DNA from: a virus
IMG/VR virus record: IMGVR_UViG_3300045988_011313
Span: 33,768 to 97,767 of that record
Direction: 5' to 3' (one strand)
DNA: 64,000 nt
In this document: one piece after another, positions 1-64,000 of the stretch
Layout: each line of letters starts with the position of its first letter
Position numbering within the stretch: position 1 is the first letter of the stretch
Notes under the pieces: model-generated
What the model saw: only the letters and a program-made list of their open reading frames with translations
Databases searched by the model: none
Told to the model about the DNA's origin: nothing
Made by a program: the position numbers and the translations under genes

Positions 1-287
1 CCTATCCAATTGAATATTAGTGTACTTAACCTAATATTCATCTCTCTTAACATATTCTCTTCCTGACCATCAGGAACCTTAGCAGTATGTTGTACTGCTA
101 TTACTCTATAAGATTTACCTTTTTTAGTGAACCAAAGAGTGTACTTGTAAATCTTATAAACCTTGAATGAGGAATGAGGTATGATTTCTCTCTGTAATAC
201 TATGTGCCCTGCATTTTCAATTCCCCTTTCACTTCTCCTTGTCTCAATGTATTTATTAAGACCTTCTATAATATCTTCTGCTTTCAT
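1..287 (-). CDS. hypothetical protein, N-terminal part only (ORF runs off the left edge)
   Basis: ATG at 285-287 on the minus strand. The frame stays open to position 1 (MKAEDIIEGLNKYIETRRSERG...). The start lies 2 nt from the stop of the upstream gene at 290. Confidence 0.5.
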   Translation of the reverse strand, partial: MKAEDIIEGLNKYIETRRSERGIENAGHIVLQREIIPHSSFKVYKIYKYTLWFTKKGKSYRVIAVQHTAKVPDGQEENMLREMNIRLSTLIFNWI

Positions 288-289
288 AG

Positions 290-829
290 TTATAGTGTCA
301 AGTCATCTTCAAATATAGTCTTTTCTCCCTGTCCTCTCATCCTACCTGACTCTCTCATTTCAGAGTTAAGTGCCTTTTCAGCCTCATTGAGGTCTTTCAC
401 AAGAGAAGGTATTTGCTTAATGAGGGCACCTGCTTCTTTCAAGTCCTTAATTTCAAGTTCATCAAACTCTTGGGCTTTTAATCTTTTCCTATACTTATCA
501 ACCATAAACCTTGTGTCTTCAAGGAGTAAAGCTGAGATTGGCTTAAAGGACTTATAAAATTCCATTGCCCCTGTTACTATTCTGTCTGGTTCCCATTTAG
601 GAGGTAATCCCTCTCCCTCTTTAATAGCTTCCATTCTTTCCTTGTCATCTACAAGGTACTGATAGTCACTTCTTGGGTCGCAGAAAAAATAAATAAACCC
701 AAGTTCCATAATAGCCTTATCCTTATTAACAGTCTTATCTCTTTGCCATATTTGTCTGAAAGGTTTAAGAGCAAAGGCTTCCTCAGATATTACTACTTTG
801 TAACCTTCATATTTGAACAATTTTATCAT
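290..829 (-). CDS. hypothetical protein (179 aa)
   Basis: ORF track. Same strand as its neighbours and tightly packed with them. No motif recognised. Confidence 0.6.
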   Translation of the reverse strand: MIKLFKYEGYKVVISEEAFALKPFRQIWQRDKTVNKDKAIMELGFIYFFCDPRSDYQYLVDDKERMEAIKEGEGLPPKWEPDRIVTGAMEFYKSFKPISALLLEDTRFMVDKYRKRLKAQEFDELEIKDLKEAGALIKQIPSLVKDLNEAEKALNSEMRESGRMRGQGEKTIFEDDLTL

Positions 830-886
830 AATCTAAGAAAAAAAAAGAGTGTATCAAGATTAGTTTTCCTGATACACTCTTTTGAG

Positions 887-1312
887 TTATATAATTAGTT
901 TCTTCTTCTCTGGTTGAATGATTGGTGAAGGAGTTGGGTCAGGAACTTCCTCATACTCTTCAATAATGAAGTCAATATCCCTATCTTGTAACAATAAGCA
1001 CTGCTTTCCATCCATCTCAACAACATCAAAGTTGTAAGTTATGATAGGGTTATCAGTGATTACTCCATCCTTTAGAGAACCTTCTCTGTGTTTCTTTACA
1101 CCAAATCTTGTAGGATTAACCCATACCAAGTCACCAACTTTAATGTCTCTAACAGAGCTGCCCACTGCAAGTACCCTCTGATATTCCTTCAAGCTGCCTT
1201 CTCTCTTAGTCACATCAATAAGACCTGCTCCTACCATCATATCATGGTCATACTTATCCATTGTAGTGATAAGTGCAGTGAACATTGGCTTTATCTTTTT
1301 TACTTTTAACAT
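887..1312 (-). CDS. GroES/Cpn10-like co-chaperonin (putative)
   Basis: IKPMFTALIT...RVLAVGSSVRDIKVGDLVWVN...LLLQDRDIDFII parallels GroES (IRPLHDRVIV...EVLAVGNG...VKVGDIVIFN...SDILAIV). By-eye alignment only. Confidence 0.5.
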   Translation of the reverse strand: MLKVKKIKPMFTALITTMDKYDHDMMVGAGLIDVTKREGSLKEYQRVLAVGSSVRDIKVGDLVWVNPTRFGVKKHREGSLKDGVITDNPIITYNFDVVEMDGKQCLLLQDRDIDFIIEEYEEVPDPTPSPIIQPEKKKLII

Positions 1313-1578
1313 TTCTTCTCCCTTATCTGTTTAATAAACTTGAGTCTCTTTTTCATACCTAACATCCTATCATAAGTGCAAGTCAATTTACCCAGTGATG
1401 GAATGTTGAAATTTGTTCTTAACTTAGCAAAATCCTCTTCATTAAGATTCTCCTTTAATGGCAAGGACTGTATGGATTGGTTAATGAATAACCAAAATGC
1501 CTTATATGTCTTATCTACCACTTCTTTAGGTAAATTCAACTCTTCAGAAACCTTACCAATTATATCAGGATAATTCAT
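1306..1578 (-). CDS. HU/IHF-like DNA-binding protein (putative)
   Basis: The N-terminus IIGKVSEELNLPKEVVDKTYKAFWLFINQSI resembles the HU/IHF helix-turn-helix start (ELIEKVAE..GLSKKDAEKAVDAF...I). Size is 90 aa. crAss-like phages are known to carry IHF-like genes. Confidence 0.5.
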   Translation of the reverse strand: MNYPDIIGKVSEELNLPKEVVDKTYKAFWLFINQSIQSLPLKENLNEEDFAKLRTNFNIPSLGKLTCTYDRMLGMKKRLKFIKQIREKKC

Positions 1579-1955
1579 TTCAATTCAAAAAGTAACAATA
1601 GTTGGAAAGTGCCAGTTTCCTCATCAATGTTAGGAATAAACCTTGGATTAATCTTGCCATCAATGATAACCTTATTCTTCCTTAGCTTGCCCATAATTAC
1701 TTGAAAGTGTGGGAGAGTGATATTACACTCTTCCCTTACTTTCTTCTTTGTATCTTCACTCATTGTAACCTTATCAAGTATCTCATTGTCCTTGATAACT
1801 TTACTGAGTTCATATCTCTGCTTAACAAAGGATGTAATTACATCAATCTCTCTATCAGTTAGCTTATGAAAAGGCTCTAAAAATTTGAACCAATACCTGA
1901 AGAAGCTTCCACTCAAAGAACATGGTACTCTAACTATATTATTAGGCTTCTTCAT
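1575..1955 (-). CDS. hypothetical protein, possible winged-helix DNA binder
   Basis: ORF track. The segment LPHFQVIMGKLRKNKVI looks like a recognition helix. Overlaps its neighbour by 4 nt. Confidence 0.55.
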   Translation of the reverse strand: MKKPNNIVRVPCSLSGSFFRYWFKFLEPFHKLTDREIDVITSFVKQRYELSKVIKDNEILDKVTMSEDTKKKVREECNITLPHFQVIMGKLRKNKVIIDGKINPRFIPNIDEETGTFQLLLLFELK

Positions 1956-1966
1956 ATATGACTATA

Positions 1967-2299
1967 CTAATCTTCAGTTTTAATATCTGGTGTTTCCCTT
2001 TCCTTGTTATCTTCCTCAGCCTCTTCAGGGACTGTCATAATTTCCTCAATCTCAGCAATACACTTTTCAAGGAAGTCCTGCTTAAACATATGTCCATTCT
2101 CTACTACCTTAAACAAGTAGTCAAGTCTCTTGAACATATTACTCATATTAGCAGCCTGTAACTTCATATACAACTGCTTAGCCTGCTCACTAAGCTGATG
2201 GGCTATGTTCTCTAACTGCTCATAAGACATCTTCTCAGGTCTCTCTGCTTCCTTTGTTACTGGTTGCATCTCTGCAACCTTTTTCTTTTGCTCTTCCAT
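1967..2299 (-). CDS. hypothetical acidic coiled-coil protein
   Basis: ORF track. Glu/Lys-rich heptad-like sequence. Confidence 0.55.
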   Translation of the reverse strand: MEEQKKKVAEMQPVTKEAERPEKMSYEQLENIAHQLSEQAKQLYMKLQAANMSNMFKRLDYLFKVVENGHMFKQDFLEKCIAEIEEIMTVPEEAEEDNKERETPDIKTED

Positions 2300-2319
2300 T
2301 TTACTTTATAATTAAGTTA

Positions 2320-2541
2320 TTAATACTCTTCGAGGTATCTATGCCCATATCTATTCTTGTAGAGGGTCTCCCATTCCTCTATTGAACATTCTCCTATATC
2401 AGTGGAGCCACACTTATCACAGTAATCTGAATCCTCCATTCTTGGAATGTTCCTAATATTCAATGATAGGCAATGCTTGCAGTATAATACTGGCACCTCA
2501 TTGTAATCATTAGGCTGATTTTCTGTGTTTAAGTTGCTCAT
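2320..2541 (-). CDS. zinc-ribbon protein
   Basis: Two CxxC pairs (CKHC ... CDKC) in 73 aa. Confidence 0.6.
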   Translation of the reverse strand: MSNLNTENQPNDYNEVPVLYCKHCLSLNIRNIPRMEDSDYCDKCGSTDIGECSIEEWETLYKNRYGHRYLEEY

Positions 2542-2812
2542 AAATCATCTTCTTTCTGTCATTCAGACTATTTTTACCATGCTTAGCATTGTTAAAAGGT
2601 CTCTTAGGATAAATAAATCCATCAAGAGATATATGACCTCTTCTGATTGCTCTCCCTACAGACTTAAACTTGCTTACTGCTTCGTAAGTTCTTAGGTGAA
2701 GAATACCTCTTTCATAGAAATCTCCTACAGTATCTACTCTATTCTTCTTTATGTAATCCTTGAACTCCTCTTCACTCATCAAGGGTCTTTCTATTGTCTT
2801 CTGCTCTTCCAT
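2510..2812 (-). CDS. hypothetical basic protein (100 aa)
   Basis: ORF track. Overlaps the downstream gene by 32 nt. Confidence 0.5.
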   Translation of the reverse strand: MEEQKTIERPLMSEEEFKDYIKKNRVDTVGDFYERGILHLRTYEAVSKFKSVGRAIRRGHISLDGFIYPKRPFNNAKHGKNSLNDRKKMIYEQLKHRKSA

Positions 2813-2824
2813 TTTTATAATGTT

Positions 2825-3022
2825 TTATTTAAAGTAGATTAATACAAACTGACCATTTTCTTTAAGTAGAGAAACTATATCCTCCCTCTTAATCCCTTCC
2901 TCACTGGCTGACCTTACAATACCCCTGATTGTAGTATCAGTTAATGCAGTCATAATTTGATGAACCTCTGAACCATTGGTCTTTTTGGTTCTTGTCATCT
3001 TTGTCTTTTCTATCTCTTCCAT
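2825..3022 (-). CDS. hypothetical small protein (65 aa)
   Basis: The track ORF 2825-3145 is trimmed to the internal Met at 3020-3022, because its upstream part overlaps the tRNA at 3037-3109. Confidence 0.45.
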   Translation of the reverse strand: MEEIEKTKMTRTKKTNGSEVHQIMTALTDTTIRGIVRSASEEGIKREDIVSLLKENGQFVLIYFK

Positions 3023-3036
3023 ATTACCTAAATTAG

Positions 3037-3109
3037 TTGCGGGGGAGAGACTCGAACTCTCAACCTCAAGGTTATGAGCCTTGCTAGCTACCATTGCTAT
3101 CACCCCACG
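3037..3109 (-). tRNA. tRNA-Met: tRNA-Met(CAT), initiator-like
   Basis: Cloverleaf drawn by eye. Anticodon loop CTCATAA, T arm GAGAG-TTCGAGT-CTCTC. Position 1-72 is a C-A mismatch, as in bacterial initiator tRNA. Confidence 0.8.
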
Positions 3110-3120
3110 ATGTATATTTG

Positions 3121-3192
3121 AGCAGATAGTGGGAATCGAACCCACACATTAACATTGGAAGTGTTACATACTAACCTTTATACTATACCTGC
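3121..3192 (-). tRNA. tRNA-Gly: tRNA-Gly(TCC)
   Basis: Acceptor GCAGGTA/TATCTGC, anticodon arm TAACA-CTTCCAA-TGTTA, T arm GTGGG-TTCGATT-CCCAC. Confidence 0.85.
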
Positions 3193-3197
3193 ATTTG

Positions 3198-3270
3198 AGT
3201 AGATAATCAGACTTGAACTGACCCCTTGACATTGGCAATGTCATATGCTAACCACTAACACCATACCTAC
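3198..3270 (-). tRNA. tRNA-Gly: tRNA-Gly(GCC)
   Basis: Acceptor GTAGGTA/TATCTAC, anticodon arm TGACA-TTGCCAA-TGTCA, T loop TTCAAGT. Confidence 0.85.
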
Positions 3271-3277
3271 ATTATAG

Positions 3278-3351
3278 AGCCTCCTGAAGGATTTGAACCC
3301 TCTCTTCCTGTTTACAAGACAGGCTTGCTAAACCATTAACACTAAGGAGGC
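3278..3351 (-). tRNA. tRNA-Thr: tRNA-Thr(TGT)
   Basis: Acceptor GCCTCCT/AGGAGGC, anticodon arm CCTGT-CTTGTAA-ACAGG, T loop TTCAAAT. Confidence 0.85.
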
Positions 3352-3355
3352 ATTG

Positions 3356-3439
3356 TAGTCTAAGAGGGATTTGAACCCTCAATCCCTAAAGGGCGAGGGA
3401 TTTTAAGTCCCTTGTGTATTCCAGTTCCACCATTAGACC
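3356..3439 (-). tRNA. tRNA-Leu: tRNA-Leu(TAA), long variable arm
   Basis: Anticodon loop CTTAAAA, long variable arm, T arm GAGGG-TTCAAAT-CCCTC. The 5' end overlaps the HNH stop codon by a few nt. Confidence 0.8.
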
Positions 3440-3900
3440 ATTTTATTTTTCCCTCTGTAATTGTCTGTCAGAGCATGACAATTAGGACATAAGAGCTGTA
3501 AATTACCTATTTCATTATTACTATTATTACCATCTTTGTGATGCAGCTCTAAAGGTATCTTTTGTCCTTGCCATTCAGACAACCCACATCTCTCACATCT
3601 ATATTCTTTTATATTTTCTGAAAGTAATCTTCTCTTTAGATTGTTTGAGTTATATCTTGAAGGATTTACAAGAATCCTACTAAGAGGGAATTTCTTAACT
3701 ACTGGAGAATATCTTTCACCAGAGTTCCATCCCTGACCTGTAAAGTGGGAAGTATCTATATTGTATAAATCAATTGCTTGATGTATAGTTCTGTAATTCC
3801 CTCCTACAGGCTTTATATGCAGGTATCTACATACTTGTGCTATACTAAGACTGTTTCTTATAGCCTCTTCATATACTTCTCTACTTCTCAGTTTTGTCAT
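3433..3900 (-). CDS. HNH homing endonuclease
   Basis: CERCG...ELHHKDGNNSNNEIGNLQLLCPNCH is a classic HNH (CxxC...HH...N...CxxC-H) motif. The gene is inserted between two tRNA blocks. Confidence 0.9.
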   Translation of the reverse strand: MTKLRSREVYEEAIRNSLSIAQVCRYLHIKPVGGNYRTIHQAIDLYNIDTSHFTGQGWNSGERYSPVVKKFPLSRILVNPSRYNSNNLKRRLLSENIKEYRCERCGLSEWQGQKIPLELHHKDGNNSNNEIGNLQLLCPNCHALTDNYRGKNKMV

Positions 3901-4346
3901 TAGTAAGGTCTTATATCACATAAGTGGAATAAGTAGTCATACTTATTGATATTCTGAATAAAGGTCTCACATTCAGATGTTATACCTTTATATATGGTCT
4001 CTTGAGGAATCTTATCATAGAATGCAATAGTAGCAGACTTAACTTCACTTATAAAGTCAAAAGCATTCAGTGCATCACTTGGAGTTCCTTTGATTACATT
4101 AGGTTGCATCTTACCAAGTATTCCCATATACCCTTCTGCAAGCCCATCCTGATAATCTGACAATATATCAAGGAACTCATCAAGATATACATGGATATTC
4201 TTCTTAGGTGCTGCCCAATGCAGATTCTTACACTTAGTCTTCCAACCTTCAAGCTGATTTAAGAAGTTGATAAAGAGCTGAGAACCAGACACTTCAGTAC
4301 TTCTGCTTGATTCCATTGGGGTAAATAGATTATCTTCTCCAAACAT
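3900..4346 (-). CDS. Dps/ferritin-like four-helix-bundle protein (putative)
   Basis: KNLHWAAPKKNIHVYLDEFLDILSDYQDGLAE resembles the Dps ferroxidase region (K..HWN..G.NF...H..LD). TAATG overlap with the HNH gene. Promoter 4367-4398 lies directly upstream. Confidence 0.45.
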   Translation of the reverse strand: MFGEDNLFTPMESSRSTEVSGSQLFINFLNQLEGWKTKCKNLHWAAPKKNIHVYLDEFLDILSDYQDGLAEGYMGILGKMQPNVIKGTPSDALNAFDFISEVKSATIAFYDKIPQETIYKGITSECETFIQNINKYDYLFHLCDIRPY

Positions 4347-4366
4347 ATTCTCTTATTTTGATGGTG

Positions 4367-4398
4367 CAAAGATAAGTATTTTAATTGAAATATGCAAG
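4367..4398 (-). promoter_or_regulatory. Bacteroidota-type promoter (cTTG-N20-TAtcTTTGCA)
   Basis: Minus strand reads cTTGCATATttcaattaaaatactTAtcTTTGCAcc. The -7 box is complementary to 4367-4374 and the -33 box to 4395-4398. It lies about 20 nt upstream of the start codon at 4346. Confidence 0.6.
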
Positions 4399-4425
4399 TA
4401 AAATACTATATTTTTTTTTTATTTT

Positions 4426-4746
4426 TTAAAAATAAAATACAGAGAGTAGAGTATAAGCTATTTTTGCCCATATACTCTGATTTATATTTAAATCTACTGT
4501 ACCTGTCCTTCTTCTTTTTATATGTAAAAAGTATAATAGATTATGTGCTCTCCATTCATTAACCATACCAAATATACTTCTCTTGTGTATAGCATAAGAA
4601 TTATCACATGTGTTTCTTATCTTCTTTAAGACATTAACCATGTCATTTATTCTCCTTATCCTATAAGAGTCTGTTATAGAAGTATTATAGGTACTTAAAA
4701 GCACATTAATAATGTACTCACTATATTTAATATTAATCATTTTCAT
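4426..4746 (-). CDS. hypothetical protein (106 aa)
   Basis: ORF track. Lies between tRNA-Leu(TAG) and the promoter. No motif recognised. Confidence 0.4.
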   Translation of the reverse strand: MKMINIKYSEYIINVLLSTYNTSITDSYRIRRINDMVNVLKKIRNTCDNSYAIHKRSIFGMVNEWRAHNLLYFLHIKRRRTGTVDLNINQSIWAKIAYTLLSVFYF

Positions 4747-4748
4747 AG

Positions 4749-4837
4749 TACCCTCTAAGAGACTCGAACTCTTACACTACTATTACTTCATGTCTGCTTC
4801 TAAGGCAGATGTGTCTACCAAATTCCACCAAGAGGGC
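4749..4837 (-). tRNA. tRNA-Leu: tRNA-Leu(TAG), long variable arm
   Basis: Acceptor GCCCTCT/AGAGGGT, anticodon arm TCTGC-CTTAGAA-GCAGA, T loop TTCGAGT. Confidence 0.85.
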
Positions 4838-5029
4838 ATATAGCCTTTGACCACCTTCGGCTATTAAAGTGAATGATACGACATTCATTAGGGGCTAGTC
4901 TTACTCTGTAAATATTATTAATATTCAGAAACCCTAAGAGTTACGTTGCTACATATAATCTAGAACTCATAGCTTTGTTAGTTCTTTTTAAGTGCTCACA
5001 TACCTTGGTTAAATATGCAAGCACTACTG

Positions 5030-5104
5030 TGGGTGCTCAAAGAATCGAACTTTGTTCTAAGGATTTTCAGTCCTCCGCAATGTAACCATACCTGCCCAAC
5101 ACCC
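5030..5104 (-). tRNA. tRNA-Phe: tRNA-Phe(GAA)
   Basis: Acceptor GGGTGTT/GAGCACC, anticodon loop CTGAAAA, T loop TTCGATT. Confidence 0.85.
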
Positions 5105-5172
5105 ATAATGACTTATTTGTGTCTCTACCCACATCACTTTCCATAAGTCAAGGACAAAGATTTCTATTGAAG

Positions 5173-5255
5173 TGGGGCAGAAAGGAATTGAACCTTAAAT
5201 AGCCTGAGGCAGTGGATTTACAGTCCACACTAATTCACCACATTAAAGCTACCCC
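5173..5255 (-). tRNA. tRNA-Tyr: tRNA-Tyr(GTA), long variable arm
   Basis: Acceptor GGGGTAG/CTGCCCC, anticodon arm GTGGA-CTGTAAA-TCCAC, T loop TTCAATT. Confidence 0.85.
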
Positions 5256-5291
5256 ATATAATATTTATTACTCACTCCAACATCAAAGGAA

Positions 5292-5399
5292 CTATATTCC
5301 AATTGGAATAGTTCCTGTAGGTGTCCAAGCATAAGACTTAGCAGCCTGTCTAAAATATGCCTTAGCACCTTTCTTAATTAATGAAATAACCTTTTTCAT
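5292..5399 (-). CDS. possible micro-ORF (35 aa) inside the tRNA array
   Basis: Hand translation gives MKKVISLIKKGAKAYFRQAAKSYAWTPTGTIPIGI*. It is below the ORF-track cutoff and has no supporting motif. Confidence 0.2.
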   Translation of the reverse strand: MKKVISLIKKGAKAYFRQAAKSYAWTPTGTIPIGI

Positions 5400-5435
5400 A
5401 ACAATTAAAAATTTGAAGTTAATAATATGTTATGT

Positions 5436-5507
5436 TCCCCCATAAGGAATCGAACCTTACTCTCCAGATTAAAAGTCTAGAGCATCCACCATCAATGCTT
5501 TGGGGGA
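5436..5507 (-). tRNA. tRNA-Lys: tRNA-Lys(TTT)
   Basis: Acceptor TCCCCCA/TGGGGGA, anticodon loop CTTTTAA, T loop TTCGATT. Confidence 0.85.
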
Positions 5508-5529
5508 GTATTTGCCAAGGTTGAGGTTG

Positions 5530-5602
5530 TGCTCCCACAAGGACTTGAACCTTGAGTCCCCTGTTTAAGAGACAGGTGCTTTAACCAATTCAGCTATAGG
5601 AG
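5530..5602 (-). tRNA. tRNA-Lys: tRNA-Lys(CTT)
   Basis: Acceptor GCTCCTA/..GGGAGC, anticodon arm CCTGT-CTCTTAA-ACAGG, T loop TTCAAGT. Confidence 0.85.
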
Positions 5603-5604
5603 CA

Positions 5605-5856
5605 TTATTTCTTTTCATACTTTTCAGACCATGCCTTAGTAATACCTGCTGATGCAAATACTCCAGCAACAGCACCTATATAAGCAGCAAGACCATTAAG
5701 GTCTGTCTGTATGGTATGATTATAACATATTTCTATTATAAGAAGTACAGCAGGAACTGATAGTAGGATTAAACCTATTAAAGTAACTGCCACTAAGAAG
5801 AAGTTCTTTGAAGAAATTCCTGTATTGTTCTTTATAAGTTTATCTATATAACACAT
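5605..5856 (-). CDS. small membrane protein (83 aa, two hydrophobic helices)
   Basis: The track ORF 5605-5883 is trimmed to the Met at 5854-5856 because the extension overlaps tRNA-Cys. Hydrophobic helices: FFLVAVTLIGLILLSVPAVLLII and LAAYIGAVAGVFASAGI. Confidence 0.5.
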   Translation of the reverse strand: MCYIDKLIKNNTGISSKNFFLVAVTLIGLILLSVPAVLLIIEICYNHTIQTDLNGLAAYIGAVAGVFASAGITKAWSEKYEKK

Positions 5857-5858
5857 AG

Positions 5859-5933
5859 ACTTGGAGGTGGGATTTGAACCCACGAATCATCAGATTTGCA
5901 GTCTGTGCCCTTAGACCACTTAGGTACTCCAAG
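5859..5933 (-). tRNA. tRNA-Cys: tRNA-Cys(GCA)
   Basis: Acceptor CTTGGAG/CTCCAAG, anticodon loop CTGCAAA, T arm GTGGG-TTCAAAT-CCCAC. Confidence 0.8.
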
Positions 5934-5937
5934 ATAG

Positions 5938-6014
5938 TACTGGCAGAGGGGATTGAACCCACATGCAACCTATTACCCTTTCTACTGTGTATAAGACAGA
6001 GGGGATATGCCAGT
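5938..6014 (-). tRNA. atypical tRNA-like gene, candidate anticodon TAT (Ile)
   Basis: Perfect 7-bp acceptor ACTGGCA/TGCCAGT and a T arm with loop TTCAATC. However, only 8 nt separate the acceptor from a 4-bp hairpin, CTGT-CTTATAC-ACAG. A 22-nt segment containing a D-loop-like TAATAGGTTG follows that hairpin. Confidence 0.5.
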
Positions 6015-6018
6015 ATAT

Positions 6019-6095
6019 TGGGGTGTTAGATGGGATTTGAACCCACGCCATAAGGAGCCACAATCCTCTGCTCTACCTGACTGAGCTACTAACAC
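6019..6095 (-). tRNA. tRNA-His: tRNA-His(GTG), 3' CCA encoded
   Basis: GTGTTAG-TA-GCTC-AGTCAGGTA-GAGC-A-GAGGA-TTGTGGC-TCCTT-ATGGC-GTGGG-TTCAAAT-CCCAT-CTAACAC, followed by C-CCA. Confidence 0.85.
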
Positions 6096-6097
6096 AG

Positions 6098-6169
6098 TGC
6101 TGATGGAAAGACTCGAACTTTCAACTACTGCCTTATGAGAGCAGCCTTCTACCATTGAAGTACATCAAC
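6098..6169 (-). tRNA. tRNA-Met: tRNA-Met(CAT), elongator type (or Ile2 if lysidine-modified)
   Basis: Acceptor GTTGATG/CATCAGC with G1-C72 paired, anticodon arm CTGCT-CTCATAA-GGCAG, T loop TTCGAGT. Confidence 0.8.
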
Positions 6170-6190
6170 TATTACTCTTCTTGACCAATG

Positions 6191-6267
6191 TTGGGATGGT
6201 GAGAATTGAACTCACCTGTAACCAACTACTCTTTCAGCTGCTTATCAGACAGAGGAGATACATCCCA
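6191..6267 (-). tRNA. atypical tRNA-like gene, candidate anticodon GAT (Ile); paralog of 5938-6014
   Basis: Perfect acceptor TGGGATG/CATCCCA and T arm GTGAG-TTCAATT-CTCAC. Shares the rearranged core of 5938-6014: TA-TCTCCT-CTGT-CTGATAA-GCAG, then a 22-nt segment containing TAGTTGGTTA, which is a D-loop-like motif. Confidence 0.5.
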
Positions 6268-6272
6268 ATATG

Positions 6273-6345
6273 CTGAGAAGATAGGAATTGAACCCATAAC
6301 TGCTGGTTTTGGAGACCAGTGCTCTACCAATTGAGCTACTTCCCA
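6273..6345 (-). tRNA. tRNA-Trp: tRNA-Trp(CCA)
   Basis: Acceptor TGGGAAG/CTTCTCA, D arm GCTC-AATTGGTA-GAGC, anticodon arm CTGGT-CTCCAAA-ACCAG. Confidence 0.85.
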
Positions 6346-6354
6346 ATTACTTAG

Positions 6355-6427
6355 TTGCAGGTAGTGGATTTGCACCACTGGTCTCCCCATTAAGGGTAGG
6401 GCGAGATTACTACTTCTCTAACCTGCT
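6355..6427 (-). tRNA. degenerate tRNA-like gene, Lys(CTT)-like, possibly a pseudogene
   Basis: Cloverleaf dimensions are normal. Three features deviate: the anticodon loop CCCTTAA has C at position 33, the T loop is TGCAAAT (G at 55), and positions 1-72 form an A-A mismatch. Confidence 0.35.
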
Positions 6428-6536
6428 AAAACATCAAATCATTGATTACTTCTTCTTATTGCACTCAGAGAACTTTCAGAAATGATGTCATCAAGTATTG
6501 CAAGCTACTTGACTAAACTTCTTGCAAAAGTTTTTG

Positions 6537-6608
6537 CGGGACCTGTAAGACTCGAACTTACATCTAAGGGTTAACAGCCCCTTGTTCTAACCTTTGAACT
6601 AAAGACCC
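6537..6608 (-). tRNA. tRNA-Asn: tRNA-Asn(GTT)
   Basis: Anticodon arm AGGGG-CTGTTAA-CCCTT, T arm GTAAG-TTCGAGT-CTTAC. One acceptor mismatch. Confidence 0.8.
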
Positions 6609-6615
6609 ATTTATG

Positions 6616-6689
6616 TTGCTCCTATTAGAATTGAACTAATGACCTTTTCCTTGTAAGGGAACTATTCTAAACCACTGAACTAAGGAGCA
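6616..6689 (-). tRNA. tRNA-Val: tRNA-Val(TAC)
   Basis: Acceptor TGCTCCT/AGGAGCA, anticodon loop CTTACAA, T arm ATTAG-TTCAATT-CTAAT. Confidence 0.85.
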
Positions 6690-6775
6690 TTGATAGGGCA
6701 GTTTCTTTAACCTCTAACTGCCCAAAAGATGGTTCAAGCAAAAGCTCAACATTATGAAAACATGAAAACATAGTG

Positions 6776-6849
6776 TGGACCTTGTGAGATTTGAACTCCT
6801 CTAAAACATTGCAAATGTCTTGTGCTAACCTGATTACACTACAAAGCCC
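6776..6849 (-). tRNA. tRNA-Ala: tRNA-Ala(TGC) with G3-U70
   Basis: Acceptor GGGCTTT/AAGGTCC gives the G3-T70 wobble that marks Ala identity. Anticodon arm AGACA-TTTGCAA-TGTTT. The T stem is weak (3 bp). Confidence 0.75.
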
Positions 6850-6854
6850 ATTAG

Positions 6855-6927
6855 TATGGGTACTTGGACTTGAACCAAGGACAACTGGCTCCCAAAGCCA
6901 GCATTCTACCTACTGAATTACACCCAT
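6855..6927 (-). tRNA. tRNA-Pro: tRNA-Pro(TGG)
   Basis: Anticodon arm CTGGC-TTTGGGA-GCCAG, T arm CTTGG-TTCAAGT-CCAAG. Confidence 0.85.
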
Positions 6928-6933
6928 ATATTG

Positions 6934-7019
6934 CGGAGAGCATTGTACTCGAAACAAATACCTTATTAGGGTACTCACTATTTAGCAGATAGGACTATCA
7001 CCTTGATAGTTTACTCTCC
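6934..7019 (-). tRNA. tRNA-Ser: tRNA-Ser(GCT), long variable arm
   Basis: Acceptor GGAGAGT/GCTCTCC, anticodon loop CTGCTAA, long variable arm, T loop TTCGAGT. Confidence 0.8.
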
Positions 7020-7060
7020 ATACTTTCCTTCACCAATATGTCAAAGAACACCTATTATTG

Positions 7061-7145
7061 CGGAGAGATGAGGTCCCGACCCCCAAGCATTTTACTGCTC
7101 CCATTGTTTTCAAGACAAGTCCCAGTCCCACTGAGTTACCTCTCC
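7061..7145 (-). tRNA. tRNA-Ser: tRNA-Ser(TGA), long variable arm
   Basis: Acceptor GGAGAGG/TCTCTCC, anticodon loop CTTGAAA. The T loop GTCGGGA is unusual. Confidence 0.7.
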
Positions 7146-7199
7146 ATTGCCTACCTACCTCTGTAGGATAGGACTTCAGTAGATTAAAAGTGGATTAGC

Positions 7200-7270
7200 A
7201 GGATGTGGGAGAATTGAACTCCAATCTTCTGATTGACAGTCAGACACATTAACCACTATGCTACACACCC
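7200..7270 (-). tRNA. tRNA-Asp: tRNA-Asp(GTC)
   Basis: Acceptor GGGTGTG/CACATCC, anticodon arm TCTGA-CTGTCAA-TCAGA, T loop TTCAATT. Confidence 0.85.
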
Positions 7271-7277
7271 TAAGTTG

Positions 7278-7349
7278 TAGAGCTATTGGGAATTGAACCC
7301 AAGTTTCTGCCTTGAGAGAGCAGTTACCTATCCACTAGTAGATAGCTCT
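7278..7349 (-). tRNA. tRNA-Glu: tRNA-Glu(CTC)
   Basis: Acceptor AGAGCTA/TAGCTCT, anticodon arm CTGCT-CTCTCAA-GGCAG, T arm TTGGG-TTCAATT-CCCAA. Confidence 0.8.
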
Positions 7350-7355
7350 ATATTG

Positions 7356-7429
7356 TATTGGGTATGGGGCTTGAACCCATAATCTCCACATTGAAAGTGT
7401 GGTGACTTAACCACTTCGTCTAACCCAAC
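7356..7429 (-). tRNA. tRNA-Glu: tRNA-Glu(TTC)
   Basis: Anticodon arm CCACA-CTTTCAA-TGTGG, T arm ATGGG-TTCAAGC-CCCAT. Confidence 0.85.
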
Positions 7430-7435
7430 ATTTAG

Positions 7436-7507
7436 TACCCCCTGAGGGAATTGAACCCCCATTAAAGGCTTAGAAGGCCCTTGCATTATCCATTATACTA
7501 AGAGGGC
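7436..7507 (-). tRNA. tRNA-Arg: tRNA-Arg(TCT)
   Basis: Anticodon arm AGGGC-CTTCTAA-GCCTT, T arm GGGGG-TTCAATT-CCCTC. Confidence 0.85.
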
Positions 7508-7524
7508 ATTTACCTTTACTATTG

Positions 7525-7597
7525 TTACCCCAATAAGACTTGAACTTATGTTACAGGAGCCAAAATCCCGTGTAATAACCAACTATACTATGGGGCA
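7525..7597 (-). tRNA. tRNA-Gln: tRNA-Gln(TTG)
   Basis: Acceptor TGCCCCA/TGGGGTA, D arm GTAT-AGTTGGTTA-TTAC, anticodon arm CGGGA-TTTTGGC-TCCTG. This is the first gene of the array in the transcription direction. Confidence 0.85.
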
Positions 7598-7644
7598 ATA
7601 AAAAAGGAATGTTACTCTAAACAACTGGTTAAAGTAACATTCCT
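7598..7644 (-). terminator. intrinsic-terminator-like hairpin (12-bp stem plus U tract) between the promoter and the tRNA array
   Basis: AGGAATGTTACT (7605-7616) pairs perfectly with AGTAACATTCCT (7633-7644). On the minus strand the stem is followed by TTTTTAT, immediately before tRNA-Gln. Confidence 0.55.
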
Positions 7645-7691
7645 AGCAATGGAAATTTCCTAAAACCAATCTCTCTTTCTTAATTGCTCTG

Positions 7692-7723
7692 CAAAGGTAA
7701 GCAAAATATTTGAAACCACCAAA
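7692..7723 (-). promoter_or_regulatory. Bacteroidota-type promoter (TTTG-N20-TAccTTTGCA) for the tRNA array
   Basis: Minus strand reads gTTTGgtggtttcaaatattttgctTAccTTTGCAgag. The spacing is exactly 20 nt. Confidence 0.6.
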
Positions 7724-7811
7724 CTTTTTCCCAATTATTTTTAATTCAAGCATCATTTTCTTGTCATGAAGGAGTAAAGTTGTGCTTTGGTTTAGGTCTA
7801 ATCTATATTCT

Positions 7812-8213
7812 TTAAGTAATTCCTACTAACTTGTTAGCCCAAGATTCAGTATAAAAACTGTAGTAGTTCCACTTAATTCCTATCTTACTACATAGATAAT
7901 GCACTATGTTATGTAGTAATGATGGGATTCCTATTACTATCAAATATAGTGGACCTAATATATCAGATTGCTTACTATGACCACATTCATGTTGGATAGA
8001 CTCTTGTAATGACATAGGATTCACAAAGAGGTAATCTCCTAATGACATAGCTGAAGGTAGAGCAATATTTACTATAATAGTATTACCATCTGCCTTACCT
8101 TCTCTGTATGCAGCTTGGCACAATATACCCTCTATACATAAAGCAAGTATATTCTGTGGAAATTGCCACAGCCACTTAATAGAATCCTTAAAGTAATTAC
8201 TTATCTTCTTCAT
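7812..8213 (-). CDS. HExxH-motif protein (putative small membrane-associated metallopeptidase)
   Basis: IQHECGHSKQS contains HExxH. A hydrophobic segment LYLIVIGIPSLL follows. 133 aa. Confidence 0.45.
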   Translation of the reverse strand: MKKISNYFKDSIKWLWQFPQNILALCIEGILCQAAYREGKADGNTIIVNIALPSAMSLGDYLFVNPMSLQESIQHECGHSKQSDILGPLYLIVIGIPSLLHNIVHYLCSKIGIKWNYYSFYTESWANKLVGIT

Positions 8214-8510
8214 TCTTGTATACAGTAATATCCCTGAAGCTTTGTTATGGCTTCATAAGAGTTATTTTTAATCTCCTTTTAACTACTAACTTCATTAGAC
8301 CAGTTCTTGATTATACCCCTATAGCATGATTCCCTGTGCATTTTCTCAGGTGGATGTGCTCATGCAATCTAATTTATATAGTAGCAATTTTAGTAGTATT
8401 GGGGACAACCTCCTCTCTATGTAAGGTGAGAGTACTAACCCAACTTCTAACCCATTACTTTTTAACCTCATGGGTGAAAGGTTAATCCACCATTAACCTC
8501 TACTGGGGTG

Positions 8511-8542
8511 CAAAGGTAAGTAAAAATTTTGATATATGCAAA
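8511..8542 (-). promoter_or_regulatory. Bacteroidota-type promoter (TTTG-N20-TAccTTTGCA), about 290 nt upstream of the 8213 start
   Basis: Minus strand reads tTTGCATATatcaaaatttttactTAccTTTGCAcc. It shares the TTGCATAT...TAYCTTTGCAC pattern with the promoters at 4367 and 44512. Confidence 0.55.
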
Positions 8543-8652
8543 TATATAAATAAAAAATTTATTGCATAAAAAATAATTTTTTTTTTTTAATTTTTTTTTT
8601 CTATTGTATTTTTAGGAGTGGTACTTACACCAACCACACCCTCCCCATCACT

Positions 8653-8683
8653 TAGCCCAAGGGGGTCCTACCCCCGTAGGCTA
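8653..8683 (+). other. GC-rich stem-loop in the 5' region of the first plus-strand gene
   Basis: TAGCC-caa-GGGGG-tccta-CCCCC-gta-GGCTA. It stands out in AT-rich context. No U tract follows on either strand. It lies 37 nt upstream of the ATG at 8720. Confidence 0.5.
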
Positions 8684-8719
8684 AAATTAACATTATTAAC
8701 AATTTAACATTTTATCATT

Positions 8720-8977
8720 ATGGGAAATCTAACTTTCAATGACACTCTGACAGTAGAGCAGTTCAAGGCACAAATGAATGTATCACGCATTGATGTGAAG
8801 AAGAATCCTAAGACAGGCAAGCTCTTCTTCACCTATGGTGCAAAGACAGGAGCAGTTGCAGTCAAGGGTATTCCAGCACATCCTATGCTGAGCAATGTCA
8901 CTGGCTCTGATGGTAGCTCATTCTGGTTGCTCCATGAGGAGGGACAGGGTGGTGCCCCTGTATTGGCAAGCTTCTAA
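8720..8977 (+). CDS. hypothetical small protein (85 aa), monocistronic
   Basis: ORF track. Noticeably more GC-rich than its neighbours. It is immediately followed by an intrinsic terminator. Confidence 0.65.
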   Translation: MGNLTFNDTLTVEQFKAQMNVSRIDVKKNPKTGKLFFTYGAKTGAVAVKGIPAHPMLSNVTGSDGSSFWLLHEEGQGGAPVLASF

Positions 8978-8984
8978 GCAGGAA

Positions 8985-9016
8985 GGCAACAGGCAGGAAT
9001 GCCTGTTTGCCTTTTC
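8985..9016 (+). terminator. rho-independent terminator
   Basis: GGCAACAGGC-aggaat-GCCTGTTTGCC followed by TTTTC. Confidence 0.7.
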
Positions 9017-9056
9017 ATTTCCTCTGAGCATTAATAGTATTTAAGATAATTTAAGG

Positions 9057-9302
9057 ATGAAAGAAGAATTAGATATGCTCTTTCTATTGGAGCATTTCAG
9101 TCTTAAAGATTTAGTAAAGGCTGAAGAAGAGTATGTTAATTATGAATATGCTAACACCGACAATATTGTTGAGTGTTATTCTGATGTAGAAGAGTATATA
9201 AATGATGAATGTACAGAAACTATTACAACAAGAGAGTATTCAACCTCTATTTATACTAGTTGGATGAATCTTTCATTTGAATCTTTAATATTCAATGATT
9301 AG
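9057..9302 (+). CDS. hypothetical acidic protein (81 aa)
   Basis: ORF track. Glu/Tyr-rich. Confidence 0.45.
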   Translation: MKEELDMLFLLEHFSLKDLVKAEEEYVNYEYANTDNIVECYSDVEEYINDECTETITTREYSTSIYTSWMNLSFESLIFND

Positions 9303-9903
9303 AGGAAACTCTATTTACATCTCTTCCTGACAAGAGGATTAGAGAGGTAAGTAGAGTGTTTAGGAGTTCAGTGCATTGAGTAAGTAGGATAGGATAATAG
9401 AGTGTGGAATACACTTTATGTCCTATCTTCCTTGTTTTGTATTGAATGTAACTTGTTGATTTATTGAGAGTTAATAGTATGGATTGACATATTGTCAGAT
9501 GTGTGACATTATATCACTACCTCACAATTATTACCTCATTACAATCAGCAACAAAGAACAATCATCCAATAATGTATGACTGTTTTTACTGTTACAGTGA
9601 TAATACAAAACTACACTCCAACAAACAAACAATTGAACAAACACATATTAATTGTTGTTAAAATGTCTTCAATTAGTACCAATAATATTGAGAGGTGCTA
9701 CTGAAATTGGGTGCAGATGTGAAGAATAGTACGCTATTACAGGACTGTGGTGAGAGTGATATTAATTACTCAATAAACTTAGTGATGATAAAAAGGACAG
9801 AATCAACATAAAATTGCACAGAGAGTAAGAAGGTTTAGAAACTAAATATATTAGGTCAGAATTAAGACATATAAAAGGCAACAACTAATATTATATGATT
9901 TAG

Positions 9904-9972
9904 GAGGTATTAGTACAATGTTAGTACATAACTTATTGCAGTTATATGGTAGTTCAAGTCTATCATACCTCC
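9904..9972 (+). ncRNA. tRNA-like element with a non-canonical anticodon loop
   Basis: Acceptor GAGGTAT/ATACCTC (7 bp), D arm GTAC-AATGTTA-GTAC, T arm GGTAG-TTCAAGT-CTATC. The middle arm folds either as ATAACT-TATTGC-AGTTAT (6-nt loop) or as a 5-bp stem with an 8-nt loop. Total length is only 69 nt. Confidence 0.45.
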
Positions 9973-10002
9973 CTTTTTATCAACTTATAAACAAACAATC
10001 AA

Positions 10003-10326
10003 ATGAGCAAACAAGCATCTTACAATGGCATACTTTATCAGATAGAGTATCAGCCACAACTGTCAAACAATGATTACACACAACACAAAGTGTATCATAT
10101 CAAGACAGAAGAAGAGAATTATGGCAAATCAAGAAAAGCTATTGCATCCATCATGGAAGATGAGCTTGGTTACACACAAGGATATTTATGGTCTGCGGGT
10201 GAATATCATATAAAGAATACACAGCAGCCATCTATAATTAATGGTTTGCATCCATACTATAAATTCACCTATGATGAGGACTTGGATGTATATGTATTTA
10301 CACTTGTTATACCTTATGATGATTGA
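10003..10326 (+). CDS. hypothetical protein (107 aa)
   Basis: ORF track. A/C-rich leader aaacaaacaatcaaATG. First gene of a tightly packed run of small genes. Confidence 0.6.
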   Translation: MSKQASYNGILYQIEYQPQLSNNDYTQHKVYHIKTEEENYGKSRKAIASIMEDELGYTQGYLWSAGEYHIKNTQQPSIINGLHPYYKFTYDEDLDVYVFTLVIPYDD

Positions 10327-10514
10327 GTATGAGCAGTGTTAGAGGAATAAAGAAAGTCTTGAAGAATAGTAAAGGCTTTTGCACTATAGTAGGTAAAAAT
10401 GGTATGTGTGCTTGCATTTCAGAGTGGAATACTATAAAGTATCACAAACATGGAGTATCTGTTAGTGATTCAGTATATGTACCATATAAACTTATCAAAG
10501 GAATAGGATTATGA
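10323..10514 (+). CDS. hypothetical protein (63 aa)
   Basis: ORF track. 4-nt overlaps on both sides suggest translational coupling. Confidence 0.5.
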   Translation: MSMSSVRGIKKVLKNSKGFCTIVGKNGMCACISEWNTIKYHKHGVSVSDSVYVPYKLIKGIGL

Positions 10515-10702
10515 CCACAAACAAACAGAAAGCTGCTGTTCACTTTTGTGAGCAGTGGCTTAATGTCACCTTCAGTGGTGATATTAACAATTTCCAACAG
10601 GTAAGTAATTTTCTCTCAGAGTATTTAGAGGAAGCCAAACTGACTTATAGTGAAATTGCATGTGAGTATGAATCATATTTATGGGACTTAATGATGGACT
10701 AA
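10511..10702 (+). CDS. hypothetical protein (63 aa)
   Basis: ORF track. 4-nt overlap with the upstream gene. Confidence 0.5.
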   Translation: MTTNKQKAAVHFCEQWLNVTFSGDINNFQQVSNFLSEYLEEAKLTYSEIACEYESYLWDLMMD

Positions 10703-10705
10703 GTT

Positions 10706-10942
10706 ATGGCAAGATATAGAATAAACCCAAATGCTATATGTAGTTCAGAGAACTACAAGCAATCAAAGAAATTACACATGGATATGTTGAAGAGAAATCA
10801 TAAAGTATTCATAGAAATGGTAATAAAGGAAAGAATAGTTATCAAGAAACAGGCATACATCAAAGTATTTGGTAACTTGATAGCTATTACTCCAAGTGAA
10901 GTAGCAAGATTTAAAAAGGAGATGACTATAATATGGAAGTAA
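10706..10942 (+). CDS. hypothetical protein (78 aa)
   Basis: ORF track. 3-nt gap to the upstream gene. Confidence 0.5.
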   Translation: MARYRINPNAICSSENYKQSKKLHMDMLKRNHKVFIEMVIKERIVIKKQAYIKVFGNLIAITPSEVARFKKEMTIIWK

Positions 10943-11005
10943 TACTATTCATAGTGGCTTTGGTATTCCATGCCATAGTTCTTTACATCATATTTAGTTG
11001 CTTCA

Positions 11006-11236
11006 ATGACAATTAGAGAGTTATATATCTTTGCTCAATCTCATGCTCTTCTTGACAAGAGTGTGGGATTGGTCATTGATGAATATATAAAGCACATCTC
11101 TGTGCATAATGATACCTTAGCTCATAGCAGCATTATGAATAATCAAGGCAATGAATCTGTGAGTAAGTCTAACATAGACTATAAGAATAAGGTAGAGTTT
11201 AGTACAGAAGATGTGCTTGAGTTATTTTCAACTTAA
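11006..11236 (+). CDS. hypothetical protein (76 aa)
   Basis: ORF track. Confidence 0.5.
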   Translation: MTIRELYIFAQSHALLDKSVGLVIDEYIKHISVHNDTLAHSSIMNNQGNESVSKSNIDYKNKVEFSTEDVLELFST

Positions 11237-11253
11237 CAAACAATTAAACAAAA

Positions 11254-11490
11254 ATGAACAAATTTAAGCTTATACTCAAAGGCATATTGTTATGGACAAC
11301 AGCCTTTGTGACTATACTCTTTGTAGCAGGAGTAGATAGCATCTATGACAATGGATATTTCTTTCTGACTACAATTGTTGCAGTAATGGTACTCTGTTGC
11401 TACAAGCTAATCTCAGAGGAAGAGTTTGAAGTATTGTCTTTGTACATATGGTTTAACAAAATAATAGGAGAAGAATCATGCGGACAGTAG
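11254..11490 (+). CDS. hypothetical membrane protein (78 aa, two hydrophobic helices)
   Basis: Hydrophobic helices ILLWTTAFVTILFVAGV and FFLTTIVAVMVLCCY. Confidence 0.55.
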   Translation: MNKFKLILKGILLWTTAFVTILFVAGVDSIYDNGYFFLTTIVAVMVLCCYKLISEEEFEVLSLYIWFNKIIGEESCGQ

Positions 11491-12242
11491 CTGTAATTTT
11501 CACAGATAGGAGAATACCTCTTAGTGAGGTATCTTCCTACAAAAAGTACAAATTCTTGTGCAACTATGATATTATATCATCACTTGATATGATAGAAGAC
11601 CCAAGATACAATAGTAAGATGATGGTAGTAGGGTTTACTTGTGATACTGATAGAGTTCAACAAGGAATAACACTGAAAGACATCTACATTACCAAGGTAA
11701 ATGGACAAGTTATTATCCAGCCTGCTGGATTGGTTAATGGTAGCTTGGTAGGAAGTGATTTTGACATTGACAAACAAAGAACAAATAACATGGAAGAGAA
11801 AAGAAACATCAAGGTAACACTTGAACAGGCAATGGAGTGGTATAATAGTGGTAATAGTACATTGCGTACATTAGCACTGAGTGCATATACTGAGGATGAA
11901 TTGAAGTTCAACTTCAAATACATCAGCAGTAAAGTATGCAGTACAATAGGCTTCTGTGCCAATGTCCCTGCTGGTGAAGCAGAGAAGTATAATACACTTG
12001 CAGACTTGGCAATCCTTGCTAAGTTCTTCAATTGCTATTGGAGAAAAACTACAAGCAATACAGGATATTTCCTTGGCAAGTATAACAGAGGCAATGGTCC
12101 TGTAGTTGATGTTTGCAATGGTGTTGGTGTGTATGAGCACAATACTGTACAGTATGCAGGTGTTGTATACTTCAAAAATCAAAAAGATGCAATCAAAGCA
12201 GTCAAGATTCTTGGTGATAGAGTGAAAAACTTATTTGATTAG
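11478..12242 (+). CDS. hypothetical protein (254 aa)
   Basis: ORF track. Three antisense ORFs inside it are judged spurious. Confidence 0.65.
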   Translation: MRTVAVIFTDRRIPLSEVSSYKKYKFLCNYDIISSLDMIEDPRYNSKMMVVGFTCDTDRVQQGITLKDIYITKVNGQVIIQPAGLVNGSLVGSDFDIDKQRTNNMEEKRNIKVTLEQAMEWYNSGNSTLRTLALSAYTEDELKFNFKYISSKVCSTIGFCANVPAGEAEKYNTLADLAILAKFFNCYWRKTTSNTGYFLGKYNRGNGPVVDVCNGVGVYEHNTVQYAGVVYFKNQKDAIKAVKILGDRVKNLFD

Positions 12243-12358
12243 AACATTAAATTGTATGATTATGGAGATTCCAGAAATTCCAGAAATTTGGTATAGTTAG
12301 GAGAACCAAAGCATTTAATAGAGGCTCATGGTTGTTATTACACACAAAGTGGGTTTTA

Positions 12359-12407
12359 GATTGGACGGATGATTTAAGAGATTTCTGTAATAATTATTCG
12401 TCCAATC
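12359..12407. repeat. 9-bp perfect inverted repeat with a 31-nt spacer
   Basis: GATTGGACG (12359-12367) and CGTCCAATC (12399-12407). Located in the non-coding stretch that opens the CpG-rich islet. Confidence 0.6.
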
Positions 12408-12438
12408 ATTATACTTACAATATTTATTTAATAGAGCA

Positions 12439-12585
12439 ATGAATGTAGATAAAGCAAAGAGAAACATCAGAAAAGTATATAAAGATATTCAGACAGAATC
12501 TGCTTATGGTAGCACGGTTAGTGTTAGCAAGATGAATGAATGGGCAGAAATACTTGATGATGCCATTGCATTCTTAGGAGACTGA
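12439..12585 (+). CDS. hypothetical small protein (48 aa)
   Basis: Hand translation gives MNVDKAKRNIRKVYKDIQTESAYGSTVSVSKMNEWAEILDDAIAFLGD*. The next ORF starts 3 nt later. Below the ORF-track cutoff. Confidence 0.45.
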   Translation: MNVDKAKRNIRKVYKDIQTESAYGSTVSVSKMNEWAEILDDAIAFLGD

Positions 12586-12588
12586 CTT

Positions 12589-12759
12589 ATGAATAAAATG
12601 TATCAGATAGACCAAGACCTCAAAGACAAGCTAGTCAAGTACTTCTCAACCATCGAGGAAATGGCAGATGAACTGACTACTGGTAATGTGGCTCACAAGA
12701 AAACAGCCATCAAGGGGTTTGCTGGTAGAGCAAAGGAATATCTAATTAAGCATACATAA
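12589..12759 (+). CDS. hypothetical small protein (56 aa)
   Basis: Hand translation gives MNKMYQIDQDLKDKLVKYFSTIEEMADELTTGNVAHKKTAIKGFAGRAKEYLIKHT*. 1-nt gap to the next ORF. Confidence 0.45.
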   Translation: MNKMYQIDQDLKDKLVKYFSTIEEMADELTTGNVAHKKTAIKGFAGRAKEYLIKHT

Positions 12760-12760
12760 T

Positions 12761-12898
12761 ATGAGTAAATGGATAGGAAAATGGAAGAAATCTCGTCAAC
12801 CCTATGGATGGACTGGAATACTTTATTGGAATAACATCCCAATAACACGTATGTATGAATCTGAATTTGATTTATTAATGAATAAACCAACAAAATGA
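12761..12898 (+). CDS. hypothetical small protein (45 aa)
   Basis: Hand translation gives MSKWIGKWKKSRQPYGWTGILYWNNIPITRMYESEFDLLMNKPTK*. It fits the head-to-tail packing leading to 12905. Confidence 0.4.
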   Translation: MSKWIGKWKKSRQPYGWTGILYWNNIPITRMYESEFDLLMNKPTK

Positions 12899-12904
12899 TT
12901 AACT

Positions 12905-13210
12905 ATGGATAAGAAGAAAGTTGAAGAGCTGATAAAAGAAGCAAAACATTTAGCAATTTTACGCAAATATGAAAATAGACAAGCATATTTGAATAATTGC
13001 ATTCGTTGTTTGAAAGAAGCTTTGGAAGAACTCTCCAAGTCTGACTGGATTTCTGTAGAGGATGAACCTGCACCAAGACTTGAATGGGACGGCTCTTGGA
13101 ATGATATTGTTGTGTGCTACAAAGATAAATGGGTACTTCCTTTATCTTACGTTGTACGCAATGATGTAGAGTTCACACATTGGCGTAGAATCGAAAAGTT
13201 GGAGGAGTAA
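12905..13210 (+). CDS. hypothetical protein (101 aa)
   Basis: ORF track. CpG-containing codons are unlike those in the core genes. Confidence 0.6.
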   Translation: MDKKKVEELIKEAKHLAILRKYENRQAYLNNCIRCLKEALEELSKSDWISVEDEPAPRLEWDGSWNDIVVCYKDKWVLPLSYVVRNDVEFTHWRRIEKLEE

Positions 13211-13212
13211 GT

Positions 13213-13440
13213 ATGAAGGCATTAAAAAGATTAGTATATGTGCTACTTATGTATTCAACATGTATCATAACTCCATTTATAGATATAATATTTATACTTA
13301 TACCAATTAAGTGGATAATAACTGGGAGTGTTTTACGACAGAAAGTAACTAAAGGGAAGAAAACATTCTATGTTTATACCATAACGGAAGTGGCATATTA
13401 TAGTATGGATAAGTATTTAACTAAATTATTAAAGCTATGA
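13213..13440 (+). CDS. hypothetical membrane protein (75 aa)
   Basis: Hydrophobic N-terminal half, LVYVLLMYSTCIITPFIDIIFILIPIKWII. Confidence 0.5.
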   Translation: MKALKRLVYVLLMYSTCIITPFIDIIFILIPIKWIITGSVLRQKVTKGKKTFYVYTITEVAYYSMDKYLTKLLKL

Positions 13441-13823
13441 ATAGAGAACAAGCAAAACAGCTATTGCCTATTATTCAAGCATTTGCAGAAGGTAAAACAA
13501 TACAATATCGTCACGGAGATGTAGATTGGGTAGATGTTGCTCCTTATAGTGTTCTTGATTTTAATGATGATACTTCAAAATATCGTATTAAACCAGAATC
13601 AAAATACCGTCCTTTTGCAAATGCAGAAGAGTGCTGGCAGGAAATGCAAAAACATCAACCATTTGGGTGGTTGAAGATAGATGATTGGTATTGCACAATA
13701 AAAGAAATTAGACCTACATGTACTTTTTGTCATGGTGGTGGGGATGTATTCTATTATGCAGATATGGTAAAGAAAATAAACTTTGCTGATGGCACTCCAT
13801 TTGGTATTAAAGAGGAGGAATAG
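13437..13823 (+). CDS. hypothetical protein (128 aa)
   Basis: ORF track. 4-nt overlap with the upstream gene. Confidence 0.6.
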   Translation: MNREQAKQLLPIIQAFAEGKTIQYRHGDVDWVDVAPYSVLDFNDDTSKYRIKPESKYRPFANAEECWQEMQKHQPFGWLKIDDWYCTIKEIRPTCTFCHGGGDVFYYADMVKKINFADGTPFGIKEEE

Positions 13824-14139
13824 TAGAGAATATTGATATAAAACTTAAAGAGATATAGTTATGGAGCAACGCATTATCAAATTTAAGGCAAAACCAATGT
13901 AAATAACCGTCCTTATAGGACATAATAATAAATAATATGAATAAAAGATTAACAAATCACCTTCTTCTGTAAAAGGGAGAGGGGGATAAAAAAATATACT
14001 TTAATTGGTGGAGCGAGTCGCTCTTTCTGTACAGAGTATGTAATTTCAAGCATAATATAAGATAGCTCTGTTGTTATGTGATGCTATGCAGCATACAGGA
14101 GTTTCTAATATAATTAGAACGTAAGTATCTTATATTTAC

Positions 14140-14213
14140 ACTCTCATAGCTCAGCAGCATAGAGCATTGGTTTCCTAAACCAAGGGTCGAGGGTTGGAGT
14201 CCCTCTGGGAGTA
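14140..14213 (+). tRNA. tRNA-Arg: tRNA-Arg(CCT)
   Basis: ACTCTCA-TA-GCTC-AGCAGCATA-GAGC-A-TTGGT-TTCCTAA-ACCAA-GGGTC-GAGGG-TTGGAGT-CCCTC-TGGGAGT-A. The T loop has G at position 56. Confidence 0.8.
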
Positions 14214-14302
14214 CTAAGGTGTTATTTGTAAAGGTAATTTGATTGTTTTTAGGTATTTATTATAGGAAACTGGTATGTGATATATAGGTTTCCTTTTGTT
14301 AT

Positions 14303-14374
14303 GTCTCCATAGTTCAAGGGATAGAACAATAGTCTTCTAAACTATATATCTGAGTTCGAGTCTCAGTGGAGATA
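14303..14374 (+). tRNA. tRNA-Arg: tRNA-Arg(TCT), second copy
   Basis: GTCTCCA-TA-GTTC-AAGGGATA-GAAC-A-ATAGT-CTTCTAA-ACTAT-ATAT-CTGAG-TTCGAGT-CTCAG-TGGAGAT-A. Confidence 0.85.
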
Positions 14375-14585
14375 CAATGTCTATTTAACTACTATTTCCT
14401 GACCATGCTGTGCAAAATGACTGAAAATGTGGTGCTGATAGGTAAGCTATCACCACTTATAAATGCAACTACTTCAATGTGGGGATATAAAGAGAAAGTT
14501 ACGTGACTTTAATAATGATGTTTCAATAGGAAACAATATTTGACTTTGTTAGGACATTCTTTCAATAAGAAATGAATCCAAATAA

Positions 14586-14968
14586 GGGGCATTTTTTGGT
14601 TTTGATTGCTGATTATTTAGTAAGAGAACATGCAAAGACTGATGGAAAGACATCAAAACAATAACTGGCAATACTTCTTATAGAGTTGCTGCCTAAATAG
14701 GCTGAGTAGCACTTACTTGGAAACAGAAAGGTGCAAAGCCTGAATGAAGACTAAGGCTGAGGGTCCTACTTTAAGAGCATTAATAGGCTGTGGTCTCGCA
14801 GAAGGTAACTCAACTTTTTCCTTGTTTATGGACAATAAAATAAGGTGGTGGAAATGCTGTAAATCCAGACAGACCCAGTGGGTAACTGACCACATTAAAA
14901 AGTAGTAAGCATGTGTAATTCTTTTATTAAAGATTAGTAAGACAGGGGTTCGATTCCCCTATGCTCCA
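14586..14968 (+). ncRNA. ssrA: tmRNA (SsrA), one-piece, about 383 nt
   Basis: The 5' GGGGCAT pairs with the 3' ATGCTCC to give 7 bp, including the G3-U70 wobble. T arm AGGGG-TTCGATT-CCCCT, discriminator A. The internal tag frame at 14667-14696 (GGC AAT ACT TCT TAT AGA GTT GCT GCC TAA) encodes GNTSYRVAA* and is preceded by AACAATAACT. Confidence 0.8.
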
Positions 14969-15002
14969 CAAAATAACTTTAGTATTAACTAAAAAAAAAA
15001 GT

Positions 15003-15398
15003 ATGTTTTATTTATTAATGTTTGAGTTCATGCTATTGGGAGTAATAGGTGGACTATTAGGTATATTCTATAGGAATTGCCTGAAGGTTGAGGATATGAT
15101 ATTCTATCCTTTGTATAGTAAAGTGTTTGTACCTATGGTTAAAAGTGGCAATAGGTTCTTACATTTTATAGCATTCCCATTAGGATTCTGCATCTATTGT
15201 AGTACCTTTTGGATAACTATGCTCATTCTTATACTCTTCCTGACAAGCTGGGATTCACTCCCTAAGTGGCAGTATGTTGTAATAGGAATCATAGCAGCAG
15301 AAGGTGTAGCTCACCTAATAGTGTGTATAAGTTGCAGATTCTTAATATACAAACATCCTGACTTGGATAAGCATTACTTAAAGCATTTACATGAGTAA
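15003..15398 (+). CDS. hypothetical multi-pass membrane protein (131 aa)
   Basis: The track ORF 14961-15398 is trimmed to the Met at 15003 because its first 8 nt (14961-14968) overlap the tmRNA 3' end. Several hydrophobic helices are present. Confidence 0.55.
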   Translation: MFYLLMFEFMLLGVIGGLLGIFYRNCLKVEDMIFYPLYSKVFVPMVKSGNRFLHFIAFPLGFCIYCSTFWITMLILILFLTSWDSLPKWQYVVIGIIAAEGVAHLIVCISCRFLIYKHPDLDKHYLKHLHE

Positions 15399-15447
15399 CT
15401 AAAACATGTGAGTATTTATTTGTGATTAATTTATTTTTAATAGAATT

Positions 15448-15882
15448 ATGATTGATATTAAGTTAAATCTAAGTATTGAACTTCCAGGAAGTACTATGCT
15501 TAGTAAGGAGGAGTGCCTTAAAACAACTCACAAAGTGATTGAGAAGAAGACCAAAGCTGGTAAAATCTACAAGAAAACCATTAAGGTAGAAGTAGAGGAT
15601 TGGGACAAGGTGGAGAAGCACTCTATGAGAGTGACTAATGCAAATGGTACCAATCCAGAGATTATCACTTTCCATACAAGAAAGTGTAAACCAGCTACAC
15701 AGTCCCTGAACATGAGCAAGGAGGCTTATGAGCACATGATAGATGAGGGTTCTTGTCCTTCATGGTCTAAGCCTGGCAAGTGGGCTGCAATGAGTGAAAA
15801 GGAAAGACTTGAAGCTCATTTGCAGAGAACAGTGGAATACCTTGGAGGTATATCATATACCTATCAGGTGTTTGAGGACTAA
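15448..15882 (+). CDS. hypothetical protein (144 aa)
   Basis: ORF track. A terminator follows. Confidence 0.6.
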   Translation: MIDIKLNLSIELPGSTMLSKEECLKTTHKVIEKKTKAGKIYKKTIKVEVEDWDKVEKHSMRVTNANGTNPEIITFHTRKCKPATQSLNMSKEAYEHMIDEGSCPSWSKPGKWAAMSEKERLEAHLQRTVEYLGGISYTYQVFED

Positions 15883-15902
15883 ATGGAGGTGTTCTTGTAG
15901 TA

Positions 15903-15945
15903 AGGGCAGGGGTACTAATAATACCCTTGTCTTTCTTTTTTTTTT
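15903..15945 (+). terminator. rho-independent terminator
   Basis: AGGGGTA-ctaataa-TACCCTT stem followed by CTTTCTTTTTTTTTT. Confidence 0.65.
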
Positions 15946-15982
15946 ACAACCTACTGATTAAGTGGGATAAAACTAAGAGACT

Positions 15983-16534
15983 ATGGGATATGTTCCTAAA
16001 TTTATACATTTTAGTCATTCCGTTGATGTAAAGTACCCATTTGGTGTTTATTGGGAGCATAGCTACATACAACAGAGTGCAGAAGTAATCCTCAATACAT
16101 ACAAAGAAGATATTAAGGAAGGCACAAGCATTACTTTTGTAGCAAGAGGTACATCAGGAGCTATGATTGCAGGTGCTATGCTCAATGAGTTACATAACAT
16201 TAACCCAACTACTAAGACATATATCCTGATTGTCAGGAAGGAGGAAGAAGTAGGTGCTCATTGTTCTTCATTATATGGAATTGATATGGTAGGTACTACA
16301 AGGTTTATAGTTGTGGATGACTTCATAGCATCTGGTGAAACCATTGAAGCAATCATACAGAAACTAGATTGGTACTTTACTAGTGTAGCACATCATCCTA
16401 CTAATAAGTATGATATGCTTTGTGTAGGTAACTCTATTGATGCAAAAGCATTAAAGAAGAACTCATGTGCTGGTTACAGAAAATGGAAAGGGATTTGTTC
16501 AAGATTTAAGTATGTAGTATGCTGCCCTGATTAA
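15983..16534 (+). CDS. type I phosphoribosyltransferase-like protein
   Basis: RFIVVDDFIASGETIEAI matches the PRPP-binding loop (hydrophobic x4, D-D, x3, S/T-G-x-T). An upstream FVARGTSGAMIAG segment precedes it. Confidence 0.6.
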   Translation: MGYVPKFIHFSHSVDVKYPFGVYWEHSYIQQSAEVILNTYKEDIKEGTSITFVARGTSGAMIAGAMLNELHNINPTTKTYILIVRKEEEVGAHCSSLYGIDMVGTTRFIVVDDFIASGETIEAIIQKLDWYFTSVAHHPTNKYDMLCVGNSIDAKALKKNSCAGYRKWKGICSRFKYVVCCPD

Positions 16535-16561
16535 ATTGGGAGCTAAATAAAAAAGTAATTT

Positions 16562-16753
16562 ATGACAAGGATATGGATTATAGTTTTACTAATAATATAC
16601 GTGATGGTCCTTATTAATAAATATGAACCATCAATAGATATAATAGTACAAGGTAAAAGGTATAGGGTGTTATTATGGTATAATAGCCATAAGTCAAATT
16701 ATCCTAATAAACCTACGGTAGTAAGAAATTACATACAACTGTTTGTAATATGA
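16562..16753 (+). CDS. small membrane protein (63 aa, N-terminal TM helix)
   Basis: IWIIVLLIIYVMVLI forms the N-terminal helix. Confidence 0.5.
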   Translation: MTRIWIIVLLIIYVMVLINKYEPSIDIIVQGKRYRVLLWYNSHKSNYPNKPTVVRNYIQLFVI

Positions 16754-16956
16754 GTAAAGGAAGAAAGTATAAAATACCCCATAAGTATCTTAGCAAATAT
16801 CCTATAAGGAAAAGGACTAGATATAAGGTAATGGGAGGTAAAAACCGTAAAAAATCAAAGTTTAAGTTCTTTAGGCACCTGAAATTCTGGAAGACTCTAG
16901 AAGGTCATATATCTATGAGGAAGATGGTGGCTATGTATAGTTGGATTTGGAATTAA
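16750..16956 (+). CDS. highly basic small protein (68 aa)
   Basis: Lys/Arg-rich. 4-nt overlap with the upstream gene. Confidence 0.45.
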   Translation: MSKGRKYKIPHKYLSKYPIRKRTRYKVMGGKNRKKSKFKFFRHLKFWKTLEGHISMRKMVAMYSWIWN

Positions 16957-16960
16957 TAAT

Positions 16961-17152
16961 ATGAGAAAGTTCATTATCAAGGTAGTATGTTTAGTACTGT
17001 GTTTATTCATAGCACTAAATGCTGTTACTCAATTACTCACCGTGAGTAACACAGCTGCTAACATTGCAGGAATTATATTGTTCGTAGTAGCTATATGGAT
17101 AGGTGTAGAAGTAATGATTAAATTAATTAAAACAAAAGAAAATGAAAAGTAA
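16961..17152 (+). CDS. small two-TM membrane protein, holin-like by shape
   Basis: Helices VVCLVLCLFIALNAV and IAGIILFVVAIWIGVEVMI, with a charged C-terminus KTKENEK. There is no sequence family evidence. Confidence 0.45.
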   Translation: MRKFIIKVVCLVLCLFIALNAVTQLLTVSNTAANIAGIILFVVAIWIGVEVMIKLIKTKENEK

Positions 17153-17927
17153 AGTAATTATGTGCCTTATGGCATTGTTTACCATGTTGAGTATGTCCTC
17201 ATGTGGTTATGAGAGAGTAGATGCAGGTTGTGAGGGTATTAAGGTAAACCTCTATGGCTCTGACAAGGGTGTGGATGATGTATCTTTGGTTACTGGTGCA
17301 GTGTGGTATAATCCATTCACTGAGCAAGTATATGAGTATCCTACTTATGTACAGACAGTAGATTATCCTGCTTTCACAATTAATGCAAAGGATGGCTCAG
17401 AGTTCAGTATTGACCCTACTATTTCATTGAAGATTGCTGATGGTAAGTCACCTCAGGTATTCAAGAAGTATAGGAAGGAGCTTGCTGATGTTATCAATGG
17501 AACCCTCTTTAATTATGTAAAGGATGCCTTCAGGATTCAGCTCAATAAGTATACCACTGATGAGATTGTATCAAACAGAGATATGGTAGAGAAAGCTATT
17601 GAAGCACATCTTTCTAAAGCATTGCTTAAAGAGAATTTTCAGTTGGAGCAACTGACTTCAGGATTGAAATATCCTCAGTCTATTGTTGATGCAGTAAATG
17701 CAAAGAATGCTGCTATTCAGAAAGCTCAGAAAGCTCAGAATGAGTTAGCTGTAGTAAAGGCAGAGGCAGAGAAGAAAGTAGTTGCAGCACAGGCTGAAGC
17801 AGAGGCTAATAAGCTTAGAACACAGGCTTTGACACCATTGATTCTTAAGCAGCAGTGGATTGAGAAGTGGGATGGTAAGCTCCCTGTATATGGTAGTTTG
17901 CCTACATTATTTAAAGGTATAGAATAA
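17142..17927 (+). CDS. SPFH/Band-7 (prohibitin/HflC-like) domain lipoprotein
   Basis: Signal peptide with lipobox LSMSSC. The body resembles an SPFH domain, followed by an Ala/Glu/Lys coiled coil (AAIQKAQKAQNELAVVKAEAEKKVVAAQAEAEANKLR) typical of the family. Confidence 0.65.
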   Translation: MKSKVIMCLMALFTMLSMSSCGYERVDAGCEGIKVNLYGSDKGVDDVSLVTGAVWYNPFTEQVYEYPTYVQTVDYPAFTINAKDGSEFSIDPTISLKIADGKSPQVFKKYRKELADVINGTLFNYVKDAFRIQLNKYTTDEIVSNRDMVEKAIEAHLSKALLKENFQLEQLTSGLKYPQSIVDAVNAKNAAIQKAQKAQNELAVVKAEAEKKVVAAQAEAEANKLRTQALTPLILKQQWIEKWDGKLPVYGSLPTLFKGIE

Positions 17928-17929
17928 CT

Positions 17930-18238
17930 ATGGATTGTATTATATTTGGTTTAATATCCTTTATAATCCAGGTATATGTACTCAAGCATACTTACTCCTA
18001 TAGAGTAAAAGGTGATATTCCACTTGATTGGGCAGAAGCTGAAAAAATAGGTATTCCTTTATGGACAGTACTTATTATGCTTATTACCAGTATCATTCCA
18101 TTTGTTAATATAGCAGAGACTATTGCGTTTTGGGCTGTATGGTTGAAATATTGTCTCAATCCTAATACAGGTCCATACTGTAATACTTGGTACACATATT
18201 GGAGATTCAAGGATAAATTCTTTTCAAGAAAGATATGA
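17930..18238 (+). CDS. membrane protein (102 aa, about three TM helices)
   Basis: Hydrophobic segments. 4-nt overlap with the downstream hydrolase gene. Confidence 0.5.
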   Translation: MDCIIFGLISFIIQVYVLKHTYSYRVKGDIPLDWAEAEKIGIPLWTVLIMLITSIIPFVNIAETIAFWAVWLKYCLNPNTGPYCNTWYTYWRFKDKFFSRKI

Positions 18239-18759
18239 GAAATAAATGGTTGAAAGCACTTATTGTAGCAGCTACAGTAGTGCCGTGGAGTGTAGTAATT
18301 GCATTACTCTTGCAAGTTAAGAGTATAGTCTCTCAACAGCCAAAGGTTGGAACTGCCCCTGTCATAGAGGTAGCTGATACCATTATTAATGAGCAACCAA
18401 AGTTCTTCTTTCAGACCCCTAAGGAGGGTCTGGAGGAGGCTTTGTCTTATTATGGTTTAAAGCATAAGGATATTGTCTATGCTCAGGCTGTTCTTGAAAC
18501 AGGGCATTTCAAGTCTAAGGTATGCTTGAAATATAATAATCTCTTTGGTCTTTATAATAGTAAAGAAAAGAGATATTGTAAGTTTAAGCATTGGACTGAA
18601 AGTGTTGTAGCTTATAAGGAGTGGATTCAAAAGAAATATCAACCTCCGAATAACTATTATGCTTTTCTTGAGAGTATTAACTATGCAAGTGATAAAGAAT
18701 ATGTAAGTACATTAAAAAGTATTGTAAATAAAGAGAATGACAAGAGAAGAGATACATGA
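18235..18759 (+). CDS. membrane-anchored peptidoglycan hydrolase (glucosaminidase family), endolysin candidate
   Basis: N-terminal TM helix ALIVAATVVPWSVVIALLL. YAQAVLETGHFKSKVCLKYNNLFGL matches the mannosyl-glycoprotein endo-beta-N-acetylglucosaminidase motif (AQA.LETG.....NNLFG). Confidence 0.75.
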   Translation: MRNKWLKALIVAATVVPWSVVIALLLQVKSIVSQQPKVGTAPVIEVADTIINEQPKFFFQTPKEGLEEALSYYGLKHKDIVYAQAVLETGHFKSKVCLKYNNLFGLYNSKEKRYCKFKHWTESVVAYKEWIQKKYQPPNNYYAFLESINYASDKEYVSTLKSIVNKENDKRRDT

Positions 18760-19876
18760 TTTAGCCCTATCTAAGGTAGATAAGGCTAAGTACTTGATAC
18801 TTGAGTTGATAACTGGAATGGGTAAGACTAAGGCAGCAATAGACCTCATTAATCATATATGTGATAGGGTATTCAGGAATGATGAAAGCCCTACTACTAT
18901 ACTTATTCTTGTGGCTAAGACTGTGCATAAACAGACTTGGAAGGATGAGATTGAGAAATGGGGAGGTATTAAGTCTGACTATATTACCATTGAATGCTAT
19001 GAGTCATTAAAGAACTATGAGAACTCATGCTTTGATGTAGTGGTGGCAGATGAGATGCAGCATTTGTCAGAAGCAAGAATTGATGTATTGGAGACTATCC
19101 ATATCAATGAATCTTTCATTGGATTGTCTGCCACTATCAAGAGAGATATGAGGGATTATTTTATCCGCAGTCATAAGGCTGAGGTCATTAAATGTGGTCT
19201 CAAGGAGGCTGTAGAGGATGAAGTATTGCCTGAGCCTACAGTATATCTGTTGCCTTTAACCTTGGATAATTCTATATATAAATACAGAACCAAAAGATTT
19301 GGTAAGGAGGTTACTACTACTCAGAAAGGCTATTATGATAGTGTCTCTTCACTTATAGAGTGGTACAAGAATAAGTACTTTAATTCAAGAAATGAGAGAA
19401 TAAAGAACTTATGGCTTTCAACAGCAGGCAAAAGGTTGAAGTGGTGTGCTGAACAGAAGGAAGCTCTTGTATTACATCTTCTTGACAAGTTCAGGAATTA
19501 CAAGACTTTGACTTTCTGTAGTAGTATTGAGCAGTCAGAGAGGTTGGGTAAGTATAATATCACCTCAAAGAATAAGGCTTCAGTGAAGAACCTTGAGATG
19601 TTTAACCTCAACAAGATTAAGCATATTACTGCCTGTAACATACTCAATGAAGGTGTGAACTTGACTAATTGTAGGATAGGTATATTCTGCAACTTGAATA
19701 GTTCGGAGATTGTAGTAAAGCAAAGAGTTGGTAGAATACTTAGACATAAATCCCCTATTATTATCATACCTTATTTCAAGGATACAAGAGAAGAAGAACT
19801 TGTACAGAAGATGATAGAGGAGTACTCTGAGGATTCCATCATTAGTGTTGATAGTATTAATGATATTAAACTATGA
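18737..19876 (+). CDS. SF2 (DEAD/DEAH-like) helicase
   Basis: Walker A TGMGKTKAA, DExH box VVVADEMQH, and a C-terminal helicase motif VKQRVGRILR. Confidence 0.8.
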   Translation: MTREEIHDLALSKVDKAKYLILELITGMGKTKAAIDLINHICDRVFRNDESPTTILILVAKTVHKQTWKDEIEKWGGIKSDYITIECYESLKNYENSCFDVVVADEMQHLSEARIDVLETIHINESFIGLSATIKRDMRDYFIRSHKAEVIKCGLKEAVEDEVLPEPTVYLLPLTLDNSIYKYRTKRFGKEVTTTQKGYYDSVSSLIEWYKNKYFNSRNERIKNLWLSTAGKRLKWCAEQKEALVLHLLDKFRNYKTLTFCSSIEQSERLGKYNITSKNKASVKNLEMFNLNKIKHITACNILNEGVNLTNCRIGIFCNLNSSEIVVKQRVGRILRHKSPIIIIPYFKDTREEELVQKMIEEYSEDSIISVDSINDIKL

Positions 19877-20472
19877 CAATATGTTTAAGTAAAGAAGGGT
19901 GTCAGAAGAACAACATTAGTCTTGCTGAGGCTCTTTTAATGCTTGCCATCCATAATAATGCTGACCTTGATGCAGCTCAAAAGGAGCTAATCAAGAAAGG
20001 CTATATAACTGCTAACAGGGATGACCTGTTTCAGCAGGTTGGATGGAGACTCACTAATAAGGGCACTGAGGCAATAGATTCTGTAATTGTAGATTCTGAC
20101 AAGAAGCAGGAACCTAATGACAGGTTAGTTCAGTTGGCTACAAGGCTAAAGGAGATATTTCCTAAGGGCAAGAAAGATGGTACTAATTATTATTGGGCAG
20201 ATGGAGTAGCTTTGATTGTACGAAGATTAAAGTTATTCTTCAAAAAGTATGGAAATACTTATACTGATGAGCAAATCATACAGGCAACCAGTAAGTATGT
20301 AGAGGGTTTCAATGGAAACTATACGTATATGAGGTTATTAAAGTATTTCATATTCAAAGAGAAAGTTGGTGCTGCTGGTGAGGTTGAAGGAGACTCAGAA
20401 TTGATTAGTTATATTGAGAATGCTGGTCAAGAAGAGAATCTAAGGAATGATTGGACTTCTACAATTAACTGA
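19873..20472 (+). CDS. hypothetical replication-module protein (199 aa)
   Basis: ORF track. 4-nt overlap with the helicase gene. Confidence 0.6.
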   Translation: MTICLSKEGCQKNNISLAEALLMLAIHNNADLDAAQKELIKKGYITANRDDLFQQVGWRLTNKGTEAIDSVIVDSDKKQEPNDRLVQLATRLKEIFPKGKKDGTNYYWADGVALIVRRLKLFFKKYGNTYTDEQIIQATSKYVEGFNGNYTYMRLLKYFIFKEKVGAAGEVEGDSELISYIENAGQEENLRNDWTSTIN

Positions 20473-20474
20473 TT

Positions 20475-21686
20475 ATGAGTAGATTTAAACAAGTAATGGG
20501 AAATCTAAGGTTAAGGAGAGACAGGGTTCTTAATGGACTTTATAACTGTATTCCTTTCCCTTTTCCAAGATTTAGAGCATGGGTCCCAGGCATTGAAACT
20601 GCTAAGTTCATAGTGGTAACTGCCAATCAGAAGGTAGGTAAATCAAAGTTCTGTGATTATCTATTTGTATATGAACCCTTGTTCTTTATATTGGAGCATC
20701 CTGAGATGAGAGTAAAGGTTCTCTACTTTACTTTGGAGATGAGTCCAGAGGAAAAGTATAATGAGTTCTTGTGTCATCTGTTATTCAGACTGGATGGGAT
20801 AGAGGTGTCTCCTACTGAACTGAAAAGTACAGATAGAGACCATCCTATTGATGAGAAGATTCTTGAATTGCTTGAGACTGATAAATATCAGAGGTATATC
20901 AAGGCATTTGAGGATATGGTTGAGTATATTGATGACCAAAGGAATCCTACAGGAATCAATAAGTACTGTAGGGACTATGCCCTTACTCATGGACATCTTA
21001 ACTTTAAGAAAGGTAAGAGGAAAGACCCTATCACAGATAAAATCATAGATGCAGATGTGGTAGATAGTGACAATCCTTATACCCCAGATGACCCAGAGGA
21101 GAGGAGAATAATCATCATAGACAATGCCTCAAATCTATCTCTTGAAAGTGGATTGAAGAAGATGGAAACTATTGATAAGATGAGTAAGTATGGTATTACT
21201 CTCAGAAATCAATTGAAGTTCATCTTTGTATTGATTCAGCATCAAGCACAAGCTCAAGAAGGTATTGAGAACCAAAAACTGAATAAGCTCAAACCATCTT
21301 CTGATGGTCTTGCAGATTGTAAGACTACTACCAGAGATGCCAATATGGTTATAGGTCTCTATAGTCCATTCAAGTATGGACTAAGAGATTATGAGGGATA
21401 TGATATAACTAAGTTCAAGAATCATATAAGGTTCATGGAGGTAATTGAAGATAGAGACTATGGAGCAAATGGTAAAATCTGCCCTTTATTCTTTGATGGT
21501 GCAGTGAGTACATTTTATGAGCTTCCAAGACCTGAGGATAAGAAAGCACTACAAAGAGTATATGACTATATGGAATCAAGGAATAGCAAAACTGCTAAGA
21601 CTTTCTTTAGTTATGGAATAAATAAAATGAATAAAGAGTTGCACAGGTGGAGAATATTTCGTAAATTTGCAGCCCTTTTCAAGTAA
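20475..21686 (+). CDS. DnaB-like replicative helicase
   Basis: Walker A ANQKVGKSKF, Walker B RRIIIIDNASNL, and a RecA-like core with QHQAQ. Confidence 0.7.
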   Translation: MSRFKQVMGNLRLRRDRVLNGLYNCIPFPFPRFRAWVPGIETAKFIVVTANQKVGKSKFCDYLFVYEPLFFILEHPEMRVKVLYFTLEMSPEEKYNEFLCHLLFRLDGIEVSPTELKSTDRDHPIDEKILELLETDKYQRYIKAFEDMVEYIDDQRNPTGINKYCRDYALTHGHLNFKKGKRKDPITDKIIDADVVDSDNPYTPDDPEERRIIIIDNASNLSLESGLKKMETIDKMSKYGITLRNQLKFIFVLIQHQAQAQEGIENQKLNKLKPSSDGLADCKTTTRDANMVIGLYSPFKYGLRDYEGYDITKFKNHIRFMEVIEDRDYGANGKICPLFFDGAVSTFYELPRPEDKKALQRVYDYMESRNSKTAKTFFSYGINKMNKELHRWRIFRKFAALFK

Positions 21687-21715
21687 AAGTAACATTATAA
21701 AACAAAAAAAAAACA

Positions 21716-22486
21716 ATGGCAAAGATTTTAATTTTGGCTAAGTCAGGCTTTGGAAAAACCACTTCCTACTGTGGTAGGGAGAAGTTAGGCATCAAAGGTC
21801 TTGACCCAAAGGAAACTTATGTTATCCAGTGTATTGGTAGGGGTGTTCCTAACCCTAACTTTAAACTGATTGAGGGTAGCATTGGAGTAGAGAACGCAGG
21901 CAAGCCTACACAGAAACTTACAAATGCAAATGCCCTTGGCACAGGTAATAGAGTGCAGGTAGATGGTCTCACAGGTCTTGACAGATTTGCAGCAGTAGCA
22001 GAGATTATCAATATGCTGAAGAAGTCTCCTTTCAAGAATATTGTGATTGATGATTTCAATTATCTTGCACAGGATTTCTATATGGCAAATGCTATGAAAG
22101 GTGGATGGGATACTCCTAAGCAGATTGGATATGGAATGGGTCTTATCTTTGATGCCTTTAAGGGACTCCCTGAGAACAAAAATATCATCTGCTGTGCCCA
22201 TTATGAGGAGTATAAGGATAAGAATGGTGATTCCATTTCCTATAAGTTCAAGACCACTGGAAAGATGGTGGATGATTACATCACACCAGAAGGTAAGTTT
22301 GATATTATCCTCTTTGGCAAGGTAGGGTATGATGCAGAAAACAAGAGACCTATCAAGCACTTTGTCAAGGAGTTTGATGGAGAATATCCTGCTAAAGACA
22401 GTCTTGGTGCATTGGATGACCTTCCTGATGAGATTCCTAATGATTTGTCTATAGTAGTAGACAAATTGAGGGAGATTTATGGATAG
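21716..22486 (+). CDS. P-loop ATPase (Sak4/RecA-like)
   Basis: The N-terminal ILILAKSGFGKTTS is a Walker A motif. NIVIDDFNYL looks like Walker B. Confidence 0.7.
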   Translation: MAKILILAKSGFGKTTSYCGREKLGIKGLDPKETYVIQCIGRGVPNPNFKLIEGSIGVENAGKPTQKLTNANALGTGNRVQVDGLTGLDRFAAVAEIINMLKKSPFKNIVIDDFNYLAQDFYMANAMKGGWDTPKQIGYGMGLIFDAFKGLPENKNIICCAHYEEYKDKNGDSISYKFKTTGKMVDDYITPEGKFDIILFGKVGYDAENKRPIKHFVKEFDGEYPAKDSLGALDDLPDEIPNDLSIVVDKLREIYG

Positions 22487-22766
22487 AAATGAGACTGTGA
22501 GAATATTAAGGTTAGCTACCTTTGGTGGACTTACTGAAAGTGATGCCAATATGATACTTATGCAGTATTGTATAGAGCATGGGAAACCATATTATGAAAC
22601 TGCTATGTTTGTGATGAATGTGCTGAAAAGTAAACAGCTATTAGTACATTGTCTCAACATAGCATTAAGTTTCTACGAGAGAAAGTTCACAGTATATAAG
22701 CTATGGAGTGCTCCCAATCCATTAAATAACAGGGGGCAAGAAAGAAAGTTATTACAAATCTTTTAA
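22479..22766 (+). CDS. hypothetical protein (95 aa)
   Basis: ORF track. 8-nt overlap with the upstream gene. Confidence 0.5.
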   Translation: MDRNETVRILRLATFGGLTESDANMILMQYCIEHGKPYYETAMFVMNVLKSKQLLVHCLNIALSFYERKFTVYKLWSAPNPLNNRGQERKLLQIF

Positions 22767-22777
22767 TATAAGAAAAT

Positions 22778-23263
22778 ATGAAGACATTAACAGTAAGACA
22801 GTTTGCAGGTGTAAAGAGAATTGCACAGAATGTTAATCCTTTGGTAGTAAAGAAGAATAAGATTGCTGCCAAGATTAATGAACTTAATGCAGAGTATAAT
22901 GCCCTGACTGAGGAAATTGAGGGACATGAGATGGGTGTCAAGGCTTTGACAGGTGGTCTCACAAGTGAAGACTTGGTTGTCAAGAAGGTAGAAGATACTG
23001 GTAAGGTTGGTAAGGATGGTAAGCCTATAAAGGTTACTAAGTATGAACCTAAGGCTGATACAGTAGTATTCAATGAAGAGGCTAATGTGTATGAGATTCA
23101 TATAGAGGAGCCTGAGGTTGAAGATGTTGCTCCTGAGACAGTAGATGATACTGAGATGGCACCTGAGACAGAAGTAAAGGCTGGTGAAGAGTCTTCTTTT
23201 GACCCTACTAATCCATTTAACAATGGTGCAGAAGCCAGTGACAAACTGCCCCTTGGAGAGTAA
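22778..23263 (+). CDS. hypothetical protein with an acidic C-terminal tail (161 aa)
   Basis: ORF track. The antisense ORFs across it are judged spurious. Confidence 0.6.
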   Translation: MKTLTVRQFAGVKRIAQNVNPLVVKKNKIAAKINELNAEYNALTEEIEGHEMGVKALTGGLTSEDLVVKKVEDTGKVGKDGKPIKVTKYEPKADTVVFNEEANVYEIHIEEPEVEDVAPETVDDTEMAPETEVKAGEESSFDPTNPFNNGAEASDKLPLGE

Positions 23264-23310
23264 TCAGAGTAGTAAGAAGTAGAATCAAGAACAAGAAAAA
23301 TCATTAGAAA

Positions 23311-24267
23311 ATGAAGAAGACAAATTTTGCATTTATGGCATTTGCTGCTGGTAAAGTATCTACTGAAGGCAATGCAGTAAAGAGATATACAGGTGTAGCT
23401 CCTGTATTTGTTTTGGCTGTAAACCCTAACAAAGCAGAGCTTGAGAAGTTGTATGATACCCAACTTGAAAATGACCCTGAATATCTGGGTGAAGTTGAGG
23501 TAGGTGAGGACAAGCACAAGGTACAGAGTGTCAGACTTGACTTCATTGTTAAGACTGATGCTGAGAAGTGTGGTGGTATTGAGTTTACTACCAAAATAGC
23601 TTTCTTCATCAGAAAGGAATACAGATACAATAAAGACCATACTAAGGTACAGGTAATTGATAAGTATGGTAGAACTGCTTGGGTTACTATAGAGCAGGCT
23701 AAGGCACATGAAATTCCTGTATATAAGAATGGTCCTGCCAATATTGATAAGGGCTATAGACCTGCTTATCAAGGAGAGGAAGAGCTTACTAACTTCATCA
23801 AGGCATACCTCAACATTCCTAATGTAATGAAGTATGTCAATAATACTTGGGTTATGGTAGACAAACCTGAGGACTGTGAAGCAAGACTTGAGAGCATTGA
23901 TGAGTACTTCAAGGGCAATTTCAAGGAGCTGAGAGATGTTATTGCATTGCAGCCTAATAACAAGGTTAAGGTATTGTTTGGTGTAAGAACCACTGATGAT
24001 AACAAGCAGTATCAGGCTGTTTATAATCAGATGTTCTTGAAGAACAATATCACTGACTATAGTAAGTTGGATGCAGACTTGCAGGAAAGAAAGGCTGCTG
24101 GTTCATATCCTACTACTGAGTTTACTGTAGGTGATAAGGTTACTGTAGGGAACTTGAAGGAGTATAATGTAGAATCTACAGACCTCAGCAGCTCTGGTGC
24201 ATCAGGTGATGTACCTTTCCCTCCTGGCAATGCTGATGGAGGTACACCTTGGAATTTTGGTAAGTAG
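23311..24267 (+). CDS. hypothetical replication-module protein, possible ssDNA-binding/annealing protein
   Basis: It sits between the Sak4-like ATPase and the primase and has a flexible Gly/Pro-rich C-terminus. The assignment rests on position only. Confidence 0.3.
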   Translation: MKKTNFAFMAFAAGKVSTEGNAVKRYTGVAPVFVLAVNPNKAELEKLYDTQLENDPEYLGEVEVGEDKHKVQSVRLDFIVKTDAEKCGGIEFTTKIAFFIRKEYRYNKDHTKVQVIDKYGRTAWVTIEQAKAHEIPVYKNGPANIDKGYRPAYQGEEELTNFIKAYLNIPNVMKYVNNTWVMVDKPEDCEARLESIDEYFKGNFKELRDVIALQPNNKVKVLFGVRTTDDNKQYQAVYNQMFLKNNITDYSKLDADLQERKAAGSYPTTEFTVGDKVTVGNLKEYNVESTDLSSSGASGDVPFPPGNADGGTPWNFGK

Positions 24268-24284
24268 TAATTAAAAAAAAACAA

Positions 24285-25325
24285 ATGGCATTCAGCAAAG
24301 GTAAATCTTCTGTGAGCCTTGATGATATTCTAAGTAAAGTGACAGAGGCAGACATCCTGTCACATTACTTGGGAGTCACAGAGGTTCCGTGCATAATCAA
24401 TAGTCCTCTTAGACAGGATAGGAGACCCTCCTTTGGTCTTTACTCTTCTGATGGGATAAGGATATTTTATATAGACTTAGCCACAAAGGATAGTGGGGGT
24501 CTGTTTGACCTTCTTGGTAAAATGTGGAATTGTGGTTTTAAGGAGGTCTTAAGTAAAATTAATAATGACATTTCAAAGTTCTGTGGTGGTGCCAGTATTC
24601 ATTCATACACTCCCTGTGCTGTAAGAAGTACAAATAGTTACAACAAAGATACAGACTTGCAGTGCAAAGTCAGAGATTGGAGAGATTATGATATTGAATA
24701 TTGGGCATCCTATGGTATAACTTTGGAATGGCTCAAGTATGCAGAGGTTTACCCTATATCTCATAAGATTGTCATAAAAGATGGTCATAGATATGTGTTT
24801 GGGGCTGATAAATATGCCTATGCTTATGTAGAACACAAGGAAGGTAAGGTTACTCTAAAGATATACCAGCCTTTCAATAAAGCTGGTTATAAGTGGAGTA
24901 ACAAGCATGACAATTCTGTAGTAAGCTTATGGACTAAAGTACCTGAATATGGGGAACAGATTTGCATTTGTTCTTCACTGAAGGATGCCTTATGTCTATG
25001 GGCTAACACAGGTATTCCATCTCTTGCCATTCAAGGTGAGGGGTATAGGATGAGTGATACTGCAATTAGTGAGCTGAAAAGAAGATATAAACAAGTCTTC
25101 ATTTGCTTGGATAATGATGAGCCAGGATTAAAGGATGCTCAGAAATTATCTGAAGAAACAGGTTTTACTAATGTAGTATTACCACCCTTTAATGAAGGGA
25201 AAGATATTAGTGACTTGATGAAAGCTAAGGGCAAAGATGAGTTCCTTAGAATAATCAAGCCTTTATTTGACTCTTCAAGACAAGAGGACAATGATTGGAA
25301 TGATTTGCCCTTTTGTATAGATTAA
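24285..25325 (+). CDS. DnaG-like primase (Toprim domain)
   Basis: ICICSSLKDALCLW...IQGEG...VFICLDNDEPGLKDAQKL shows the Toprim E...DxD pattern. Confidence 0.75.
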   Translation: MAFSKGKSSVSLDDILSKVTEADILSHYLGVTEVPCIINSPLRQDRRPSFGLYSSDGIRIFYIDLATKDSGGLFDLLGKMWNCGFKEVLSKINNDISKFCGGASIHSYTPCAVRSTNSYNKDTDLQCKVRDWRDYDIEYWASYGITLEWLKYAEVYPISHKIVIKDGHRYVFGADKYAYAYVEHKEGKVTLKIYQPFNKAGYKWSNKHDNSVVSLWTKVPEYGEQICICSSLKDALCLWANTGIPSLAIQGEGYRMSDTAISELKRRYKQVFICLDNDEPGLKDAQKLSEETGFTNVVLPPFNEGKDISDLMKAKGKDEFLRIIKPLFDSSRQEDNDWNDLPFCID

Positions 25326-25371
25326 AAAAAAAGTTTCAATAAGTTCAATTTATAAAAAAAAAAGTGAAAAC

Positions 25372-26064
25372 ATGGAAGCAAGAAAAATTACAGTCGTACA
25401 GACTAAGAATCAGAAAAAGAGTGTTATTATGTCAGCAGCCACAACCCTTGCTGAGTTGAAAAGTGACTTGAGAGACAATGGCATTGACTATGATGGTATG
25501 ACCTTCTTTGAAGGCACATCAAAGGTTGAATTGAAGAATGATACTTCTGTTCTTCCTCATGATGTTCCTTACAAGGGAACTGTCACCAATGAGTTGGTTT
25601 TCATGCTTACTAACACTAACAAGAAAATCAGAAGTGGTGCTACTACAATGAGCAGAGCTGAGGTATACAGTGCTATCAAATCTATGGGTTTGCAGGATGC
25701 TTGTGTAGAGAAGTTTGGCAAGAACTTCACTATGTGTAAGACTGCTGACCTTATTGCATTAGTACAGAGCAATGGTGCTTCAAAGCCTGCTCCTGCTACT
25801 CCTAAAGCTGAGGCTAAGGCTGAGGCTAAGGTAGAAGCACCTGCAAGTAGTGATGGTGAGTGTGTTGATACTGTAGCAAGAGCTGCTATTAGTAAGTTGG
25901 TGGAAATTCTTGAGGACAATGGCACAATCGAGGATTATGAGAAAAAGGAATTGATTGGCATTCTTGGGGGTAAGGTTGCAGTAAGTGCTGAACCTTCTGG
26001 GGAGCCTTCTCCTTATTCTGATGATGAGATTGGTGATATGTTCGCAGAAATGGGTGTCAATTAA
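25372..26064 (+). CDS. protein with an N-terminal ubiquitin/ThiS-like beta-grasp pattern, then a helical HeH-like segment and a low-complexity linker
   Basis: KITVVQT / KSVIMSA / TLAELKSDLRDNGI / MTFFEG / LVFMLTNTNKKIRSGA mirrors ubiquitin strand-strand-helix-strand-strand order. Later features: CKTADLIALV, (AEAK)n and ILGG. By-eye fold inference only. Confidence 0.4.
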   Translation: MEARKITVVQTKNQKKSVIMSAATTLAELKSDLRDNGIDYDGMTFFEGTSKVELKNDTSVLPHDVPYKGTVTNELVFMLTNTNKKIRSGATTMSRAEVYSAIKSMGLQDACVEKFGKNFTMCKTADLIALVQSNGASKPAPATPKAEAKAEAKVEAPASSDGECVDTVARAAISKLVEILEDNGTIEDYEKKELIGILGGKVAVSAEPSGEPSPYSDDEIGDMFAEMGVN

Positions 26065-26079
26065 CAAAAGTAAGTAACA

Positions 26080-26122
26080 GTAGGTAAGGAGGTTAGGAAT
26101 GCCCCCTTACCTACTTTTTTTT
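26080..26122 (+). terminator. rho-independent terminator
   Basis: GTAGGTAAGG (26080-26089) pairs with CCTTACCTAC (26105-26114), followed by T8. Confidence 0.7.
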
Positions 26123-26130
26123 ACAGTAAT

Positions 26131-27423
26131 ATGAGTGGAGAAACAATTAAATTAATTGAGGAGGGGATAGAGAAACTATATAACTCCTTAATGGACAAGC
26201 CACTTCGAGTATTAGACATATTCAATGATTTCTTTGGAGAGGATAAAGTTGATATGCAAGGGTATTGGAGTTTGGACAAGTTCAAACTTTGGATGTATAC
26301 AGAGCCTTTATCTACTTATATCTCTGTTGGTAATATAGACAGGAATGACTGGAATATATATGAAACACAGGCTATTACTGATTTACCTGAAGACCAAGTA
26401 GGAAAGGCTGTTAATATGCTTACAAGTACTATGGCAAAAGAAAGAATTGGTAATGCTAAGTTCAGTAACATATTCATTCTTGTACATTTTCCTCATGTAA
26501 GAGTAACTAATGAGCATGATAGATTTGTGGATATTAACCATCTGTGGGCTAAGGTGAAAGTAATGTATGATGGCACATTGAATGGTGGATTTACACTTAA
26601 TAGGTCAGAATATACTATGCTTCACATTAGTAGTGGATATATGCACAGTCATATCAGTAGTATTCCTAAAGGTGACTTTACCCGTTTTCAGAATCCTTGC
26701 ACAGGCAGTGGTCCTATTAATGGTACTATTGGTGCCCTCAATAGGGACTATGATGAGGATATGTGGAATATGTTCTGTCTTGAGCTAAGTAAGTATGTAA
26801 CTGTAGAGTCCGTTGCTGGCAGACCTTATAAATATTTGGAAAAGTTAGGTACCAATGATATGGAAATAGGTATAGATAGATTCATTACATATCTGTCTCC
26901 TGATTACCATGGAAATGTCATTACTCCTAATAAATTCAAGGAGTTTGTAAGGTACTTTATTAGCACTAAGAAGCTCAAATTTAACTATGTCAATGGTTCT
27001 TATTCTATTGGAATGTCACTTATTGAATTTATTGTACTCATCAGTAATGAGTTCATTAAATGGTATAATGACCAGTTCAATAAAGAGGAATTAACTATTA
27101 AGTTTGCAGACTTGAAGAGACATGGTATCTTGAAAGAGTGCATCATAGACAATGAAAAGATTTACTATGATAGGAGCAGGGATAATGTAAACAACTATGC
27201 TCAGTATATAGGCAAGAAAGTCTGTGTATTCAAGGGAAGAGAGATAACTGTAGATATTACAGATATTGCAGAAGTGAAGAATGAGAACAAGAGTATAATT
27301 CTTAATACTCATACTGCATTATACATATTAACAACAATACTCAAAGTATTAAATTACAGGTATGGAAGAAACAAAGCAACCCACGAAGGTAATCAGCTTG
27401 GTACAGAAGTCAGGTATCTATAA
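26131..27423 (+). CDS. hypothetical protein (430 aa) upstream of the JAB gene
   Basis: ORF track. No motif recognised with confidence. Contains GYMHSHISSIPKGDFTRFQNPCTGSG. Its 3' end overlaps the JAB ORF by 62 nt. Confidence 0.65.
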   Translation: MSGETIKLIEEGIEKLYNSLMDKPLRVLDIFNDFFGEDKVDMQGYWSLDKFKLWMYTEPLSTYISVGNIDRNDWNIYETQAITDLPEDQVGKAVNMLTSTMAKERIGNAKFSNIFILVHFPHVRVTNEHDRFVDINHLWAKVKVMYDGTLNGGFTLNRSEYTMLHISSGYMHSHISSIPKGDFTRFQNPCTGSGPINGTIGALNRDYDEDMWNMFCLELSKYVTVESVAGRPYKYLEKLGTNDMEIGIDRFITYLSPDYHGNVITPNKFKEFVRYFISTKKLKFNYVNGSYSIGMSLIEFIVLISNEFIKWYNDQFNKEELTIKFADLKRHGILKECIIDNEKIYYDRSRDNVNNYAQYIGKKVCVFKGREITVDITDIAEVKNENKSIILNTHTALYILTTILKVLNYRYGRNKATHEGNQLGTEVRYL

Positions 27424-28570
27424 TTATAAGCTGATTATTCCAGCAGAAGTGGAAAGAAAGATAAGGTTTACCTGTCAGAAGGTATGGAATACTGAATGGT
27501 CAGGTACATTGTTCTTTACACATGAAGGCTCATTTGAGAATAATGACCTTGTGATAAGATGTGTGGACATTTATATCATGGATATTGGAACTCAAGCCTA
27601 TACAGAGTTTGATATGAATCCTGATGTAATATCCTACATGTGTGAAAATCCTGAATTGCTAGATTGTCAGATGGGTCTTATACATTCCCATAACAATATG
27701 AGTACTTTCTTTAGTGGAACAGATACTGCTACTCTAAAGGAAGAAGGCAGGGATAGAAACAATTTTGTGTCTCTTATTGTGAATAATGCAGGTTCCTATA
27801 CTGCTGCAATTACAAGGAGAGTCAAGTCAAAGCAGGTCAGGGAGTCTGTATCTTATGAGTTCTTTGGTGATGGTGAAAAACAGGACACTAAGGAATATGT
27901 AAGTGATGCAGATGAGATTGAGTGGTTCTATCTTAAAATAGAGAAAGAAGATGAGAATTATTCCTTTCCAGACATGGCAGCAAGACTTGAGGAAATCAAA
28001 CAGGCTAAAGCAGAGAAAGCCAAGAAAGTGCAGACACCTGTATATCAAAGTGGCTATAAGCATACTATTGCTAATTCCCATGATACAAAGGCAGGTCCAG
28101 CAAATCTTGTCAAGAAGGAAGCTGATAAGCCTAAGGTAGACCAGCCATCCCTCTTTGACAATGTGGATGATTTGCCATTTGATGATAACTATAGTCTGCC
28201 TTATGGTCAGGTGACACTTGATAAAGTCACTTTGAAATCTCTTGTACTCCAATTGGTTACAGGCAGTATTCTTATTTCTAATGATAGTAAGATTGATATT
28301 CCTAAATGGGCTAAGTCAATGTCTACATTGTATGAAAAGAGATTTGGCAAGGGTGAAGAAGGCATGGAAAATTTCAAAATGTGGGCAGATACCTATACAG
28401 AATATCTGACATGGTATGTGACAGATGAGAAATTAGAAAAGCTTGGCTTTGATGAAACAGAAATTTGTGCTATTTGTGCCCATGATATGATAGAGGAGCT
28501 TACAAAACTTCCTGAAAATGATTATATCAAAGGGTATATTGATGCACTTCAAAAATACTTAATATTATGA
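27362..28570 (+). CDS. JAB/MPN (JAMM) metallopeptidase-domain protein with a long C-terminal extension
   Basis: Exact JAMM signature HSHNNMSTFFSGTD (H-x-H-x7-S-x2-D) with an upstream Glu in PAEVERK. Confidence 0.8.
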   Translation: MEETKQPTKVISLVQKSGIYNYKLIIPAEVERKIRFTCQKVWNTEWSGTLFFTHEGSFENNDLVIRCVDIYIMDIGTQAYTEFDMNPDVISYMCENPELLDCQMGLIHSHNNMSTFFSGTDTATLKEEGRDRNNFVSLIVNNAGSYTAAITRRVKSKQVRESVSYEFFGDGEKQDTKEYVSDADEIEWFYLKIEKEDENYSFPDMAARLEEIKQAKAEKAKKVQTPVYQSGYKHTIANSHDTKAGPANLVKKEADKPKVDQPSLFDNVDDLPFDDNYSLPYGQVTLDKVTLKSLVLQLVTGSILISNDSKIDIPKWAKSMSTLYEKRFGKGEEGMENFKMWADTYTEYLTWYVTDEKLEKLGFDETEICAICAHDMIEELTKLPENDYIKGYIDALQKYLIL

Positions 28571-29463
28571 ATGAAGAAGTAACAATTTCACCAGAAATAA
28601 TTGACAGGTATCTTGCAGGGGTACCTATCCCTGTACCTGTAGAGGATGGTGACAGCATTAGCTTTGAACTTTCAGAAGAAGAACAGGCTATTCTTGACCA
28701 AGCTGTAGAAGATGCACATCAGGAAATACCATCAAACTCTGCAACTTTGCTTGTAGATGAAACTACAAGTAGGTTTAGTTCTGCCATTTGGTATGAGAAC
28801 ATTCAGAAGAAAACTGTCATTTTGGCAGGTGTAGGTGGCATTGGTAGTTATGTAGGCTTCTTATTGGCAAGGATGAAGCCAGCTTCTATGTTTATCTATG
28901 ATAATGACATAGTAGAAGCTGTCAATATGTCAGGTCAGTTGTATGGTCAGTCTGATTTAGGTAGGTCTAAAGTATCTGCACTGGCTGAGATGATTAGAAA
29001 CTATGCTAACTATAGTAGTGTCTTTGCAATAAATGAAAGATTCACTGATGAATCTGAAGCATCAGACATTATGATTTGTGGCTTTGATAATATGGCAGCA
29101 AGAAAACTTTTCTTTAATAAATGGGTAAATCATGTTCAATCCAAACCAGAGGAGGAAAGGAAGAATTGCCTGTTCATTGATGGTAGGTTGGCAGCAGAGG
29201 AGTTTCAGGTATTGTGTATTAAGGGAGATGATGAGTATAACATCAATAGGTACAATAATGAGTTCCTATTCTCTGATGCAGAAGCTGATGAGACTGTCTG
29301 CTCCTATAAACAAACTACCTTCTGTGCAAATATGATTGCATCCTATATGGTCAATCTGTTTGTGAACTTTTGTGCTAATCAGTGTGAGCCTCTCATTGAC
29401 AGAGACTTGCCATTCCTTACCACATATAATGCAGAGACAATGTATCTTAAAACTGAAGTATAA
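28567..29463 (+). CDS. E1-like ThiF/MoeB-family adenylyltransferase
   Basis: Glycine-rich loop VILAGVGGIGSYVGFLLA, FIYDNDIVEAVNMSGQLY, SKVSALAEMI and ICGFDNMAARKLF. ATGA overlap with the JAB gene. Confidence 0.75.
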   Translation: MNEEVTISPEIIDRYLAGVPIPVPVEDGDSISFELSEEEQAILDQAVEDAHQEIPSNSATLLVDETTSRFSSAIWYENIQKKTVILAGVGGIGSYVGFLLARMKPASMFIYDNDIVEAVNMSGQLYGQSDLGRSKVSALAEMIRNYANYSSVFAINERFTDESEASDIMICGFDNMAARKLFFNKWVNHVQSKPEEERKNCLFIDGRLAAEEFQVLCIKGDDEYNINRYNNEFLFSDAEADETVCSYKQTTFCANMIASYMVNLFVNFCANQCEPLIDRDLPFLTTYNAETMYLKTEV

Positions 29464-30227
29464 TGGAATTTAGCCAAAGATTTGTATATAGTGCTATAGG
29501 AGTCTTCAATAGTAGTGATACCAATGGTGTAGCTTGGCTTAGGAGTGAGTTATCTCTTGATAGTAACAATGTATTTAGTAGAAGCCTTGTTGTTGAAGTA
29601 GATGATAATGAGGTAGAGATACCTGTGATTGCAAGAGAACACTTTGAGGGTTTAGTGTCAGAGAAGATAGACCACCCATTAGCTGTAGGAACCAAGAGGA
29701 TAATACTGCCATTGTATGATAATGCACCAAGTCAGGAGAGAAGAACTTTTGATAGTATCATAAAGCAGTTGTTTACTAATGTAAGATGTCATGAAAGATT
29801 GCAGAAGATAACTACCAACAGGGGTGAAGTGTATTATGGTGGCAAAGGTATTATCTTTGATGAAAGCTATACCCCATTGCTATTATGTACATTAACTGCA
29901 AGAAAGGTACATACAGAAGAAGGTGGCAATAGTATGGTCTATTATAGACCTGTATGCCATGTTAGCCCTAAAGTATTCTTAGAGTCTGACAAGTTGATTA
30001 ACAAAGGTATTATTAAGAAACTTATTCCTATCTATACAAGTAGAGAGGTAAGTCTTCCTAATTACAATTTTGATGTCAATCCAGAGAGTAAAAAGGTGAA
30101 AGTTGTAGTGGATAATTTTGATAAGTTCTTTATAGAGCCTATCAAGCCTACTCCATCTGCCACTACTAATGATGCACTGAATGAATGCCTTATTGACAAT
30201 ATGGATGACATAATGATGTTGATATGA
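29463..30227 (+). CDS. hypothetical protein (254 aa) coupled to the E1-like gene
   Basis: TAATG overlap upstream and ATGA overlap downstream. No motif recognised. Contains YYRPVCHVSP. Confidence 0.65.
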   Translation: MEFSQRFVYSAIGVFNSSDTNGVAWLRSELSLDSNNVFSRSLVVEVDDNEVEIPVIAREHFEGLVSEKIDHPLAVGTKRIILPLYDNAPSQERRTFDSIIKQLFTNVRCHERLQKITTNRGEVYYGGKGIIFDESYTPLLLCTLTARKVHTEEGGNSMVYYRPVCHVSPKVFLESDKLINKGIIKKLIPIYTSREVSLPNYNFDVNPESKKVKVVVDNFDKFFIEPIKPTPSATTNDALNECLIDNMDDIMMLI

Positions 30228-30901
30228 CATTAGATGAATACTTTGGAGATTGGATGAAAGTAATTGATAGGGCAGAGCTAAACAATGTAATGGCTAAGGT
30301 TGGACAGGAATATAGGAGGAAGCCTCTATGTCCTGCCCAATCTGATGTGTTCAGAGCATTTGAGCTTTGTCCTCTCAAGGACTTAAAAGTAGTTATGTTA
30401 GGTCAAGACCCCTATCCACAAAAGGGAGTTGCAACTGGCATACTTTTTGGTAACAAGAAGGAGGTTGATGAGGATAACTTGTCTCCTTCATTAAATGTTG
30501 TTAAAGAAGCAGCCATTAATTTTGAGATTCCACATTATTGTATTACCTTTGACCAAACTTTAGAGAGTTGGGCTAAACAAGGAATACTAATGATAAACTC
30601 AGCTTTGACTGTGGAGATGAACAGGATAGGCTCCCATGTGATGATGTGGAGACCTTTCATAGCTAAACTGTTGAAAAACCTGTCTGAATATGACACAGCC
30701 ATAGTATATGTGCTATTTGGCAGACAGGCTCAGACTTTCAAACCTTATATCAATAGTAGATTCAATCACATTATAGAGATTGAACATCCTGCATACTTTG
30801 CAAGGAGTGGCACTAAGATGCCACACCAACTATTTATTGATATAAGTAATAGAGTAAAAGGAATTTATGGTGTACCAATAAAATGGTACGAAGAGTATTA
30901 A
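30224..30901 (+). CDS. ung: uracil-DNA glycosylase (family 1-like)
   Basis: VVMLGQDPYPQKG contains the GQDPY water-activating motif. LMINSALTV and EHPAYFARSG are the later motifs. Confidence 0.8.
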   Translation: MTLDEYFGDWMKVIDRAELNNVMAKVGQEYRRKPLCPAQSDVFRAFELCPLKDLKVVMLGQDPYPQKGVATGILFGNKKEVDEDNLSPSLNVVKEAAINFEIPHYCITFDQTLESWAKQGILMINSALTVEMNRIGSHVMMWRPFIAKLLKNLSEYDTAIVYVLFGRQAQTFKPYINSRFNHIIEIEHPAYFARSGTKMPHQLFIDISNRVKGIYGVPIKWYEEY

Positions 30902-30923
30902 TATTAAACAATAAAAAAACAAA

Positions 30924-31475
30924 ATGGAAAAGATTTATTTGACAAATGGTAAGGAAGTACAGATTGGAGACATTCTGACTAAAGTATCTAAAGTGAAAGA
31001 CCCTTTCTTTGGTAAGGGCACTATAGTTCAGCACGTTGCAGTGACTGAAGACATTCTTCCTGAACTACTTGAACTTGGCATTGTTACTACTGTTAAACCT
31101 AAAAAGCCAGTAGCTGAGACTGAGGTTCCTATGGAGTTGGAGTACTACATTCAGAAGATTGCAGAGAAGCTTGGTTGGAAGATTGAGAAGGTCTATAACT
31201 ATCTCAATAGTGTAGATACTATTCTTCCTGCTGCTGCATTCTCTATGGTACTTAGAGAAATAGCCATTGAGTTGGACAAGAAGTATAAGGACCACATTGA
31301 GAAGAGTCCTGAGATTTATGTAATCTCTATGTTTGATGGTAGAATTACAAAGGCTAATAAGGCTCACATTAAGAACTATAGGAACTTTGCAGCGTTTAGG
31401 TCTGTAAATGATGCTAAGATTGCTTGCAGAATTACAAAGGATATTCTTAAAGAAATGTTCAAAAGTGGTAAATAA
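30924..31475 (+). CDS. hypothetical protein (183 aa)
   Basis: ORF track. Confidence 0.6.
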   Translation: MEKIYLTNGKEVQIGDILTKVSKVKDPFFGKGTIVQHVAVTEDILPELLELGIVTTVKPKKPVAETEVPMELEYYIQKIAEKLGWKIEKVYNYLNSVDTILPAAAFSMVLREIAIELDKKYKDHIEKSPEIYVISMFDGRITKANKAHIKNYRNFAAFRSVNDAKIACRITKDILKEMFKSGK

Positions 31476-31959
31476 GAAAATCAGAAATGCCACACAGAGT
31501 AGTTCTAAGGGTATAACATTCAAATCCCAGTTGGAGAAGAGCATATACAACACTCTTCTTCAACAAGGATTTGAACCTCAATATGAGCCAATTACCTTTA
31601 CTTTGTGGGAGGGTTTTAAGCCTATTACCCCATATTATGACAAGGAGACTGATAAGCAGAAAATCAAAAGATTATCAGATGGCACAGACATCCGTACTTC
31701 AAAGATACTTATTCAGAAAACAGGTAAAATTGTTGGTATCAGATATACACCAGACTTTTACTTCAAGTATAATGACCTTAATGTTTATATTGAGGCAAAA
31801 GGTATTGAGAATGATGTATTTTATATCAAGAAGAAGATGTTTATAAAATATCTTGATAACCTGTACATTGAAAAAGGTAAAAAATCAATCTATTTTGAGG
31901 TATATACCAAAAAGCAACTCTTGCAGGCAATAGAAATTATCAAGAGTTATGGACAATAG
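31408..31959 (+). CDS. T7 endonuclease I-like PD-(D/E)XK Holliday-junction resolvase
   Basis: FKSQLEKSIYNTLLQQG...YTPDFYF...VYIEAKG matches the endonuclease I pattern (PDF...E-x-K-G). The start is uncertain: ATG 31408 overlaps the upstream gene by 68 nt, and GTG 31466 is an alternative. Confidence 0.7.
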   Translation: MMLRLLAELQRIFLKKCSKVVNKKIRNATQSSSKGITFKSQLEKSIYNTLLQQGFEPQYEPITFTLWEGFKPITPYYDKETDKQKIKRLSDGTDIRTSKILIQKTGKIVGIRYTPDFYFKYNDLNVYIEAKGIENDVFYIKKKMFIKYLDNLYIEKGKKSIYFEVYTKKQLLQAIEIIKSYGQ

Positions 31960-32266
31960 AGAACCAGTAGACATAATAAAGGCTTTGATTCCATCATTGC
32001 CTAAGGGAGATGCAAAGCTTGCACATAAGTTCCTGAATAGTAGGGATTTTGAGTCTCTTCAGCTCTTAGTTGATTCATCTCTTGTCAGAGTAAAGAAAGG
32101 TCTTAGTAGGGAAAACCCTAAGGAGGAGTACCTGAGAGCAGACCTTGGAGAAATGGGGAAATTGAAGTCAGAAATAGATACCTACTGTGAGGCTCTTGAG
32201 TTGCCAGAGCGAGAGGGTGAATATGAAGATTTCAATAGTGAAGAATACAATCAAGATTATTATTAA
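31949..32266 (+). CDS. hypothetical protein (105 aa)
   Basis: ORF track. Confidence 0.55.
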   Translation: MDNREPVDIIKALIPSLPKGDAKLAHKFLNSRDFESLQLLVDSSLVRVKKGLSRENPKEEYLRADLGEMGKLKSEIDTYCEALELPEREGEYEDFNSEEYNQDYY

Positions 32267-33315
32267 TGGAGAGAAAATCTTTAAGAAGTATATCTTGGGA
32301 TGTGTCTGAAGAAACATATAGGGCAGACCCAGCACTAAGTTATTCAACTCTTGCAAGATATGAGAGGGAAGGATTCAATAACTTGGATAAATTATTTAAC
32401 AGGTTAGAGACACCTTCTCTTACTTTTGGTAGTGCTGTGGACAGCATTATCACAGGTGGTCAAGAAGAGTTTGATGAAAGGTTTATGGTTGCTGAGTTTC
32501 CTTCCACTCCAGACTCTATTACAAAGATGGTAAAATCTTTGTTCAGTCAGTATAGAGATTCTTATAGGAGTCTTATTGCAATTCCTGATGATGCAATCAT
32601 TAAGGAGACTGAATATCAGAGTTATCAAATGAACTGGAAGCCTGAGACAAGGGCTAAGGTTATCAAGGAGAAAGGAGTTGACTACTATAACCTGTTATTT
32701 ATAGCAGGTAGTAGGACTATACTTGATACTCAGACCTACCAAGATGTGTGCAATGCAGTAAGGGCATTGAAAGAGAGTAAATCCACTCAGTTCTACTTTG
32801 CAGAGAATAGTCCATTTGAACCAGACATTGAAAGATTCTATCAGTTGAAGTTCAAAGGAGAGTTCAATGGTGTAAAGTATAGAAACATGGCTGACTTAAT
32901 TATAGTCAATCATAAGGAGAAGTGGGTAAAGCCAGTAGATTTGAAAACAAGTTCCCATACAGAGTGGGATTTCTATAAATCCTTTGTAGATTGGAGATAT
33001 GATATTCAAGCCAGGCTATATTGGGCTATTATAAGGCAGAATATGGATAAGGATGAGTATTTCAAAGACTTCAAGCTGCTTGACTATGATTTCATTGTAG
33101 TTAATAGGAGAATCCTTGTCCCATTAGTATGGACTTGTCCATTTACAAAGGCAGTAGGTACATTGAAGTTTGGAAAGAATGACCAAATAGAAATGAGGAG
33201 TCCTTTTGTGATAGGAGAAGAGCTTTCTTCTTATCTTACTTCCAGACCAAAGGTGCCTATGGGAATTAGTGAAACTGGTCCTAATGATTTAAGAGAATGG
33301 TTAAATACATTGTAA
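32266..33315 (+). CDS. RecB-family PD-(D/E)XK exonuclease
   Basis: MADLIIV...VDLKTS...YDIQARLYW gives the D...D-x-K...Q-x-x-x-Y motif set. Confidence 0.65.
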   Translation: MERKSLRSISWDVSEETYRADPALSYSTLARYEREGFNNLDKLFNRLETPSLTFGSAVDSIITGGQEEFDERFMVAEFPSTPDSITKMVKSLFSQYRDSYRSLIAIPDDAIIKETEYQSYQMNWKPETRAKVIKEKGVDYYNLLFIAGSRTILDTQTYQDVCNAVRALKESKSTQFYFAENSPFEPDIERFYQLKFKGEFNGVKYRNMADLIIVNHKEKWVKPVDLKTSSHTEWDFYKSFVDWRYDIQARLYWAIIRQNMDKDEYFKDFKLLDYDFIVVNRRILVPLVWTCPFTKAVGTLKFGKNDQIEMRSPFVIGEELSSYLTSRPKVPMGISETGPNDLREWLNTL

Positions 33316-33316
33316 T

Positions 33317-35476
33317 ATGCAAGTAGTAAAAAGAGATGGTAGTATAGAGGAATTTAATGTTGATAAGATTATAAGTGCTGTGGAGAAAGCCTTTAAGTCT
33401 TGCAACAAGGAAATGCCTCAGTATCTGTATGATATGCTTGGTGCTTTGTTTGGCACTTTGGAAGGAGATACTATAGGTATTGAGGAGATACAGAATAAGG
33501 TTGAGGATGTTCTTATGAATGACAAACACTTTGATGTGGCAAAGAGTTATATCATTTATAGAGAGCAACATAAGCAGGCAAGGTTCATTAGGGAAAGAAT
33601 TGATTATATGAATGAGTATAGTCAATCCAATGAGAATGCAGCTACTTCATCAGAGACAGATGCCAATGCAAATGTAACCATGAAGAATGTTGCTAACCTT
33701 GAGGGTGAAGTGTATAAGACTACTAATAGGGTTATTCAGAGGCAAAGGATGAAAGACAAGCTGAATGAAATGTACCCTGAAGTAGCCAAGAAGTATGAAG
33801 AGGATTTGAACTCTCATATCATTTATACACATGATGAAGCAACCACTCCTGTCTTGAAGCAGTATTGTATGGCTGTAAGTCTATATCCCCTTATGATGGA
33901 AGGAGTAGGTAATATTGATGGTATCACTCCAACACCTCCTAATGACTTGCAATCATTCAGTGGTCAAGTAACTAATCTTATCTTCTTGTTATCCTCCCAG
34001 TGTAAGGGTGCAGTGGCAGTAGGTGAATACTTTATTGCCCTTAACTATTACATTGTACAGGAGTTTGGACCTAATTGGTATGAAAAGTTAGATGTAATAA
34101 CTACTACAGACCATTGCAGTAAGCAGAGGACTATCAGAGATGCTATATATAAGGCATTCAAACAGTTTATCTATGGTGTAAATCAGCCTGCTGGTAATAG
34201 GAGCTACCAAAGCCCATTTACAAACATTTCATATTATGACCATACATATTTTGATTCACTGTTTGGGGAGTTCTATTATCCTGATGGTACTAAGCCTCAA
34301 TGGGAAGCAGTAGATTGTCTACAAAGGCTGTTTATGAAGTTCTTCAATAAGTTGAGAACCAAGCAGATTCTTACATTCCCTGTAGAGACAATGGCTATGG
34401 TGTATGACCCTAAGACCAATGATATTATAGATAAGAACTATAAGGACTTTACTGCTGAAATGTATGCAGAAGGTCATAGCTTCTTCACCTATATATCAGA
34501 TAGTGCTGATAGTCTTGCATCATGTTGTAGGTTGAGAAATGAGCTTGCAGAGAATACTTTCAATCCTACATCAGGTCTTACTGGTGTAATGACTGGTAGT
34601 TGTAATGTTATCACTCTTAATATCAATAGGATTGTACAAGATTGTAATAAGGCTTATGGATTGAAGAGGAATGGAGGATGGAAAGAAAATACTTCATTTC
34701 TTAGGGATTACTTGGTAGATATTCTCCAAAGAGTCTATAAGTATCATATTGCATTCAAGACTATGCTCTATGACCTTGAAGATAAGGGGATGTTTGCTGC
34801 TTCAAATGGTGGATATATTCACATAAGCAAGTTATACAGTACCATAGGTATCAATGGCTTGAATGAGGCTGCAAGATTCTTAGGTATGACTGTTGGTAAC
34901 AACAAGGAATATATTGAGTTCCTGCAACTGGTTCTTGGTACTATCAAAGAGCAGAACAAGATACATTCTATTCATAATGCCCATAGACCATTCTTATTCA
35001 ACTCTGAGGTAGTTCCTGCTGAAGGATTGGGAGGAAAGAATTATAGATGGGACTTACAAGATAATTACTGGGTTCCTGAAGATGAAAATCTTTATAACTC
35101 ATATTTCTTTGATGCTCATGATAATACTTCAGTATTAGATAAGATGATTTTGCATGGAAGGCAGACAGCACAATATTGTGATGGAGGCTCAGCTTGTCAT
35201 ATTAATCTTGAAGACCATCTGAGTAAGGAGCAATATCTCAAGCTAATAGACTTTGCTATAGCTAATGGAACCAACTACTTCACATTCAATATTCCTAATA
35301 GTAAGTGTGATGATTGTGGCTACATTACTAAGCATCCTATCACTGAATGTCCAAAGTGTCATAGTAAGAACATCACCCAATATACTAGAGTGATTGGCTA
35401 TCTTAGACCTATTAAGTCATTTGGTAAGGATAGACAAATAGAAGCAAGTAAAAGAATTTATAGTAAAAATATTTAA
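33317..35476 (+). CDS. nrdD: anaerobic (class III) ribonucleoside-triphosphate reductase
   Basis: N-terminal ATP cone VVKRDGSIEEFNVDKIISAVEKA. C-terminal Zn site CDDCG...CPKCH and glycyl-radical loop TRVIGYLRP. Confidence 0.9.
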   Translation: MQVVKRDGSIEEFNVDKIISAVEKAFKSCNKEMPQYLYDMLGALFGTLEGDTIGIEEIQNKVEDVLMNDKHFDVAKSYIIYREQHKQARFIRERIDYMNEYSQSNENAATSSETDANANVTMKNVANLEGEVYKTTNRVIQRQRMKDKLNEMYPEVAKKYEEDLNSHIIYTHDEATTPVLKQYCMAVSLYPLMMEGVGNIDGITPTPPNDLQSFSGQVTNLIFLLSSQCKGAVAVGEYFIALNYYIVQEFGPNWYEKLDVITTTDHCSKQRTIRDAIYKAFKQFIYGVNQPAGNRSYQSPFTNISYYDHTYFDSLFGEFYYPDGTKPQWEAVDCLQRLFMKFFNKLRTKQILTFPVETMAMVYDPKTNDIIDKNYKDFTAEMYAEGHSFFTYISDSADSLASCCRLRNELAENTFNPTSGLTGVMTGSCNVITLNINRIVQDCNKAYGLKRNGGWKENTSFLRDYLVDILQRVYKYHIAFKTMLYDLEDKGMFAASNGGYIHISKLYSTIGINGLNEAARFLGMTVGNNKEYIEFLQLVLGTIKEQNKIHSIHNAHRPFLFNSEVVPAEGLGGKNYRWDLQDNYWVPEDENLYNSYFFDAHDNTSVLDKMILHGRQTAQYCDGGSACHINLEDHLSKEQYLKLIDFAIANGTNYFTFNIPNSKCDDCGYITKHPITECPKCHSKNITQYTRVIGYLRPIKSFGKDRQIEASKRIYSKNI

Positions 35477-35480
35477 TAAT

Positions 35481-35741
35481 ATGGCAAAGAATGAAGTTTT
35501 AGCAGCGACTGCTGCACTAATGACAAGTGAAAATTACAAAGATAGGTTTAAGGCTGAATATATACAGCTTAAAAACAGGTATGAAGGGCTAAAAAGAATG
35601 ACTGATAATTGGGATAATGGTACCCTTAGTTTCACTCCTACCTGTCCAAGGACTACATATAATTTTCAGTTGAGTGCTATGAAGGATTACCTCAGTATTC
35701 TTGAAATAAGGGCTAAGATAGAAGGAATTAATTTAGAGTAG
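35481..35741 (+). CDS. hypothetical protein (86 aa) between nrdD and nrdG
   Basis: ORF track. Confidence 0.55.
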   Translation: MAKNEVLAATAALMTSENYKDRFKAEYIQLKNRYEGLKRMTDNWDNGTLSFTPTCPRTTYNFQLSAMKDYLSILEIRAKIEGINLE

Positions 35742-35743
35742 AT

Positions 35744-36232
35744 ATGCTAAAGTATGCAGATGCAAAAGTAGTCTTTGCTGAAGTGCCAGATGAAGTAACT
35801 CTTGCTATCAACATATCTAATTGTCCATGTCAATGTAAGGGCTGTCATAGCTCTTACTTGGCACAGGATATTGGGAAAAGACTTTCTTTTAGGTCTCTTC
35901 ATGAACTAATTATTGAAAAGAATAAGGGAATTAGTTGTGTGGCTTTCATGGGAGGAGATAGTGACCCAAGTAGGATTAATACTTTAGCCTCTTTCCTCAA
36001 GGCACATCATTATCCTGTGAAGATAGCTTGGTATAGTGGGAGACAAGAGTTAAGTAATCACATTGACTTGTATAACTTTGATTATATAAAACTTGGACCA
36101 TATAAGGAAGAGTTTGGTCCACTTAACAGTAGGACTACCAATCAGAGATTTTATAAGGTTAGTGGTGGAGAATTAGTAGATATAACAAGCAGATTTTATG
36201 ACAGAAATTTGGAAACCTGTAGTGGGATATGA
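35744..36232 (+). CDS. nrdG: anaerobic RNR activating enzyme (radical SAM)
   Basis: CPCQCKGC contains the CxxxCxxC cluster motif. The size and the position next to nrdD fit. Confidence 0.8.
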   Translation: MLKYADAKVVFAEVPDEVTLAINISNCPCQCKGCHSSYLAQDIGKRLSFRSLHELIIEKNKGISCVAFMGGDSDPSRINTLASFLKAHHYPVKIAWYSGRQELSNHIDLYNFDYIKLGPYKEEFGPLNSRTTNQRFYKVSGGELVDITSRFYDRNLETCSGI

Positions 36233-36413
36233 AAGTCAATATCAAGTATCAAGCCTTGGTAATGTAAAATCCCTTAATAAGGGAATATTAATGTCTCCCT
36301 CTACTACTCCTAATGGATACTCTATAATTGCCTGTAGAGGCTATTATACTAAGAATAGTAGGAAATATCCTGTAAAGTCAGCTTATGGGTATGTTTGGAG
36401 ATATGCAAATTGA
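36198..36413 (+). CDS. NUMOD4-motif fragment of a homing endonuclease (no catalytic domain)
   Basis: WKPVVGYESQYQVSSLGNVKSL is the NUMOD4 signature found at the N-terminus of HNH/GIY-YIG homing endonucleases. The ORF is only 71 aa. Confidence 0.6.
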   Translation: MTEIWKPVVGYESQYQVSSLGNVKSLNKGILMSPSTTPNGYSIIACRGYYTKNSRKYPVKSAYGYVWRYAN

Positions 36414-36439
36414 TAAAAAAAAATATAAATTTTGGAAAC

Positions 36440-36973
36440 ATGAAACTGAAAATTAAAGTAAAAGTATTGACTAAGGGCTGTATGCCTGTGATTAATGAGA
36501 ATGGTGATTGGATTGACCTTAGGGCAGCAGAGGACATAGTATTAAAAGCCCCTCAAGCAGGTGTATTAAAGAGAAAGATTATTGATGGTGTAGAAATATC
36601 TCATAGAGATGTGACATTTGATACTAAATTGTTTGGACTGGGTATTGCAATGGAACTTCCTAAAGGATTTGAAGCTCAAGTATTACCAAGAAGTAGTACT
36701 CCTAAATTAGGATTCTTTCAACCTAATTCAGAAGCTGTTATAGACAGTGTTTATAATGGAAATAATGATGAATGGAGGTATTGGGCTACTGCACTGAGAG
36801 ATACTACAATTCATAAAGGAGATAGAATCTGTCAATTTAGGATACAGCTTAGTCAGAAATCTACTATGTGGCAGAAGATTAAATGGCTGCTAAGTTCAGG
36901 TGTTGAACTTGTGGAAGTAGATGACTTGGGTAATGATAACAGAGGGGGGATTGGTACTTCTGGTATCAAGTAG
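36440..36973 (+). CDS. dut: dUTP diphosphatase
   Basis: DLRAAEDI, VLPRSS, IDSVYNGN, GDRICQFRI and NRGGIGTSG correspond to dUTPase motifs 1-5. The start is moved to the Met at 36440. Confidence 0.85.
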   Translation: MKLKIKVKVLTKGCMPVINENGDWIDLRAAEDIVLKAPQAGVLKRKIIDGVEISHRDVTFDTKLFGLGIAMELPKGFEAQVLPRSSTPKLGFFQPNSEAVIDSVYNGNNDEWRYWATALRDTTIHKGDRICQFRIQLSQKSTMWQKIKWLLSSGVELVEVDDLGNDNRGGIGTSGIK

Positions 36974-36996
36974 TAACTAAAAAGAAAGTGTGAAGC

Positions 36997-37494
36997 ATGG
37001 TATTAGAAATAATTGGTATTATGCTTGCAGTAATCATTTTATCTGTTATCATTAATGGTGTAGAAGATTATTGCAAGCAGAGTAAAAGGGTAAATATGTC
37101 TTTCAAAGAGGCTATGGATTTGGTAGAGTTGCCTGTGGTAACATTCCTTAATGGAGATAAGAAACTTAACTTCTTGTTGGACACTGGAAGTAACATCTCC
37201 CAAATCAACAGTTCTATTCTCCCTCTTATTGACCATAAGAAGATAGAAGAAAAAGACATGGATGTGACAGGAATTGAAGGTAATAAGGTAAATACTAAGT
37301 TCTGTGAAATGACAATCACTTACAAAGGGCAAGAATTTGTAGGTGATTTCTGCATTCATGATTTGGATGATGCCTTTGCTATTGTTAAGGAAGAGTCTGG
37401 TGTGCAGATTCATGGCATCCTTGGCAGTCTGTTCTTCCAAAAATATAAGTATGTCTTTGACTTTGCCTCCTTAATAGCATATAGTAAGAAATAA
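36997..37494 (+). CDS. retropepsin-like aspartic protease with an N-terminal TM helix
   Basis: FLLDTGSNISQI carries the D-T/S-G active-site motif. A later ILGSLFF resembles the flap/C-terminal motif. N-terminal helix IIGIMLAVIILSVIING. Confidence 0.6.
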   Translation: MVLEIIGIMLAVIILSVIINGVEDYCKQSKRVNMSFKEAMDLVELPVVTFLNGDKKLNFLLDTGSNISQINSSILPLIDHKKIEEKDMDVTGIEGNKVNTKFCEMTITYKGQEFVGDFCIHDLDDAFAIVKEESGVQIHGILGSLFFQKYKYVFDFASLIAYSKK

Positions 37495-37763
37495 TGGAAG
37501 ATATTATAAAACTTAGGTCCAGATATAGAGCTGAGAACTACCTCAAGAAAATGCCTAAACTTGATGGTGTTGATTCCAAAACTTATGTACTCAAGACTGA
37601 TGTACCTACACTGAGAGTAGGTGAGGTTCAGGGAGGAAATAAGTTTATTGACCCATCAGGAGGTCCAATAATTGTGGTAGGTCATAAGCTTGAAGAAGCC
37701 AAGGCAGTTGTCAAGTCTATAGACTTTGTTGAAGGTTATGGATGGACTATAACATTTGAATGA
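37494..37763 (+). CDS. hypothetical protein (89 aa)
   Basis: ORF track. Overlaps both neighbours by 1-4 nt. Confidence 0.55.
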   Translation: MEDIIKLRSRYRAENYLKKMPKLDGVDSKTYVLKTDVPTLRVGEVQGGNKFIDPSGGPIIVVGHKLEEAKAVVKSIDFVEGYGWTITFE

Positions 37764-40072
37764 TGATATATTTTGTTACTGGTCAGAGAGAACTATTTGA
37801 GTTTCCTAATGCTAAGTATAAGTGTATCTCTGTAGAAGAATCTCTTAAAATATTAGAGCCTCTTCGAGTAGTAGGCTTAGATACTGAAACTACAGGTACA
37901 GAGATATGGCAAGGTAAATTGCTTACTCTTCAGCTTGGTAATAAGGAAAATCAAATTGTAATAGATTGTATAACTGTTGATGTCAAGCAGTATAAGGATT
38001 ATCTTGAAAGTGGCAGGCTATTCATCATTCATAATGCAAAGTTTGATTTAAGATGGCTGTATAAGGAACATATTGTAGTCAGAAATGTTTATGATACTTA
38101 TTTAGCTGAAAAAATTCTATTTCTTGGATTTCCACCTGGCATTGTATCTTTGTCCTTGCAGGCTTGTTGTGATAGGTATTTACATATCTATCTTGACAAG
38201 ACTGTCAGAGGGCAGATACATGCAGGTATGACAGAAGAGGTTATAGTTTATGCAGCAAATGATGTTGTGCATCTTGAGGATATTATGAACTTGCAGCTTA
38301 TTACTATCAATGCAAGAGGTCAGAAAGTGGCACTTGATATTGAAAATGAGTTTGTAAGAGTCCTTGCATACATTGAATATTGTGGTATTAAACTTGACCC
38401 TGTTAAATGGAAAGCTAAGATGGCTAAAGATGCAGAGAGGTTAAAGATTGCTGAGCAAAAACTTAATGATTGGGTAATAGATTATGTAATGAAAAAGGGT
38501 GACCCCTCTCTTATTGCAAGAAACTATGACACTCACAAGAAAGGTAAGCCAGCCAAACTTGCAGATAATGTATATGTGGTAATACCACAACCATCATTAT
38601 TTGCTGAGTTTGACACTGGACCTCAGTGCATCATTAACTGGAATAGTTCTAAGCAGGTAATCAGATTGTTTGAGGAACTTGGGTTTGACCTATTGGTTAA
38701 AGACAAGAAAACAGGCAAGATGAAAAAGTCTGTAGAGTCTAAGTTTATAGAGTTGCAAGCAAGTAAGAGTAGTATTGTTCCTTTATACTTGGAGTATTCA
38801 GCAGCTTTCAAGGTAGTGACATCTTTTGGTCAGAACTTCCTTGATGCCATTAATCCTGTTACGCAAAGAATCCATCCAACATTCAATCAAATGATGGATA
38901 CAGGTAGGTTATCTTGTGGTTCAGGAGGAAAAGGTAAAGGAGGCAAGACTAAAGATTATGATGTTGCAGAGGAGGTAGATGAGAACAAAGATACTTCTAC
39001 ACATACAAATGATAAGAGTGTTAATGTTCAACAACTGCCAGCCACAGAAGAAACAAGGGCAGCATTTGTACCTGAAAAGGGTCATTTGCTGGTAGATTGT
39101 GATTATGGAGACCAAGAGGGTCATGTATTCACTGAACTATCCAATGATAGGGAATGGATTGCATTTTATAATGACCCTGACCAGAGAGATGGGCACTCCT
39201 TTGTAGCTAAGATGTGTTTCCCTAAAGACCTTGATGGGGTTGCAGAGAAGGATGTCAAGAAGGTAAGAAAAGACCTTAGGGACTTGGCTAAGAAGGCAAG
39301 GTTCTGTTTCAATTATAATGGTCAGGCTCCAACAATGGCAACTAATTGTAATATTCCTGTGGACTTTGCAACTGAGATTTATAACAACTATTTCAAGAGA
39401 TTTAATGGTATAGCAAGCTATTTCAAGGTACAAAAGAGAGATATGTGGAATAGAGGCTATATCCTAATCTCAAAGATAACTGGATTAAGAGCATATATCT
39501 ATGACTATCCTATACTGAAAGGTATTGAAATGAGAAAGAATGGTATGGAAGATTTCTGGGATATATACAAAGCTGCAAGAGATAGTGGTAGAGTAATATC
39601 TGAGATTCCACCACCTGTCATGCAAGAAATTGCAAAGAGGTTTGCTCAGGGTGCTCCTATTGAGGAAATAGCTGTTAGGTATTCATATAAGGTTAAGAAG
39701 GCAGGCAAGATAGAGGAAAGATTCATTGATATTAACAGAGAAACTGTATATGTGTCAGTGATGAAACACTTATGGAAGAGAAAGAGTGCTTCTGATAACC
39801 AGTCATGCAACTATCCCTCACAAGGTACTGCTGCTGCAATGACTAAGATAGCAGGTATTAGATACTTTAATCACTTGGTTAATGATGGGCTTATATTCAA
39901 AGTCCTCATCCCTAATGATGTGCATGATGAGTATCTGATAGAGCCACCTGAAGAAATTGCAGAGCAGGAAGCTAAGAAATTAAGTGAGTGTATGGAGTAT
40001 GCAGCTAATATCTTTTGTAAAAAAGTATCCATTAAGGCAGTTCCTGAAATTGCAGCCTGTTGGGTACATTAA
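37760..40072 (+). CDS. polA: family A DNA polymerase with 3'-5' exonuclease domain
   Basis: Exo I VGLDTETTG, Exo II IIHNAKFDLRWL, Exo III YAANDVVHL. Pol A DCDYGDQEGHVF, Pol B RDLAKKARFCFNYNG, Pol C DVHDEYLIE. Confidence 0.9.
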   Translation: MMIYFVTGQRELFEFPNAKYKCISVEESLKILEPLRVVGLDTETTGTEIWQGKLLTLQLGNKENQIVIDCITVDVKQYKDYLESGRLFIIHNAKFDLRWLYKEHIVVRNVYDTYLAEKILFLGFPPGIVSLSLQACCDRYLHIYLDKTVRGQIHAGMTEEVIVYAANDVVHLEDIMNLQLITINARGQKVALDIENEFVRVLAYIEYCGIKLDPVKWKAKMAKDAERLKIAEQKLNDWVIDYVMKKGDPSLIARNYDTHKKGKPAKLADNVYVVIPQPSLFAEFDTGPQCIINWNSSKQVIRLFEELGFDLLVKDKKTGKMKKSVESKFIELQASKSSIVPLYLEYSAAFKVVTSFGQNFLDAINPVTQRIHPTFNQMMDTGRLSCGSGGKGKGGKTKDYDVAEEVDENKDTSTHTNDKSVNVQQLPATEETRAAFVPEKGHLLVDCDYGDQEGHVFTELSNDREWIAFYNDPDQRDGHSFVAKMCFPKDLDGVAEKDVKKVRKDLRDLAKKARFCFNYNGQAPTMATNCNIPVDFATEIYNNYFKRFNGIASYFKVQKRDMWNRGYILISKITGLRAYIYDYPILKGIEMRKNGMEDFWDIYKAARDSGRVISEIPPPVMQEIAKRFAQGAPIEEIAVRYSYKVKKAGKIEERFIDINRETVYVSVMKHLWKRKSASDNQSCNYPSQGTAAAMTKIAGIRYFNHLVNDGLIFKVLIPNDVHDEYLIEPPEEIAEQEAKKLSECMEYAANIFCKKVSIKAVPEIAACWVH

Positions 40073-40083
40073 AAAAAAATAAT

Positions 40084-40333
40084 ATGGAACAGAGAGTTGA
40101 TAATGTTAATCACCCTCCACATTATACATAGCTTAAAGATAAATGTGGGATTGAGGTGATTGATATAGTAAGACACATGGATTTTTTGCTTAGGTAATGC
40201 CATTAAGTATATACTTAGGGCAGGGCATAAGCAGGATGCAAGCCTTACAGATAATCAGAAGGAAATTGAGGATTTGAAGAAGGCTATGTGGTACATCAAA
40301 GACAGGATAAAACAATTAGGTGGTGAAGTATGA
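40084..40333 (+). pseudogene. DUF3310-like gene interrupted by an in-frame TAG (40129-40131) and a frameshift in a T6 run (40183-40188)
   Basis: Frame 1 reads MEQRVDNVNHPPHYT*LKDKCGIEVIDIVRHMDF. After a 1-nt shift the sequence reads LGNAIKYILRAGHKQDASLTDNQKEIEDLKKAMWYIKDRIKQLGGEV*. Joined, these reproduce the family pattern (NHP.HY...G.E.ID......F..GNAIKYI.RAG.K...EDL.KA.WY). Confidence 0.6.
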
Positions 40334-40473
40334 CATTTATAATTCATTTCAAAGATGGACATAGAAAAACCTATAGTAATAGGTATGATGAGGATGATGA
40401 GCATGAGAGAGATGCAGCATGGGATGATGTCTATGCTGCATTTCCTAATGCTGATTATATTGAGCCTTTCTAA
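40330..40473 (+). CDS. hypothetical small acidic protein (47 aa)
   Basis: Hand translation gives MTFIIHFKDGHRKTYSNRYDEDDEHERDAAWDDVYAAFPNADYIEPF*. ATGA overlap with the stop of the DUF3310-like frame. Confidence 0.4.
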   Translation: MTFIIHFKDGHRKTYSNRYDEDDEHERDAAWDDVYAAFPNADYIEPF

Positions 40474-40496
40474 GTCCATCATAGGAGGGTAGAAAG

Positions 40497-40679
40497 ATGA
40501 GTGGAATTAAAGTTAGTGTTAAAACAAAGGCTAAAGAGACTCTGAAACTATCTAACCATCTAAGGTCATATCTTTTTGAACAGGAGTATGGTGAATTGAG
40601 TAACTGTACCCCTGCTCAAAAGAAGACTCTTAGAGATGCTTTGTTAGTTTTGAACTCTGTAGTCAGCAAGAGTAAATAA
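40497..40679 (+). CDS. hypothetical protein (60 aa)
   Basis: ORF track. Confidence 0.45.
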   Translation: MSGIKVSVKTKAKETLKLSNHLRSYLFEQEYGELSNCTPAQKKTLRDALLVLNSVVSKSK

Positions 40680-40680
40680 T

Positions 40681-40971
40681 ATGACAGAGAAGCAACTAAG
40701 ATGGCAGAAAAGAAATAGAATACTTTTTAGGTTAAAAGGTATGACTGGCTTTTCTCTTGAAGAAGAAGGAGTACTTACACCTCTTGAAAGAAATGAGCTG
40801 AGTACTGCCCTTAGCATCATTAGAAAAATAATCCGAGATTCAACAGAGTCAAGTATTGAATTAGGATTTAATGCCAAGAAAAGATGCTTTTGTGGGAAAC
40901 CTGTTGTGGAAGGTAGTGAGTATTGTGTAGAACATAAAAATTTAGTAAATGATAATAGCAGTGGATTTTGA
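40681..40971 (+). CDS. hypothetical protein (96 aa) with a C-terminal Cys/His cluster
   Basis: The C-terminal CFCGKPVVEGSEYCVEH may bind zinc. Confidence 0.5.
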   Translation: MTEKQLRWQKRNRILFRLKGMTGFSLEEEGVLTPLERNELSTALSIIRKIIRDSTESSIELGFNAKKRCFCGKPVVEGSEYCVEHKNLVNDNSSGF

Positions 40972-41377
40972 TGGAACTTGTGTTGCACATGAGTTTCCTA
41001 AAGTAGGCAAAGATATAGGAGCTGCTCCTATCTTGAAGAAGTTAGTAGAGAAAGGTCATAAGATTATTCTTTACACTATGAGAAGCCATCCTGATAAAAA
41101 TAATCAGGGTAAAACTCTTAGTGGAGAGATTGTATCTAATGATACTTTACAGGATGCTATTGACTGGTTCAAGAAGAATGGAATACCTTTATGGGGAATA
41201 AATGAAAACCCTAAACAAAAGGAATGGACATCATCTCCTAAGATATATGCTAATATCTATATAGATGATGCAGCCCTTGGAACACCATTAAAATATGATG
41301 AAGATGGTACAATATCTAGACCTTATGTAGATTGGGACAGAATGATAACTTTTTTAAAGATTAAAGGAGTTTTATAA
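40949..41377 (+). CDS. HAD-superfamily phosphatase
   Basis: The N-terminal IIAVDFDGTCV is HAD motif I (DxDxT). IILYTMRS resembles motif II and IYIDDAA resembles motif IV. Confidence 0.65.
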   Translation: MIIAVDFDGTCVAHEFPKVGKDIGAAPILKKLVEKGHKIILYTMRSHPDKNNQGKTLSGEIVSNDTLQDAIDWFKKNGIPLWGINENPKQKEWTSSPKIYANIYIDDAALGTPLKYDEDGTISRPYVDWDRMITFLKIKGVL

Positions 41378-41378
41378 T

Positions 41379-41837
41379 ATGGCTAAAATAATTTTATGTA
41401 GAGGTATTCAAGGTAGTGGTAAAACTACATGGGCTAAACAATGGGTACTTGAAGACCCAGAACATAGAGTAAGATTTAACAATGATGACATCAGAAATAT
41501 GTTAGGTAAATATTGGGTTCCCAGCAGAGAGGATTTAGTAAAAAGCTTGAGAAGTGCTTTCTTGTTAAATTCTATGTCCTATGGTTTTGATATTGTTATT
41601 GACAATATGAATCTCAATCCCAAGGAATTGGAGTACTATAATAGAGTGCTTGATGGTTGGAATAATCCAAAGTGGGCAATGCCTGATGTAGTAAGACCAA
41701 AGTACAGCCTTGAATTTAAGGACTTCTTTATACCTCTTCAAGAGTGTATAGATAGAGATTCTAAGAGACCTAATCCAATAGGAGAAGAGGTCATAAGGAA
41801 GACTTATGAGAAGTATAAAGACATTCTGAAAGTATAG
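41379..41837 (+). CDS. polynucleotide 5'-kinase-like P-loop kinase (T4 Pnk kinase-domain type)
   Basis: IILCRGIQGSGKTTWAKQW, FNNDDIRNM, IDNMNLNPKE and RDSKRPNPIGEEVIRKTYEKY parallel T4 Pnk (GCPGSGKSTWA, NRDDYR, DTNLNP, RNSKRG...V...MY). Confidence 0.7.
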   Translation: MAKIILCRGIQGSGKTTWAKQWVLEDPEHRVRFNNDDIRNMLGKYWVPSREDLVKSLRSAFLLNSMSYGFDIVIDNMNLNPKELEYYNRVLDGWNNPKWAMPDVVRPKYSLEFKDFFIPLQECIDRDSKRPNPIGEEVIRKTYEKYKDILKV

Positions 41838-41838
41838 T

Positions 41839-42039
41839 ATGAGACAATATACATCAAGAGAGTTCATAAAGATAGTGGAATTTAATGGTTTCTGTTATAA
41901 CAGATGTAATGGAGACCATGCTATCTATGTGAATGATAAGGGAAGGCATATCAGCATACCTAAGAATCTTGAATGTGTAATTGCTCGAAGACTAATTAAA
42001 GAGAATGGCTTGGTAACGGATATTAAAAGGAGAAAATAA
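41839..42039 (+). CDS. HicA-like protein (mRNA interferase toxin fold)
   Basis: SREFIKIVEFNGFCYNRCNGDHAIYVND.GRHISIPKN...RRLIKENGL parallels HicA (SSELIKLLEKDGW...KGSHHQF...VTVPHP...ILKQAGL), including the conserved G-x-H. Confidence 0.55.
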   Translation: MRQYTSREFIKIVEFNGFCYNRCNGDHAIYVNDKGRHISIPKNLECVIARRLIKENGLVTDIKRRK

Positions 42040-42040
42040 A

Positions 42041-42385
42041 ATGACTGAAAGTGGATATTATCCCCCAGGGGCAGAACATGACCCTAATGCACCCTGGAAT
42101 CAGGTTGATAATCCTGAAAGGGAAATTGAGGTCACAGTAAGTATCACCCTTAGTAAAACTGTAAAGGTTAAGGTATCTGACTATGAGATTACTGACTCTG
42201 GAAAGGATGAGGATGGTGAATATTTTGAGGATATAGACTATTCAAACTGTGACCTTAAAGGTGCAGTTGAAGAGCAGATTGTATTACCTCAAAGTGCTCA
42301 CCCTTATGTTAAGAGCAATCCAAAAGTACATGAAGATTTAAGTAATTGGTGTGTTGATGACCTTGAAGTAAATTTAGAGGAATAG
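42041..42385 (+). CDS. hypothetical acidic protein (114 aa) immediately downstream of the HicA-like gene
   Basis: 1-nt gap to the HicA-like gene. No HicB motif recognised. Confidence 0.55.
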   Translation: MTESGYYPPGAEHDPNAPWNQVDNPEREIEVTVSITLSKTVKVKVSDYEITDSGKDEDGEYFEDIDYSNCDLKGAVEEQIVLPQSAHPYVKSNPKVHEDLSNWCVDDLEVNLEE

Positions 42386-42459
42386 TTACGGAAAGATTAG
42401 TTGTACATTGATGAATGTCGTATTATGTTCTGTGAGAGTGTAATTATAAATTTGAAATA

Positions 42460-42711
42460 ATGAAAGTATTAAAGATTTATTCAAGAACTTGTGGACCCTG
42501 TAAAGTACTGGAGAGTAATCTCCAACTTGCAGGTATTCCACATGAAAGTATAGATGTCCAATCTATGCAGGGTGAAGATATTGCAGCCAAGTATGAGGTA
42601 AGAACAGTACCTACTCTTATCTTAGTAGATGATGAGGGAAATGTTGTAAAAAGACATAGTGGTCTGTTAGGTGTTCAAGAGTTAAAAGAGTTCTACAATG
42701 AAACTAATTAA
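42460..42711 (+). CDS. thioredoxin/glutaredoxin-like redoxin
   Basis: CGPC active site near the N-terminus and VPTLILV (cis-Pro loop). 83 aa. Confidence 0.75.
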   Translation: MKVLKIYSRTCGPCKVLESNLQLAGIPHESIDVQSMQGEDIAAKYEVRTVPTLILVDDEGNVVKRHSGLLGVQELKEFYNETN

Positions 42712-43576
42712 GCCGAGTTTTGAGATATGGAATCAGCCTGCTGGTCTTGAAGGAGTTTATAAACAGATTGAGAGGGTGGGTAGAGTATGCTATAAGTCCG
42801 AGGATAAGATGACAGAAGATTCTGCCAAGCCTTTTGTAGATAGGATGATTAAGTCTGGTCATGGTGCTATGTTGGAACATGGTACAGTGTATCTGGCTAT
42901 GCCTATGGAGACTATACTACCTATAAGAGCTAATGGTTGGGGTAAATATACTGAGAATCCTTATTCAAAAGGTTTCAAAGTATGTGAGGTTGATGGTCAG
43001 AAGAGAGTAGCTGTTACTACTAATCTTAGGGTATTGGTAGAGAATGGTTGGCTCAGAGACTTAGAGTATATCTGTGAACCTACAGAGTTCCATGAAAGGA
43101 GAGTTACTGTACACTTTGTATGTGATAGAGGTGTATCCCATGAATTTGTAAGGCATAGAGTAATGTCTTTTGCTCAAGAGAGTACAAGGTATTGTAACTA
43201 TTCCAAGGATAAGTTTGGTAATGAACTTACCTTTATTATACCTTGTTGGATAGAAGAAAAGCAGGAAAATATGTCCTTAGAGATTAGAGATATATGTGGG
43301 GGTAATTATACAGAACTCTGTTTCAAAGAAAACCTTGCAAGAGCAGAAAGAGCATATTTTACTCTTATTAAAGAAGGTTGGAAGCCACAGGAAGCAAGAG
43401 CTGTTTTACCTAACTCCTTAAAGACAGAATTGGTTGTTACTGGATTTACATCTGATTGGAAGCATTTCTTTGGTCTGAGAGCAATAGGTACTACAGGTGC
43501 TCCACATCCTCAGGCTAAGGAATTAGCAGAACCTTTAATGAAAGAATTTATTGTAAGAAAGTATATTAATAACTAA
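42698..43576 (+). CDS. thyX: flavin-dependent thymidylate synthase
   Basis: EFVRHRVMSFAQESTRY contains the ThyX motif RHR-x7-S-x-R. Confidence 0.85.
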   Translation: MKLIKPSFEIWNQPAGLEGVYKQIERVGRVCYKSEDKMTEDSAKPFVDRMIKSGHGAMLEHGTVYLAMPMETILPIRANGWGKYTENPYSKGFKVCEVDGQKRVAVTTNLRVLVENGWLRDLEYICEPTEFHERRVTVHFVCDRGVSHEFVRHRVMSFAQESTRYCNYSKDKFGNELTFIIPCWIEEKQENMSLEIRDICGGNYTELCFKENLARAERAYFTLIKEGWKPQEARAVLPNSLKTELVVTGFTSDWKHFFGLRAIGTTGAPHPQAKELAEPLMKEFIVRKYINN

Positions 43577-43586
43577 AAAAAAAATT

Positions 43587-43826
43587 ATGGCTTTTGGTAC
43601 GAAGAAATCAGTTGTAGCTACACCTTCTTTCAGTGAAAGAATGGCAAGCATTAAGTCTATGTTTAAGGCTGCACATGAGGATGCAAGTAATCTTCATGCA
43701 GAAATGGAGTCAGAGATTGCAAAGAAGGAATCTCAAATTGCTGCATTGCAGGAAGACATCAAAACTATTGATGTTACTAAGCAGGAGGCTGAAACATTTA
43801 TGTCTAATATAGAAAAGCTTATTTGA
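43587..43826 (+). CDS. hypothetical coiled-coil protein (79 aa)
   Basis: ORF track. Confidence 0.5.
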   Translation: MAFGTKKSVVATPSFSERMASIKSMFKAAHEDASNLHAEMESEIAKKESQIAALQEDIKTIDVTKQEAETFMSNIEKLI

Positions 43827-43827
43827 T

Positions 43828-44454
43828 ATGATTGAGCAAATAAATCAGTTAAAACAAGGTTCCATTATTAGTGAGAGTTCTCACTATATTGTGAACAGAG
43901 TGTCAGGTTCTAATGCTTGGCTTACTCATTTTGAAAGTGGTGAAGAGGTTCAGATTGGTATTAGCTATTTGAAGAACTATACTAATTCTGCTGACTTGTT
44001 TGAAACTACAGTAAAGGTAACTAAGGAAGATAAGAAGGATGGTACTCTCGGTATTAGAAGTATCTGGGAGAACATCCACTCTGGTCAAGCATTTACTGTA
44101 TGCTTCAAGAAGCAGGATAAGCCTAAGAGTAAGAAGAAGCTCAATGAGGAGATTGACTATCTTGTAAACCAGTTCTCTAAGGATATTGATAAGGTTAAAG
44201 CAAGTAAGAAGGGAGTAGCTGAAAGGGCTAAGCAACTCATTACTGAACTTATCAAAGAGCCTATCTTACCCTATGAAGAAGGTGAAGACAGAGTTCTTAG
44301 AGGCTATAAGATTCAGTTTGAATCAAGAGATGGTAGATATGATTGTGTAGATATGGATATTGTCAAGACTGATAAAGAGTCAGGCATTAGACCAGTCAAT
44401 ATCAACACTATCAAGTGGCTTGTATTCAATGGTGTCAAGTACATTGTTGAGTAA
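43828..44454 (+). CDS. hypothetical protein (208 aa)
   Basis: ORF track. A terminator follows. Confidence 0.6.
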   Translation: MIEQINQLKQGSIISESSHYIVNRVSGSNAWLTHFESGEEVQIGISYLKNYTNSADLFETTVKVTKEDKKDGTLGIRSIWENIHSGQAFTVCFKKQDKPKSKKKLNEEIDYLVNQFSKDIDKVKASKKGVAERAKQLITELIKEPILPYEEGEDRVLRGYKIQFESRDGRYDCVDMDIVKTDKESGIRPVNINTIKWLVFNGVKYIVE

Positions 44455-44462
44455 TCTTATAA

Positions 44463-44501
44463 GGGAGAATAAGTTAAATACTTGTTCTCCCTTTAGCTTT
44501 T
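44463..44501 (+). terminator. rho-independent terminator ending the replication module
   Basis: GGGAGAA (44463-44469) pairs with TTCTCCC (44485-44491), followed by TTTAGCTTTTT. Confidence 0.6.
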
Positions 44502-44511
44502 TAAATAAAAG

Positions 44512-44543
44512 CTTGCATATTACAATTAAATTCCTTACCTTTG
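44512..44543 (+). promoter_or_regulatory. Bacteroidota-type promoter (cTTG-N20-TAccTTTGCA) for the giant-gene block
   Basis: cTTGCATATtacaattaaattcctTAccTTTGCAca. The -7 box at 44536-44543 lies 22 nt upstream of the ATG at 44566. Confidence 0.6.
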
Positions 44544-44565
44544 CACAAATAATATTTTAAATTAT

Positions 44566-47500
44566 ATGAGTTGTTTAATTATAACACCAGAAATTAGAGA
44601 ATTAGCTAAGAAGTTTCCTAATGAAACAGAGCAATCAGTACTTAACTTGGTTGGACTGTGGCAGGAAAAGAATAATAAGTCTATTGAGGATATTCCATTA
44701 GGTAGTGAACTCAATGACTTTATCAAGGAGCTGAGAAGTAGTGAGGCTACTGAACAGCTTGATGAGGCACTTAGCAGTTCTTTTGATACTCCAAGGGTTA
44801 CTTCTGTTGAGGAACAACAAAAAGTGGACCTACTCTTTGACCCAAAAACAAGAAGAGATAGAGTGACACTTATTGCAAGATTCTTCAGTAATGAAGTTGA
44901 TGATGCCTTGCAAGAAATGACTGATTCTCTGAAGGGAAGAATTGATGATGCCAGTGGTGTAGAGAAGGAAGAATTACAGGCTGAGCTTAATAGCTTGGAT
45001 AGATTCTCTGCTATAAAGAAGTACACCCCTGCTGGTATATTCAAGAGAGTAGCTAATATCTTCAATTCTTATGTACAAGATACAGAAGAAGGTAGAATAC
45101 AGCAAGAACTTAATGCAATCAACTCTATGAGAGGTGCAGACAAGTTCTCTGATGAGCAGAAATTAGAAGCTGCCAAGAAGAAAGCCGCTTATAAGAATCA
45201 GGAGTATAAGAAGATAGTTGATGACCCCAGTGTTTATAAAGCTCTTGCTGAGGAAGCAAGTACTTTACTTGTAATGACTGAGGGTATTAGAATAGACCCC
45301 AACTATATTGCACCTGCTGATGTAAACCTCAATGATGATGACCCTGATGGTAACAGTGAGGTAGATAATGAAGCAGAGGATTGGAGACAAGAGGAGGCTT
45401 ATAAGGATGGATGGATGACTAATTTCAGACAGGTAAGTTCACATGAGTCTCTGTCACAAGCTGTAAGAAAAGTAATCAGACAGGTACCTAAACTTGACTA
45501 TAGAGGTAAGTATGAAAAGGATGATTTAGGTTTCACAAGATACCTTGATGCTGACTATGTTCATGCTACTTTCATTGACAAGTTAAGGAACATGATTAAC
45601 TCTGATGATATGCTTCCTTTGATGCAGGATTTGCAGAGAATTAAGCCTTGGGTTAAGCAAGTAACTAAGTTACTTCAAGGTAATGAGACTTTATTCTCTC
45701 AGTTCTATCAAGACTTCAGAAAGGATTTTATGCCTTACTGGATTCAAAAGAAGAAGATGATGCCTGATGGTACTTTCAAGATGGAAACTATTGCCATCAA
45801 TAAGCCTGAAGGTGTGTATTATCTCCTTGATGCTTGGAGAGATAACTATGAGAATGGAGTACAACTTGATGATGATAGTGTATATGAGAAGAACGGGGAA
45901 ATAAACAAGGATAATGCAGCTAAAGGTTTACAATGGACTGAGACATTAAATAATATGTTCCAGAACCTTGATACAGAATCCAGACTTCAACTCTTGGAGA
46001 GAGAAGATGTATGGAATACCATAATGAAGTTACTTCATATGTTAGGTATTGATGCCAATCCTTCTGTACTAAAGACTGCATTAACTGATATAAAGACAGT
46101 TCCAGGTATCACATTTACTGACCCAATCATGCTTCTTTTACCACAATTGAATATTATATTCAGTGGTATTAAGAAGGGAGAAATCAAGTCTGAGACTAAG
46201 GAGGATGGTGCTGAGAAGAGAGGAGACCTTATCAATACTTTTGGCTCTGCTTACAATATGATTGCAAGTATGATGGCAGAAGTTACTGAAGATGCTATTG
46301 AAAGTAGTGTCAGAGAGAATGACAAGTCTTACTACTCTCATGTTACTCCTAACTACTTAGGTAAACTTATTAAGAATCTCAAGAATGCTATGAATGACAA
46401 GGAGAGATTTGAACAGTTTATGCAGACCGAGTTCAAAGACTATGAGTGGTTCTTTAAGGATGGTCATTGGAGAAATGACTGGCTAAGACAGCTTGCAGAG
46501 TCTGATGAATTGAGAAGAGGTCTTAACCATAAAGTAGTACTGAACTCTGATAAGGTAGACTATACTAATTGGGATGATTTGGATTATACTTTGGCTCTTC
46601 TTACAGAATACTGGGGAGACCCTGATTCTGCAAAGTCAAGTATAAAGTATGCTTGGTACCATGTTCCTATTCTTTCAGATAGCCCTTCTGCTGAGTTTAT
46701 CAGATTCAGAAAGTACACAACAGGTGATGTGCTTGATGAGGATGGTAAGAAGAGAACCTATGATGATGTTATCCTTGACAAGTTAGTAGACTTGGTTAAT
46801 CAAGAGTATGACAGAATCATGCTGGTTAGGGAAAGAGATGAGGCTTATCAGAGAGGAGATAAGGGTGTAGAGCCTATTGCCAATTATGATATTGTCAGAA
46901 AGGAAAATGGTAGTATAAAAAGTATGGGAGGTGCAGAATTTAAGTTCCTTCCTGCACTTAACAACCTCAGATATGACAATGGAGAGACATTCATTGATAG
47001 GTTAAGCAGACTCAAATCCAAAGGTACTGGAGCTGAACTCAGAAACTTTCTAAGAACTACTCTTAATGACATGATGGAAGATGGTTTTGAACAGACCTAC
47101 AGAGATTGGATGAGGGTAGGACTTTTGGATGAGCTTCCTAATGGCAAGTACAAGTATCTTCCTTTTGAAGGTCAGTCCAAGCAGAATGCAATAACTGCAA
47201 AGGCACTCATTAAGGCTAAGGATGCTTTAGGTTCATTATGGAATACCAATATGGAACTAATGCTTAGAGCCTACAACAACAATAGTGCTTTTGATAGCAG
47301 AGAGGCTAATAGCCTAATGGAGCAAATCAAAGCATTACTTACAGATAAGGCAACAAGAGGTGAGATGGAGTTGAAAGATGCTCAGTCAATCTCAAGAAGT
47401 CTGTTTGTTAAGAACAATACTAAGGATGCACTTAGGGAATACTATTGGAACAGTAAGTTAGCTACTTCACAAATTATCCAGCTTACTACTACAGACCTTG

Positions 47501-50500
47501 CTTTCTATAAGAATCTTGAGGACTTTCAGAAGAGATATAAGGAGGTTCATGCTCCTGCTCTTAGATTGAATACTAAGGCTACTTATAAAGGTGAGAGAAT
47601 TGGTAGGGACTGGGAAAGAACTATCTACTTGAAGGATGATGAGATAATATCCTCTGTACTTGAAGACATCAAGACTGTACTTGATGAAAGGGTTAGAAGA
47701 AATGAAATGACCAAGATAGACAGAGATAATATCATCAGCAAGTTTAGAAATGTGAATGTAGCAGATGCTCAGGCATATAGAAGTTTGAGTTCCTATAGGG
47801 CAATACTTGGTATGTCAGGTCAGTGGACAGATGATATGGAGCAGGCATATAACAACTTCAAGAATGGAGATTGGAATATCAAAGACTTCAATATCATTTG
47901 GCAGACTAAGAAGCCTTATGTCTATACACAAGTCAATAATAACAGTGGCATTGAAGGTCATACTGGAATTAAGACTCCTGTACAGCATAAGAACTCAGAG
48001 TTCCTATTACTCGCTATGCATGAACTAATTGCTGGTCCTTTAGGAGGGTCAAGCAAATTGAAAGCCATAAATAAGTTTATGGAAGATAATCAGATTGATG
48101 TAGTTCAGTTTGAATCTACTACTAAGGTTGGAAAACAAGGTGTGATAGATTTAAATGATGTTAATACAGAGGCTGATGTAATTCAAAGACTTAAGGATGC
48201 TACAGGTATTGGATTTGGTAATGAGAATCCTAATGTAGTACATAAGGTATCTTATGAAGATTATGGTATTCAGACTGCAACTCCTGAACATGCTATTGAT
48301 GCTGTTCAATTGGTAGGTACTCAGATTAGAAAACTAATTACTGCTGACATCTCTGATGACACAATCATTGAGGTTGATGGTAAGAAGATGACTAAGAAAG
48401 AGTGGCTTGACCTATACAATGCTATCAACACTGAGAACATTCTCCAAGCATTTGCTGATGTAGATGAGATATTCAAAGACCCAAAGAAAGTAGAGGAAAT
48501 CTTACTTGAAGAGATAAGAGGTAATCAAAGATATGGTATGGATATGATGAGGGCTTGTACTCTTGATGAGAACAACAACTTCAATATCCCTCTCTTTGAC
48601 CCTGTGCAATCTCAAAGAGTACAGACACTCCTTAATAGTGTAATCAAGAGTAGAATTACTAAACAGAAGATTAGAGGTGGAGCTTTAATTCAGGTATCTG
48701 ATTATGGCTTGACTGATGAACTTCATGTAGTATTTGAAGGTGAAGGTGCTAACAAGAGGATTAAGTATCTTGAATGTTATATGCCTGCATATAGTAGAGA
48801 GTTCTATGAGCCTCTCATGGACCCAAATACTCACCAGCTTGATGTAACTAAACTTCCTGAGGATTTGAGAAAGTTGATTGGATATAGAGTCCCAACAGAG
48901 GATAAATATTCAATGGCTCCTCTGTATATTAAGGGATTCCTTCCTCAACAGAATGGTTCTGCAATCATGCTTCCTGCTGAGATTACTACTCTATCAGGTT
49001 CTGACTTTGATGTGGATAAGATGTACATCATGTTGCCTGAGTTTAATATTAAGAAACTGTATAATATCAAGGGAGCTTGGGATGATTTCTATCTTAATAA
49101 CCCAGATATTGTGGATGAGATTGATAGAAACTTAGGTGAGGCACTTGCACAATTTATTAAAGAGCAGACTGAAGATTGGGATGAGGCAGCAGGCTTGGAT
49201 GACATAGCTGACCTTACAGAAGAGTTTAATGAATGGTTAAAGAAAGAGGGTATTAAAAGATATAAATTCTCTGAAACTGCACAGAAGAAATTCTCTGAGT
49301 GGTTTAAAACTAATAAGAAGAATTACTTCATTAGGGAGAAGATAGAAAAGATAAAGTATGACTTCAACAAGTCTCCACAGGAGAACAGTCTTAAAGCAAG
49401 AAATAACTTGCTGATAGATATGATGTATGGAGTTTTGACTAATGCAGATACAGCTTCAAAGATTCTTAACCCAGGTGGCTTTGATTATCAGAAGAAGTCT
49501 GCAAGAATAATGACTATTCTCAATGATTCTTATGAGAGTGACTTGGCTCAAGCATTAAAGGATATGGGTATAGAACTTAATAAGACTGTACAGAAAGGTG
49601 GAAAGTCTTATCCCAAGTCTATTGCTTCATATCTATTTGACTTAGACCTTGATACTCTTGATAAGTTGGCAGAGAAAACAAAGGTCAAGATGGACCCATT
49701 ATCACCAAGAACTCAAGTAATGTTACACCAACAGAACATGACTGGTGCTAAGTTGATTGGTATTTATGCCAACCATAATGCAAATCATGCTTTGATGCAA
49801 CATACTCAGTTAGCTTTGGATGAAGAAAATGGCTCATTTATATTGAATGGAAAGAGACTTACATCTTTACATGATATTATGAATGGTGACAAGGAATTTA
49901 TCTCAAAGAATAATGCTGGATTCTTGGCTGCTTCTGTGGATAATGTTAAAGACCCTGTGCTTGCAGCACTTAATCAGAATACTTTCACTGCTGATGCTTC
50001 TATGCTTCTCTCAAGATTAGGTTATAATCCTATTGAGATAGGTCTGTTAATGATGCAGCCTATTGTACAAGAGATTACTCAGACCTATTTCAGAGAGAGT
50101 AGAGAGGGCAAAGGCAAAGATACTATCATAGATGAAGTACTGGATAAGTATAAGGAGAAGGCTGCTATTAATAATGACTTGACTTATGATAACTACAAGA
50201 ATAATAGCTTCTATATTGAAGAGCTTGCAGACAATATAATGCTTGCTAAGGAGGCTGTTACTGACAGGACTCAGACCTCTGATTTCAGAAAAATTGAGTT
50301 CTACCAGAAACAAGTTGCAGTTGGATATTTGTTCAAGAGAATTATGAACTCTGCTGATGCTTTAGGACAGTTAGTACAGGCTACAAGGTCTGATACCCAA
50401 GGAGGAGCTGCTGGTCCAACTATTGCAGATACTGAGTTGAAGATGCAGAAAGTGAAAGACCTGTTAGACCAGATAGAGAATAATAGCAAGTTCCCATTGA

Positions 50501-51915
50501 AGAATGCCAATGTAATACTTGATGGTCTATTATCAGACAATCCTAACACTGGCACTCTAAGAGAAAGACTATTGTCTGCTCCTCTTCCCTTCTTACAGGC
50601 TTTCTATACTCTTGGTTTACAGAAAACAGAAGAAATGTTAGGGTCTTATTTCCCTCAATATACTGAATCATTCAGAGCTGTAATTGATGACCTTAGAGGC
50701 ATGACAAAGACTGGTAAGTTGAATGTAAAGACTATGAATAGTATTTATAATGACTTGCTTGCCTATATCATGTCAAAGAATGGATTCTTTGGTTCTGAAT
50801 TGATTGTAAACCCTAACTCAGAAGTAGGTGATATTATTGTGACTTCCTCTGACAAGAGAAAGGATTTCATCAATAACTTCCCTGAATACTTCAAGAGAGT
50901 GGTTACAGATAATGAGGATATAGCTGACCTTGAATTTATTAAGAGGCTTAAGGTAATTAGGGCAAATGACAATAATCCTGTTAGCACAGTAGTGTTCAAG
51001 AATGTTGGTCAATTAAGTCCTACTTTGAGAGAAAGATATATGAGAGATTGGGCATCTCTATTATATATGAGTAACCCAGAAGCTCAGAAGCTTGCTCTTA
51101 ATCTATTCAGATATAGCTATTATAGAAATGGCTTTGCATTTGGACCTTCAACCTTCATCCATTTGGCACCTGTGGCAGTGAGAAATGCTATCCCAGAGTA
51201 CATAAGTACATTGAGGACTCTCTTATCATCAAGTGATGACTATAGTCAATTTGTAGACCAGTATGTCTATAACCACTTGGATAATAGAAAGTTGGTTCCT
51301 GAAATCCCTGATACAGCCTCTGTCCAGTTCATAGGAGAGGATAATGAAGTTAAGAATGAAGTTACATTTGTAATTGATGATAATGCTACCTTTGGAGATA
51401 AGAAAGTTATCAAGAAAAGGATAGATACTCCTGATGGTCCTGCCTATGACTTCTTTAAGTATATAGGTAAGAGAATCAGAGGAAAATATATTTATTACAA
51501 ACTGGCTTCATTAGGTACTGAACAAACTAATGTTGCAACCTATGAAAGGATTGAACCATTAGGTTTCAGAAACAGCTTCATTGAATATGAGTATGGTAAG
51601 GATGTAGAGGAGATGGAAACTGTAATTGATAAGAATAGGAAAGATTATGACCCTTATGCAGATATATTGTCAAGATTTGACCCTGGAGATGCAGAAGTTG
51701 ATTATGATTCTATGCCTGATTATCTAGATACACCCCAAGAGTACTGGGATTCTATTCCACAAGTAGATACTGATGCTTTCCAACAAGTATATGGTACTCC
51801 TCTTGATACTTCTGCTCCTAAGGCTGATGATATAACAGCTATTCAGCCTAATACAGAGTATAAGGATGAGAATGGTGATAATATTTGTGGTGCTCCAACA
51901 TTATATAGTTTATAA
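44566..51915 (+). CDS. giant virion-packaged RNA polymerase-like protein (crAss-like vRNAP type, 2449 aa)
   Basis: The size and the metal-binding-type motif LSGSDFDVDKMYIM (DxDxD, cf. NADFDGD of multisubunit RNAPs) fit. So does the position after the replication module, as in crAss-like phages. Confidence 0.65.
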   Translation: MSCLIITPEIRELAKKFPNETEQSVLNLVGLWQEKNNKSIEDIPLGSELNDFIKELRSSEATEQLDEALSSSFDTPRVTSVEEQQKVDLLFDPKTRRDRVTLIARFFSNEVDDALQEMTDSLKGRIDDASGVEKEELQAELNSLDRFSAIKKYTPAGIFKRVANIFNSYVQDTEEGRIQQELNAINSMRGADKFSDEQKLEAAKKKAAYKNQEYKKIVDDPSVYKALAEEASTLLVMTEGIRIDPNYIAPADVNLNDDDPDGNSEVDNEAEDWRQEEAYKDGWMTNFRQVSSHESLSQAVRKVIRQVPKLDYRGKYEKDDLGFTRYLDADYVHATFIDKLRNMINSDDMLPLMQDLQRIKPWVKQVTKLLQGNETLFSQFYQDFRKDFMPYWIQKKKMMPDGTFKMETIAINKPEGVYYLLDAWRDNYENGVQLDDDSVYEKNGEINKDNAAKGLQWTETLNNMFQNLDTESRLQLLEREDVWNTIMKLLHMLGIDANPSVLKTALTDIKTVPGITFTDPIMLLLPQLNIIFSGIKKGEIKSETKEDGAEKRGDLINTFGSAYNMIASMMAEVTEDAIESSVRENDKSYYSHVTPNYLGKLIKNLKNAMNDKERFEQFMQTEFKDYEWFFKDGHWRNDWLRQLAESDELRRGLNHKVVLNSDKVDYTNWDDLDYTLALLTEYWGDPDSAKSSIKYAWYHVPILSDSPSAEFIRFRKYTTGDVLDEDGKKRTYDDVILDKLVDLVNQEYDRIMLVRERDEAYQRGDKGVEPIANYDIVRKENGSIKSMGGAEFKFLPALNNLRYDNGETFIDRLSRLKSKGTGAELRNFLRTTLNDMMEDGFEQTYRDWMRVGLLDELPNGKYKYLPFEGQSKQNAITAKALIKAKDALGSLWNTNMELMLRAYNNNSAFDSREANSLMEQIKALLTDKATRGEMELKDAQSISRSLFVKNNTKDALREYYWNSKLATSQIIQLTTTDLAFYKNLEDFQKRYKEVHAPALRLNTKATYKGERIGRDWERTIYLKDDEIISSVLEDIKTVLDERVRRNEMTKIDRDNIISKFRNVNVADAQAYRSLSSYRAILGMSGQWTDDMEQAYNNFKNGDWNIKDFNIIWQTKKPYVYTQVNNNSGIEGHTGIKTPVQHKNSEFLLLAMHELIAGPLGGSSKLKAINKFMEDNQIDVVQFESTTKVGKQGVIDLNDVNTEADVIQRLKDATGIGFGNENPNVVHKVSYEDYGIQTATPEHAIDAVQLVGTQIRKLITADISDDTIIEVDGKKMTKKEWLDLYNAINTENILQAFADVDEIFKDPKKVEEILLEEIRGNQRYGMDMMRACTLDENNNFNIPLFDPVQSQRVQTLLNSVIKSRITKQKIRGGALIQVSDYGLTDELHVVFEGEGANKRIKYLECYMPAYSREFYEPLMDPNTHQLDVTKLPEDLRKLIGYRVPTEDKYSMAPLYIKGFLPQQNGSAIMLPAEITTLSGSDFDVDKMYIMLPEFNIKKLYNIKGAWDDFYLNNPDIVDEIDRNLGEALAQFIKEQTEDWDEAAGLDDIADLTEEFNEWLKKEGIKRYKFSETAQKKFSEWFKTNKKNYFIREKIEKIKYDFNKSPQENSLKARNNLLIDMMYGVLTNADTASKILNPGGFDYQKKSARIMTILNDSYESDLAQALKDMGIELNKTVQKGGKSYPKSIASYLFDLDLDTLDKLAEKTKVKMDPLSPRTQVMLHQQNMTGAKLIGIYANHNANHALMQHTQLALDEENGSFILNGKRLTSLHDIMNGDKEFISKNNAGFLAASVDNVKDPVLAALNQNTFTADASMLLSRLGYNPIEIGLLMMQPIVQEITQTYFRESREGKGKDTIIDEVLDKYKEKAAINNDLTYDNYKNNSFYIEELADNIMLAKEAVTDRTQTSDFRKIEFYQKQVAVGYLFKRIMNSADALGQLVQATRSDTQGGAAGPTIADTELKMQKVKDLLDQIENNSKFPLKNANVILDGLLSDNPNTGTLRERLLSAPLPFLQAFYTLGLQKTEEMLGSYFPQYTESFRAVIDDLRGMTKTGKLNVKTMNSIYNDLLAYIMSKNGFFGSELIVNPNSEVGDIIVTSSDKRKDFINNFPEYFKRVVTDNEDIADLEFIKRLKVIRANDNNPVSTVVFKNVGQLSPTLRERYMRDWASLLYMSNPEAQKLALNLFRYSYYRNGFAFGPSTFIHLAPVAVRNAIPEYISTLRTLLSSSDDYSQFVDQYVYNHLDNRKLVPEIPDTASVQFIGEDNEVKNEVTFVIDDNATFGDKKVIKKRIDTPDGPAYDFFKYIGKRIRGKYIYYKLASLGTEQTNVATYERIEPLGFRNSFIEYEYGKDVEEMETVIDKNRKDYDPYADILSRFDPGDAEVDYDSMPDYLDTPQEYWDSIPQVDTDAFQQVYGTPLDTSAPKADDITAIQPNTEYKDENGDNICGAPTLYSL

Positions 51916-51918
51916 GAT

Positions 51919-54900
51919 ATGGCAAGAAGTTGTGCAATTATTCCAAAAGTGAAGAATAGAAATGGTCAGGTAGTGGACAGCAAGTTATTCAAGGACTTGC
52001 TGTCCTTCACCTCTAACAATAGAAGTGAAACTACAAGACTGTATCTTATCACAAAAAGCAGTCAGTTTATAAAGGACTGGCAACCAAGATTAACATTAGA
52101 TGAAAACAATGAACCTACATTGAGAAGTTTGCTAAAGCAGACTAATCTTAGTAAGGTCATTCCAGAGACTAAGGTGCTTGAAAGGCTCAATAGAGAAATA
52201 GGGTACTATAAGAAGGGGATGGACAGACCAGCCTTATGGGTAAACAATGATGAGAATTATCAGAAGTTGAAACAGAAGGCTATAGCCTTTAATCAGAACT
52301 CAGAGTATAGAGATGATTATGTGGCTAATATAGTTAAGATTCAAGACAGTGAATCCCCAAGAGTATTCATTGGAGTAAAGGTTGAAAAAAGAAACAGGCT
52401 TAACTCTATTAATGCAGATAAGATGGAATACAATGAAAACCTTAATAACAGGTTGAGAGGTATTCTTGAATCTCATGGAATAGGGATAGGTGCTTTGACT
52501 GACCTTGAAAAGAGAATGGGTATTCATGGTGTAACTGACTTTGATGTTGCAAGAAATGCAGCAAGTGGTCTTGTTGAAATGATTAGGCTTGCTAATGGTA
52601 TTCAAGGTGAAAGAGCACTTCCTGAGGAATTTGCACACTTTGCCATTGAAGCTATGGGAGATAATCCACTCATCACAAGACTTATCAATAACATATCTTC
52701 CAATGGATTGGCAAGAGAAATTATAGGTGAGGACTATGATACCTATGATACTTTATATCATAGTGATGAGGCTAAGTTGGCAAAGGAAGCTGCGGGTAAA
52801 TTACTTGCAAAACATCTCCTTCAAGGAGAGAAAGTCCCATCTGCTCCTTACAGTAATCTGCTGCAAAGAGTAATTCAAGCAGTTAAGAATTTCTTTAAGA
52901 ACATTAGTGCAAGTCCTATACAAAGAGCTATGAAGGAAGCTGATAAGAACTTTGGTTCCTTAGCCCAGCAAATCCTTGATGGTAGTATGGATGAGGCTAT
53001 TGACATTAGCAATATTACTTCAAGTGGGGTGTTTTATAATACCTCAGAGAGAGTGGCAAGGGATAAAAAGCTGCTTCAAGGAATCATTGAGAATGAGTTG
53101 AAGAGATTAAAGATTTATGAAAAGAGAAATCCTAATAGCAGGTTTAGTGCTAACCAAAGGTTACTCATTGATAGATTGGATATTGAATTAGCTGACAACA
53201 ATGAGATTGAAGGTATTTATACTTTTGTTGAAAATGCTCTTGAAGAATTAACCAAGGTAAGTGATAGGCTTACTATGTTGCAGAATACTCCTGCTACTAA
53301 TGTCAATGAGAGGGCTGGTGTCCTAAGAGATGTCAGAAACTACTTGTATAGTTACAAGCATATTACTGATGATATTAGGAAGGCTCTTATTGATGAAGAG
53401 AGGCATGCAGACAATAGATATGGTCAAAGAGTAAGAGTTGTGTTAGACAATACAACTACACTACTTGGAGACTTGTTTGTTAGATACAACAATGTAGCAA
53501 TGCCCCTTTTTGTTGATTTCATTAAGCCTTTTGTAGGAGAGAGTATAACTGTTCCCTTTGGTAAGTTCAAGGGTAAGACTATGACTGCTGAAGACTTGGT
53601 GAAAGTAGCTGATAAGGACATATCTTTCTTTGACAGGTGGCTTGACTCTATGGCAGACTCTTCAGATTATATGCTGAAAGTTATGGACCAAGCTGTCAAG
53701 AAGAGTAAAGAAAATGCAAGGTTGGAGACTATCAATGTTATGAAGGAGCTTCAAGCTGCTACCATTAAGTTAGAGCAAGCTGGAATTAAGAACACTGATT
53801 GGATGTTTGAAAGAGATAGTAAAGGTAATCTTACAGGTAATTATATTTCTGAGATTAACCAAGGTCTATTCAAGGAGAAAGTCAGAGAAATGTTCAAGTC
53901 TCTCAATGAAAAGTATGGCAAGAATCCTGTAGGAGAAAATGCAGAGAAGTACAGAAAAGAGAGACAAGCTTGGTTTGATGCTAATATGGAAGTAGTCAAT
54001 GGAAAGAAGCAACCTAAAGTATCAATCTATGGCAATAAGGCTTATCAGAATTTGAATCCTGCCCAAAAAGAATACTACAATAGGATTATGGAGATAAAAG
54101 CCAAGCTGGATTCATATCTTCCTGACAAGTACACTACCTTAACTAATGCAGTTAAAATCAGAAAGGATTTACTTGAAAGGGTAAAGGCATCCGATGGTGT
54201 AAGGTCAGGCAGTACACAAGTATGGGAAGCTGTTAAAGACCAATTTATTAGAAGAACAGATGACACTGAGTTTGGAGATAGGGCTACAGTAAAGGACTTT
54301 GAAGGTAAAGAGGTACAAGTACTTCCTATCTACTATACCAAGATGAAAGAGGGTGAAAGTCCTAATGACCTATCTACTGATATAGTATCTACTCTCACAG
54401 CTTATGCAGCTATGGCTAATGACTTCAATGAAATGAATAAAGTAATTGATGTTCTTGAGCTTGGTAGAGACATGCTGAAAGAAAGGGAGATTATACAGAC
54501 AAGGGGTGGTAAACCACTGGTTGAGAAGTTCAAGTCTGTAGGTAGGAAAGTTGAATCTACTCTCACTAAGTCTGGTGATGAAACAAGGTTCATGCAGAGA
54601 TTGAATGACTTCTTTGAAATGCAAGTCTATGGTAGGTATATGGCTGATGAGGGTACATTTGGTAATACCAAGATTGATAAAGGAAAGGTAGCTAACTTTG
54701 TTAATAGAATTACTTCTCTTAATATGTTAGGTCTAAACCTGTTAAGTGGTATATCAAATGTTACTACTGGTAAAATTATGATGAGAATTGAGTCCTTTGC
54801 AGGTGAGTTCTATAATGAATCTAATACCTTAATAGCTGATAGGAATTATGGTAAAGCATTACCAGAGTACTTAGCTGAGATAGGTAACAGAGTCAAGACA

Positions 54901-55974
54901 AGTAAACTTGCTTTATGGGATGAGTTATTCAATGTAATGCAGGAGTATGAAACTGATGTCAGAGAGGTAAACTTTGATAGAAAGACTTGGTTCAGTAGAA
55001 TGTTTGGTACCTCTGCTTTATTCCTTATGAATAATGCTGGTGAGCATTGGATGCAGAATAGAACTTCATTAGCACTTGCAGATGCTTATAAGATGAAAGC
55101 TCCTGATGGTAAAATAGTTTCCTTATGGGATGCTATGGAGGTGATTCCTATAGATAAGAACAACAAGAAGTTAGGTGCTAAGTTGCAGTTAAAGCAAGGT
55201 TATACTAAGGAAGATGGCTCTGCATTTACAAGGGATGATATTATAGCATTTAGTAGAAAATCTGCTGCTATAAATCAGAGAATGCACGGTATTTACAATA
55301 AGGCTGATAGAAGTGCAGTGCAAAGATTGGCTGTAGGTAGAATGGGTGTTATGTTCAGAAAGTGGATAAAGCCATCACTTAATAGGAGATTTAAGTCTGC
55401 TACATATAACTATGATTTGCAAGCATGGACGGAAGGTTATTATAATACTACAGGAAGATTTATGTGGCAATTAGCTAAAGAGTTGAAGGAAGGTCAGTTT
55501 GCAATAGCTGCTAATTGGAATAATCTTACAAAGACAGAAAAAGCCAATATTAAAAGAGCTGCTACTGAAGTAGGTCACTTCTTAATTATTGCTGCATTCT
55601 TGGGTCTCATGGATTGGGATGATAATAAGGATAGACCTTGGTTACAGAAGATGATTGAGTATCAAGCAAGAAGACTTTATACTGAAATTGGTACTCAGGT
55701 TCCAGGTCCTCAAATGGTAGGAGAAGCTCTTAAAATCTTGAAATCTCCTGCTGCTGGTATTAATACTGTAGAGAGTGTTTTGGATATGGTAGGGCTACTG
55801 AATCCTATGAATTATGAAACTTTTGCAGGTGAAGATGCTATTATTCAGTCAGGTAGGTTTAAAGGTGATTCAAGAGCAACTAAGTTATGGTTTGAATCTC
55901 CATTAATTCCTATGAATAAGACTATATATAGAGGTTTACACCCAGAAGAAAGTATTCCATTTTTTAAACAATAA
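51919..55974 (+). CDS. large protein (1351 aa) co-transcribed with the vRNAP-like gene
   Basis: 3-nt gap to the upstream gene. The C-terminal region has a hydrophobic helix, VGHFLIIAAFLGLMDW. No catalytic motif recognised. Confidence 0.7.
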   Translation: MARSCAIIPKVKNRNGQVVDSKLFKDLLSFTSNNRSETTRLYLITKSSQFIKDWQPRLTLDENNEPTLRSLLKQTNLSKVIPETKVLERLNREIGYYKKGMDRPALWVNNDENYQKLKQKAIAFNQNSEYRDDYVANIVKIQDSESPRVFIGVKVEKRNRLNSINADKMEYNENLNNRLRGILESHGIGIGALTDLEKRMGIHGVTDFDVARNAASGLVEMIRLANGIQGERALPEEFAHFAIEAMGDNPLITRLINNISSNGLAREIIGEDYDTYDTLYHSDEAKLAKEAAGKLLAKHLLQGEKVPSAPYSNLLQRVIQAVKNFFKNISASPIQRAMKEADKNFGSLAQQILDGSMDEAIDISNITSSGVFYNTSERVARDKKLLQGIIENELKRLKIYEKRNPNSRFSANQRLLIDRLDIELADNNEIEGIYTFVENALEELTKVSDRLTMLQNTPATNVNERAGVLRDVRNYLYSYKHITDDIRKALIDEERHADNRYGQRVRVVLDNTTTLLGDLFVRYNNVAMPLFVDFIKPFVGESITVPFGKFKGKTMTAEDLVKVADKDISFFDRWLDSMADSSDYMLKVMDQAVKKSKENARLETINVMKELQAATIKLEQAGIKNTDWMFERDSKGNLTGNYISEINQGLFKEKVREMFKSLNEKYGKNPVGENAEKYRKERQAWFDANMEVVNGKKQPKVSIYGNKAYQNLNPAQKEYYNRIMEIKAKLDSYLPDKYTTLTNAVKIRKDLLERVKASDGVRSGSTQVWEAVKDQFIRRTDDTEFGDRATVKDFEGKEVQVLPIYYTKMKEGESPNDLSTDIVSTLTAYAAMANDFNEMNKVIDVLELGRDMLKEREIIQTRGGKPLVEKFKSVGRKVESTLTKSGDETRFMQRLNDFFEMQVYGRYMADEGTFGNTKIDKGKVANFVNRITSLNMLGLNLLSGISNVTTGKIMMRIESFAGEFYNESNTLIADRNYGKALPEYLAEIGNRVKTSKLALWDELFNVMQEYETDVREVNFDRKTWFSRMFGTSALFLMNNAGEHWMQNRTSLALADAYKMKAPDGKIVSLWDAMEVIPIDKNNKKLGAKLQLKQGYTKEDGSAFTRDDIIAFSRKSAAINQRMHGIYNKADRSAVQRLAVGRMGVMFRKWIKPSLNRRFKSATYNYDLQAWTEGYYNTTGRFMWQLAKELKEGQFAIAANWNNLTKTEKANIKRAATEVGHFLIIAAFLGLMDWDDNKDRPWLQKMIEYQARRLYTEIGTQVPGPQMVGEALKILKSPAAGINTVESVLDMVGLLNPMNYETFAGEDAIIQSGRFKGDSRATKLWFESPLIPMNKTIYRGLHPEESIPFFKQ

Positions 55975-56058
55975 TATTATGTTTATACATGTGCTTATTG
56001 TACCATTAATAAGTATTTTAATTCTTGGTATATTTTACAATGATTAGTTAATAATGTG

Positions 56059-56107
56059 AAGGGGAGTGAGTAGATTAAGTTCTACTCCTCCCCTTATTTT
56101 TTTTTTA
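56059..56107 (+). terminator. rho-independent terminator (plus strand)
   Basis: AAGGGGAGTGAGTAGA-ttaagt-TCTACTCCTCCCCTT followed by a run of T. Confidence 0.75.
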
Positions 56108-56110
56108 TTT

Positions 56111-56150
56111 CCTACAAAATAAAAGGGAAGTAACATTTCTGTTACCTCCC
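56111..56150 (-). terminator. rho-independent terminator (minus strand)
   Basis: GGGAAGTAACA-tttc-TGTTACCTCCC. On the minus strand it is followed by TTTTATTTTGT. It lies 25 nt downstream of the stop at 56175. Confidence 0.65.
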
Positions 56151-56174
56151 TAATAAAAAATTTCATCCTACTGA

Positions 56175-59100
56175 CTAAAAGGCTATACATTTAACAGCTT
56201 GGTTTCTCTCTTCTTGAGAGATTGAATCAAACTTTTCTTCTGTCCAACCTTTCTTCAATAGATTTTCCTGCATCCCTGTATCTAAAGACTCAAAAGAAGA
56301 ATTAGGTACTTCTCTATATCTAATATCATCATTAGTTCTGGAGAATATTCCTACATTGTCTATAGCTGACTTAATTTGATTAGGATTAAATACTATTCTT
56401 ACATCTTGTCTAACAGTTGGTCCATCTATTACATTATTAAACAATACAGAGTCATATCCTTGTTCCTTAGCTTCTTTTATAATTTGTTCTCTAGTTATAT
56501 ACTCTTTATCAGAAACCTTGATAATATAAGGATTTTTAGAATTAAGGAAAACGTCATAAACACTAGATTTATATTCATTTCCTATATGAAATAGAAGTTT
56601 TAAATTTCCTAATGCACTACCTGTTTCTTTTGAGTAATAATCTTTAGCTATTTTTCTTTTATTTGTAAAATAGAAACCAGACTTATCACCACTCATAGAC
56701 CCTATCTTACCAAGTTTAAAAGCATTAAATTGTTTAGCACTTCCATGATAAACAACTAAAGGTTCACCATTTTCATCAACTACTTTAGAAGCCTCATTAG
56801 GATTATTTTCCCAGTCCCCAAACCAATCCTTAAAGGCTTTAGTTCTTACTTGGGCATATTGTCTTTCAGTAAGATTAGACTTTTTACCATTAGGGGCTAA
56901 TAAATTACCTTCTGAATCTCTCTTAGCATTAGCAAGAATATCTTGCATTTCTTTAAAGTATTCTTCTTGTCTTGCTTTAGCTTGACTAAGTGTTTCTACA
57001 GGTAATTCTCTATTACTATATTCTCCCCTGTTTATCATTTGGTAATATGCAGTAAGGTGAGGTCTAACACTATTCCAATTAGTTACTTTAATCCATAAGT
57101 CTTTAAAGAAGTTCTTAATTTTACCTAATAATCCAGCATTTTGTCTAGTAGTAACATACTCTCTGAATCCTTCTGCCATATCTTCCTCAAGAGAAAGATT
57201 GTCTTTTTCACCATATAATTTCCTTGCTTCATCATATAGTGCCTGTCTTTCATCATTGTCAAGAAGGAGATTAAATACAGCATGGAAAGCTTCATGGTAT
57301 GCAGTACCCTCAGCAGCTATGTTAGACAATGTGATTACACCTTTATCAAATTGACCCCAAGCTAAGGTACCTCTTTTGCCTACTTTAATAAGACCTTTTA
57401 CTATTTTTACCCTATCTTGTTCACTTAGTTGAGGCAAGACTTTATTTAGCCATTTAAGTTCCTTTTCTTGATTCCATACAGGAGTTTCTGTAGTATCCTT
57501 TGCCTTTCTTAAAGTAAGTACATCCTCAAACTCTTCATCACTGTCATTTATTGCCTGTTCCTTTTGAGCAGTATAGGCAGCACCTGTCTGGGTATTACCT
57601 TGATTAATAGTTGCAGGAGTCTCTACAGTAGTAATAGGAGTAGCACTTACAGTAGGTACTGCATCAGGGTCAAACAATATAGTCTTTTCTGATGCTAAGT
57701 CTCTCATTCTTTGAGGATTACCTAATAAGGTTTTTCTAATGGAATCCTCAACTTGAGACTCACTCATACCTCCTTGTACAGGATTATTCCTTATAAGTAA
57801 GAATGTTTTACCATTAGGAAATACTGCATAGTAATTATTTGAAGCTACATGAGCTGCTTCTCCCTGTCTGCCAAATCCCTTGGTTATATTAGGAACCTTG
57901 GTTATATGGACATCTACTTCTGTAATACCTGCAATAGGAGTTAAATATCCTTTATGTAACTTACCATCCAACTCAAAGTAGCCTACCCCCTCATCAGCAT
58001 TATTCATACTGTGTTCAGGAGTTAAGTCCTCAATAGGATTCTGTGTCTCTAATGAAGTCTCAAAGATAGGTAATACTGTCTGAGCTTGTGCTGGAGTAGC
58101 AGGAGTTTCTGTAGATTTATTTACCTTAACTGCACTTGCTAAAGGCACATTAACAGCAGGATTATATGTAATAGGAATACCCTTTTCACTTTGTACTGCT
58201 GATACTTTCTCCTTATTATAACTCAATACAAATGGCATTACAGCTAACTTAGTAACTGGTACACCATACTGAGATTCAAATAGGTTCTTATAGGCAGAAA
58301 GTTGTAAAGTATAGTAATCCTTTGCACTCATTCTTTGAGTAGCAGATGGAGTAGTAAAGTAATTAACCTTATGTCCATATATGTCTGTAAAGTCATAGAA
58401 GCTGTATCTACTTGTCTTTACATCATAGATTCTAAAATTACCATCCTTGTCAATAGAAAGAATATCAACCTCACCTGCAACTCTTGTACCATCAGAATAT
58501 TTTTGGAACAATACAATATTATCAGCAAGGAATCTTTCTCCCATTTGCTCCATATTTGACTTAATCCTATTAAGAGTAGTAATCAAATCTATAAAAGCAT
58601 TTTCTGACATATTAGATGGTCTTACTATCTTAGATACATCTCTTATAGTAAAGTACTGTCTAATAATACTATCTACTGCTGAGCCAGCATCAAGTGCTCT
58701 TTGTGAGTTAGTACCAGACATTTTGTCTCTTACTATATTCACAATAGTGTCTCTACTCTTAGCATCAGTCTTTCCTCTGTAAGCAGTCAAGTCTACTTTG
58801 AACTTGTTCTCCAAGTATTTTAAGTAGTTCTCATACTGAGTAGGATTATCTACAAACTTGCTAAGATTAAGTCTTGCTAATTCAAGAGCCTTTGTTTGCT
58901 TGTCAGATTCTACCCAATTAGAGCCTAATCTACTATGCACTCTACTATATTGGTGGTATTCACCATCATCCTCAAGTACATAATAAAACTCACCATCAGT
59001 TTTTGTCTTATCTACCCTCTTCTGATTCTCATATATTTCACTGATAACCTCCTTAGACTTGGCAACTCTATCCTCTTTTTCCTTCTTTCTACCTGCAATA

Positions 59101-62100
59101 GCATCCTTTACATCTTGTGCATCCTGACCACTGAGATATACTTGCTTACTTCTGTCAAGTACCTTACCATCAGGAGTAAGAACTTTGTTATCTACCATCA
59201 TTGATGATGCTGTAGCATCCCCAAAGTTATCTTGTGCCCAAGCTAAATCAAATAATAATTTTGTTGAATATTCATTAATAATGACAGTTTTGCCTTGATT
59301 ATCCCTTATGGTGTGAGTAGATAAATCTACATATACTGGATATGTAAATCCTGCTGGCTGCATATAAATACCCTTTATAGCACCCTCAGTACCACCTACA
59401 GGAGTTTCTATCTTCCTCTTAGGTTGAGGAGCTACAGAAGCTGGACTTATAGCTTGATGCAGATTACCTTCATTATCAAAGTAGTCAGTTGTAAACCAAG
59501 TACTTCTTACTGAAGCCTCAGTAATATTTGAAGTAAGGATATTAGAGTTTATCAATCTATTGTTGTATGCACCTTCATTTATTCTCCTTGTACTGACTTG
59601 CAGAGGAAGATTGAACTTAACAAGGTGTCCGAGTATCTCATTGTATATATCCTCAGGATTCTTAGGAGTACCTAATGCACTTGTATCTCCCAAGTCTTCA
59701 AGAGCAGTTGCATCAAAGTTTATACCTCCAATCTCTGCACTCTTACTACTTGTAGAGAAATATACATCATACTTATCCTCCTTGATTTGCTCCTTTCCAT
59801 CAATGGTTACTTTCTCATAAGTACCATCTGGCTTTCTCACCTTCTTACTGATAACAATACCATCACCTGCCTTACTACTAAACCAAGTAACCATAATATC
59901 CTGCATATACAAGTCTTGTGCCAAGTCTTGCATAGCAGCAGATACATCATCCTGTGATGTAGCAGTTGATAACTTAGTAATGGCATTCTTTATATCTTCT
60001 CCAACAGGAGTAGAACTTACTGAACTGTCATTTAGATTGAACTCCTCATTATTGAAGTGCTTAACTCTTACAGCAGCAGGAGAATACTTACCAGCCCCAT
60101 TAGGTATAAGCAGATATAATCTACCTTCCTTTTGGCTCATATCCACTGGCTTGATGATAAGGCTGTCATCAATCTTACTATTAGTAGTAAGAACACCATT
60201 CTTTATAATACCAAAGATAGGCTTTCTATCAGTTGAAGATACATTAGGTATCTCAGATAGACTTCTCTCAGTATTACCGTAAGGAATCCTACCTACCATT
60301 ACCTTAGATACCTTTGTAACAGGTGTGGCAATGAACTTACCTTTAGTTGAAATACTTTTTGTTACATATTTATCTACAGCTTCTTTTTTTAAGGGTACTC
60401 TTAAATCTTTATTAATACTAAAATCAACAAAGACTCTTCCATCTTTTGTTATTATTATTTTCCTTATATCAGTGTTTGGTCTATTAGTAAACTGGTTAGT
60501 AAGTAAAGCAATAATAGTTTCTTTTCCTTCTTCTATTTCTTCTTTAGTTGCATTATTCTTAGTAACTACTGTACCATCTTGCCTCCTAGTTCCAGCAGCA
60601 TACTCTGCAAAGTCTATATCATCAAAGTCTAATTCTATAAATGCTTTTCCATCTTCTAGAGTTCTTATTTCTCCCTCTTGATGTCCTTTTGGGGCACCTT
60701 TAACATAAGTTAGTTTAGCAGAATAAGTTATAACAGTATTACCATTATTATCTATTTTCTTATGTGGAGTAACATTATAATTAGCCTCTCTAGTCCCTCT
60801 TTTTATATTAAAATTAAATCTATCTTCTGCTTGACTCTCATTACCAGATGGTTTTGAAGACTGAGAACCTCTCTCAGCATATTCCTTTCTTATCTTCTCT
60901 TCAAGACCCTTCAGACCCTCATACCTTGAAACACTGTAGTCAGATTCATCCAAACTACCTACTACTTGACCATTCCTTTTATCTATAATAAATATAGTGT
61001 GGTCATTGAATGAAGGGTCAATCATAAAGCCAAGTTCATCACCTGCTTTTAAGTTACCTTCATTTAGGTATCTAAATGCTCCACTATCTCTTAGATAACC
61101 ATAAATACCAGAGAAGTCTACACCCTTTTCTCTCTCACCTACTACAATATCAAATGGTCTGAAATCTCCTTCCTTGCTTGCCTCTATATGTAGTTCAGGT
61201 ATAGCAGGTCTATAGAATTGATTAGAAGTATCTCTACTTGGTCTTTGTGGAGTTTCTACCCTCTCATTGGCTTTCTTATTCTCCTCATTAACCATTTCAG
61301 CAGTTATATTGCCTACAGGCAGTTCTGTTGTAGGTAAGCCTTCACTACTTGTTACAGTAGGAGTAGTAGATGTACCACTATCTCCTGTAGTAGTTCTATC
61401 ATCACCTCTCACAGTCCCCTCTCTTTTTTCTACAGGCTTCTTATATTCAGGTGAGAATCTATCCTTAAATCTGTTGTCATTATTTACCTGAGACATAGCC
61501 TTCTGTAGCTCATATTGGGCTTCTTGGAATCTTGTTGCAGACAACTCAACATCTCCCTCAGAATCTTCATCAAAGGCATTTTCATTATTAATGTAAATTG
61601 AGTTAGGATTAGCTAACTGTTCAAGTTTTTCAGAGTTACTGAATTGGTCTTGAAGGAGTTTCATAGCATCTTGCTTAACTTGTGGTTCTGCATCTGACTC
61701 ATTAAGAACTCTCTTCACTTCATTGTTATATTGTGAAGTCTCTCTGTAGTTCTTAGCCATTTCACTACCTCCATCCTCAAGTTCTTTTAGAACTCTATCT
61801 CTATTCTCTGTATCATCTTGGGCATCTATTGTACTTCTAAACTCTTGCAAGTTCTGTGCAGCATTCAAAGATGCCTTCAAGTCATCAGACTTCTTCTTAG
61901 CCTCTTGTTGTGCAGCCTGCTCATCAGCTCTTGCATGGTCTTCTGCTTGCTTTTGAGGATTCTTGAGATACTCTTTTAACTTTGCATTATATGTCTTTGA
62001 GGCATTGCCTAACTTGACAATATCATTCAGCTTAGTTGTAATATCTGCTTTCTCATCTGCACTAAGTACAGTCTCATCTACCTCATTAATTTCCTTGATA

Positions 62101-64000
62101 AGACCATCTACAAACTTAGGACTAGTTGCTAATGTATGAGCAAGTACCTTATCATCCTGACCTCTAACCATATTAAGAGTGTTGATAGCACCTTCAATGG
62201 CTCTTACATTCTTATCTGCTTGCTTATATCTATCAGTTAAATCAGTATGAGATTGACCTTCAAAATCTCTAACTTGTTGATTGAATCTAAGGAATGAGTC
62301 TAAGTTACCTATTACATTACCAATAGCTGACTTTACCTCTCCAGACATAGCTGTTGCCCTTTCAGCCCAGTTGCCTATCTGAGACTTCATCCATGTCAAT
62401 TCTTCAAGCTGGTCATCTGATAATTGCTGACCTGTCTTAATATCAAGCTCATCTTTTATCTTCAGATAATTGTTGATAGTATTGGTCATTTCATCATGGT
62501 TCTGCTGCAACTTCTCTATCATTTCCTGCTTGCCCTCTGGGGTAGCATACATAGGATTGCCATTCTTATCAACAAATGGACCTACCTTAGAGCCATCTTC
62601 AAGAGTAGTTGTAGTATTCTCCACAATAGAGGCAAGGTTCTCATCTGATGTGTCAAATGCTGCATCAATCAAGGTAGTAAGGTCTTCCATCTTGCCTGCA
62701 TTATCAAACATGGCAATATCAGATACTAATTGAGCATGTTCTGCATTCTTAAAGTTGAACTCATCACCTTCCTCAGCAGCCCTGTTCATATCATTCTGAT
62801 ACTTATTATGCCTGATAAGACCTTGATAGTAGTTCTTAAATTCAGGAGAGTTTATCCTACTATTCATGTAGTTAGCAATCTCATTTTCCCTTGCTATCTT
62901 CTCATTATAGTCTCTCCACTCATTTATGGCACCACCTTCAATAGTAATAGGAGATTGTAGTGAACCTGACTCACTTCTAACCCCTCTAAATCTTGGCATA
63001 CCTAATGCACCTGTCAAAGAACCAATAAAGAACTCTTCCCATGCAGAGCCATCATTTACTGTCTCATTAATTCCCTCAGCAAATGATTTAGTCCAACTCA
63101 AAGTCTCTTGTGCAGCCTCTGGGTCAGTCTTTGACTTGTAGAAGTTATTTACATCAGTAGAGTAATAATTACCTGATATTCTACTAGCCATACCTTGAGT
63201 GATTTCCTCAGTACCTTCAGATAATGCACCCTTTGTTATTGCGGTAGCAGCACCTAATCTTGTAGTACCAGCAGTATATTCCCCTGCCTTACCTACTATA
63301 TTAGTAGCCCTTCTTGCAGTCTTAAATCCATTAGCATACATCTTTCCAAACTGGATTATATTAGATGCAGTAAGGATAGGTATATTCATAAGCAAGTCTG
63401 CATTACCCATCTTCAATCTATCCTCACTTAATCTACCTAATGCTTGATTATAGGATTCTTGTTCTGCTCTTATTAATTGGTCATATACCTCAGTACCTTC
63501 ATAGGCATTCTTTATATACTGTAATCTCTGATGATATTCATCATCTAATTGTGTTTTATGCAGTTCAAACCAGTCTTTACTATTATTAAGTGCTTCAATT
63601 CTACCCTCATTCACTGCTGAAGTAACAGCTCCTACTGCTGAAGTAACTATTGCTGGAGCCTTTGAAGATTTAGCAATAGCACCAATAAGTTGAGGTAACT
63701 TAGTTGCTTTCAATCCAGCAGCAGTAACACCACCACTATAGAAAGCACCTACTGTGAAACCTAAGTTCTTGATAAACTTATCACCTAAGAAGTTAGCAGT
63801 GAAGATATTTTCATACCAAGGCTGCTCTTGTTCTGCCCTTGTATAATAGTTAGGCAATGCTTGCTCAGACCAATCATTAACAGACTGCATAGCCTTAGAG
63901 AAGTCATTATCCCATAATCCTGCTACTGCTCCACTTTTAGTGTAATCATCATCAAATCCTCTTCTTATAGCTTCTCCAGCACCAAATAGTAATCCTAAAG
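56175..64000 (-). CDS. giant polyvalent protein (more than 2600 aa; N-terminus beyond the right edge): HExxH metallopeptidase, PD-(D/E)XK-like nuclease motif, ART-like C-terminal domain
   Basis: The frame stays open upstream of the first Met (63890) to position 64000. YHEAFHAV lies at about 57281-57298. EVDILSIDKDGNFRIYDVKTS lies at about 58410-58480. FKDWFGDW...VVDENGEPLVVYHGS...GFYFT... lies at about 56360-56834 and resembles the ART-type domain of polyvalent phage/ICE proteins. Confidence 0.75.
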   Translation of the reverse strand, partial: LGLLFGAGEAIRRGFDDDYTKSGAVAGLWDNDFSKAMQSVNDWSEQALPNYYTRAEQEQPWYENIFTANFLGDKFIKNLGFTVGAFYSGGVTAAGLKATKLPQLIGAIAKSSKAPAIVTSAVGAVTSAVNEGRIEALNNSKDWFELHKTQLDDEYHQRLQYIKNAYEGTEVYDQLIRAEQESYNQALGRLSEDRLKMGNADLLMNIPILTASNIIQFGKMYANGFKTARRATNIVGKAGEYTAGTTRLGAATAITKGALSEGTEEITQGMASRISGNYYSTDVNNFYKSKTDPEAAQETLSWTKSFAEGINETVNDGSAWEEFFIGSLTGALGMPRFRGVRSESGSLQSPITIEGGAINEWRDYNEKIARENEIANYMNSRINSPEFKNYYQGLIRHNKYQNDMNRAAEEGDEFNFKNAEHAQLVSDIAMFDNAGKMEDLTTLIDAAFDTSDENLASIVENTTTTLEDGSKVGPFVDKNGNPMYATPEGKQEMIEKLQQNHDEMTNTINNYLKIKDELDIKTGQQLSDDQLEELTWMKSQIGNWAERATAMSGEVKSAIGNVIGNLDSFLRFNQQVRDFEGQSHTDLTDRYKQADKNVRAIEGAINTLNMVRGQDDKVLAHTLATSPKFVDGLIKEINEVDETVLSADEKADITTKLNDIVKLGNASKTYNAKLKEYLKNPQKQAEDHARADEQAAQQEAKKKSDDLKASLNAAQNLQEFRSTIDAQDDTENRDRVLKELEDGGSEMAKNYRETSQYNNEVKRVLNESDAEPQVKQDAMKLLQDQFSNSEKLEQLANPNSIYINNENAFDEDSEGDVELSATRFQEAQYELQKAMSQVNNDNRFKDRFSPEYKKPVEKREGTVRGDDRTTTGDSGTSTTPTVTSSEGLPTTELPVGNITAEMVNEENKKANERVETPQRPSRDTSNQFYRPAIPELHIEASKEGDFRPFDIVVGEREKGVDFSGIYGYLRDSGAFRYLNEGNLKAGDELGFMIDPSFNDHTIFIIDKRNGQVVGSLDESDYSVSRYEGLKGLEEKIRKEYAERGSQSSKPSGNESQAEDRFNFNIKRGTREANYNVTPHKKIDNNGNTVITYSAKLTYVKGAPKGHQEGEIRTLEDGKAFIELDFDDIDFAEYAAGTRRQDGTVVTKNNATKEEIEEGKETIIALLTNQFTNRPNTDIRKIIITKDGRVFVDFSINKDLRVPLKKEAVDKYVTKSISTKGKFIATPVTKVSKVMVGRIPYGNTERSLSEIPNVSSTDRKPIFGIIKNGVLTTNSKIDDSLIIKPVDMSQKEGRLYLLIPNGAGKYSPAAVRVKHFNNEEFNLNDSSVSSTPVGEDIKNAITKLSTATSQDDVSAAMQDLAQDLYMQDIMVTWFSSKAGDGIVISKKVRKPDGTYEKVTIDGKEQIKEDKYDVYFSTSSKSAEIGGINFDATALEDLGDTSALGTPKNPEDIYNEILGHLVKFNLPLQVSTRRINEGAYNNRLINSNILTSNITEASVRSTWFTTDYFDNEGNLHQAISPASVAPQPKRKIETPVGGTEGAIKGIYMQPAGFTYPVYVDLSTHTIRDNQGKTVIINEYSTKLLFDLAWAQDNFGDATASSMMVDNKVLTPDGKVLDRSKQVYLSGQDAQDVKDAIAGRKKEKEDRVAKSKEVISEIYENQKRVDKTKTDGEFYYVLEDDGEYHQYSRVHSRLGSNWVESDKQTKALELARLNLSKFVDNPTQYENYLKYLENKFKVDLTAYRGKTDAKSRDTIVNIVRDKMSGTNSQRALDAGSAVDSIIRQYFTIRDVSKIVRPSNMSENAFIDLITTLNRIKSNMEQMGERFLADNIVLFQKYSDGTRVAGEVDILSIDKDGNFRIYDVKTSRYSFYDFTDIYGHKVNYFTTPSATQRMSAKDYYTLQLSAYKNLFESQYGVPVTKLAVMPFVLSYNKEKVSAVQSEKGIPITYNPAVNVPLASAVKVNKSTETPATPAQAQTVLPIFETSLETQNPIEDLTPEHSMNNADEGVGYFELDGKLHKGYLTPIAGITEVDVHITKVPNITKGFGRQGEAAHVASNNYYAVFPNGKTFLLIRNNPVQGGMSESQVEDSIRKTLLGNPQRMRDLASEKTILFDPDAVPTVSATPITTVETPATINQGNTQTGAAYTAQKEQAINDSDEEFEDVLTLRKAKDTTETPVWNQEKELKWLNKVLPQLSEQDRVKIVKGLIKVGKRGTLAWGQFDKGVITLSNIAAEGTAYHEAFHAVFNLLLDNDERQALYDEARKLYGEKDNLSLEEDMAEGFREYVTTRQNAGLLGKIKNFFKDLWIKVTNWNSVRPHLTAYYQMINRGEYSNRELPVETLSQAKARQEEYFKEMQDILANAKRDSEGNLLAPNGKKSNLTERQYAQVRTKAFKDWFGDWENNPNEASKVVDENGEPLVVYHGSAKQFNAFKLGKIGSMSGDKSGFYFTNKRKIAKDYYSKETGSALGNLKLLFHIGNEYKSSVYDVFLNSKNPYIIKVSDKEYITREQIIKEAKEQGYDSVLFNNVIDGPTVRQDVRIVFNPNQIKSAIDNVGIFSRTNDDIRYREVPNSSFESLDTGMQENLLKKGWTEEKFDSISQEERNQAVKCIAF

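What the first reader, a model, noticed from the sequence alone, without database searches (positions are those of the whole stretch)
5938..6267. Two paralogous tRNA-like genes with isoleucine anticodons but a rearranged D/anticodon core
Seen: the genes at 5938-6014 and 6191-6267 each have a perfect 7-bp acceptor stem and a normal T arm, and each is 77 nt long. After positions 8-9 (TA) there is no D arm. Instead, a 6-nt pyrimidine linker (TCCCCT or TCTCCT) leads straight into a 4-bp hairpin with a textbook anticodon loop: CTGT-CTTATAC-ACAG (anticodon UAU) in the first gene and CTGT-CTGATAA-GCAG (anticodon GAU) in the second. A 22-nt segment follows. It can form a short hairpin whose loop looks like a D loop (TAATAGGTTG in the first, TAGTTGGTTA in the second, both with the GG dinucleotide). 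The two genes share the 5' core TATCYCCTCTGTCTKATA.

Ile is the only amino acid with no canonical tRNA in the array, and these two genes carry exactly the Ile anticodons.

Inference: these may be functional tRNA-Ile species with a non-standard arm order (acceptor, anticodon arm, D-like arm, T arm), or decoys or pseudogenes. A UAU anticodon would decode AUA, which is very frequent in this AT-rich genome.
Basis: partly seen in the sequence, partly recalled or inferred. Interest (0 to 1): 0.65.

Follow-up and report, generated by a model that had tools for sequence, protein, structure and literature searches.

The report
Rewired isoleucine tRNAs in phages
The two genes look like working isoleucine tRNAs whose inner parts are joined in a different order from every textbook tRNA, and the same rewired design is common in phages of unrelated bacteria but is missed by standard gene finders.

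Summary
Window 5938-6014(-) and 6191-6267(-) are 77-nt genes with a 7-bp acceptor stem, a T arm and textbook anticodon loops (UAU, GAU), but no D arm in the normal place. ARAGORN and the Rfam tRNA model do not call them.

They are not oddities of this genome. I collected about 160 distinct relatives from about 200 viral contigs and about 80 GenBank phages (Streptomyces, Microbacterium, Vibrio, crAss-like). All share one architecture: acceptor, U8-A9, a 3-bp helix enclosing the anticodon hairpin, a connector (usually GAAA), a single strand carrying the D-loop motif (A R N N G G N), then the T arm. All four helices covary strongly, and so does a Levitt-type pair (42-52).

Anticodons are only Ile (UAU, GAU, CAU) or Arg (UCU, CCU, UCG, ACG). 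The Arg forms carry A at the position equivalent to A20, the ArgRS determinant. In collinear crAss-like arrays, rewired and canonical tRNA-Ile replace each other slot for slot. Moving one segment back in silico makes ARAGORN of 134.

Best reading: functional tRNAs with a transposed D-loop strand. No expression or charging data exist, and I found no published description.

The parts
5938..6014 (-). X1: rewired tRNA-Ile(UAU) gene, 77 nt. It lies 4 nt after tRNA-His and 4 nt before tRNA-Cys.
   Evidence: family model 90.2 bits; same slot as canonical Ile(UAU) in cr85_1 and crAss001
6008..6014 (-). X1 acceptor stem, 5' strand (X1-7). It pairs with 5939-5945 (X70-76). The discriminator A is at 5938.
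   Evidence: sequence; all 7 pairs covary across the family
6002..6004 (-). X1 D-stem-like helix, 5' strand (X11-13, CCC). It pairs with 5976-5978 (X37-39, GGG).
   Evidence: 100% paired in 78 sequences; pair 11-39 is CG/AU/UA and pair 12-38 is CG/UA/GC/AU
5984..6000 (-). X1 anticodon arm (X15-31): U.U plus 4 bp, loop CUUAUAC, anticodon UAU at 5991-5993.
   Evidence: U15.U31 becomes C-G in divergent members.
5979..5982 (-). X1 connector GAAA (X33-36) between the anticodon arm and the 3' strand of the helix.
   Evidence: Present in all pattern-selected members (the search patterns required it). Replaced by other linkers of 4-12 nt in divergent members.
5963..5975 (-). X1 D-loop-like single strand (X40-52): U A A U A G G U U G C A U.
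   Evidence: A41, G45 and G46 were fixed by the search patterns. C50 and A51 were left free and are invariant. Pair 42-52 covaries: AU 101, GC 21.
5946..5962 (-). X1 T arm (X53-69): GUGGG UUCAAUC CCCUC, with one U.U.
6191..6267 (-). X2: rewired tRNA-Ile(GAU) gene, 77 nt. It lies 4 nt after tRNA-Trp and 21 nt before tRNA-Met(CAU).
   Evidence: family model 90.5 bits; same slot as canonical Ile(GAU) in relatives
6261..6267 (-). X2 acceptor stem, 5' strand. It pairs with 6192-6198. The discriminator A is at 6191.
6255..6257 (-). X2 D-stem-like helix, 5' strand (CUC). It pairs with 6229-6231 (GAG).
   Evidence: U12-A38 here against C12-G38 in X1 is a compensatory change
6237..6253 (-). X2 anticodon arm, loop CUGAUAA, anticodon GAU at 6244-6246.
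6232..6235 (-). X2 connector GAAA.
6216..6228 (-). X2 D-loop-like strand: U A G U U G G U U A C A G.
6199..6215 (-). X2 T arm: GUGAG UUCAAUU CUCAC.

Best explanation
X1 and X2 are the phage's tRNA-Ile(UAU) and tRNA-Ile(GAU). They belong to a widespread class of Ile and Arg tRNAs, found so far only on phage or phage-like contigs, that has a re-threaded core.

Secondary structure (shown): a 7-bp acceptor stem; U8 A9; a 3-bp helix (11-13 with 37-39) that encloses a normal anticodon arm (U.U plus 4 bp, 7-nt loop C U NNN A N); a bulged connector (GAAA); a 13-nt single strand carrying the D-loop signature (U A R N N G G N N R C A Y); a normal T arm; and a discriminator base.

Three-dimensional reading (inferred): the 3-bp helix stacks on the anticodon stem, as the D stem does in a normal tRNA. 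Strand 37-40 takes the place of residues 10-13 and leads into A14, R15, G18, G19 and N20 equivalents that reach the T loop. Strand 10-13 takes the place of residues 22-25. C14 stands in for residue 26, N32 for 44, G33 for 45 and N52 for 48. In effect the segment 'D 5' strand plus D loop' has been transposed from before the anticodon arm to after it, and the L shape, U8-A14, R15-Y48 and G18G19-T loop contacts are kept.

Function (inferred): the genes are co-transcribed with the array, cut out by RNase P and 3' processing, given CCA, charged by the host IleRS, and used to read AUA (X1) and AUU/AUC (X2). Those codons make up about 6.8% of this phage's codons.

Why phages favour the rewired form is not established. 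My leading guess is escape from host nucleases or enzymes that recognise the canonical tRNA core.
For: 1. Synteny. In collinear crAss-like arrays the order is Trp-[Ile GAU]-Met-His-[Ile UAU]-Cys/Lys. All four combinations of canonical and rewired genes occur at the two Ile slots.

2. Structure. In a gapless 78-sequence alignment 98.2% of cells pair, and 18 of 20 pairs show compensatory change. The covariation score is 0.912 against 0.227 for shuffles (0 of 500 reach it) and 0.13-0.17 for slid controls. RNAalifold finds the same fold on its own.

3. Tertiary signature. Pair 42-52 covaries as A-U (101) or G-C (21), like the Levitt pair R15-Y48. Position 52 lies immediately 5' of the T stem, as residue 48 does.

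4. Identity coupling. All 18 members with C35 (Arg anticodons) have A at X47, the A20 equivalent, and G or A as discriminator. Of the members with A35, 114 of 116 have U47, and their discriminator is A. This matches the published bacterial identity sets (PMC9976931).

5. Anticodon restriction. Only UAU, GAU, CAU, UCU, CCU, UCG and ACG occur. Whole-collection scans of IMG/VR for N[GU]N, N[AC][AC], NAG and RCU found nothing. A JGI metagenome scan for N[GU]N gave only 2 chance hits. Divergent members found by covariance model, with no constraint on the anticodon, are again Ile or Arg.

6. Complementarity. Of 213 rewired genes, 203 have no canonical tRNA with the same anticodon in the locus. In large arrays, X-GAU goes with canonical UAU and X-UAU with canonical GAU. 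When both are rewired, neither canonical form is present (13 of 13).

7. Context. The nearest canonical tRNA is on the same strand in 193 of 194 cases, at a median distance of 12 nt. In the window the spacers are 4 nt. Some members encode CCA.

8. In-silico un-permutation restores a cloverleaf that ARAGORN calls with the expected anticodon in 134 of 134 cases, against 0 of 134 for the native sequences.

9. Demand. No other Ile tRNA exists in the window's array, while Ile codons run at 68 per 1000.
Against: - There are no expression, processing, aminoacylation or structure-probing data.
- The three-dimensional equivalence is reasoning from connectivity, not a model.
- Most family members were collected with sequence patterns that fix parts of the core, so the invariance of GAAA, U40 A41 and G45 G46 is partly by construction. 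It is relaxed only by the structural scan and the covariance-model searches.
- The single-sequence minimum-energy fold of X2 prefers a different hairpin, and the fold of X1 is no more stable than shuffles.
- The mapping of the 3-bp helix onto D-stem positions is ambiguous. By sequence it resembles 11-13 with 22-24. By position it corresponds to 23-25 with 10-12.
- A few members break the A20/U20 rule.
- Why only Ile and Arg, and why phages prefer this form, is unexplained.
Confidence: 0.8

Rival explanations
1. They are tRNA-like decoys or sponges. They mimic the anticodon loop and elbow of tRNA-Ile or tRNA-Arg to soak up a host tRNA-targeting nuclease or enzyme, and they are not used on the ribosome.
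For: Phages face many tRNA-cleaving defence systems, and phage tRNAs are known to evolve resistance to them (PMC10264068; PMC12445682; PMC13056530). The unusual core could prevent normal function while keeping the elements that are recognised.
Against: A decoy would not need aaRS identity elements that switch with the anticodon (A20 and the discriminator). It would not need a perfect acceptor stem with discriminator. It would not be mutually exclusive with the canonical isoacceptor in arrays that otherwise cover all amino acids. In the window it would leave the array without any Ile tRNA.
Confidence: 0.1
2. They are functional tRNAs, but of the D-arm-lacking type. The 13-nt strand would be just a long variable loop and the 3-bp helix an extension of the anticodon stem, giving a mitochondrial-like 'boomerang' without a canonical elbow.
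For: The Rfam tRNA model, where it matches relatives at all (29-31 bits), aligns them in exactly this way: D arm deleted and an 18-nt insertion in the variable region.
Against: The strand keeps the D-loop signature A-R-N-N-G-G. Pair 42-52 covaries like R15-Y48. Position 47 tracks Arg or Ile identity as residue 20 does. U8, G53-C61 and the UUCRA T loop are all retained. Helix lengths add up to the canonical 4+1+5 layers.
Confidence: 0.07
3. The transcript is rearranged at the RNA level (cut and re-ligated) into a canonical tRNA, as happens with permuted or split tRNA genes.
For: Some of these phages encode RNA ligase near their tRNA arrays (A3Wally). Un-permutation in silico gives a perfect cloverleaf.
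Against: It would need three breaks and re-joining in a new order, with no terminal helix or bulge-helix-bulge motif to guide it. The gene ends already form the acceptor stem. No bacterial system of this kind is known to me (own knowledge).
Confidence: 0.02
4. They are decaying pseudogenes or chance tRNA-like sequence.
For: Standard tRNA finders reject them.
Against: There are about 160 distinct sequences in about 200 contigs, with compensatory changes in every helix, and near-identical copies across phages of Actinomycetota, Bacteroidota and Vibrio.
Confidence: 0.01

Closest known systems
Canonical bacterial and phage tRNA-Ile and tRNA-Arg (Rfam RF00005)
   Same: 7-bp acceptor stem, discriminator, U8, 5-bp T stem with UUCRA loop, G53-C61, 7-nt anticodon loop with U33 and A37, the GG motif, R15-Y48-type covariation, A20 in the Arg forms, location in tRNA arrays, and total length of about 77 nt.
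   Different: The D loop is not closed by the D stem. The stem encloses the anticodon arm instead, and the D-loop strand lies 3' of it, where the variable loop normally is. The Rfam model scores 29-31 bits for some relatives and nothing for the two window genes.
D-arm-lacking mitochondrial tRNAs (for example mt-tRNA-Ser(AGY) and armless nematode or mite tRNAs; review PMC7609411)
   Same: Three-way junction secondary structure with no hairpin at the D-arm position, yet still used in translation.
   Different: The mitochondrial forms have lost the D-loop elements and often the G18G19-T loop contact, and they need co-evolved partners. Here every core element is kept but moved, and the RNA must work with ordinary bacterial synthetases and ribosomes.
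Permuted and split tRNA genes (Cyanidioschyzon merolae, Nanoarchaeum; own knowledge)
   Same: The order of tRNA segments in the gene differs from the canonical order.
   Different: Those are rearranged only at the gene level, and processing yields a canonical mature tRNA. Here the ends are normal and the mature RNA itself would be non-canonical.
Viral tRNA-like structures (for example the TYMV TLS; own knowledge)
   Same: An L-shaped tRNA mimic built with a different backbone threading, recognised by a synthetase.
   Different: Those are 3' ends of RNA virus genomes with a pseudoknotted acceptor stem, and they are not used for decoding. Here it is a free-standing gene with a true anticodon arm.
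Other natural non-canonical tRNAs (tRNA-Sec, tRNA-Pyl, allo-tRNAs with 8/4 or 9/3 branches; PMC5389517, PMC7609411)
   Same: Deviations from the 7/5 cloverleaf that still function. Some are found in phages.
   Different: Those change the lengths of helices or loops, not the order of the elements.
Phage tRNAs that resist defence nucleases (PMC10264068; P2-OLD, PMC12445682)
   Same: Phage-encoded isoacceptors with structural deviations, such as shorter anticodon stems. The rewired forms also have only 4 Watson-Crick pairs plus U.U in that stem.
   Different: The known cases are point changes within a canonical cloverleaf. No nuclease is known that the rewired core would evade.

Membership tests
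tRNA (functional elongator tRNA) | 7-bp acceptor stem with an unpaired discriminator | tested here: met
   Perfect in X1 and X2. 98.2% of cells pair across the family, and all 7 pairs covary.
tRNA (functional elongator tRNA) | T arm: 5-bp stem, 7-nt loop U54 U55 C56 R57 A58, G53-C61 | tested here: met
   G57-C65 and UUCRA are invariant. X1 has one U.U in the stem.
tRNA (functional elongator tRNA) | Anticodon arm with a 7-nt loop, U33 and purine 37 | tested here: met
   The loops are CUUAUAC and CUGAUAA. The stem covaries. Its fifth pair is U.U, or C-G in divergent members.
tRNA (functional elongator tRNA) | D arm between residue 9 and residue 26, closing the D loop | tested here: not met
   There is no hairpin at that position. 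Helix 11-13/37-39 encloses the anticodon arm. The Rfam alignment deletes the D arm.
tRNA (functional elongator tRNA) | Core tertiary signature: U8, A14, R15-Y48, G18 G19 | tested here: met
   All are present but displaced: U8, A41, pair 42-52 covarying, G45 G46. Whether they make physical contact was not tested.
tRNA (functional elongator tRNA) | Detected by standard tools (ARAGORN; Rfam RF00005 gathering score of 29 bits) | tested here: not met
   The window genes are not called. ARAGORN of 146 family members, both with false boundaries. GC-richer relatives score 29.1-30.8 bits, against 40-72 for nearly all canonical neighbours.
tRNA (functional elongator tRNA) | Synthetase identity elements consistent with the anticodon | tested here: met
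   Ile forms have A73, A35, U36, A37 and U at the position equivalent to 20. Arg forms have C35, U/G36, the A20 equivalent and G/A73.
tRNA (functional elongator tRNA) | Expressed, processed, CCA-tailed, aminoacylated and used on ribosomes | not testable with these tools
   Only indirect evidence: array context, 4-nt spacers, and complementarity with canonical isoacceptors.
D-arm-lacking (mitochondrial-type) tRNA | Loss of the D-loop elements, with the D arm replaced by a simple connector | tested here: not met
   The D-loop motif, and a helix equivalent to the D stem, are retained elsewhere in the molecule.
Permuted or split tRNA gene | Gene termini lie inside the tRNA, and the mature RNA is canonical after processing | tested here: not met
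   The gene termini are the acceptor-stem ends. No processing motifs were seen. The mature RNA was not observed.
Viral tRNA-like structure (TLS) | 3'-terminal element of an RNA genome with a pseudoknotted acceptor stem | tested here: not met
   This is a free-standing gene in a dsDNA phage tRNA array with a regular acceptor helix.

The most novel reading that the evidence does not exclude
The rewired core is an adaptation and not a frozen accident. On this reading the genes encode translationally active topological isomers of tRNA: the same L shape and the same synthetase and ribosome contacts, but with a backbone path that makes them poor substrates for host tRNA-targeting immunity, or for a phage-made host-tRNA shutoff. 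That would explain why they have spread among unrelated phages and repeatedly displaced canonical tRNA-Ile and tRNA-Arg.
Probability: 0.3. Interest if true: 0.95.

Novelty: new variant of a known kind. Interest (0 to 1): 0.88.

Why it matters
- If these RNAs are charged and used, the tRNA fold tolerates a change in the order of its core segments. As far as I could find, that has not been reported for any natural tRNA.
- Such a result would bear on how synthetases, RNase P, the CCA-adding enzyme, EF-Tu and the ribosome read tRNA shape as opposed to backbone connectivity.
- It would offer a natural scaffold for orthogonal tRNA design.
- It would show that current tRNA finders under-count phage tRNA sets. 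This window would be scored as lacking tRNA-Ile. About 80 GenBank phage records leave the gene unannotated, one labels it tRNA-Leu, and one has it under a spurious CDS.
- The question is directly testable, because cultured Streptomyces, Microbacterium and Vibrio phages carry the genes.

Tried and rejected
1. **An ordinary cloverleaf that was overlooked.** Rejected. ARAGORN at relaxed thresholds and Rfam at E<=10 find nothing in the window. The two ARAGORN calls in the family use flanking sequence as a false acceptor stem.
Rejected on covariation.
3. **Hammerhead-like reading of CUGAUAA...GAAA.** There is no stem II between the two motifs, and X1 has CUUAUAC. Rejected by inspection.
4. **A small intron inside the D loop.** Removing it would leave no anticodon arm. 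Rejected by inspection.
5. **Other amino-acid identities in this architecture.** Five whole-collection scans found none.
6. **Cellular genomes.** A scan of one genome for each of 185,579 species gave 7 hits. All are on MAG contigs, and at least one of those (362,763 bp) matches an IMG/VR viral contig in length. No isolate bacterial genome was hit.
7. **Literature.** Nine full-text searches and two reviews of non-canonical tRNAs gave no description of this arrangement. Absence from this library is not proof that it has never been described.
8. **Origin.** A single transposition, or tandem duplication followed by random loss, explains the segment order but needs the D-stem pairs to flip. A sequence-based mapping needs two rearrangements. 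Left undecided.
Full report
**1. What is in the window**

The window is from a crAss-like phage with 36% G+C. Its closest GenBank relatives are cr85_1 and crAss001 (Steigviridae), at about 75% identity over the tRNA region.

A tRNA array runs on the minus strand from 3036 to 7597. The two reported genes are X1 = 6014->5938 and X2 = 6267->6191. Each is 77 nt. Each has a perfect 7-bp acceptor stem, U8 A9, a hairpin with a textbook anticodon loop (CUUAUAC or CUGAUAA), a T arm and an A discriminator.

Standard tools do not call them:
- ARAGORN at default settings, and relaxed to -ps85, finds nothing.
- The Rfam tRNA model finds nothing at E<=10.

The genes are packed into the array like any tRNA: His, 4 nt, X1, 4 nt, Cys; and Trp, 4 nt, X2, 21 nt, Met.

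With low-scoring Thr and two Ser genes counted, the array covers 19 amino acids canonically. Ile is the one left out, although Ile codons make up 68 per 1000 (ATA 21.6) in the long ORFs.

**2. Positional orthology**

In cr85_1 and crAss001 the same two slots hold canonical tRNA-Ile(GAU), between Trp and Met, and tRNA-Ile(UAU), after Met/His.

Among collinear crAss-like contigs from IMG/VR, all four combinations occur at these slots:

| Contigs | GAU slot | UAU slot |
|---|---|---|
| window, L025 | rewired | rewired |
| L019, L032 | canonical | rewired |
| L014, L015, L038 | rewired | canonical |
| cr85_1, crAss001 | canonical | canonical |

The canonical Ile(UAU) of L044 has the acceptor stem ACUGGUA. 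That is almost the same as X1 (ACUGGCA) and identical to the rewired gene of L064. This suggests the core was exchanged within a retained frame.

**3. A large family**

Pattern scans of IMG/VR based on the shared core returned about 200 loci. They yielded 146 distinct sequences, 134 of them exactly 77 nt and alignable without gaps. Only 4 of the 66 hits to the first pattern were chance matches.

Acceptor stems and T stems differ widely among members, while the core is conserved.

In GenBank phages, three searches with family members found:
- about 80 records in all, 77 of them Streptomyces phages of 130-136 kb (Stanwilliamsviridae; SEA-PHAGES BE cluster);
- Microbacterium phage A3Wally;
- Vibrio phage 424E50-1;
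- several crAss-like genomes.

The gene is unannotated in these records, with two exceptions. EGole labels it 'tRNA-Leu, codon UUA'. In the Vibrio phage it lies under a small 'hypothetical protein' CDS on the other strand.

A scan of one genome for each of 185,579 bacterial and archaeal species gave only 7 hits. All are on metagenome-assembled contigs that are probably phage.

**4. Structure**

On a 78-sequence alignment (A2), RNAalifold predicts the following:
- acceptor stem, 1-7 with 70-76;
- a 3-bp helix, 11-13 with 37-39;
- the anticodon stem, 16-19 with 27-30, nested inside that helix;
- the T stem, 53-57 with 65-69.

Counting pairs for that structure plus a 42-52 pair gives the results below:

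| Measure | Value |
|---|---|
| Cells paired | 98.2% |
| Pairs with compensatory change | 18 of 20 |
| Covariation score | 0.912 |
| Same score, shuffled | 0.227 (0 of 500 shuffles reach the observed value) |
| Same score, slid controls | 0.13-0.17 |

The new helix is 100% paired. Pair 11-39 is C-G 51, A-U 22, U-A 5. Pair 12-38 is C-G 52, U-A 19, G-C 4, A-U 2. X1 (C-G) and X2 (U-A) already differ by a compensatory change at 12-38. One member also has G13-C37.

A structure-only scan of the held loci returned 142 sequences, and all were family members.

Members found with a covariance model built from A2 are more divergent:
- U15.U31 becomes C15-G31, so this is the fifth pair of the anticodon stem (equivalent to 27-43).
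- The GAAA connector is replaced by other linkers of 4-12 nt (AGAA, UUUA, CGUUAAUC, GCGUUUAUAAUA). It therefore behaves as a bulged connector.

**5. tRNA core signature in a new place**

The strand after the helix reads U40 A41 R42 N N G45 G46 N47 N48 R49 C50 A51 N52.
- C50 and A51 were left free in the searches and are still invariant.
- Positions 42 and 52 covary as A-U (101) or G-C (21). This is what the Levitt pair R15-Y48 does, and position 52 lies immediately 5' of the T stem, as residue 48 does.
- U8, G53-C61 and UUCRA are kept.

From the connectivity I infer the following equivalences:

| Rewired position | Canonical equivalent |
|---|---|
| 37-40 | 10-13, leading into A14, R15, G18, G19, N20 |
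| 10-13 | 22-25 |
| C14 | 26 |
| 15-31 | 27-43 |
| N32 | 44 |
| G33 | 45 |
| N52 | 48 |

On this reading the segment [10-21] has been moved from between residues 9 and 22 to between residues 47 and 48. The helix layers (4+1+5) are unchanged.

As a test, I moved X37-49 back between A9 and X10 and dropped A34-36. ARAGORN at default settings then called 134 of 134 as tRNAs with the expected anticodon. It called 0 of 134 native sequences and 0 of 134 in a deletion control.

Where the Rfam tRNA model matches relatives at all (29.1-30.8 bits, gathering score 29), it deletes the D arm and inserts 18 nt in the variable region.

**6. Evidence for use in translation**

- **Anticodons.** UAU 88, GAU 34, CAU 4, UCU 10, ACG 8, UCG 1, CCU 1. 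Scans of all IMG/VR for N[GU]N, N[AC][AC], NAG and RCU anticodons in this core found nothing. The JGI metagenome scan for N[GU]N gave two chance hits. Thirteen divergent members found by covariance model are again Ile, Arg or CAU. GCU and ACU (Ser) are absent although UCU and CCU (Arg) are present.
- **Identity coupling.** Every C35 member has A at X47, and 114 of 116 A35 members have U. A20 with C35 is the bacterial ArgRS determinant set, and U20 is listed for IleRS (PMC9976931). The discriminator is A for Ile and G or A for Arg. The anticodon loops equal the usual loops of each isoacceptor: CUGAUAA, CUUCUAA, CUACGAA.
- **Complementarity.** 203 of 213 rewired genes have no canonical tRNA with the same anticodon in the locus. 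The table below covers arrays with at least 12 canonical tRNAs.

| Rewired genes in the array | Arrays | With canonical GAU | With canonical UAU |
|---|---|---|---|
| GAU only | 21 | 3 | 15 |
| UAU only | 24 | 18 | 1 |
| both | 13 | 0 | 0 |

- **Context.** The nearest canonical tRNA is on the same strand in 193 of 194 cases, at a median distance of 12 nt. Some members encode CCA.
- **Variation among near-identical crAss copies of X1.** It falls mainly in the two T-loop positions that are also variable in canonical tRNAs.

**7. Interpretation**

The best-supported reading is that X1 and X2 are the phage's working tRNA-Ile(UAU) and tRNA-Ile(GAU), members of a class of Ile and Arg tRNAs with a transposed D-loop strand, so far seen only on phage or phage-like contigs.

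- **Shown:** the secondary structure, the conservation, the anticodon and identity coupling, and the slot-for-slot exchange with canonical genes.
- **Inferred:** the L-shaped fold, processing, charging by host synthetases, and decoding.

The reason for the rewiring is open. Phage tRNAs are known to diverge under pressure from tRNA-cleaving defences (PMC10264068). Phage tRNA-Thr resists P2-OLD partly through a shortened anticodon stem (PMC12445682). A core with a different backbone path could be an extreme form of this, but nothing here tests that idea.

The restriction to Ile and Arg fits single-base anticodon shifts (UAU to UCU, then to UCG, CCU or ACG) from one ancestor, followed by acquisition of A20. 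It is also consistent with demand for AUA and AGA codons. In this window Arg is coded almost only by AGA and AGG.

**8. Comparison and novelty**

In function these RNAs look like ordinary elongator tRNAs. In form they fail one defining feature of the cloverleaf, the D arm at positions 10-25.

They differ from each of the nearest known classes:
- D-armless mitochondrial tRNAs have lost the D elements, whereas here the elements are moved.
- Permuted or split tRNA genes yield a canonical mature RNA.
- Viral tRNA-like structures are not decoders.
- tRNA-Sec, tRNA-Pyl and allo-tRNAs change lengths, not order.

Nine full-text searches and two reviews gave no description of this arrangement. I therefore rate it a new variant of a known kind, with the caveat that the library is incomplete.

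**9. Limits**

- Sampling was driven by sequence patterns.
- No experiment or 3D model was available.
- tRNAscan-SE could not be run.
- Hosts are known only for the GenBank isolates.

Noticed in passing
window 3278-3351 (-): tRNA-Thr(UGU). Rfam scores it 51.9 bits, but ARAGORN misses it at default settings and calls it only at -ps90.
   Followed up: partly
window 6933-7019 (-) and 7060-7145 (-): Two class II tRNA-Ser genes (GCU, UGA), syntenic with tRNA-Ser of crAss001. ARAGORN finds them only at -ps90, and the Rfam tRNA model is silent at E<=10. They appear to be atypical Ser tRNAs.
   Followed up: partly
window 14586-14969 (+): A tmRNA gene (tag peptide GNTSYRVAA; Rfam 71.9 bits) lies next to two further tRNA-Arg genes on the plus strand of this crAss-like phage.
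   Followed up: no
window, ORFs of 250 aa or more: CGN arginine codons are almost absent: 7 of 12,102 codons. AGA runs at 32.5 and AGG at 13.1 per 1000. The array carries Arg(UCU) twice and Arg(CCU) but no CGN decoder.
   Followed up: no
window 31556-31621 (-): A 20-bit match to the rewired-tRNA model that has the 3' half (AAAGGUAAUUGG...GGUUCAAAUCC) and a weak acceptor stem but lacks the anticodon hairpin. It lies inside ORFs. It may be a relic or a chance match.
   Followed up: partly
L095 3238-3458 (Microbacterium phage A3Wally MZ150783, about 93852-94072): An unannotated 221-nt stretch between two tRNA-Arg genes matches bacterial RNase P RNA class A over the whole model (72 bits, E = 2e-20), below the gathering score of 100. 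It may be a reduced phage-encoded RNase P RNA.
   Followed up: no
L095 (A3Wally MZ150783) tRNA annotations: The GenBank tRNA labels disagree with ARAGORN throughout. The anticodon appears to have been read as a codon; for example 'tRNA-Ser(tcc)' is tRNA-Gly with anticodon UCC.
   Followed up: no
L094 301-377 (Streptomyces phage EGole MK494112 75265-75341): This is the only GenBank record found that annotates a rewired gene. It is labelled 'tRNA-Leu, codon UUA', whereas the anticodon loop reads GAU.
   Followed up: yes
L101 (JBAZIW010000001.1) and L077 (IMGVR_UViG_3300029288_000055): A 362,763-bp contig deposited as a 'Candidatus Paceibacterota' MAG has the same length as an IMG/VR viral contig and carries a rewired tRNA in a 20-tRNA array. 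It is probably a jumbo phage binned as a bacterium.
   Followed up: no
L015, L025 (crAss-like IMG/VR contigs): ARAGORN reports unusual anticodons in arrays collinear with the window: Cys(ACA) and Asn(AUU).
   Followed up: no
L080, L087, L152, L148, L117: Some phage loci carry two or three rewired genes of different subfamilies, for example GAU + GAU + CAU, GAU + GAU + UAU, or ACG + UCU.
   Followed up: partly

Follow-up and report, generated by a model that had tools for sequence, protein, structure and literature searches.

A divergent one-piece tmRNA gene in a crAss-like phage genome and its proposed role in ribosome rescue

Few viruses of the human gut are as abundant as the crAss-like phages, whose upkeep of translation in Bacteroides is poorly understood. 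The 64,000-nucleotide stretch of viral DNA analyzed here (the window) had been described in an earlier note, drawn from the letters of the sequence, as encoding a tmRNA with an unusual degradation tag. The locus hence raises two questions: whether it constitutes a genuine tmRNA gene, and what such a gene would contribute to a phage that probably infects Bacteroidales.

Identity and genomic setting of the tmRNA gene

The tRNA-like portion of the locus and the neighboring RNA genes comprise the following features:

14140 to 14214, + strand: tRNA-Arg(CCU), first gene of the RNA islet upstream of the tmRNA (ARAGORN, Rfam)
14303 to 14375, + strand: tRNA-Arg(UCU), reading AGA (ARAGORN, Rfam, codon counts)
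14586 to 14968, + strand: complete one-piece tmRNA (ssrA), 383 nt to the discriminator A (ARAGORN, RF00023, sequence)
14586 to 14592, + strand: 5′ strand of the acceptor stem, GGGGCAU, forming 7 bp with AUGCUCC (sequence)
14944 to 14960, + strand: T arm, AGGGG-UUCGAUU-CCCCU (sequence, T-stem covariation)
14961 to 14968, + strand: 3′ strand of the acceptor stem, AUGCUCC (14961-14967), and discriminator A (14968) (sequence)

The window carries a genuine one-piece tmRNA, far beyond chance. ARAGORN places a tmRNA at 14586-14969 and reads its tag as GNTSYRVAA*, and the covariance model RF00023 matches 14586-14971 over its full length (model positions 1-374) with 71.9 bits (E 5.4e-26; gathering score 47), the alignment being poor in the central region of the RNA (mean accuracy 0.53). 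Both searches had been put forward as checks in the earlier note, and they return its reading of a one-piece RNA of about 383 nt, with the same tag. The 7-bp acceptor stem with its G3:U70 alanine identity pair (U70 lying at 14965), the perfect T arm and the discriminator A that the note had pointed out are all present, and together they make up a tRNA-Ala-like domain with a UUCGA-type T loop and without an anticodon arm. The bases that follow the discriminator are CAA, the gene thus encoding ACAA instead of ACCA and leaving the CCA end incomplete. The T loop is unbroken and Rfam detects no intron in the window, so this is not an intron-split form; the two halves lie in standard colinear order, and the gene is therefore not of the two-piece (permuted) type.

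Homologues of this gene are carried by 36 IMG/VR contigs (19 recognized by ARAGORN and 11 further ones by Rfam), a lower bound skewed to close relatives, since the contigs were scanned with one exact 32-nt motif. Tag and covariation analyses were conducted on 34 distinct full-length sequences. G3:U70 and G4:C69 are kept in all of them, and two pairs of the T stem occur as A-U, U-A and G-C among relatives.

The attribution of the gene to a phage likewise holds. Nucleotide comparison identifies the window as a crAss-like phage of Steigviridae/Asinivirinae type, with bajarodcaudo virus 1 matching at 84% identity across 77% of a 24-kb query; further Steigviridae match in the same comparison. The flanking 64 kb are crAss-like in content (replication genes, tRNA arrays and a giant ORF at 44566-51915), placing the tmRNA inside the virus genome, and the same locus recurs in viral contigs of 90-100 kb. 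Pfam and PHROGs searches on roughly ten ORFs to each side of the tmRNA yielded no translation or proteolysis function; the matches obtained were to a PRTase, an SPFH/band-7 protein, a glucosaminidase and a helicase. A scan for sigma-70 promoters and terminators around the gene was uninformative, producing fewer matches than shuffled sequence, Bacteroides-type promoters being outside the scope of the tool.

The two adjoining tRNA-Arg genes were correctly placed by the earlier note, and the order tRNA-Arg(CCU), tRNA-Arg(UCU), tmRNA is conserved in relatives. AGA, the arginine codon used in the tag, makes up about 70% of arginine codons in the window; AGA and AGG jointly amount to 98-99%, versus 23% in six Bacteroidales loci. 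The co-location of the tmRNA with the tRNA genes for these codons suggests that arginine codon usage may be tied to ribosome rescue.

Tag frame, structure and conservation

The internal reading frame is defined by two elements:

14662 to 14663, + strand: U-A at -5/-4 from the resume codon, equivalent to E. coli U85/A86 (sequence)
14667 to 14696, + strand: tag frame with GGC resume codon, encoding GNTSYRVAA, with the UAA stop at 14694-14696 (ARAGORN, clade variation)

The frame reads GGC AAT ACT TCT TAT AGA GTT GCT GCC TAA, as the earlier note had proposed, and is preceded by AACAATAACT in the window. It has no start codon: its resume codon is set by the U-A, and its stop lies in the loop of helix 5. 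In E. coli, U85 and A86 are the frame-setting nucleotides (PMC2481249 for the role of A86), and UA(A/U)(C/A)U precedes the resume codon in every relative. Across all 34 distinct full-length sequences the tag conforms to [G/D]-(N)-T-(S)-Y-[R/K]-[V/A/M]-[A/V]-A. Tyr and the last Ala are invariant, and the residue at -4 is always R or K, with exchange between the two in two lineages. Insertions and deletions comprise entire codons, third positions change synonymously (AAT/AAC, GCT/GCC), replacements are conservative (R/K, V/A/M) and the stop survives a change from TAA to TGA. The clade-wide conservation of a Y-[R/K]-x-A-A ending marks it as a selected feature and not as noise.

Comparison with the chromosomal tmRNAs of Bacteroidales sustains what the note had said about the tag, namely that it departs from the usual form by replacing AL with RV and that Bacteroidota tags start with Gly. 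Nine Bacteroidales tmRNAs (among them those of Bacteroides sp. GD17, Parabacteroides and Segatella copri) encode GETNYALAA or GENNYALAA, thus ending in YALAA, with Ala/Leu at -4/-3 where the window has Arg/Val (YRVAA). Host and window tmRNAs nonetheless have much in common: both are one-piece and of similar length (394-400 nt in the host), with a GG.UUUGA D-loop analogue and a Gly (GGC) resume codon after UA(A/U)CU, and both specify tags of nine residues with Tyr at -5 and an Ala-Ala end.

The remainder of the RNA was resolved into the following elements:

14606 to 14633, + strand: 5′ strand of helix 2 (tmRNA positions 21-48), pairing with 14909-14940 (covariation)
14640 to 14655, + strand: 5-bp hairpin UGAUG-GAAAGA-CAUCA at the place of PK1 (tmRNA positions 55-59/66-70; alignment, covariation)
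14691 to 14702, + strand: helix 5 hairpin GCC-UAAAUA-GGC, with the stop codon in its loop (three G-C pairs, in 34/34 sequences)
14709 to 14734, + strand: first stem of the PK2 equivalent, GCACUU...AAGGUGC (tmRNA positions 124-129 with 144-149)
14735 to 14908, + strand: variable 3′ structured domain, equivalent to PK2-PK4 (candidate helices, covariation)
14909 to 14940, + strand: 3′ strand of helix 2 (tmRNA positions 324-355; same covariation analysis)

Compensatory changes occur in the T stem, helix 2d, the hairpin at the PK1 position, PK2 stem 1 and the 293-308 hairpin. Each of the 27 proposed pairs of helix 2 is a standard pair in all 34 sequences, with several G.U to A-U exchanges in either direction and one between C-G and U-A; the helix is some 12 nt longer in the phage than in Bacteroidales, and rich in A-U and G.U. 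PK2 stem 1, also paired in 34/34, exchanges G-C with U-A and U.G with C-G. The G-C pairs of helix 5 never vary, so their support is positional only. An outer helix 5 stem (102-105/123-126) was rejected, being broken in nine sequences while the rival PK2 stem 1 covaries.

PK1 is the most important pseudoknot in E. coli tmRNA. Bacteroidales tmRNAs have a true PK1, whereas in the phage RNA a 15-nt deletion relative to them has removed the second PK1 stem and left a plain hairpin, which shows a compensatory change between A-U and U-A. Inspection by eye of the alignment of relatives revealed no conserved complement to the hairpin loop or to the flanking AAAGAC repeats. The E. coli PK1 can reportedly be replaced by a hairpin, and we therefore did not treat its loss as barring the RNA from membership among tmRNAs.

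The 3′ pseudoknots of the window RNA are weakly supported, because close relatives vary little. The candidate helices (173-176/224-227, 203-207/212-216, 235-242/253-260, 178-182/244-248 and 293-296/305-308 in tmRNA numbering) include one, 178-182/244-248, that crosses two others and would form a pseudoknot. In 13 close relatives pairs are retained through changes such as those from A-U to G-C at 175:225 and from G.U to A-U or G-C at 239:256, and helix 293-296/305-308 shows three compensatory pairs; the crossing of 173-176/224-227 with 178-182/244-248 is compatible with the few changes seen. In other sub-lineages this domain has been swapped or resized, giving forms of 301-450 nt. A second PK2 stem (CUUUG/CAAAG or CUUG/CAAG) can be seen by eye in short-form relatives, the CUGG/CCAG stem of short forms is not retained in the window type, and a UGGA/UCCA pairing considered for the last pseudoknot is unsupported by variation among close relatives.

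Several observations bear on the age of the gene in phages. The window tmRNA contains two CpG dinucleotides and the 34 phage tmRNAs contain one to five, compared with 21-27 in Bacteroidales tmRNAs; the genome as a whole is depleted likewise, with a CpG observed/expected ratio of 0.056. When 120 Bacteroidota tmRNA loci were searched with blastn-short and nhmmer, there were marginal matches only (best nhmmer E of just 4e-4) for a sequence that is barely alignable, and a recent capture from the host was rejected on these grounds. High divergence, the hairpin in place of PK1 and the loss of CpG point to a long-resident phage gene, and the retention of structure while CpG was nearly purged calls for sustained purifying selection.

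The gene is at the same time accessory and dispensable. Among sequenced genomes the nearest, that of bajarodcaudo virus 1, has no tmRNA and a 299-aa ORF in its place, and similarity searches place crAss001 and most other Crassvirales among the phages without one. In the cultured Kehishuvirus tikkala the tmRNA has a replaced 3′ end and is not chargeable, and the region is annotated as two hypothetical proteins. In one contig, L023, a 91-nt tRNA-like domain is all that remains of the tmRNA, which may reflect a deletion or an assembly artefact. In cr128_1 and five IMG/VR contigs the tmRNA is split by a group I intron at the T-loop subsite TT|CGA; these introns measure 869-871 nt and contain an antisense HNH-type endonuclease gene, and once they are spliced out in silico the T loop and the acceptor stem are again perfect. 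For annotation, it is relevant that ARAGORN overlooks both the intron-split forms and those of about 440-450 nt.

Proposed function and competing readings

We consider it probable, at roughly 0.8, that the locus encodes a functional phage-resident one-piece tmRNA performing ordinary trans-translation with host partners in Bacteroidales and thereby supplying extra rescue capacity. The RNA would be transcribed from the + strand, probably jointly with the pair of tRNA-Arg genes upstream; trimming would fall to host RNase P and 3′ processing enzymes, and since the gene itself does not encode CCA, this end would have to be completed. The invariant G3:U70 pair would then allow host AlaRS to load alanine onto the RNA, which, together with host EF-Tu and SmpB, would enter ribosomes stalled at broken mRNA ends. 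A tblastn search with E. coli SmpB (E≤10) found no SmpB in the window, and we assume that the host protein serves as partner. The U-A at -5/-4 would put GGC in the A site, the tag would be read up to the UAA in the helix 5 loop, and the ribosome would be recycled, leaving a truncated protein that ends in A-GNTSYRVAA, whose [V/A/M]-A-A type of C-terminus is most likely still a ClpXP-type degron. The gain for the phage would be added ribosome rescue during infection, where stalling is likely given mRNA breakdown and a genome with 98% AGA/AGG arginines in a presumed host that uses these codons for about a quarter of its own. Host tmRNA is strongly enriched late in lytic infection of B. fragilis (PMC13139388).

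Two roles had been suggested for the RNA at the outset, extra rescue capacity and altered protease recognition of tagged proteins, and the former is favored as the baseline because a VAA or AAA C-terminus still looks degron-like and because the gene sits with the Arg-tRNAs that the phage needs. The latter supposes a working tmRNA whose basic tag residue weakens or redirects recognition by Clp, Lon, Tsp or an adaptor, so that rescue products would be spared, degraded otherwise or marked unlike host-tagged ones. It draws on the unbroken conservation of R or K at -4, against Ala there and Leu at -3 in Bacteroidales, and on the altered behavior of the H. pylori SsrA tag that goes with a charged residue near its C-terminus (PMC2862035). 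The last three residues of the phage tags are nonetheless small and hydrophobic with an Ala-Ala end, and no protease or adaptor gene was found among the ORFs beside the tmRNA (Pfam/PHROGs, about ten on each side). E. coli ClpX reads the last three tag residues, and the Caulobacter tag ends in AVAA. Ala-tails are likewise ClpXP degrons (PMC8012679), and altered recognition appears on balance rather unlikely.

A more far-reaching proposal, which we regard as unlikely, combines these features into a specialized takeover tool. The PK1-less, CpG-free RNA would outcompete host tmRNA for SmpB, its Y-[R/K]-x-A-A tag would redirect a protease or adaptor, and with the AGA/AGG tRNAs it would form an anti-stalling or counter-defense module. 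If true, such a module would oppose host systems that cut tRNAs or mRNAs.

Competition could also be the main effect by itself, the RNA acting as a decoy that draws SmpB and stalled ribosomes away from host tmRNA, with tagging secondary, and so blunting a host response that depends on trans-translation. The failure to find a phage SmpB, which implies that the host protein must be shared, would fit this, as would the 91-nt tRNA-like domain of L023, which resembles the situation in mycobacteriophage DS6A: in E. coli, tmRNA is inhibited by an RNA of that phage made up of the TLD alone (PMC4131195, PMC11915505). Yet a pure decoy has no need of the tag frame, stop and U-A that are conserved in all full-length copies, and L023 is a single contig that could be a deletion or artefact; we consider a decoy improbable.

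It is more improbable again that the gene is a neutral passenger heading for loss, an old capture persisting without benefit. Such a history would leave a patchy distribution and repeated damage, as seen in relatives that lack the gene, have another 3′ end or an internal deletion, or were invaded by a homing-endonuclease intron, but the 34 distinct intact copies, with compensatory pairs and conservative tag changes, the survival of structure through a near-total purge of CpG and the in silico splicing of intron copies to perfect T loops and acceptor stems all speak for maintenance. Finally, although tmRNA genes are common integration sites of prophages and genomic islands (PMC4383910, PMC9004378), an integration-site relic, whether an attP-like copy of the 3′ end of host ssrA or host DNA from imprecise excision, is scarcely credible for a gene that is full-length, has a 5′ half and a tag of its own, can hardly be aligned with Bacteroidota tmRNAs and differs from the host's at its 3′ end, in a region where neither annotations nor Pfam scans revealed an integrase.

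The reading of a working tmRNA that adds to host rescue capacity offers experimenters a clade-wide conserved tmRNA adjoining the tRNAs for practically the sole arginine codons of the phage, an invariant basic tag residue missing from host tags and a tmRNA variant that naturally lacks PK1.

Comparison with known tmRNA systems

That phages encode tmRNAs is established, as is the role presumed for these RNAs, and an orthologue of the window gene is annotated in GenBank; a crAss-like tmRNA thus opens no new class of biology. In the literature searched, material of a 2025 tmRNA database paper included, tmRNAs of crAss-like phages were not discussed. About 2.3% of phage genomes carry a tmRNA (PMC9004378), with known cases in the mycobacteriophage Bxz1 group, Bacillus phage G, huge phages and the pelagiphage/OM43 phage Melnitz. 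All of these are complete ssrA genes in lytic, tRNA-rich genomes, usually without smpB, and have been proposed to serve the upkeep of translation (PMC4131195, PMC7162821, PMC9004378). The window differs from them in host phylum, in phage order (Crassvirales) and in a genome of only about 100 kb. Its one-piece RNA also contrasts with the two-piece permuted tmRNA of Melnitz, which is accompanied by a riboswitch, and Lak and similar huge phages encode the SmpB that was not found in the window. In a phage collection, 68 records match SmpB by tblastn, including Lak megaphages and prophage-like records, and no crAss-like or Bacteroides-phage name is among the 68 listed.

Among the group I introns described in the tmRNA T loop, those at "position 3" are reported only from Bacteroidia; no intron exceeding 700 bp is reported, and the homing endonuclease genes are of LAGLIDADG type (PMC11915505). 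The introns in relatives of the window occupy the same position, yet they are longer and carry an HNH-type gene, while the window gene is uninterrupted.

The closest known system is the orthologue annotated as "transfer-messenger RNA, SsrA" in cr106_1 (MT774378 / NC_055871, Mahstovirus faecalis), whose aligned ends are about 91% identical to those of the window gene. Both share the tRNA-like domain, helix 2, the hairpin at the PK1 position, UAACU and the YRVAA tag end, and in cr106_1 the gene directly follows a tRNA-Arg(CCU), a neighbor of the type found in the window. The cr106_1 RNA measures 304 nt against 383 nt, its central 3′ domain being about 80 nt shorter, and its tag, DNTYRVAA, resumes at GAC (Asp) instead of GGC (Gly) and is one residue shorter.

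The tmRNA gene and the phage that carries it

The window encodes a one-piece tmRNA on its plus strand. The acceptor stem with its G3-U70 pair, the T arm, the discriminator base and the tag reading frame that the earlier note had described from the sequence are all exact to the base, ARAGORN makes the same call (tmRNA at 14586-14969, tag GNTSYRVAA), and the covariance-model search that it had proposed gives a significant Rfam RF00023 match over the whole model at 14586-14971 (71.9 bits, E 5.4e-26, against a gathering score of 47). The pair of tRNA-Arg genes said to adjoin the tmRNA is also there.

Features of the tmRNA gene, read from the sequence, and tRNA genes of the window
3278-3351, minus strand: tRNA-Thr(UGU), found by Rfam alone (51.9 bits), identity assigned by eye, weak T stem
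14140-14214, plus strand: tRNA-Arg(CCT), upstream of the tmRNA
14303-14375, plus strand: tRNA-Arg(TCT), upstream of the tmRNA
14586-14592 with 14961-14967, plus strand: acceptor stem, GGGGCAT with ATGCTCC, U opposite G3
14667-14696, plus strand: tag frame, GGC AAT ACT TCT TAT AGA GTT GCT GCC TAA
14944-14960, plus strand: T arm, AGGGG/TTCGATT/CCCCT
14968, plus strand: discriminator A

The gene has the tRNA-like domain, helix 2 and internal tag frame of a standard one-piece tmRNA; at the position of pseudoknot PK1 a hairpin is found, and reduction of PK1 to a hairpin is tolerated in E. coli. Two ORFs lying wholly within the gene, of 60 aa at 14713-14895 (minus strand) and 53 aa at 14744-14905 (plus strand), are almost certainly spurious.

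Bajarodcaudo virus 1 shows 84% identity across 77% of a 24-kb stretch of the window, which also matches the Steigviridae crAss-like phages cr85_1, IAS virus, crAss001 and the PhiCrAssBcn isolates, the latter from Bacteroides intestinalis. These matches identify the RNA as phage-encoded and make a member of the Bacteroidales the likely host. The window (36% GC) contains 26 tRNA genes, 25 called by ARAGORN and one by Rfam alone. It also encodes a small P-loop kinase at 41379-41837 (plus strand; Pfam AAA_33, E 8e-10), where the records of related phages place a 'polynucleotide kinase'; it may serve in RNA repair beside the tRNA and tmRNA set.

Distribution, loss and intron invasion among relatives

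GenBank matches to the tmRNA region fall into three kinds, cr106_1, cr128_1 and Kehishuvirus tikkala, and the cr106_1 gene (304 nt, tag DNTYRVAA) is annotated there as 'transfer-messenger RNA, SsrA'. IMG/VR was searched for relatives with a 32-nt stretch of the gene's 5' part, which occurs without mismatch in 36 contigs, mostly of 90-100 kb. ARAGORN calls a tmRNA in 19 of them, ten hold full-length copies of about 440-450 nt called by Rfam alone, five hold an intron-split tmRNA, one holds a 91-nt remnant and in one the gene is cut by the contig end. With intron-split copies spliced in silico, 34 distinct full-length tmRNAs of 301-450 nt were available for comparison. Because ARAGORN misses the forms of about 440-450 nt (loci L005, L006, L010, L012, L015, L018, L027, L030, L035 and L036), which score 53-66 bits with RF00023, phage annotation pipelines built on it will under-report the gene.

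The tmRNA is an accessory gene. The nearest genome, that of bajarodcaudo virus 1 (L004, PQ006092, 3950-5353), lacks it: both tRNA-Arg genes (CCT and TCT) are kept, and a 299-aa ORF without family match and a 58-aa ORF replace the window's tmRNA and a small membrane-protein ORF. Neither crAss001 nor most other Crassvirales have it. The cultured Kehishuvirus tikkala (L002, OQ198717, 3006-3310) retains the body of the tmRNA, its tag being DNTYRVAA, with a replaced 3' end (…GGGTTCGAGTCCAACCATCCCCACA) that makes both the T stem and the G3:U70 acceptor stem impossible. Neither ARAGORN nor Rfam calls a tmRNA in this copy, a probable pseudogene. Across the region its record shows two CDS labelled 'hypothetical protein', probably stemming from ORFs like the two spurious ones inside the window's tmRNA.

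The 91-nt remnant (L023, IMGVR_UViG_3300008272_000065; minus strand, Rfam match 9457-9550) consists of the tRNA-like domain with the beginning of helix 2 and has no tag frame. It is a deletion derivative, present in a single contig that could be an assembly artefact, and is reminiscent of the RNA of mycobacteriophage DS6A, which consists of a tRNA-like domain only and inhibits tmRNA.

Six relatives (L003, L009, L021, L025, L032 and L040) have the tmRNA split within the T loop (GGGTT / CGAATCC); the first is cr128_1 (MT774392, 3006-4322), whose record does not annotate the tmRNA. The insert of 869-871 nt combines a group I intron core (RF00028, 86 bits) with an antisense 186-aa endonuclease ORF that has PHROG endonuclease/HNH matches and is frameshifted in two contigs. 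Its boundaries follow the U(-1)/omega-G rule, and splicing in silico gives a perfect T arm. This 'position 3' T-loop site has so far been known only from Bacteroidia tmRNA genes (PMC11915505); the phage insert exceeds every intron of that survey in length, the longest there being below 700 bp.

Fold, tag and origin

Comparison of the 34 sequences indicates that the tmRNA fold is under selection (numbering from 14586 as 1). The G3:U70 pair is present in 34/34, two T-stem pairs vary among A-U, U-A and G-C, and helix 2 (21-48 with 324-355) keeps full pairing in all sequences with G.U/A-U exchanges and one C-G/U-A exchange. The hairpin at 55-70 shows an A-U/U-A exchange, the stem 124-129/144-149 shows G-C/U-A and U.G/C-G exchanges, and three pairs of the hairpin 293-296/305-308 are compensatory. 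In the window's subgroup of 13 sequences differences are few and pairing is kept (for example 175:225 A-U to G-C, and 239:256 G.U to A-U or G-C); a candidate helix 178-182/244-248, crossing two others to form a pseudoknot, is compatible with these differences and is proposed tentatively. The module in which the family varies is the central domain, whose replacement and resizing account for the size range.

A direct repeat of AAAGAC at window positions 14634-14651 (49-66 of the tmRNA) flanks and enters the hairpin at the PK1 position. Both copies read AGAGAC in cr106-type sequences, with two haplotypes only; no complementary partner for the repeat was found in the alignment of relatives, and the co-change could simply reflect shared descent.

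Nine Bacteroidales tmRNAs taken from genomes encode the tags GENNYALAA or GETNYALAA, from which GNTSYRVAA differs; this comparison with the host, together with the crAss-like affiliation of the window, bears out the initial reading of a phage-encoded tmRNA with a non-canonical tag. All phage tags fit [G/D]-(N)-T-(S)-Y-[R/K]-[V/A/M]-[A/V]-A (GNTSYRVAA, DNTSYRVAA, DNTYRVAA, GNTYRAAA, GNTSYKVAA, GTSYKMAA, GNSYRVVA and GNTSYRAAA). Length varies by whole codons, changes are silent (AAT/AAC, GCT/GCC) or conservative (R/K, V/A/M), and the TAA stop becomes TGA in one sequence. Every sequence has U-A at -5/-4 of the resume codon, equivalent to E. coli U85/A86, of which A86 is the main frame determinant (PMC2481249). 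Such variation is the pattern expected of a peptide under selection; it fixes the frame chosen by ARAGORN and indicates that the tag is translated.

The basic residue at -4, found throughout the clade, genuinely sets the phage tag apart from that of the host and is under selection. The last three residues (VAA, AAA, MAA or VVA) stay small and hydrophobic with Ala at the end, and they are the part read by ClpX-type recognition in model systems. Ala-tails likewise are ClpXP degrons (PMC8012679). H. pylori offers a precedent for a charged residue near the C-terminus, which is accompanied there by altered tag behaviour (PMC2862035). An altered proteolytic fate of proteins bearing the phage tag is thus possible, though of low probability. 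That the tmRNA is specialised for takeover, its tag being re-targeted, seems quite improbable.

The Gly resume codon, the UA(A/U)CU before it, the tag length, Tyr at -5 and the final Ala-Ala are common to phage and Bacteroidales tmRNAs and point to a Bacteroidota ancestry. The two are nevertheless barely alignable (best nhmmer E 4e-4). Bacteroidales tmRNAs have PK1 (GUGC...GAUUU...GCAC...AAAUC) where a 15-nt deletion has left the phage with just one 5-bp hairpin, a shorter helix 2 where that of the phage is rich in A-U and G.U, and 21-27 CpG against 2, a paucity mirroring the depletion of the phage genome (observed/expected 0.056). Divergence, PK1 loss, helix 2 and CpG loss show that the gene has long evolved inside this phage lineage. 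Host contamination, recent capture and an attachment-site relic are ruled out by the divergence, the hairpin and the phage-like CpG depletion.

Proposed role and comparison with known phage tmRNAs

Standard trans-translation (reviewed in PMC8012679) is the most likely working model, adopted because the alanine identity pair, T arm, D-loop analogue, frame-setting U-A, tag frame and hairpin-loop stop codon are all present. CCA is not fully encoded (the gene reads ACAA); the transcript would be processed, completed with CCA and alanylated, and SmpB and EF-Tu would deliver it to stalled ribosomes. A template switch to GGC would then lead to synthesis of GNTSYRVAA and termination, releasing a protein ending in A-GNTSYRVAA. 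SmpB was not found in the window, and among 68 SmpB-bearing phage records no match bears the name of a crAss-like or Bacteroides phage; Lak megaphages of Prevotella encode it. For the phage tmRNA, SmpB would have to be supplied by the host.

The whole phage lineage is nearly CpG-free. CG occurs 116 times in the 64 kb of the window (GpC observed/expected 0.99) and twice in 15 kb of crAss001 (L161, MH675552, 30000-45000; CpG observed/expected 0.005), and the CpG ratio has a median of 0.11 in related phage loci against about 0.93 in Bacteroidota host loci; no discussion of this depletion was found in the literature searched. As a result, CGN arginine codons and all NCG codons are nearly unused (0.1-1%), and arginine in the window is encoded by AGA (about 70%) and AGG (about 29%), together 98-99%, compared with 23% for sampled Bacteroidales genes. 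An island richer in CpG stands out at 12300-14100 (25 CG, about 14 per kb, the density elsewhere being 1.5 per kb). It takes in small ORFs without known function (12905-13823), lies immediately upstream of the islet of tRNA-Arg and tmRNA genes, and may have been acquired recently.

The gene order tRNA-Arg(CCU), tRNA-Arg(UCU), tmRNA, conserved in relatives, the use of AGA/AGG and the tag's own AGA codon fit a role in keeping ribosomes moving. In E. coli, rare AGA/AGG codons and tRNA scarcity classically lead to tmRNA tagging, as Roche and Sauer reportedly described in 1999. In lytic infection of B. fragilis, strong enrichment of host tmRNA is seen at a late stage (PMC13139388). Together with the co-location of the three genes, these points suggest that the islet may be a supply-plus-rescue module.

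Phage tmRNAs are an established class, known in mycobacteriophages and Bacillus phage G (PMC4131195), in huge phages (PMC7162821) and in 402 of 18,146 surveyed phage genomes (PMC9004378), with an orthologue already annotated in the cr106_1 record. No discussion of crAss-like phage tmRNAs was found in the literature searched. Specific to this lineage are a tag ending in Y-[R/K]-x-A-A, the absence of PK1, CpG depletion and a location beside tRNA-Arg genes.

Follow-up and report, generated by a model that had tools for sequence, protein, structure and literature searches.

A conserved five-gene ubiquitin-like cassette among the DNA-replication genes of a crAss-like gut phage

Described ubiquitin-like systems and the phage cassette

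The PRTRC (ParB-related, ThiF-related cassette; NCBIfam TIGR03734-03742) genes of plasmids correspond to operon type 6d of Iyer, Burroughs and Aravind 2006 (PMC1779556), and combine a small beta-grasp protein ending in Gly with a JAB peptidase and a rhodanese-free E1-like enzyme. In the bacterial, supposedly defensive Type I Bub system (6E; BubAB, BubCD), the ubiquitin-like protein starts out as part of a fusion pre-protein, and the operon's own JAB domain cuts just past the conserved Gly to expose the C-terminus for E1 (PMC11601596). Type II CBASS (Cap2/Cap3) and Bil (BilABCD) likewise use E1-type adenylation and a JAB peptidase, and Bil conjugates a beta-grasp ubiquitin-like protein to a protein target. 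In ThiS/ThiF, MoaD/MoeB and CysO/Mec+, a ThiF-family enzyme activates a beta-grasp protein at its C-terminal Gly, and CysO and QbsE carry a C-terminal extension that is trimmed by a JAMM peptidase. Among phages, the literature searched yielded a single case of a ubiquitin-like protein paired with JAB, namely the lambda-type tail assembly proteins I (ubiquitin-like) and K (JAB plus NlpC/P60) (PMC1779556).

Here we describe a crAss-like gut phage that carries a conserved five-gene ubiquitin-like set amid its DNA-replication genes, encoding a ubiquitin-like protein, its predicted activating enzyme and trimming protease, and two partners of unknown role. The cassette resembles protein-tagging systems of bacteria and plasmids and is so far undescribed as a phage system; ThiF and 'metalloprotease' labels are already present in the crAss001 GenBank record, and a UBA5-like gut-phage protein family is mentioned in passing in a 2026 preprint. 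We consider it rather probable (about 0.55) that the cassette is a phage module that activates and processes a ubiquitin-like protein and is distantly related to the PRTRC cassette of plasmids. Within the window, the whole 64,000-nucleotide stretch of DNA that was analysed, the features are as follows.

25372..26064, + strand: ORF1, 230 aa, ubiquitin-like protein precursor (ORF list, AF2 model, Foldseek, family alignments)
25372..25638, + strand: ubiquitin-like beta-grasp and tail of ORF1, residues 1-89, up to the invariant Gly89 (AF2 model, Foldseek)
25618..25638, + strand: NKKIRSG tail motif, residues 83-89, with the putative JAB cut and E1 activation point after Gly89 (198/199 homologues)
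25639..26064, + strand: C-terminal remainder of ORF1, residues 90-230, comprising a helical domain, a linker and the acidic tail (AF2; separate ORF in relatives L059 and L060)
26070..26124, + strand: terminator-like hairpin with a run of eight T (-25.1 kcal/mol, z -4.65)
26131..27423, + strand: ORF2, 430 aa, conserved enzyme-like protein so far uncharacterised, one Cys invariant (AF2 pLDDT 84.6, invariant residues)
26644..26700, + strand: ORF2 motif H172-S173-H174 ... F186 ... C190 (150-sequence alignment)
27362..28570, + strand: JAMM/MPN+ (JAB) metallopeptidase, 402 aa (Pfam Prok-JAB, PDB profile matches, conserved motif, hhalign)
28567..29463, + strand: E1-like (ThiF/MoeB/UBA5-type) adenylating enzyme, 298 aa (Pfam ThiF, PDB matches, invariant residues, hhalign)
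29463..30227, + strand: ORF5, 254 aa, accessory protein (ORF list, 1135 homologues)
30224-30901, + strand: UDG gene, directly 3' of the 254-aa gene (ORF list)

The ORF list places all five cassette genes where the original prediction had put them, with these genes and UDG all on the + strand, and every motif string it quoted occurs in the program translations. The coordinates also bear out the gene overlaps: 4 nt for JAB/E1, 1 nt for E1/254-aa, 4 nt for 254-aa/UDG, and 62 nt in differing frames for 430-aa/JAB. The order of the five genes holds in every related locus with enough flank (about 85 loci, belonging to Steigviridae, Fipvunavirus and unclassified phages), and the block lies directly 3' of the primase both in crAss001-like Steigviridae and in FpV4-like phages of Flavobacterium. 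Of 50,697 phage records, 74 have the ORF2 gene, and the same 74, as tallied by organism, have the phage-type E1 gene. Thus, the cassette genes are co-conserved across distant phages.

The phage and PRTRC cassettes are alike in being carried by mobile elements next to replication or partition genes, in their beta-grasp, JAB and E1-like components, and in each encoding proteins of about 400 aa and about 250 aa whose roles are unclear. On the other hand, the phage cassette fails all NCBIfam PRTRC cutoffs, has another gene order, lacks ParB, protein E, protein F and a counterpart of the JAB-N domain, and is carried by a lytic phage of Bacteroidota rather than a plasmid. The phage ubiquitin-like protein also carries a fused C-terminal region, some 140 residues long, that sets it apart from that of PRTRC. 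In Bub, by contrast, the fused partner is E2, JAB is fused to E1, and oxyester intermediates and a DUF6527 serine protease are involved. Type II CBASS and Bil, for their part, are encoded by the host and not by a phage, and the phage cassette has no E2 domain that could be recognised. The lambda I/K pair differs in having no E1, in belonging to other protein families and in residing in a tail-assembly rather than a replication module.

A ubiquitin-like precursor with a conserved SG tail

ORF1 begins with a beta-grasp and a flexible tail; a domain of three helices, a disordered linker, one more helix and an acidic tail, DDEIxDMF, follow. Although the AF2 model of the whole protein is weak (mean pLDDT 62.5), its first 81 residues form a beta-grasp with strands at 4-10, 15-21, 43-47, 65-67, 70-72 and 75-81 and a helix at 26-35 (pLDDT 75-86). 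Foldseek searches with this N-terminus returned ubiquitin, SUMO and ISG15-type folds only (probability 1.00, TM 0.6-0.73), so that the beta-grasp originally proposed from strand-like alternation is borne out. The predicted KKIRSGA end of the domain is also present, NKKIRSGA being residues 83-90. The tail has the consensus NKKI[KR]SG, ending in SG and not GG; K84, S88 and G89 are found in 198 of 199 unique homologues, and residues 85-88 form a low-confidence, flexible stretch (pLDDT <50). The second proposed motif, ILGG, proved a weak detail, since in the family alignment its conservation is limited to close relatives. C-terminal to the tail, helices are modelled at 95-105, 108-115 and 124-135, and this part has no match in Pfam. 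In L059 and L060 the ORF1 gene is split by a homing endonuclease two codons past the tail Gly (...KSG-KF*), with the C-terminal half forming an ORF that has a start of its own. These results place a module boundary of ORF1 at SG. The ubiquitin-like domain has no sequence similarity to PRTRC protein C, whose sequences end in KG; in one of them about 60 further residues follow TKG. This extended protein C and the Bub fusion, which is cut by its JAB domain, are precedents for a precursor that is processed.

Many beta-grasp domains do not serve as modifiers (PMC1779556), and ORF1, placed directly 3' of the primase and equipped with a helical domain and an acidic-aromatic tail, could carry its beta-grasp as a mere structural domain of a replication-associated protein, neither cleaved nor activated. 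The E1 and JAB substrate would then lie elsewhere, such as the C-terminus of ORF5, ORF2 or a host protein, in the way that Cap2 acts on its CD-NTase and MccB on a peptide; MccB, PaaA and Cap2 are indeed among the PDB matches of the phage E1. However, the invariant S-G falls exactly at the domain end within a flexible tail, the natural gene split lies just past it, neither ORF5 nor ORF2 has a conserved C-terminal Gly, and the genes for the ubiquitin-like protein, E1 and JAB are strictly co-conserved. We therefore regard this alternative as unlikely and favor a ubiquitin-like precursor that is processed and activated.

The JAMM peptidase and the E1-like enzyme

The JAB core spans about residues 25-165 and is followed by a helical C-terminal extension of about 200 residues. 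The JAMM signature HSHNNMSTFFSGTD noted earlier corresponds to residues 108-121, and its upstream Glu is E45, in TEWSG. At least 97% of 83 homologues retain E45, H108, H110, S118 and D121. The match to Pfam Prok-JAB (E 4.2e-4) is under the gathering cutoff, and the family profile matches CSN5 (E 0.0055) and PfJAMM1 (E 0.026) in PDB. With PRTRC protein A the peptidase shares the HSHxxxxxFFSxTD signature (hhalign probability 93.1%).

The translation of 28567-29463 contains the E1 patterns ILAGVGGIGSYVG, IYDNDIVEAVNMSGQLY and GFDNMAARKLF and matches Pfam ThiF (E 8e-18; 64.9 bits, cutoff 28.1). By sequence, its matches in PDB include UBA5, MoeB, ThiF and BubCD as well as those named above, BubCD weakly (E 1.1e-4). 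The enzyme has a variable N-terminal extension and keeps GxGGxG, D112, K135, D174, R179, the N-terminal R69 and an invariant Cys245; in place of the Arg of the canonical ATP-binding N-x-x-R-Q it has an invariant Gly123. The Pfam and PDB matches and the conserved residues identify an E1-superfamily adenylation domain and exclude other kinds of Rossmann protein, with one canonical Arg missing. Because this domain, the beta-grasp and the co-conservation of the genes were all found, the original prediction of a ubiquitin-like cassette is supported. Comparison with PRTRC ThiF gave a nearly full-length alignment (hhalign probability 98.2%, E 3e-14, 197 columns) in which Cys245 aligns with the invariant Cys of the plasmid enzyme. 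In full-length alignment, E1 and JAB are nearest to those of the PRTRC ("6D") cassette.

A ubiquitin-like protein, E1 and JAB are also the components of known sulfur-carrier pathways (PMC1779556). As in CysO/Mec+/MoeZ or QbsCDE, the ubiquitin-like protein could be trimmed by JAB, adenylated by E1 and converted to a thiocarboxylate serving as sulfur donor, either for a metabolite or for a tRNA or DNA nucleoside. The best NCBIfam matches of E1 are ThiF models, Cys245 could bear a persulfide or acyl-disulfide, and the phage has 25 tRNA genes. Nevertheless, E1 misses all ThiF/MoeB equivalog cutoffs in NCBIfam (for example, 69.3 bits versus 159) and has no rhodanese domain, the tail is SG instead of GG, and ThiG, ThiH, MoaE, CysM, TtuA and desulfurase families were found neither in the cassette and its immediate neighbors nor in the annotated replication and nucleotide region of crAss001. 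Together with the closeness of E1 and JAB to the conjugation-type PRTRC enzymes, these findings make a sulfur-carrier role somewhat more doubtful still than a purely structural beta-grasp, and activation of a protein modifier remains the reading we prefer.

The partner proteins and a proposed pathway

The ORF2 family is very large and accounts for 3065 clusters of the representative library. Across 150 sequences, clustered at 50% identity, S173, H174, C190 and G192 do not vary and H172 hardly does, G192 being encoded at 26704-26706 just past the H172-C190 motif stretch; the invariant residues of the family, polar ones among them, include S-H...C-x-G and Glu residues. The AF2 model of ORF2 has no fold match in PDB at E <1, no Pfam family was found in 77 members, and the hhalign probability with PRTRC protein B, which is E2-like and of which no homologue was detected in the phage cassette, is <0.1%. 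ORF5 has no match in Pfam, NCBIfam, PHROGs, PADLOC or PDB and no conserved Cys, His or catalytic signature, its conserved residues being mostly hydrophobic. It had been proposed that one of these two proteins might be a missing E2-like enzyme; no E2 fold was detected in either, or anywhere else in the cassette. ORF2 is a candidate functional equivalent of E2.

We propose that ORF1 is made as a precursor, with residues 1-89 forming the beta-grasp and the flexible tail. The JAMM peptidase would cut after Gly89, yielding a ubiquitin-like protein with a C-terminal Gly and a free helical and acidic fragment. The E1-like enzyme would adenylate this Gly with ATP and then probably take it onto Cys245, from which the ubiquitin-like protein may be passed to phage or host proteins, either directly or via Cys190, the invariant Cys of ORF2. 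The JAMM peptidase could also reverse the modification, and ORF5 may act as an accessory, an adaptor or a target. The hairpin and T-run 3' of ORF1 recur with unrelated sequences in crAss001, DAC15, FpV4, cr126, cr128 and many contigs, and would allow more of the ubiquitin-like protein than of the enzymes to be produced.

The chemistry of ubiquitin-like proteins, E1 and JAB is used against phages by Bil, Bub and type II CBASS (PMC11601596, PMC11601603) and PADLOC Cap2 models match the E1, but a chiefly counter-defence cassette, whose JAB strips host Bil- or CBASS-type conjugates while its ubiquitin-like protein and E1 serve as decoys or competitors, is the least likely of the alternatives, since those models cover only the Rossmann region, PADLOC defence models match none of JAB, ORF1, ORF2 and ORF5, a full activating enzyme with a conserved Cys and a conserved precursor exceed what a deconjugase needs, and the cassette is fixed in the replication module, not in a variable anti-defence region. 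If the processed ubiquitin-like protein is indeed conjugated to other proteins, the purpose of the phage module may be to control replication proteins or to interfere with ubiquitin-like immunity of the host.

Layout and conservation of the cassette

The original prediction placed a cassette of ubiquitin-like (Ubl) protein, E1 and JAB genes in this phage, and the ORF list gave its genes at exactly the predicted positions, all on the + strand.

Genes of the cassette and its neighbours
24285-25325, DNA primase, upstream of ORF1
25372-26064, + strand, ORF1 (230 aa)
26131-27423, + strand, ORF2 (430 aa)
27362-28570, + strand, JAB (402 aa)
28567-29463, + strand, E1-like (298 aa)
29463-30227, + strand, ORF5 (254 aa)
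30224-30901, + strand, UDG

The coordinates also agreed with the predicted overlaps, which are 62 nt between ORF2 and JAB, 4 nt between JAB and E1, 1 nt between E1 and ORF5, and 4 nt between ORF5 and UDG. The predicted affiliation with crAss-like phages held as well, the nearest record being bajarodcaudo virus 1 with 80% nucleotide identity. The order primase, ORF1, ORF2, JAB, E1, ORF5 and UDG was kept in bajarodcaudo virus 1 and in crAss001 and the PhiCrAssBcn phages (Kehishuvirus), and the identical primase-to-UDG order was found in DAC15 (Wulfhauvirus), cr126_1 (Kolpuevirus) and cr128_1 (Mahlunavirus). In crAss001, the orthologues of ORF1 to ORF5 are Gp79 to Gp75, and the record already labels Gp77 'metalloprotease domain' and Gp76 'ThiF'. 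The core of the block was retained in two more distant phages, Flavobacterium phage FpV4 (Fipvunavirus), where UDG lies upstream of the block, and Dulem virus 41, where the order is unchanged. All five genes were present in every related locus with long enough flanks, except that phmmer detected no ORF5 homology in FpV4 and Dulem virus 41, though both have a gene at the fifth position. The five-gene block is co-conserved in related phages.

ORF2 was detected by tblastn in 74 of 50,697 records of the phage collection, and the phage-type E1 had the same distribution over taxa, count for count, with 29 records from Bacteroides, 29 from Flavobacterium, 12 uncultured and four others. All hosts named in these records are Bacteroidota species. 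Ten additional ThiF matches in the collection came from unrelated phages. Across 185,579 species genomes, a scan for the phage-type cassette yielded only five loci, all on contigs of metagenome-assembled genomes (MAGs), and these were rejected as cellular homologues. They resemble mis-binned phage, and binning errors are the likely cause because at least three of the five carry crAss-like sequence, matching crAss-like E1 at 67-85% identity. One of the five contigs was as long as one 94,451-bp viral contig. The MAGs in which these loci (L097-L101) are filed are labelled Bacilli, Acholeplasmatales, Spirochaetia, Clostridium and Eubacteriales.

The out-of-frame overlap of ORF2 and JAB (27362-27423) is itself conserved. 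Its length is 62 nt in four phages (bajarodcaudo virus 1, crAss001, PhiCrAssBcn13 and cr126_1), against 50 nt for cr128_1, 80 nt for Dulem virus 41 and 125 nt for FpV4. No slippery sequence was evident, and the overlap may serve translational coupling. GC skew and AT skew switch sign at ~8 kb and ~56 kb of the window, and these switches bound one long + strand gene block that includes the replication module. RNA genes were also found.

RNA genes in the window
14586-14971, + strand, tmRNA (Rfam RF00023, 71.9 bits; ARAGORN tag peptide GNTSYRVAA*)
3036-7597 (- strand) and 14140-14375 (+ strand), 25 tRNA genes
3278-3351, additional tRNA reported by Rfam and not by ARAGORN

ORF1, JAB and the E1-like enzyme

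The AlphaFold2 model of ORF1 was built on 121 sequences and has a whole-model mean pLDDT of only 62.5. In this model, residues 1-81 form a beta-grasp (pLDDT 75-86) in beta-beta-alpha-beta-beta-beta order, with strands at 4-10, 15-21, 43-47, 65-67, 70-72 and 75-81 and a helix at 26-35, with a low-confidence tail (82-94) and a three-helix domain (95-135) after it; a disordered linker then leads to one more helix and an acidic tail. The top Foldseek matches of the beta-grasp in the PDB were ubiquitin, SUMO1, ISG15, TINCR, UBX and DIX, with probability 1.00, target-normalised TM of 0.6-0.73 and E-values of only ~1e-3. Model and matches confirm the beta-grasp that had been read from the N-terminal sequence of the ORF1 product. 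The tail reads N-K-K-I-[KR]-S-G with hardly any variation: 198 of 199 unique homologues have S88 and G89, and both residues persist in FpV4 and Dulem virus despite the distance of these versions. The second 'ILGG' motif pointed out earlier in ORF1 is not conserved in the family alignment. Since the tail bearing S88-G89 has pLDDT <50, the conserved Gly is predicted to end a flexible tail and could putatively be exposed by cleavage.

In two viral contigs, L059 and L060, an HNH homing-endonuclease gene lies inside the ORF1 homologue.

HNH homing-endonuclease insertions in IMG/VR contigs
3046-4004 of L059, insertion in the ORF1 homologue
3201-3875 of L060, insertion in the ORF1 homologue

The upstream half ends ...NKKIKSGKF*, and the remainder restarts as a separate ORF, MNTNNMTRTEAY..., so that the gene is naturally split two codons past the conserved Gly. 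This natural experiment marks the module boundary of ORF1. Both the split and the invariance of S88-G89 argue against the alternative that the beta-grasp is a non-substrate and that E1 and JAB act on something else, which we regard as unlikely. The reading of ORF1 as a processed precursor is supported by two precedents. PRTRC protein C, from the ParB-related, ThiF-related cassette, has KG at the end of its sequences, and in the Xanthomonas protein TKG is followed by a ~60-residue extension; in type I Bub, a Ubl-E2 fusion is cut by a JAB domain just past a conserved Gly (PMC11601596). No profile signal was detected between ORF1 and PRTRC protein C.

The inserted gene of L059 and L060 starts M-E-I-TGA-K-D; the frame after this TGA stays open for ~165 more codons in L059, and a similar homing-endonuclease gene in contig L008 encodes Trp at the corresponding position. 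The TGA is either a nonsense mutation or read as Trp. In L008 and another contig, L020, a homing-endonuclease gene sits between ORF1 and ORF2. The ORF1 gene directly follows the primase gene, and its product carries at the C-terminal end a conserved acidic-aromatic tail, DDEIxDMF (window 26017-26061), which we take to resemble the C-terminal tails by which single-stranded-DNA-binding proteins bind partners. A hairpin follows the gene.

Element between ORF1 and ORF2
26070-26124, hairpin followed by eight T (-25.1 kcal/mol, z -4.65)

A hairpin and T-run with unrelated stem sequences occupies the same place in crAss001, DAC15, FpV4, cr126, cr128 and many contigs, and from this conservation we infer that ORF1 is produced in excess over the enzymes.

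JAB carries the complete JAMM motif recognised in the original prediction, E45 ... H108-S-H110-x7-S118-x2-D121, which is shared by at least 97% of the 83 homologues compared. It scored 20.6 bits (E 4.2e-4) against Pfam Prok-JAB, below the cutoff of 25, and its family profile matched CSN5 (0.0055) and PfJAMM1 (0.026) in the PDB. The ~200 C-terminal residues of JAB gave no match.

The proposed assignment of the product of 28567-29463 to the E1/ThiF enzymes was upheld by Pfam PF00899 (ThiF; 64.9 bits, E 8e-18, cutoff 28.1), by PDB matches and by the adenylation residues. The family profile matched UBA5 (2.5e-11) and also MccB, PaaA, TcdA, UBA7, MoeB, ThiF, NAE, Cap2 and BubCD. Residues G88, G90, G91, D112, K135, D174, R179 and R69, which cover GxGxxG, the ribose-binding Asp, the phosphate-binding Lys, the Mg-binding Asp of DN..R and the N-terminal Arg, are invariant in a 6-sequence alignment, at least 97% conserved among 87 sequences, and aligned with their counterparts in PRTRC ThiF. 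N120 and Q124 are likewise invariant. The canonical Arg of the N-x-x-R-Q ATP-binding motif is absent: the phage E1 has N120-M-S-G123-Q124 with an invariant G123, whereas PRTRC ThiF retains N-x-G-R-Q. Past the adenylation core, Cys245 (CSYKQT) is invariant and falls on the invariant C195 in the alignment with PRTRC ThiF, making it a candidate for forming a thioester or acyl-disulfide. None of the NCBIfam equivalog cutoffs (ThiF, MoeB, PRTRC_ThiF) was reached by E1. The failure at the ThiF and MoeB cutoffs, together with an ORF1 tail that is SG and the absence of sulfur-carrier partner enzymes from the cassette, its neighbours and the annotated crAss001 region Gp48-Gp104, makes a sulfur-carrier pathway quite improbable.

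ORF2, ORF5 and the proposed carrier step

The two unassigned proteins, ORF2 and ORF5, had been put forward as possible E2-like enzymes. Neither gave an E2 profile match, and Foldseek found no UBC-like fold for the ORF2 model. This model is confident (mean pLDDT 84.6), with a helical N-terminal region, a set of three long strands (115-158), helices over 195-222 and an alpha/beta region at the C-terminus. A loop after the three-strand meander and before the two helices bears H172-S-H174 and C190-x-G192, a resemblance to E2 at the level of motifs only. Among 150 sequences in 50% identity clusters, N127, E128, S173, H174, C190, G192, G194, P195, E218, E226, S227, G230 and P232 are invariant, a pattern that would be expected of an enzyme. 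The family is very large, with 3065 representative clusters at 50% identity (E up to 0.001).

Foldseek found no PDB structure for ORF2 at E <1, and in BFVD matched uncharacterised crAss-like proteins only. No Pfam family, E2 included, was matched in 77 members, and family profiles of 6 and 150 sequences retrieved nothing from PDB sequences. The motif H-x-H ... C-x-G resembles H-A-P-L-x-N ... C-x-G of the E2-like PRTRC protein B, and hhalign co-aligned the Cys motifs three times, each with a probability of <0.1%. With no support from PDB folds, Pfam families or hhalign, ORF2 was rejected as an E2 by homology, which leaves this role as a hypothesis and the protein as no more than a candidate carrier. 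Three other identities were also discarded: a second JAB-like domain ('GYMHSH' resembling 'GLIHSH'), for which Foldseek gave no MPN fold match; a GTP cyclohydrolase I or T-fold enzyme, with Foldseek matches at chance level (E 4-7); and a relative of the alpha-helical PRTRC protein F, which gave no signal. ORF5 has 1135 homologues and no match in any sequence library tried. Its homologues contain no conserved Cys or His. Lacking such a Cys and any profile signal, it was rejected as an E2 or RWD-like protein.

Relation to known systems and a proposed Ubl pathway

Operon type 6d of Iyer, Burroughs and Aravind (2006, PMC1779556), carried by plasmids and mobile elements, groups a small Ubl whose C-terminal residue is Gly with E1-like, E2-like and alpha-helical proteins and with a JAB bearing an N-terminal domain. 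We equated it with the PRTRC cassette from plasmids because the species named there and the gene content match. By hhalign, the phage E1 aligned with PRTRC ThiF over most of both proteins (probability 98.2%, E 3e-14, 197 columns), and their invariant Cys residues coincided. The phage JAB aligned with PRTRC protein A (probability 93.1%, E 3.2e-7) with a common HSH...FFSxTD signature; the match begins at column 84, and the JAB-N domain of protein A has no phage counterpart. All NCBIfam PRTRC cutoffs were missed (PRTRC_ThiF, 33.5 vs 144.75 bits; PRTRC_A, 13.4 vs 101.8), and the remaining models (proteins B-F and ParB) did not match the cassette. Counterparts of PRTRC proteins B, C, E and F were not detected in the cassette, and no ParB gene was found in or adjoining the block. 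In PADLOC (PADLOC-DB 2023), only the Rossmann stretch of E1 (residues ~75-175) matched, to E1-E2 (Cap2) models; JAB, ORF1, ORF2 and ORF5 matched no defence model at E up to 1. Since PRTRC membership failed and the PADLOC match was confined to the E1 Rossmann stretch, the cassette lies outside all catalogued families, yet by analogy it probably works like a 6D/PRTRC or Bub-type system. Ubl conjugation in bacterial anti-phage defence was recently shown for type II CBASS and Bil and proposed for Bub; that the phage cassette has a mainly anti-defence role is very unlikely.

An unrelated ThiF-family gene was seen in a jumbo phage, Xanthomonas phage PhiXhv-12 (L090, 2754-7506), beside a gene whose 892-aa Cys-rich product includes 'IHPHM...GSLCLGS'. 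A 140-aa protein ending ...KASGG* is encoded upstream, in the midst of ligase and topoisomerase genes. Except for E1, these proteins share no sequence similarity with the crAss cassette, and they may represent an independent phage Ubl/E1 set.

The original prediction had taken the arrangement as not known to be characterised in phages. In agreement with this, no description of the cassette, the Ubl precursor or the PRTRC link was found in the literature searched, which lay mostly outside subscription journals; a 2026 preprint remarks in passing on a gut-phage family matching UBA5. No experiments on the plasmid PRTRC/6D cassette were reported in the literature retrieved.

The best-supported reading, to which we assign a probability of roughly 0.55, is that JAB cleaves ORF1, E1 activates the product and the Ubl is transferred to protein targets. 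Folds, motifs, module boundary and synteny are shown by the analysis; the chemical steps are inferred as follows. JAB would cut ORF1 after Gly89, E1 would adenylate Gly89 and load the Ubl on Cys245, and the Ubl would then be handed to protein targets, possibly via Cys190 of ORF2. JAB could also make the modification reversible. A further-reaching version is conceivable, if doubtful: the phage would encode a complete, self-contained Ubl pathway with a precursor-released modifier, ORF2 as a new non-UBC carrier using Cys190, and replication-associated phage or host proteins as targets during infection.

The cassette is a phage-borne relative of PRTRC/6D with a fixed place in the replication module of crAss001-like phages. 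Since crAss001, the PhiCrAssBcn phages and DAC15 can be grown on Bacteroides, they offer a tractable model for such systems. ORF2 represents a very large uncharacterised family, probably of enzymes, with a confident model that matches no solved fold. Our analysis raises the possibility that phages themselves use Ubl modification, either controlling replication proteins or disturbing host Ubl immunity; if true, a complete Ubl pathway would operate in some of the most abundant phages of the human gut.
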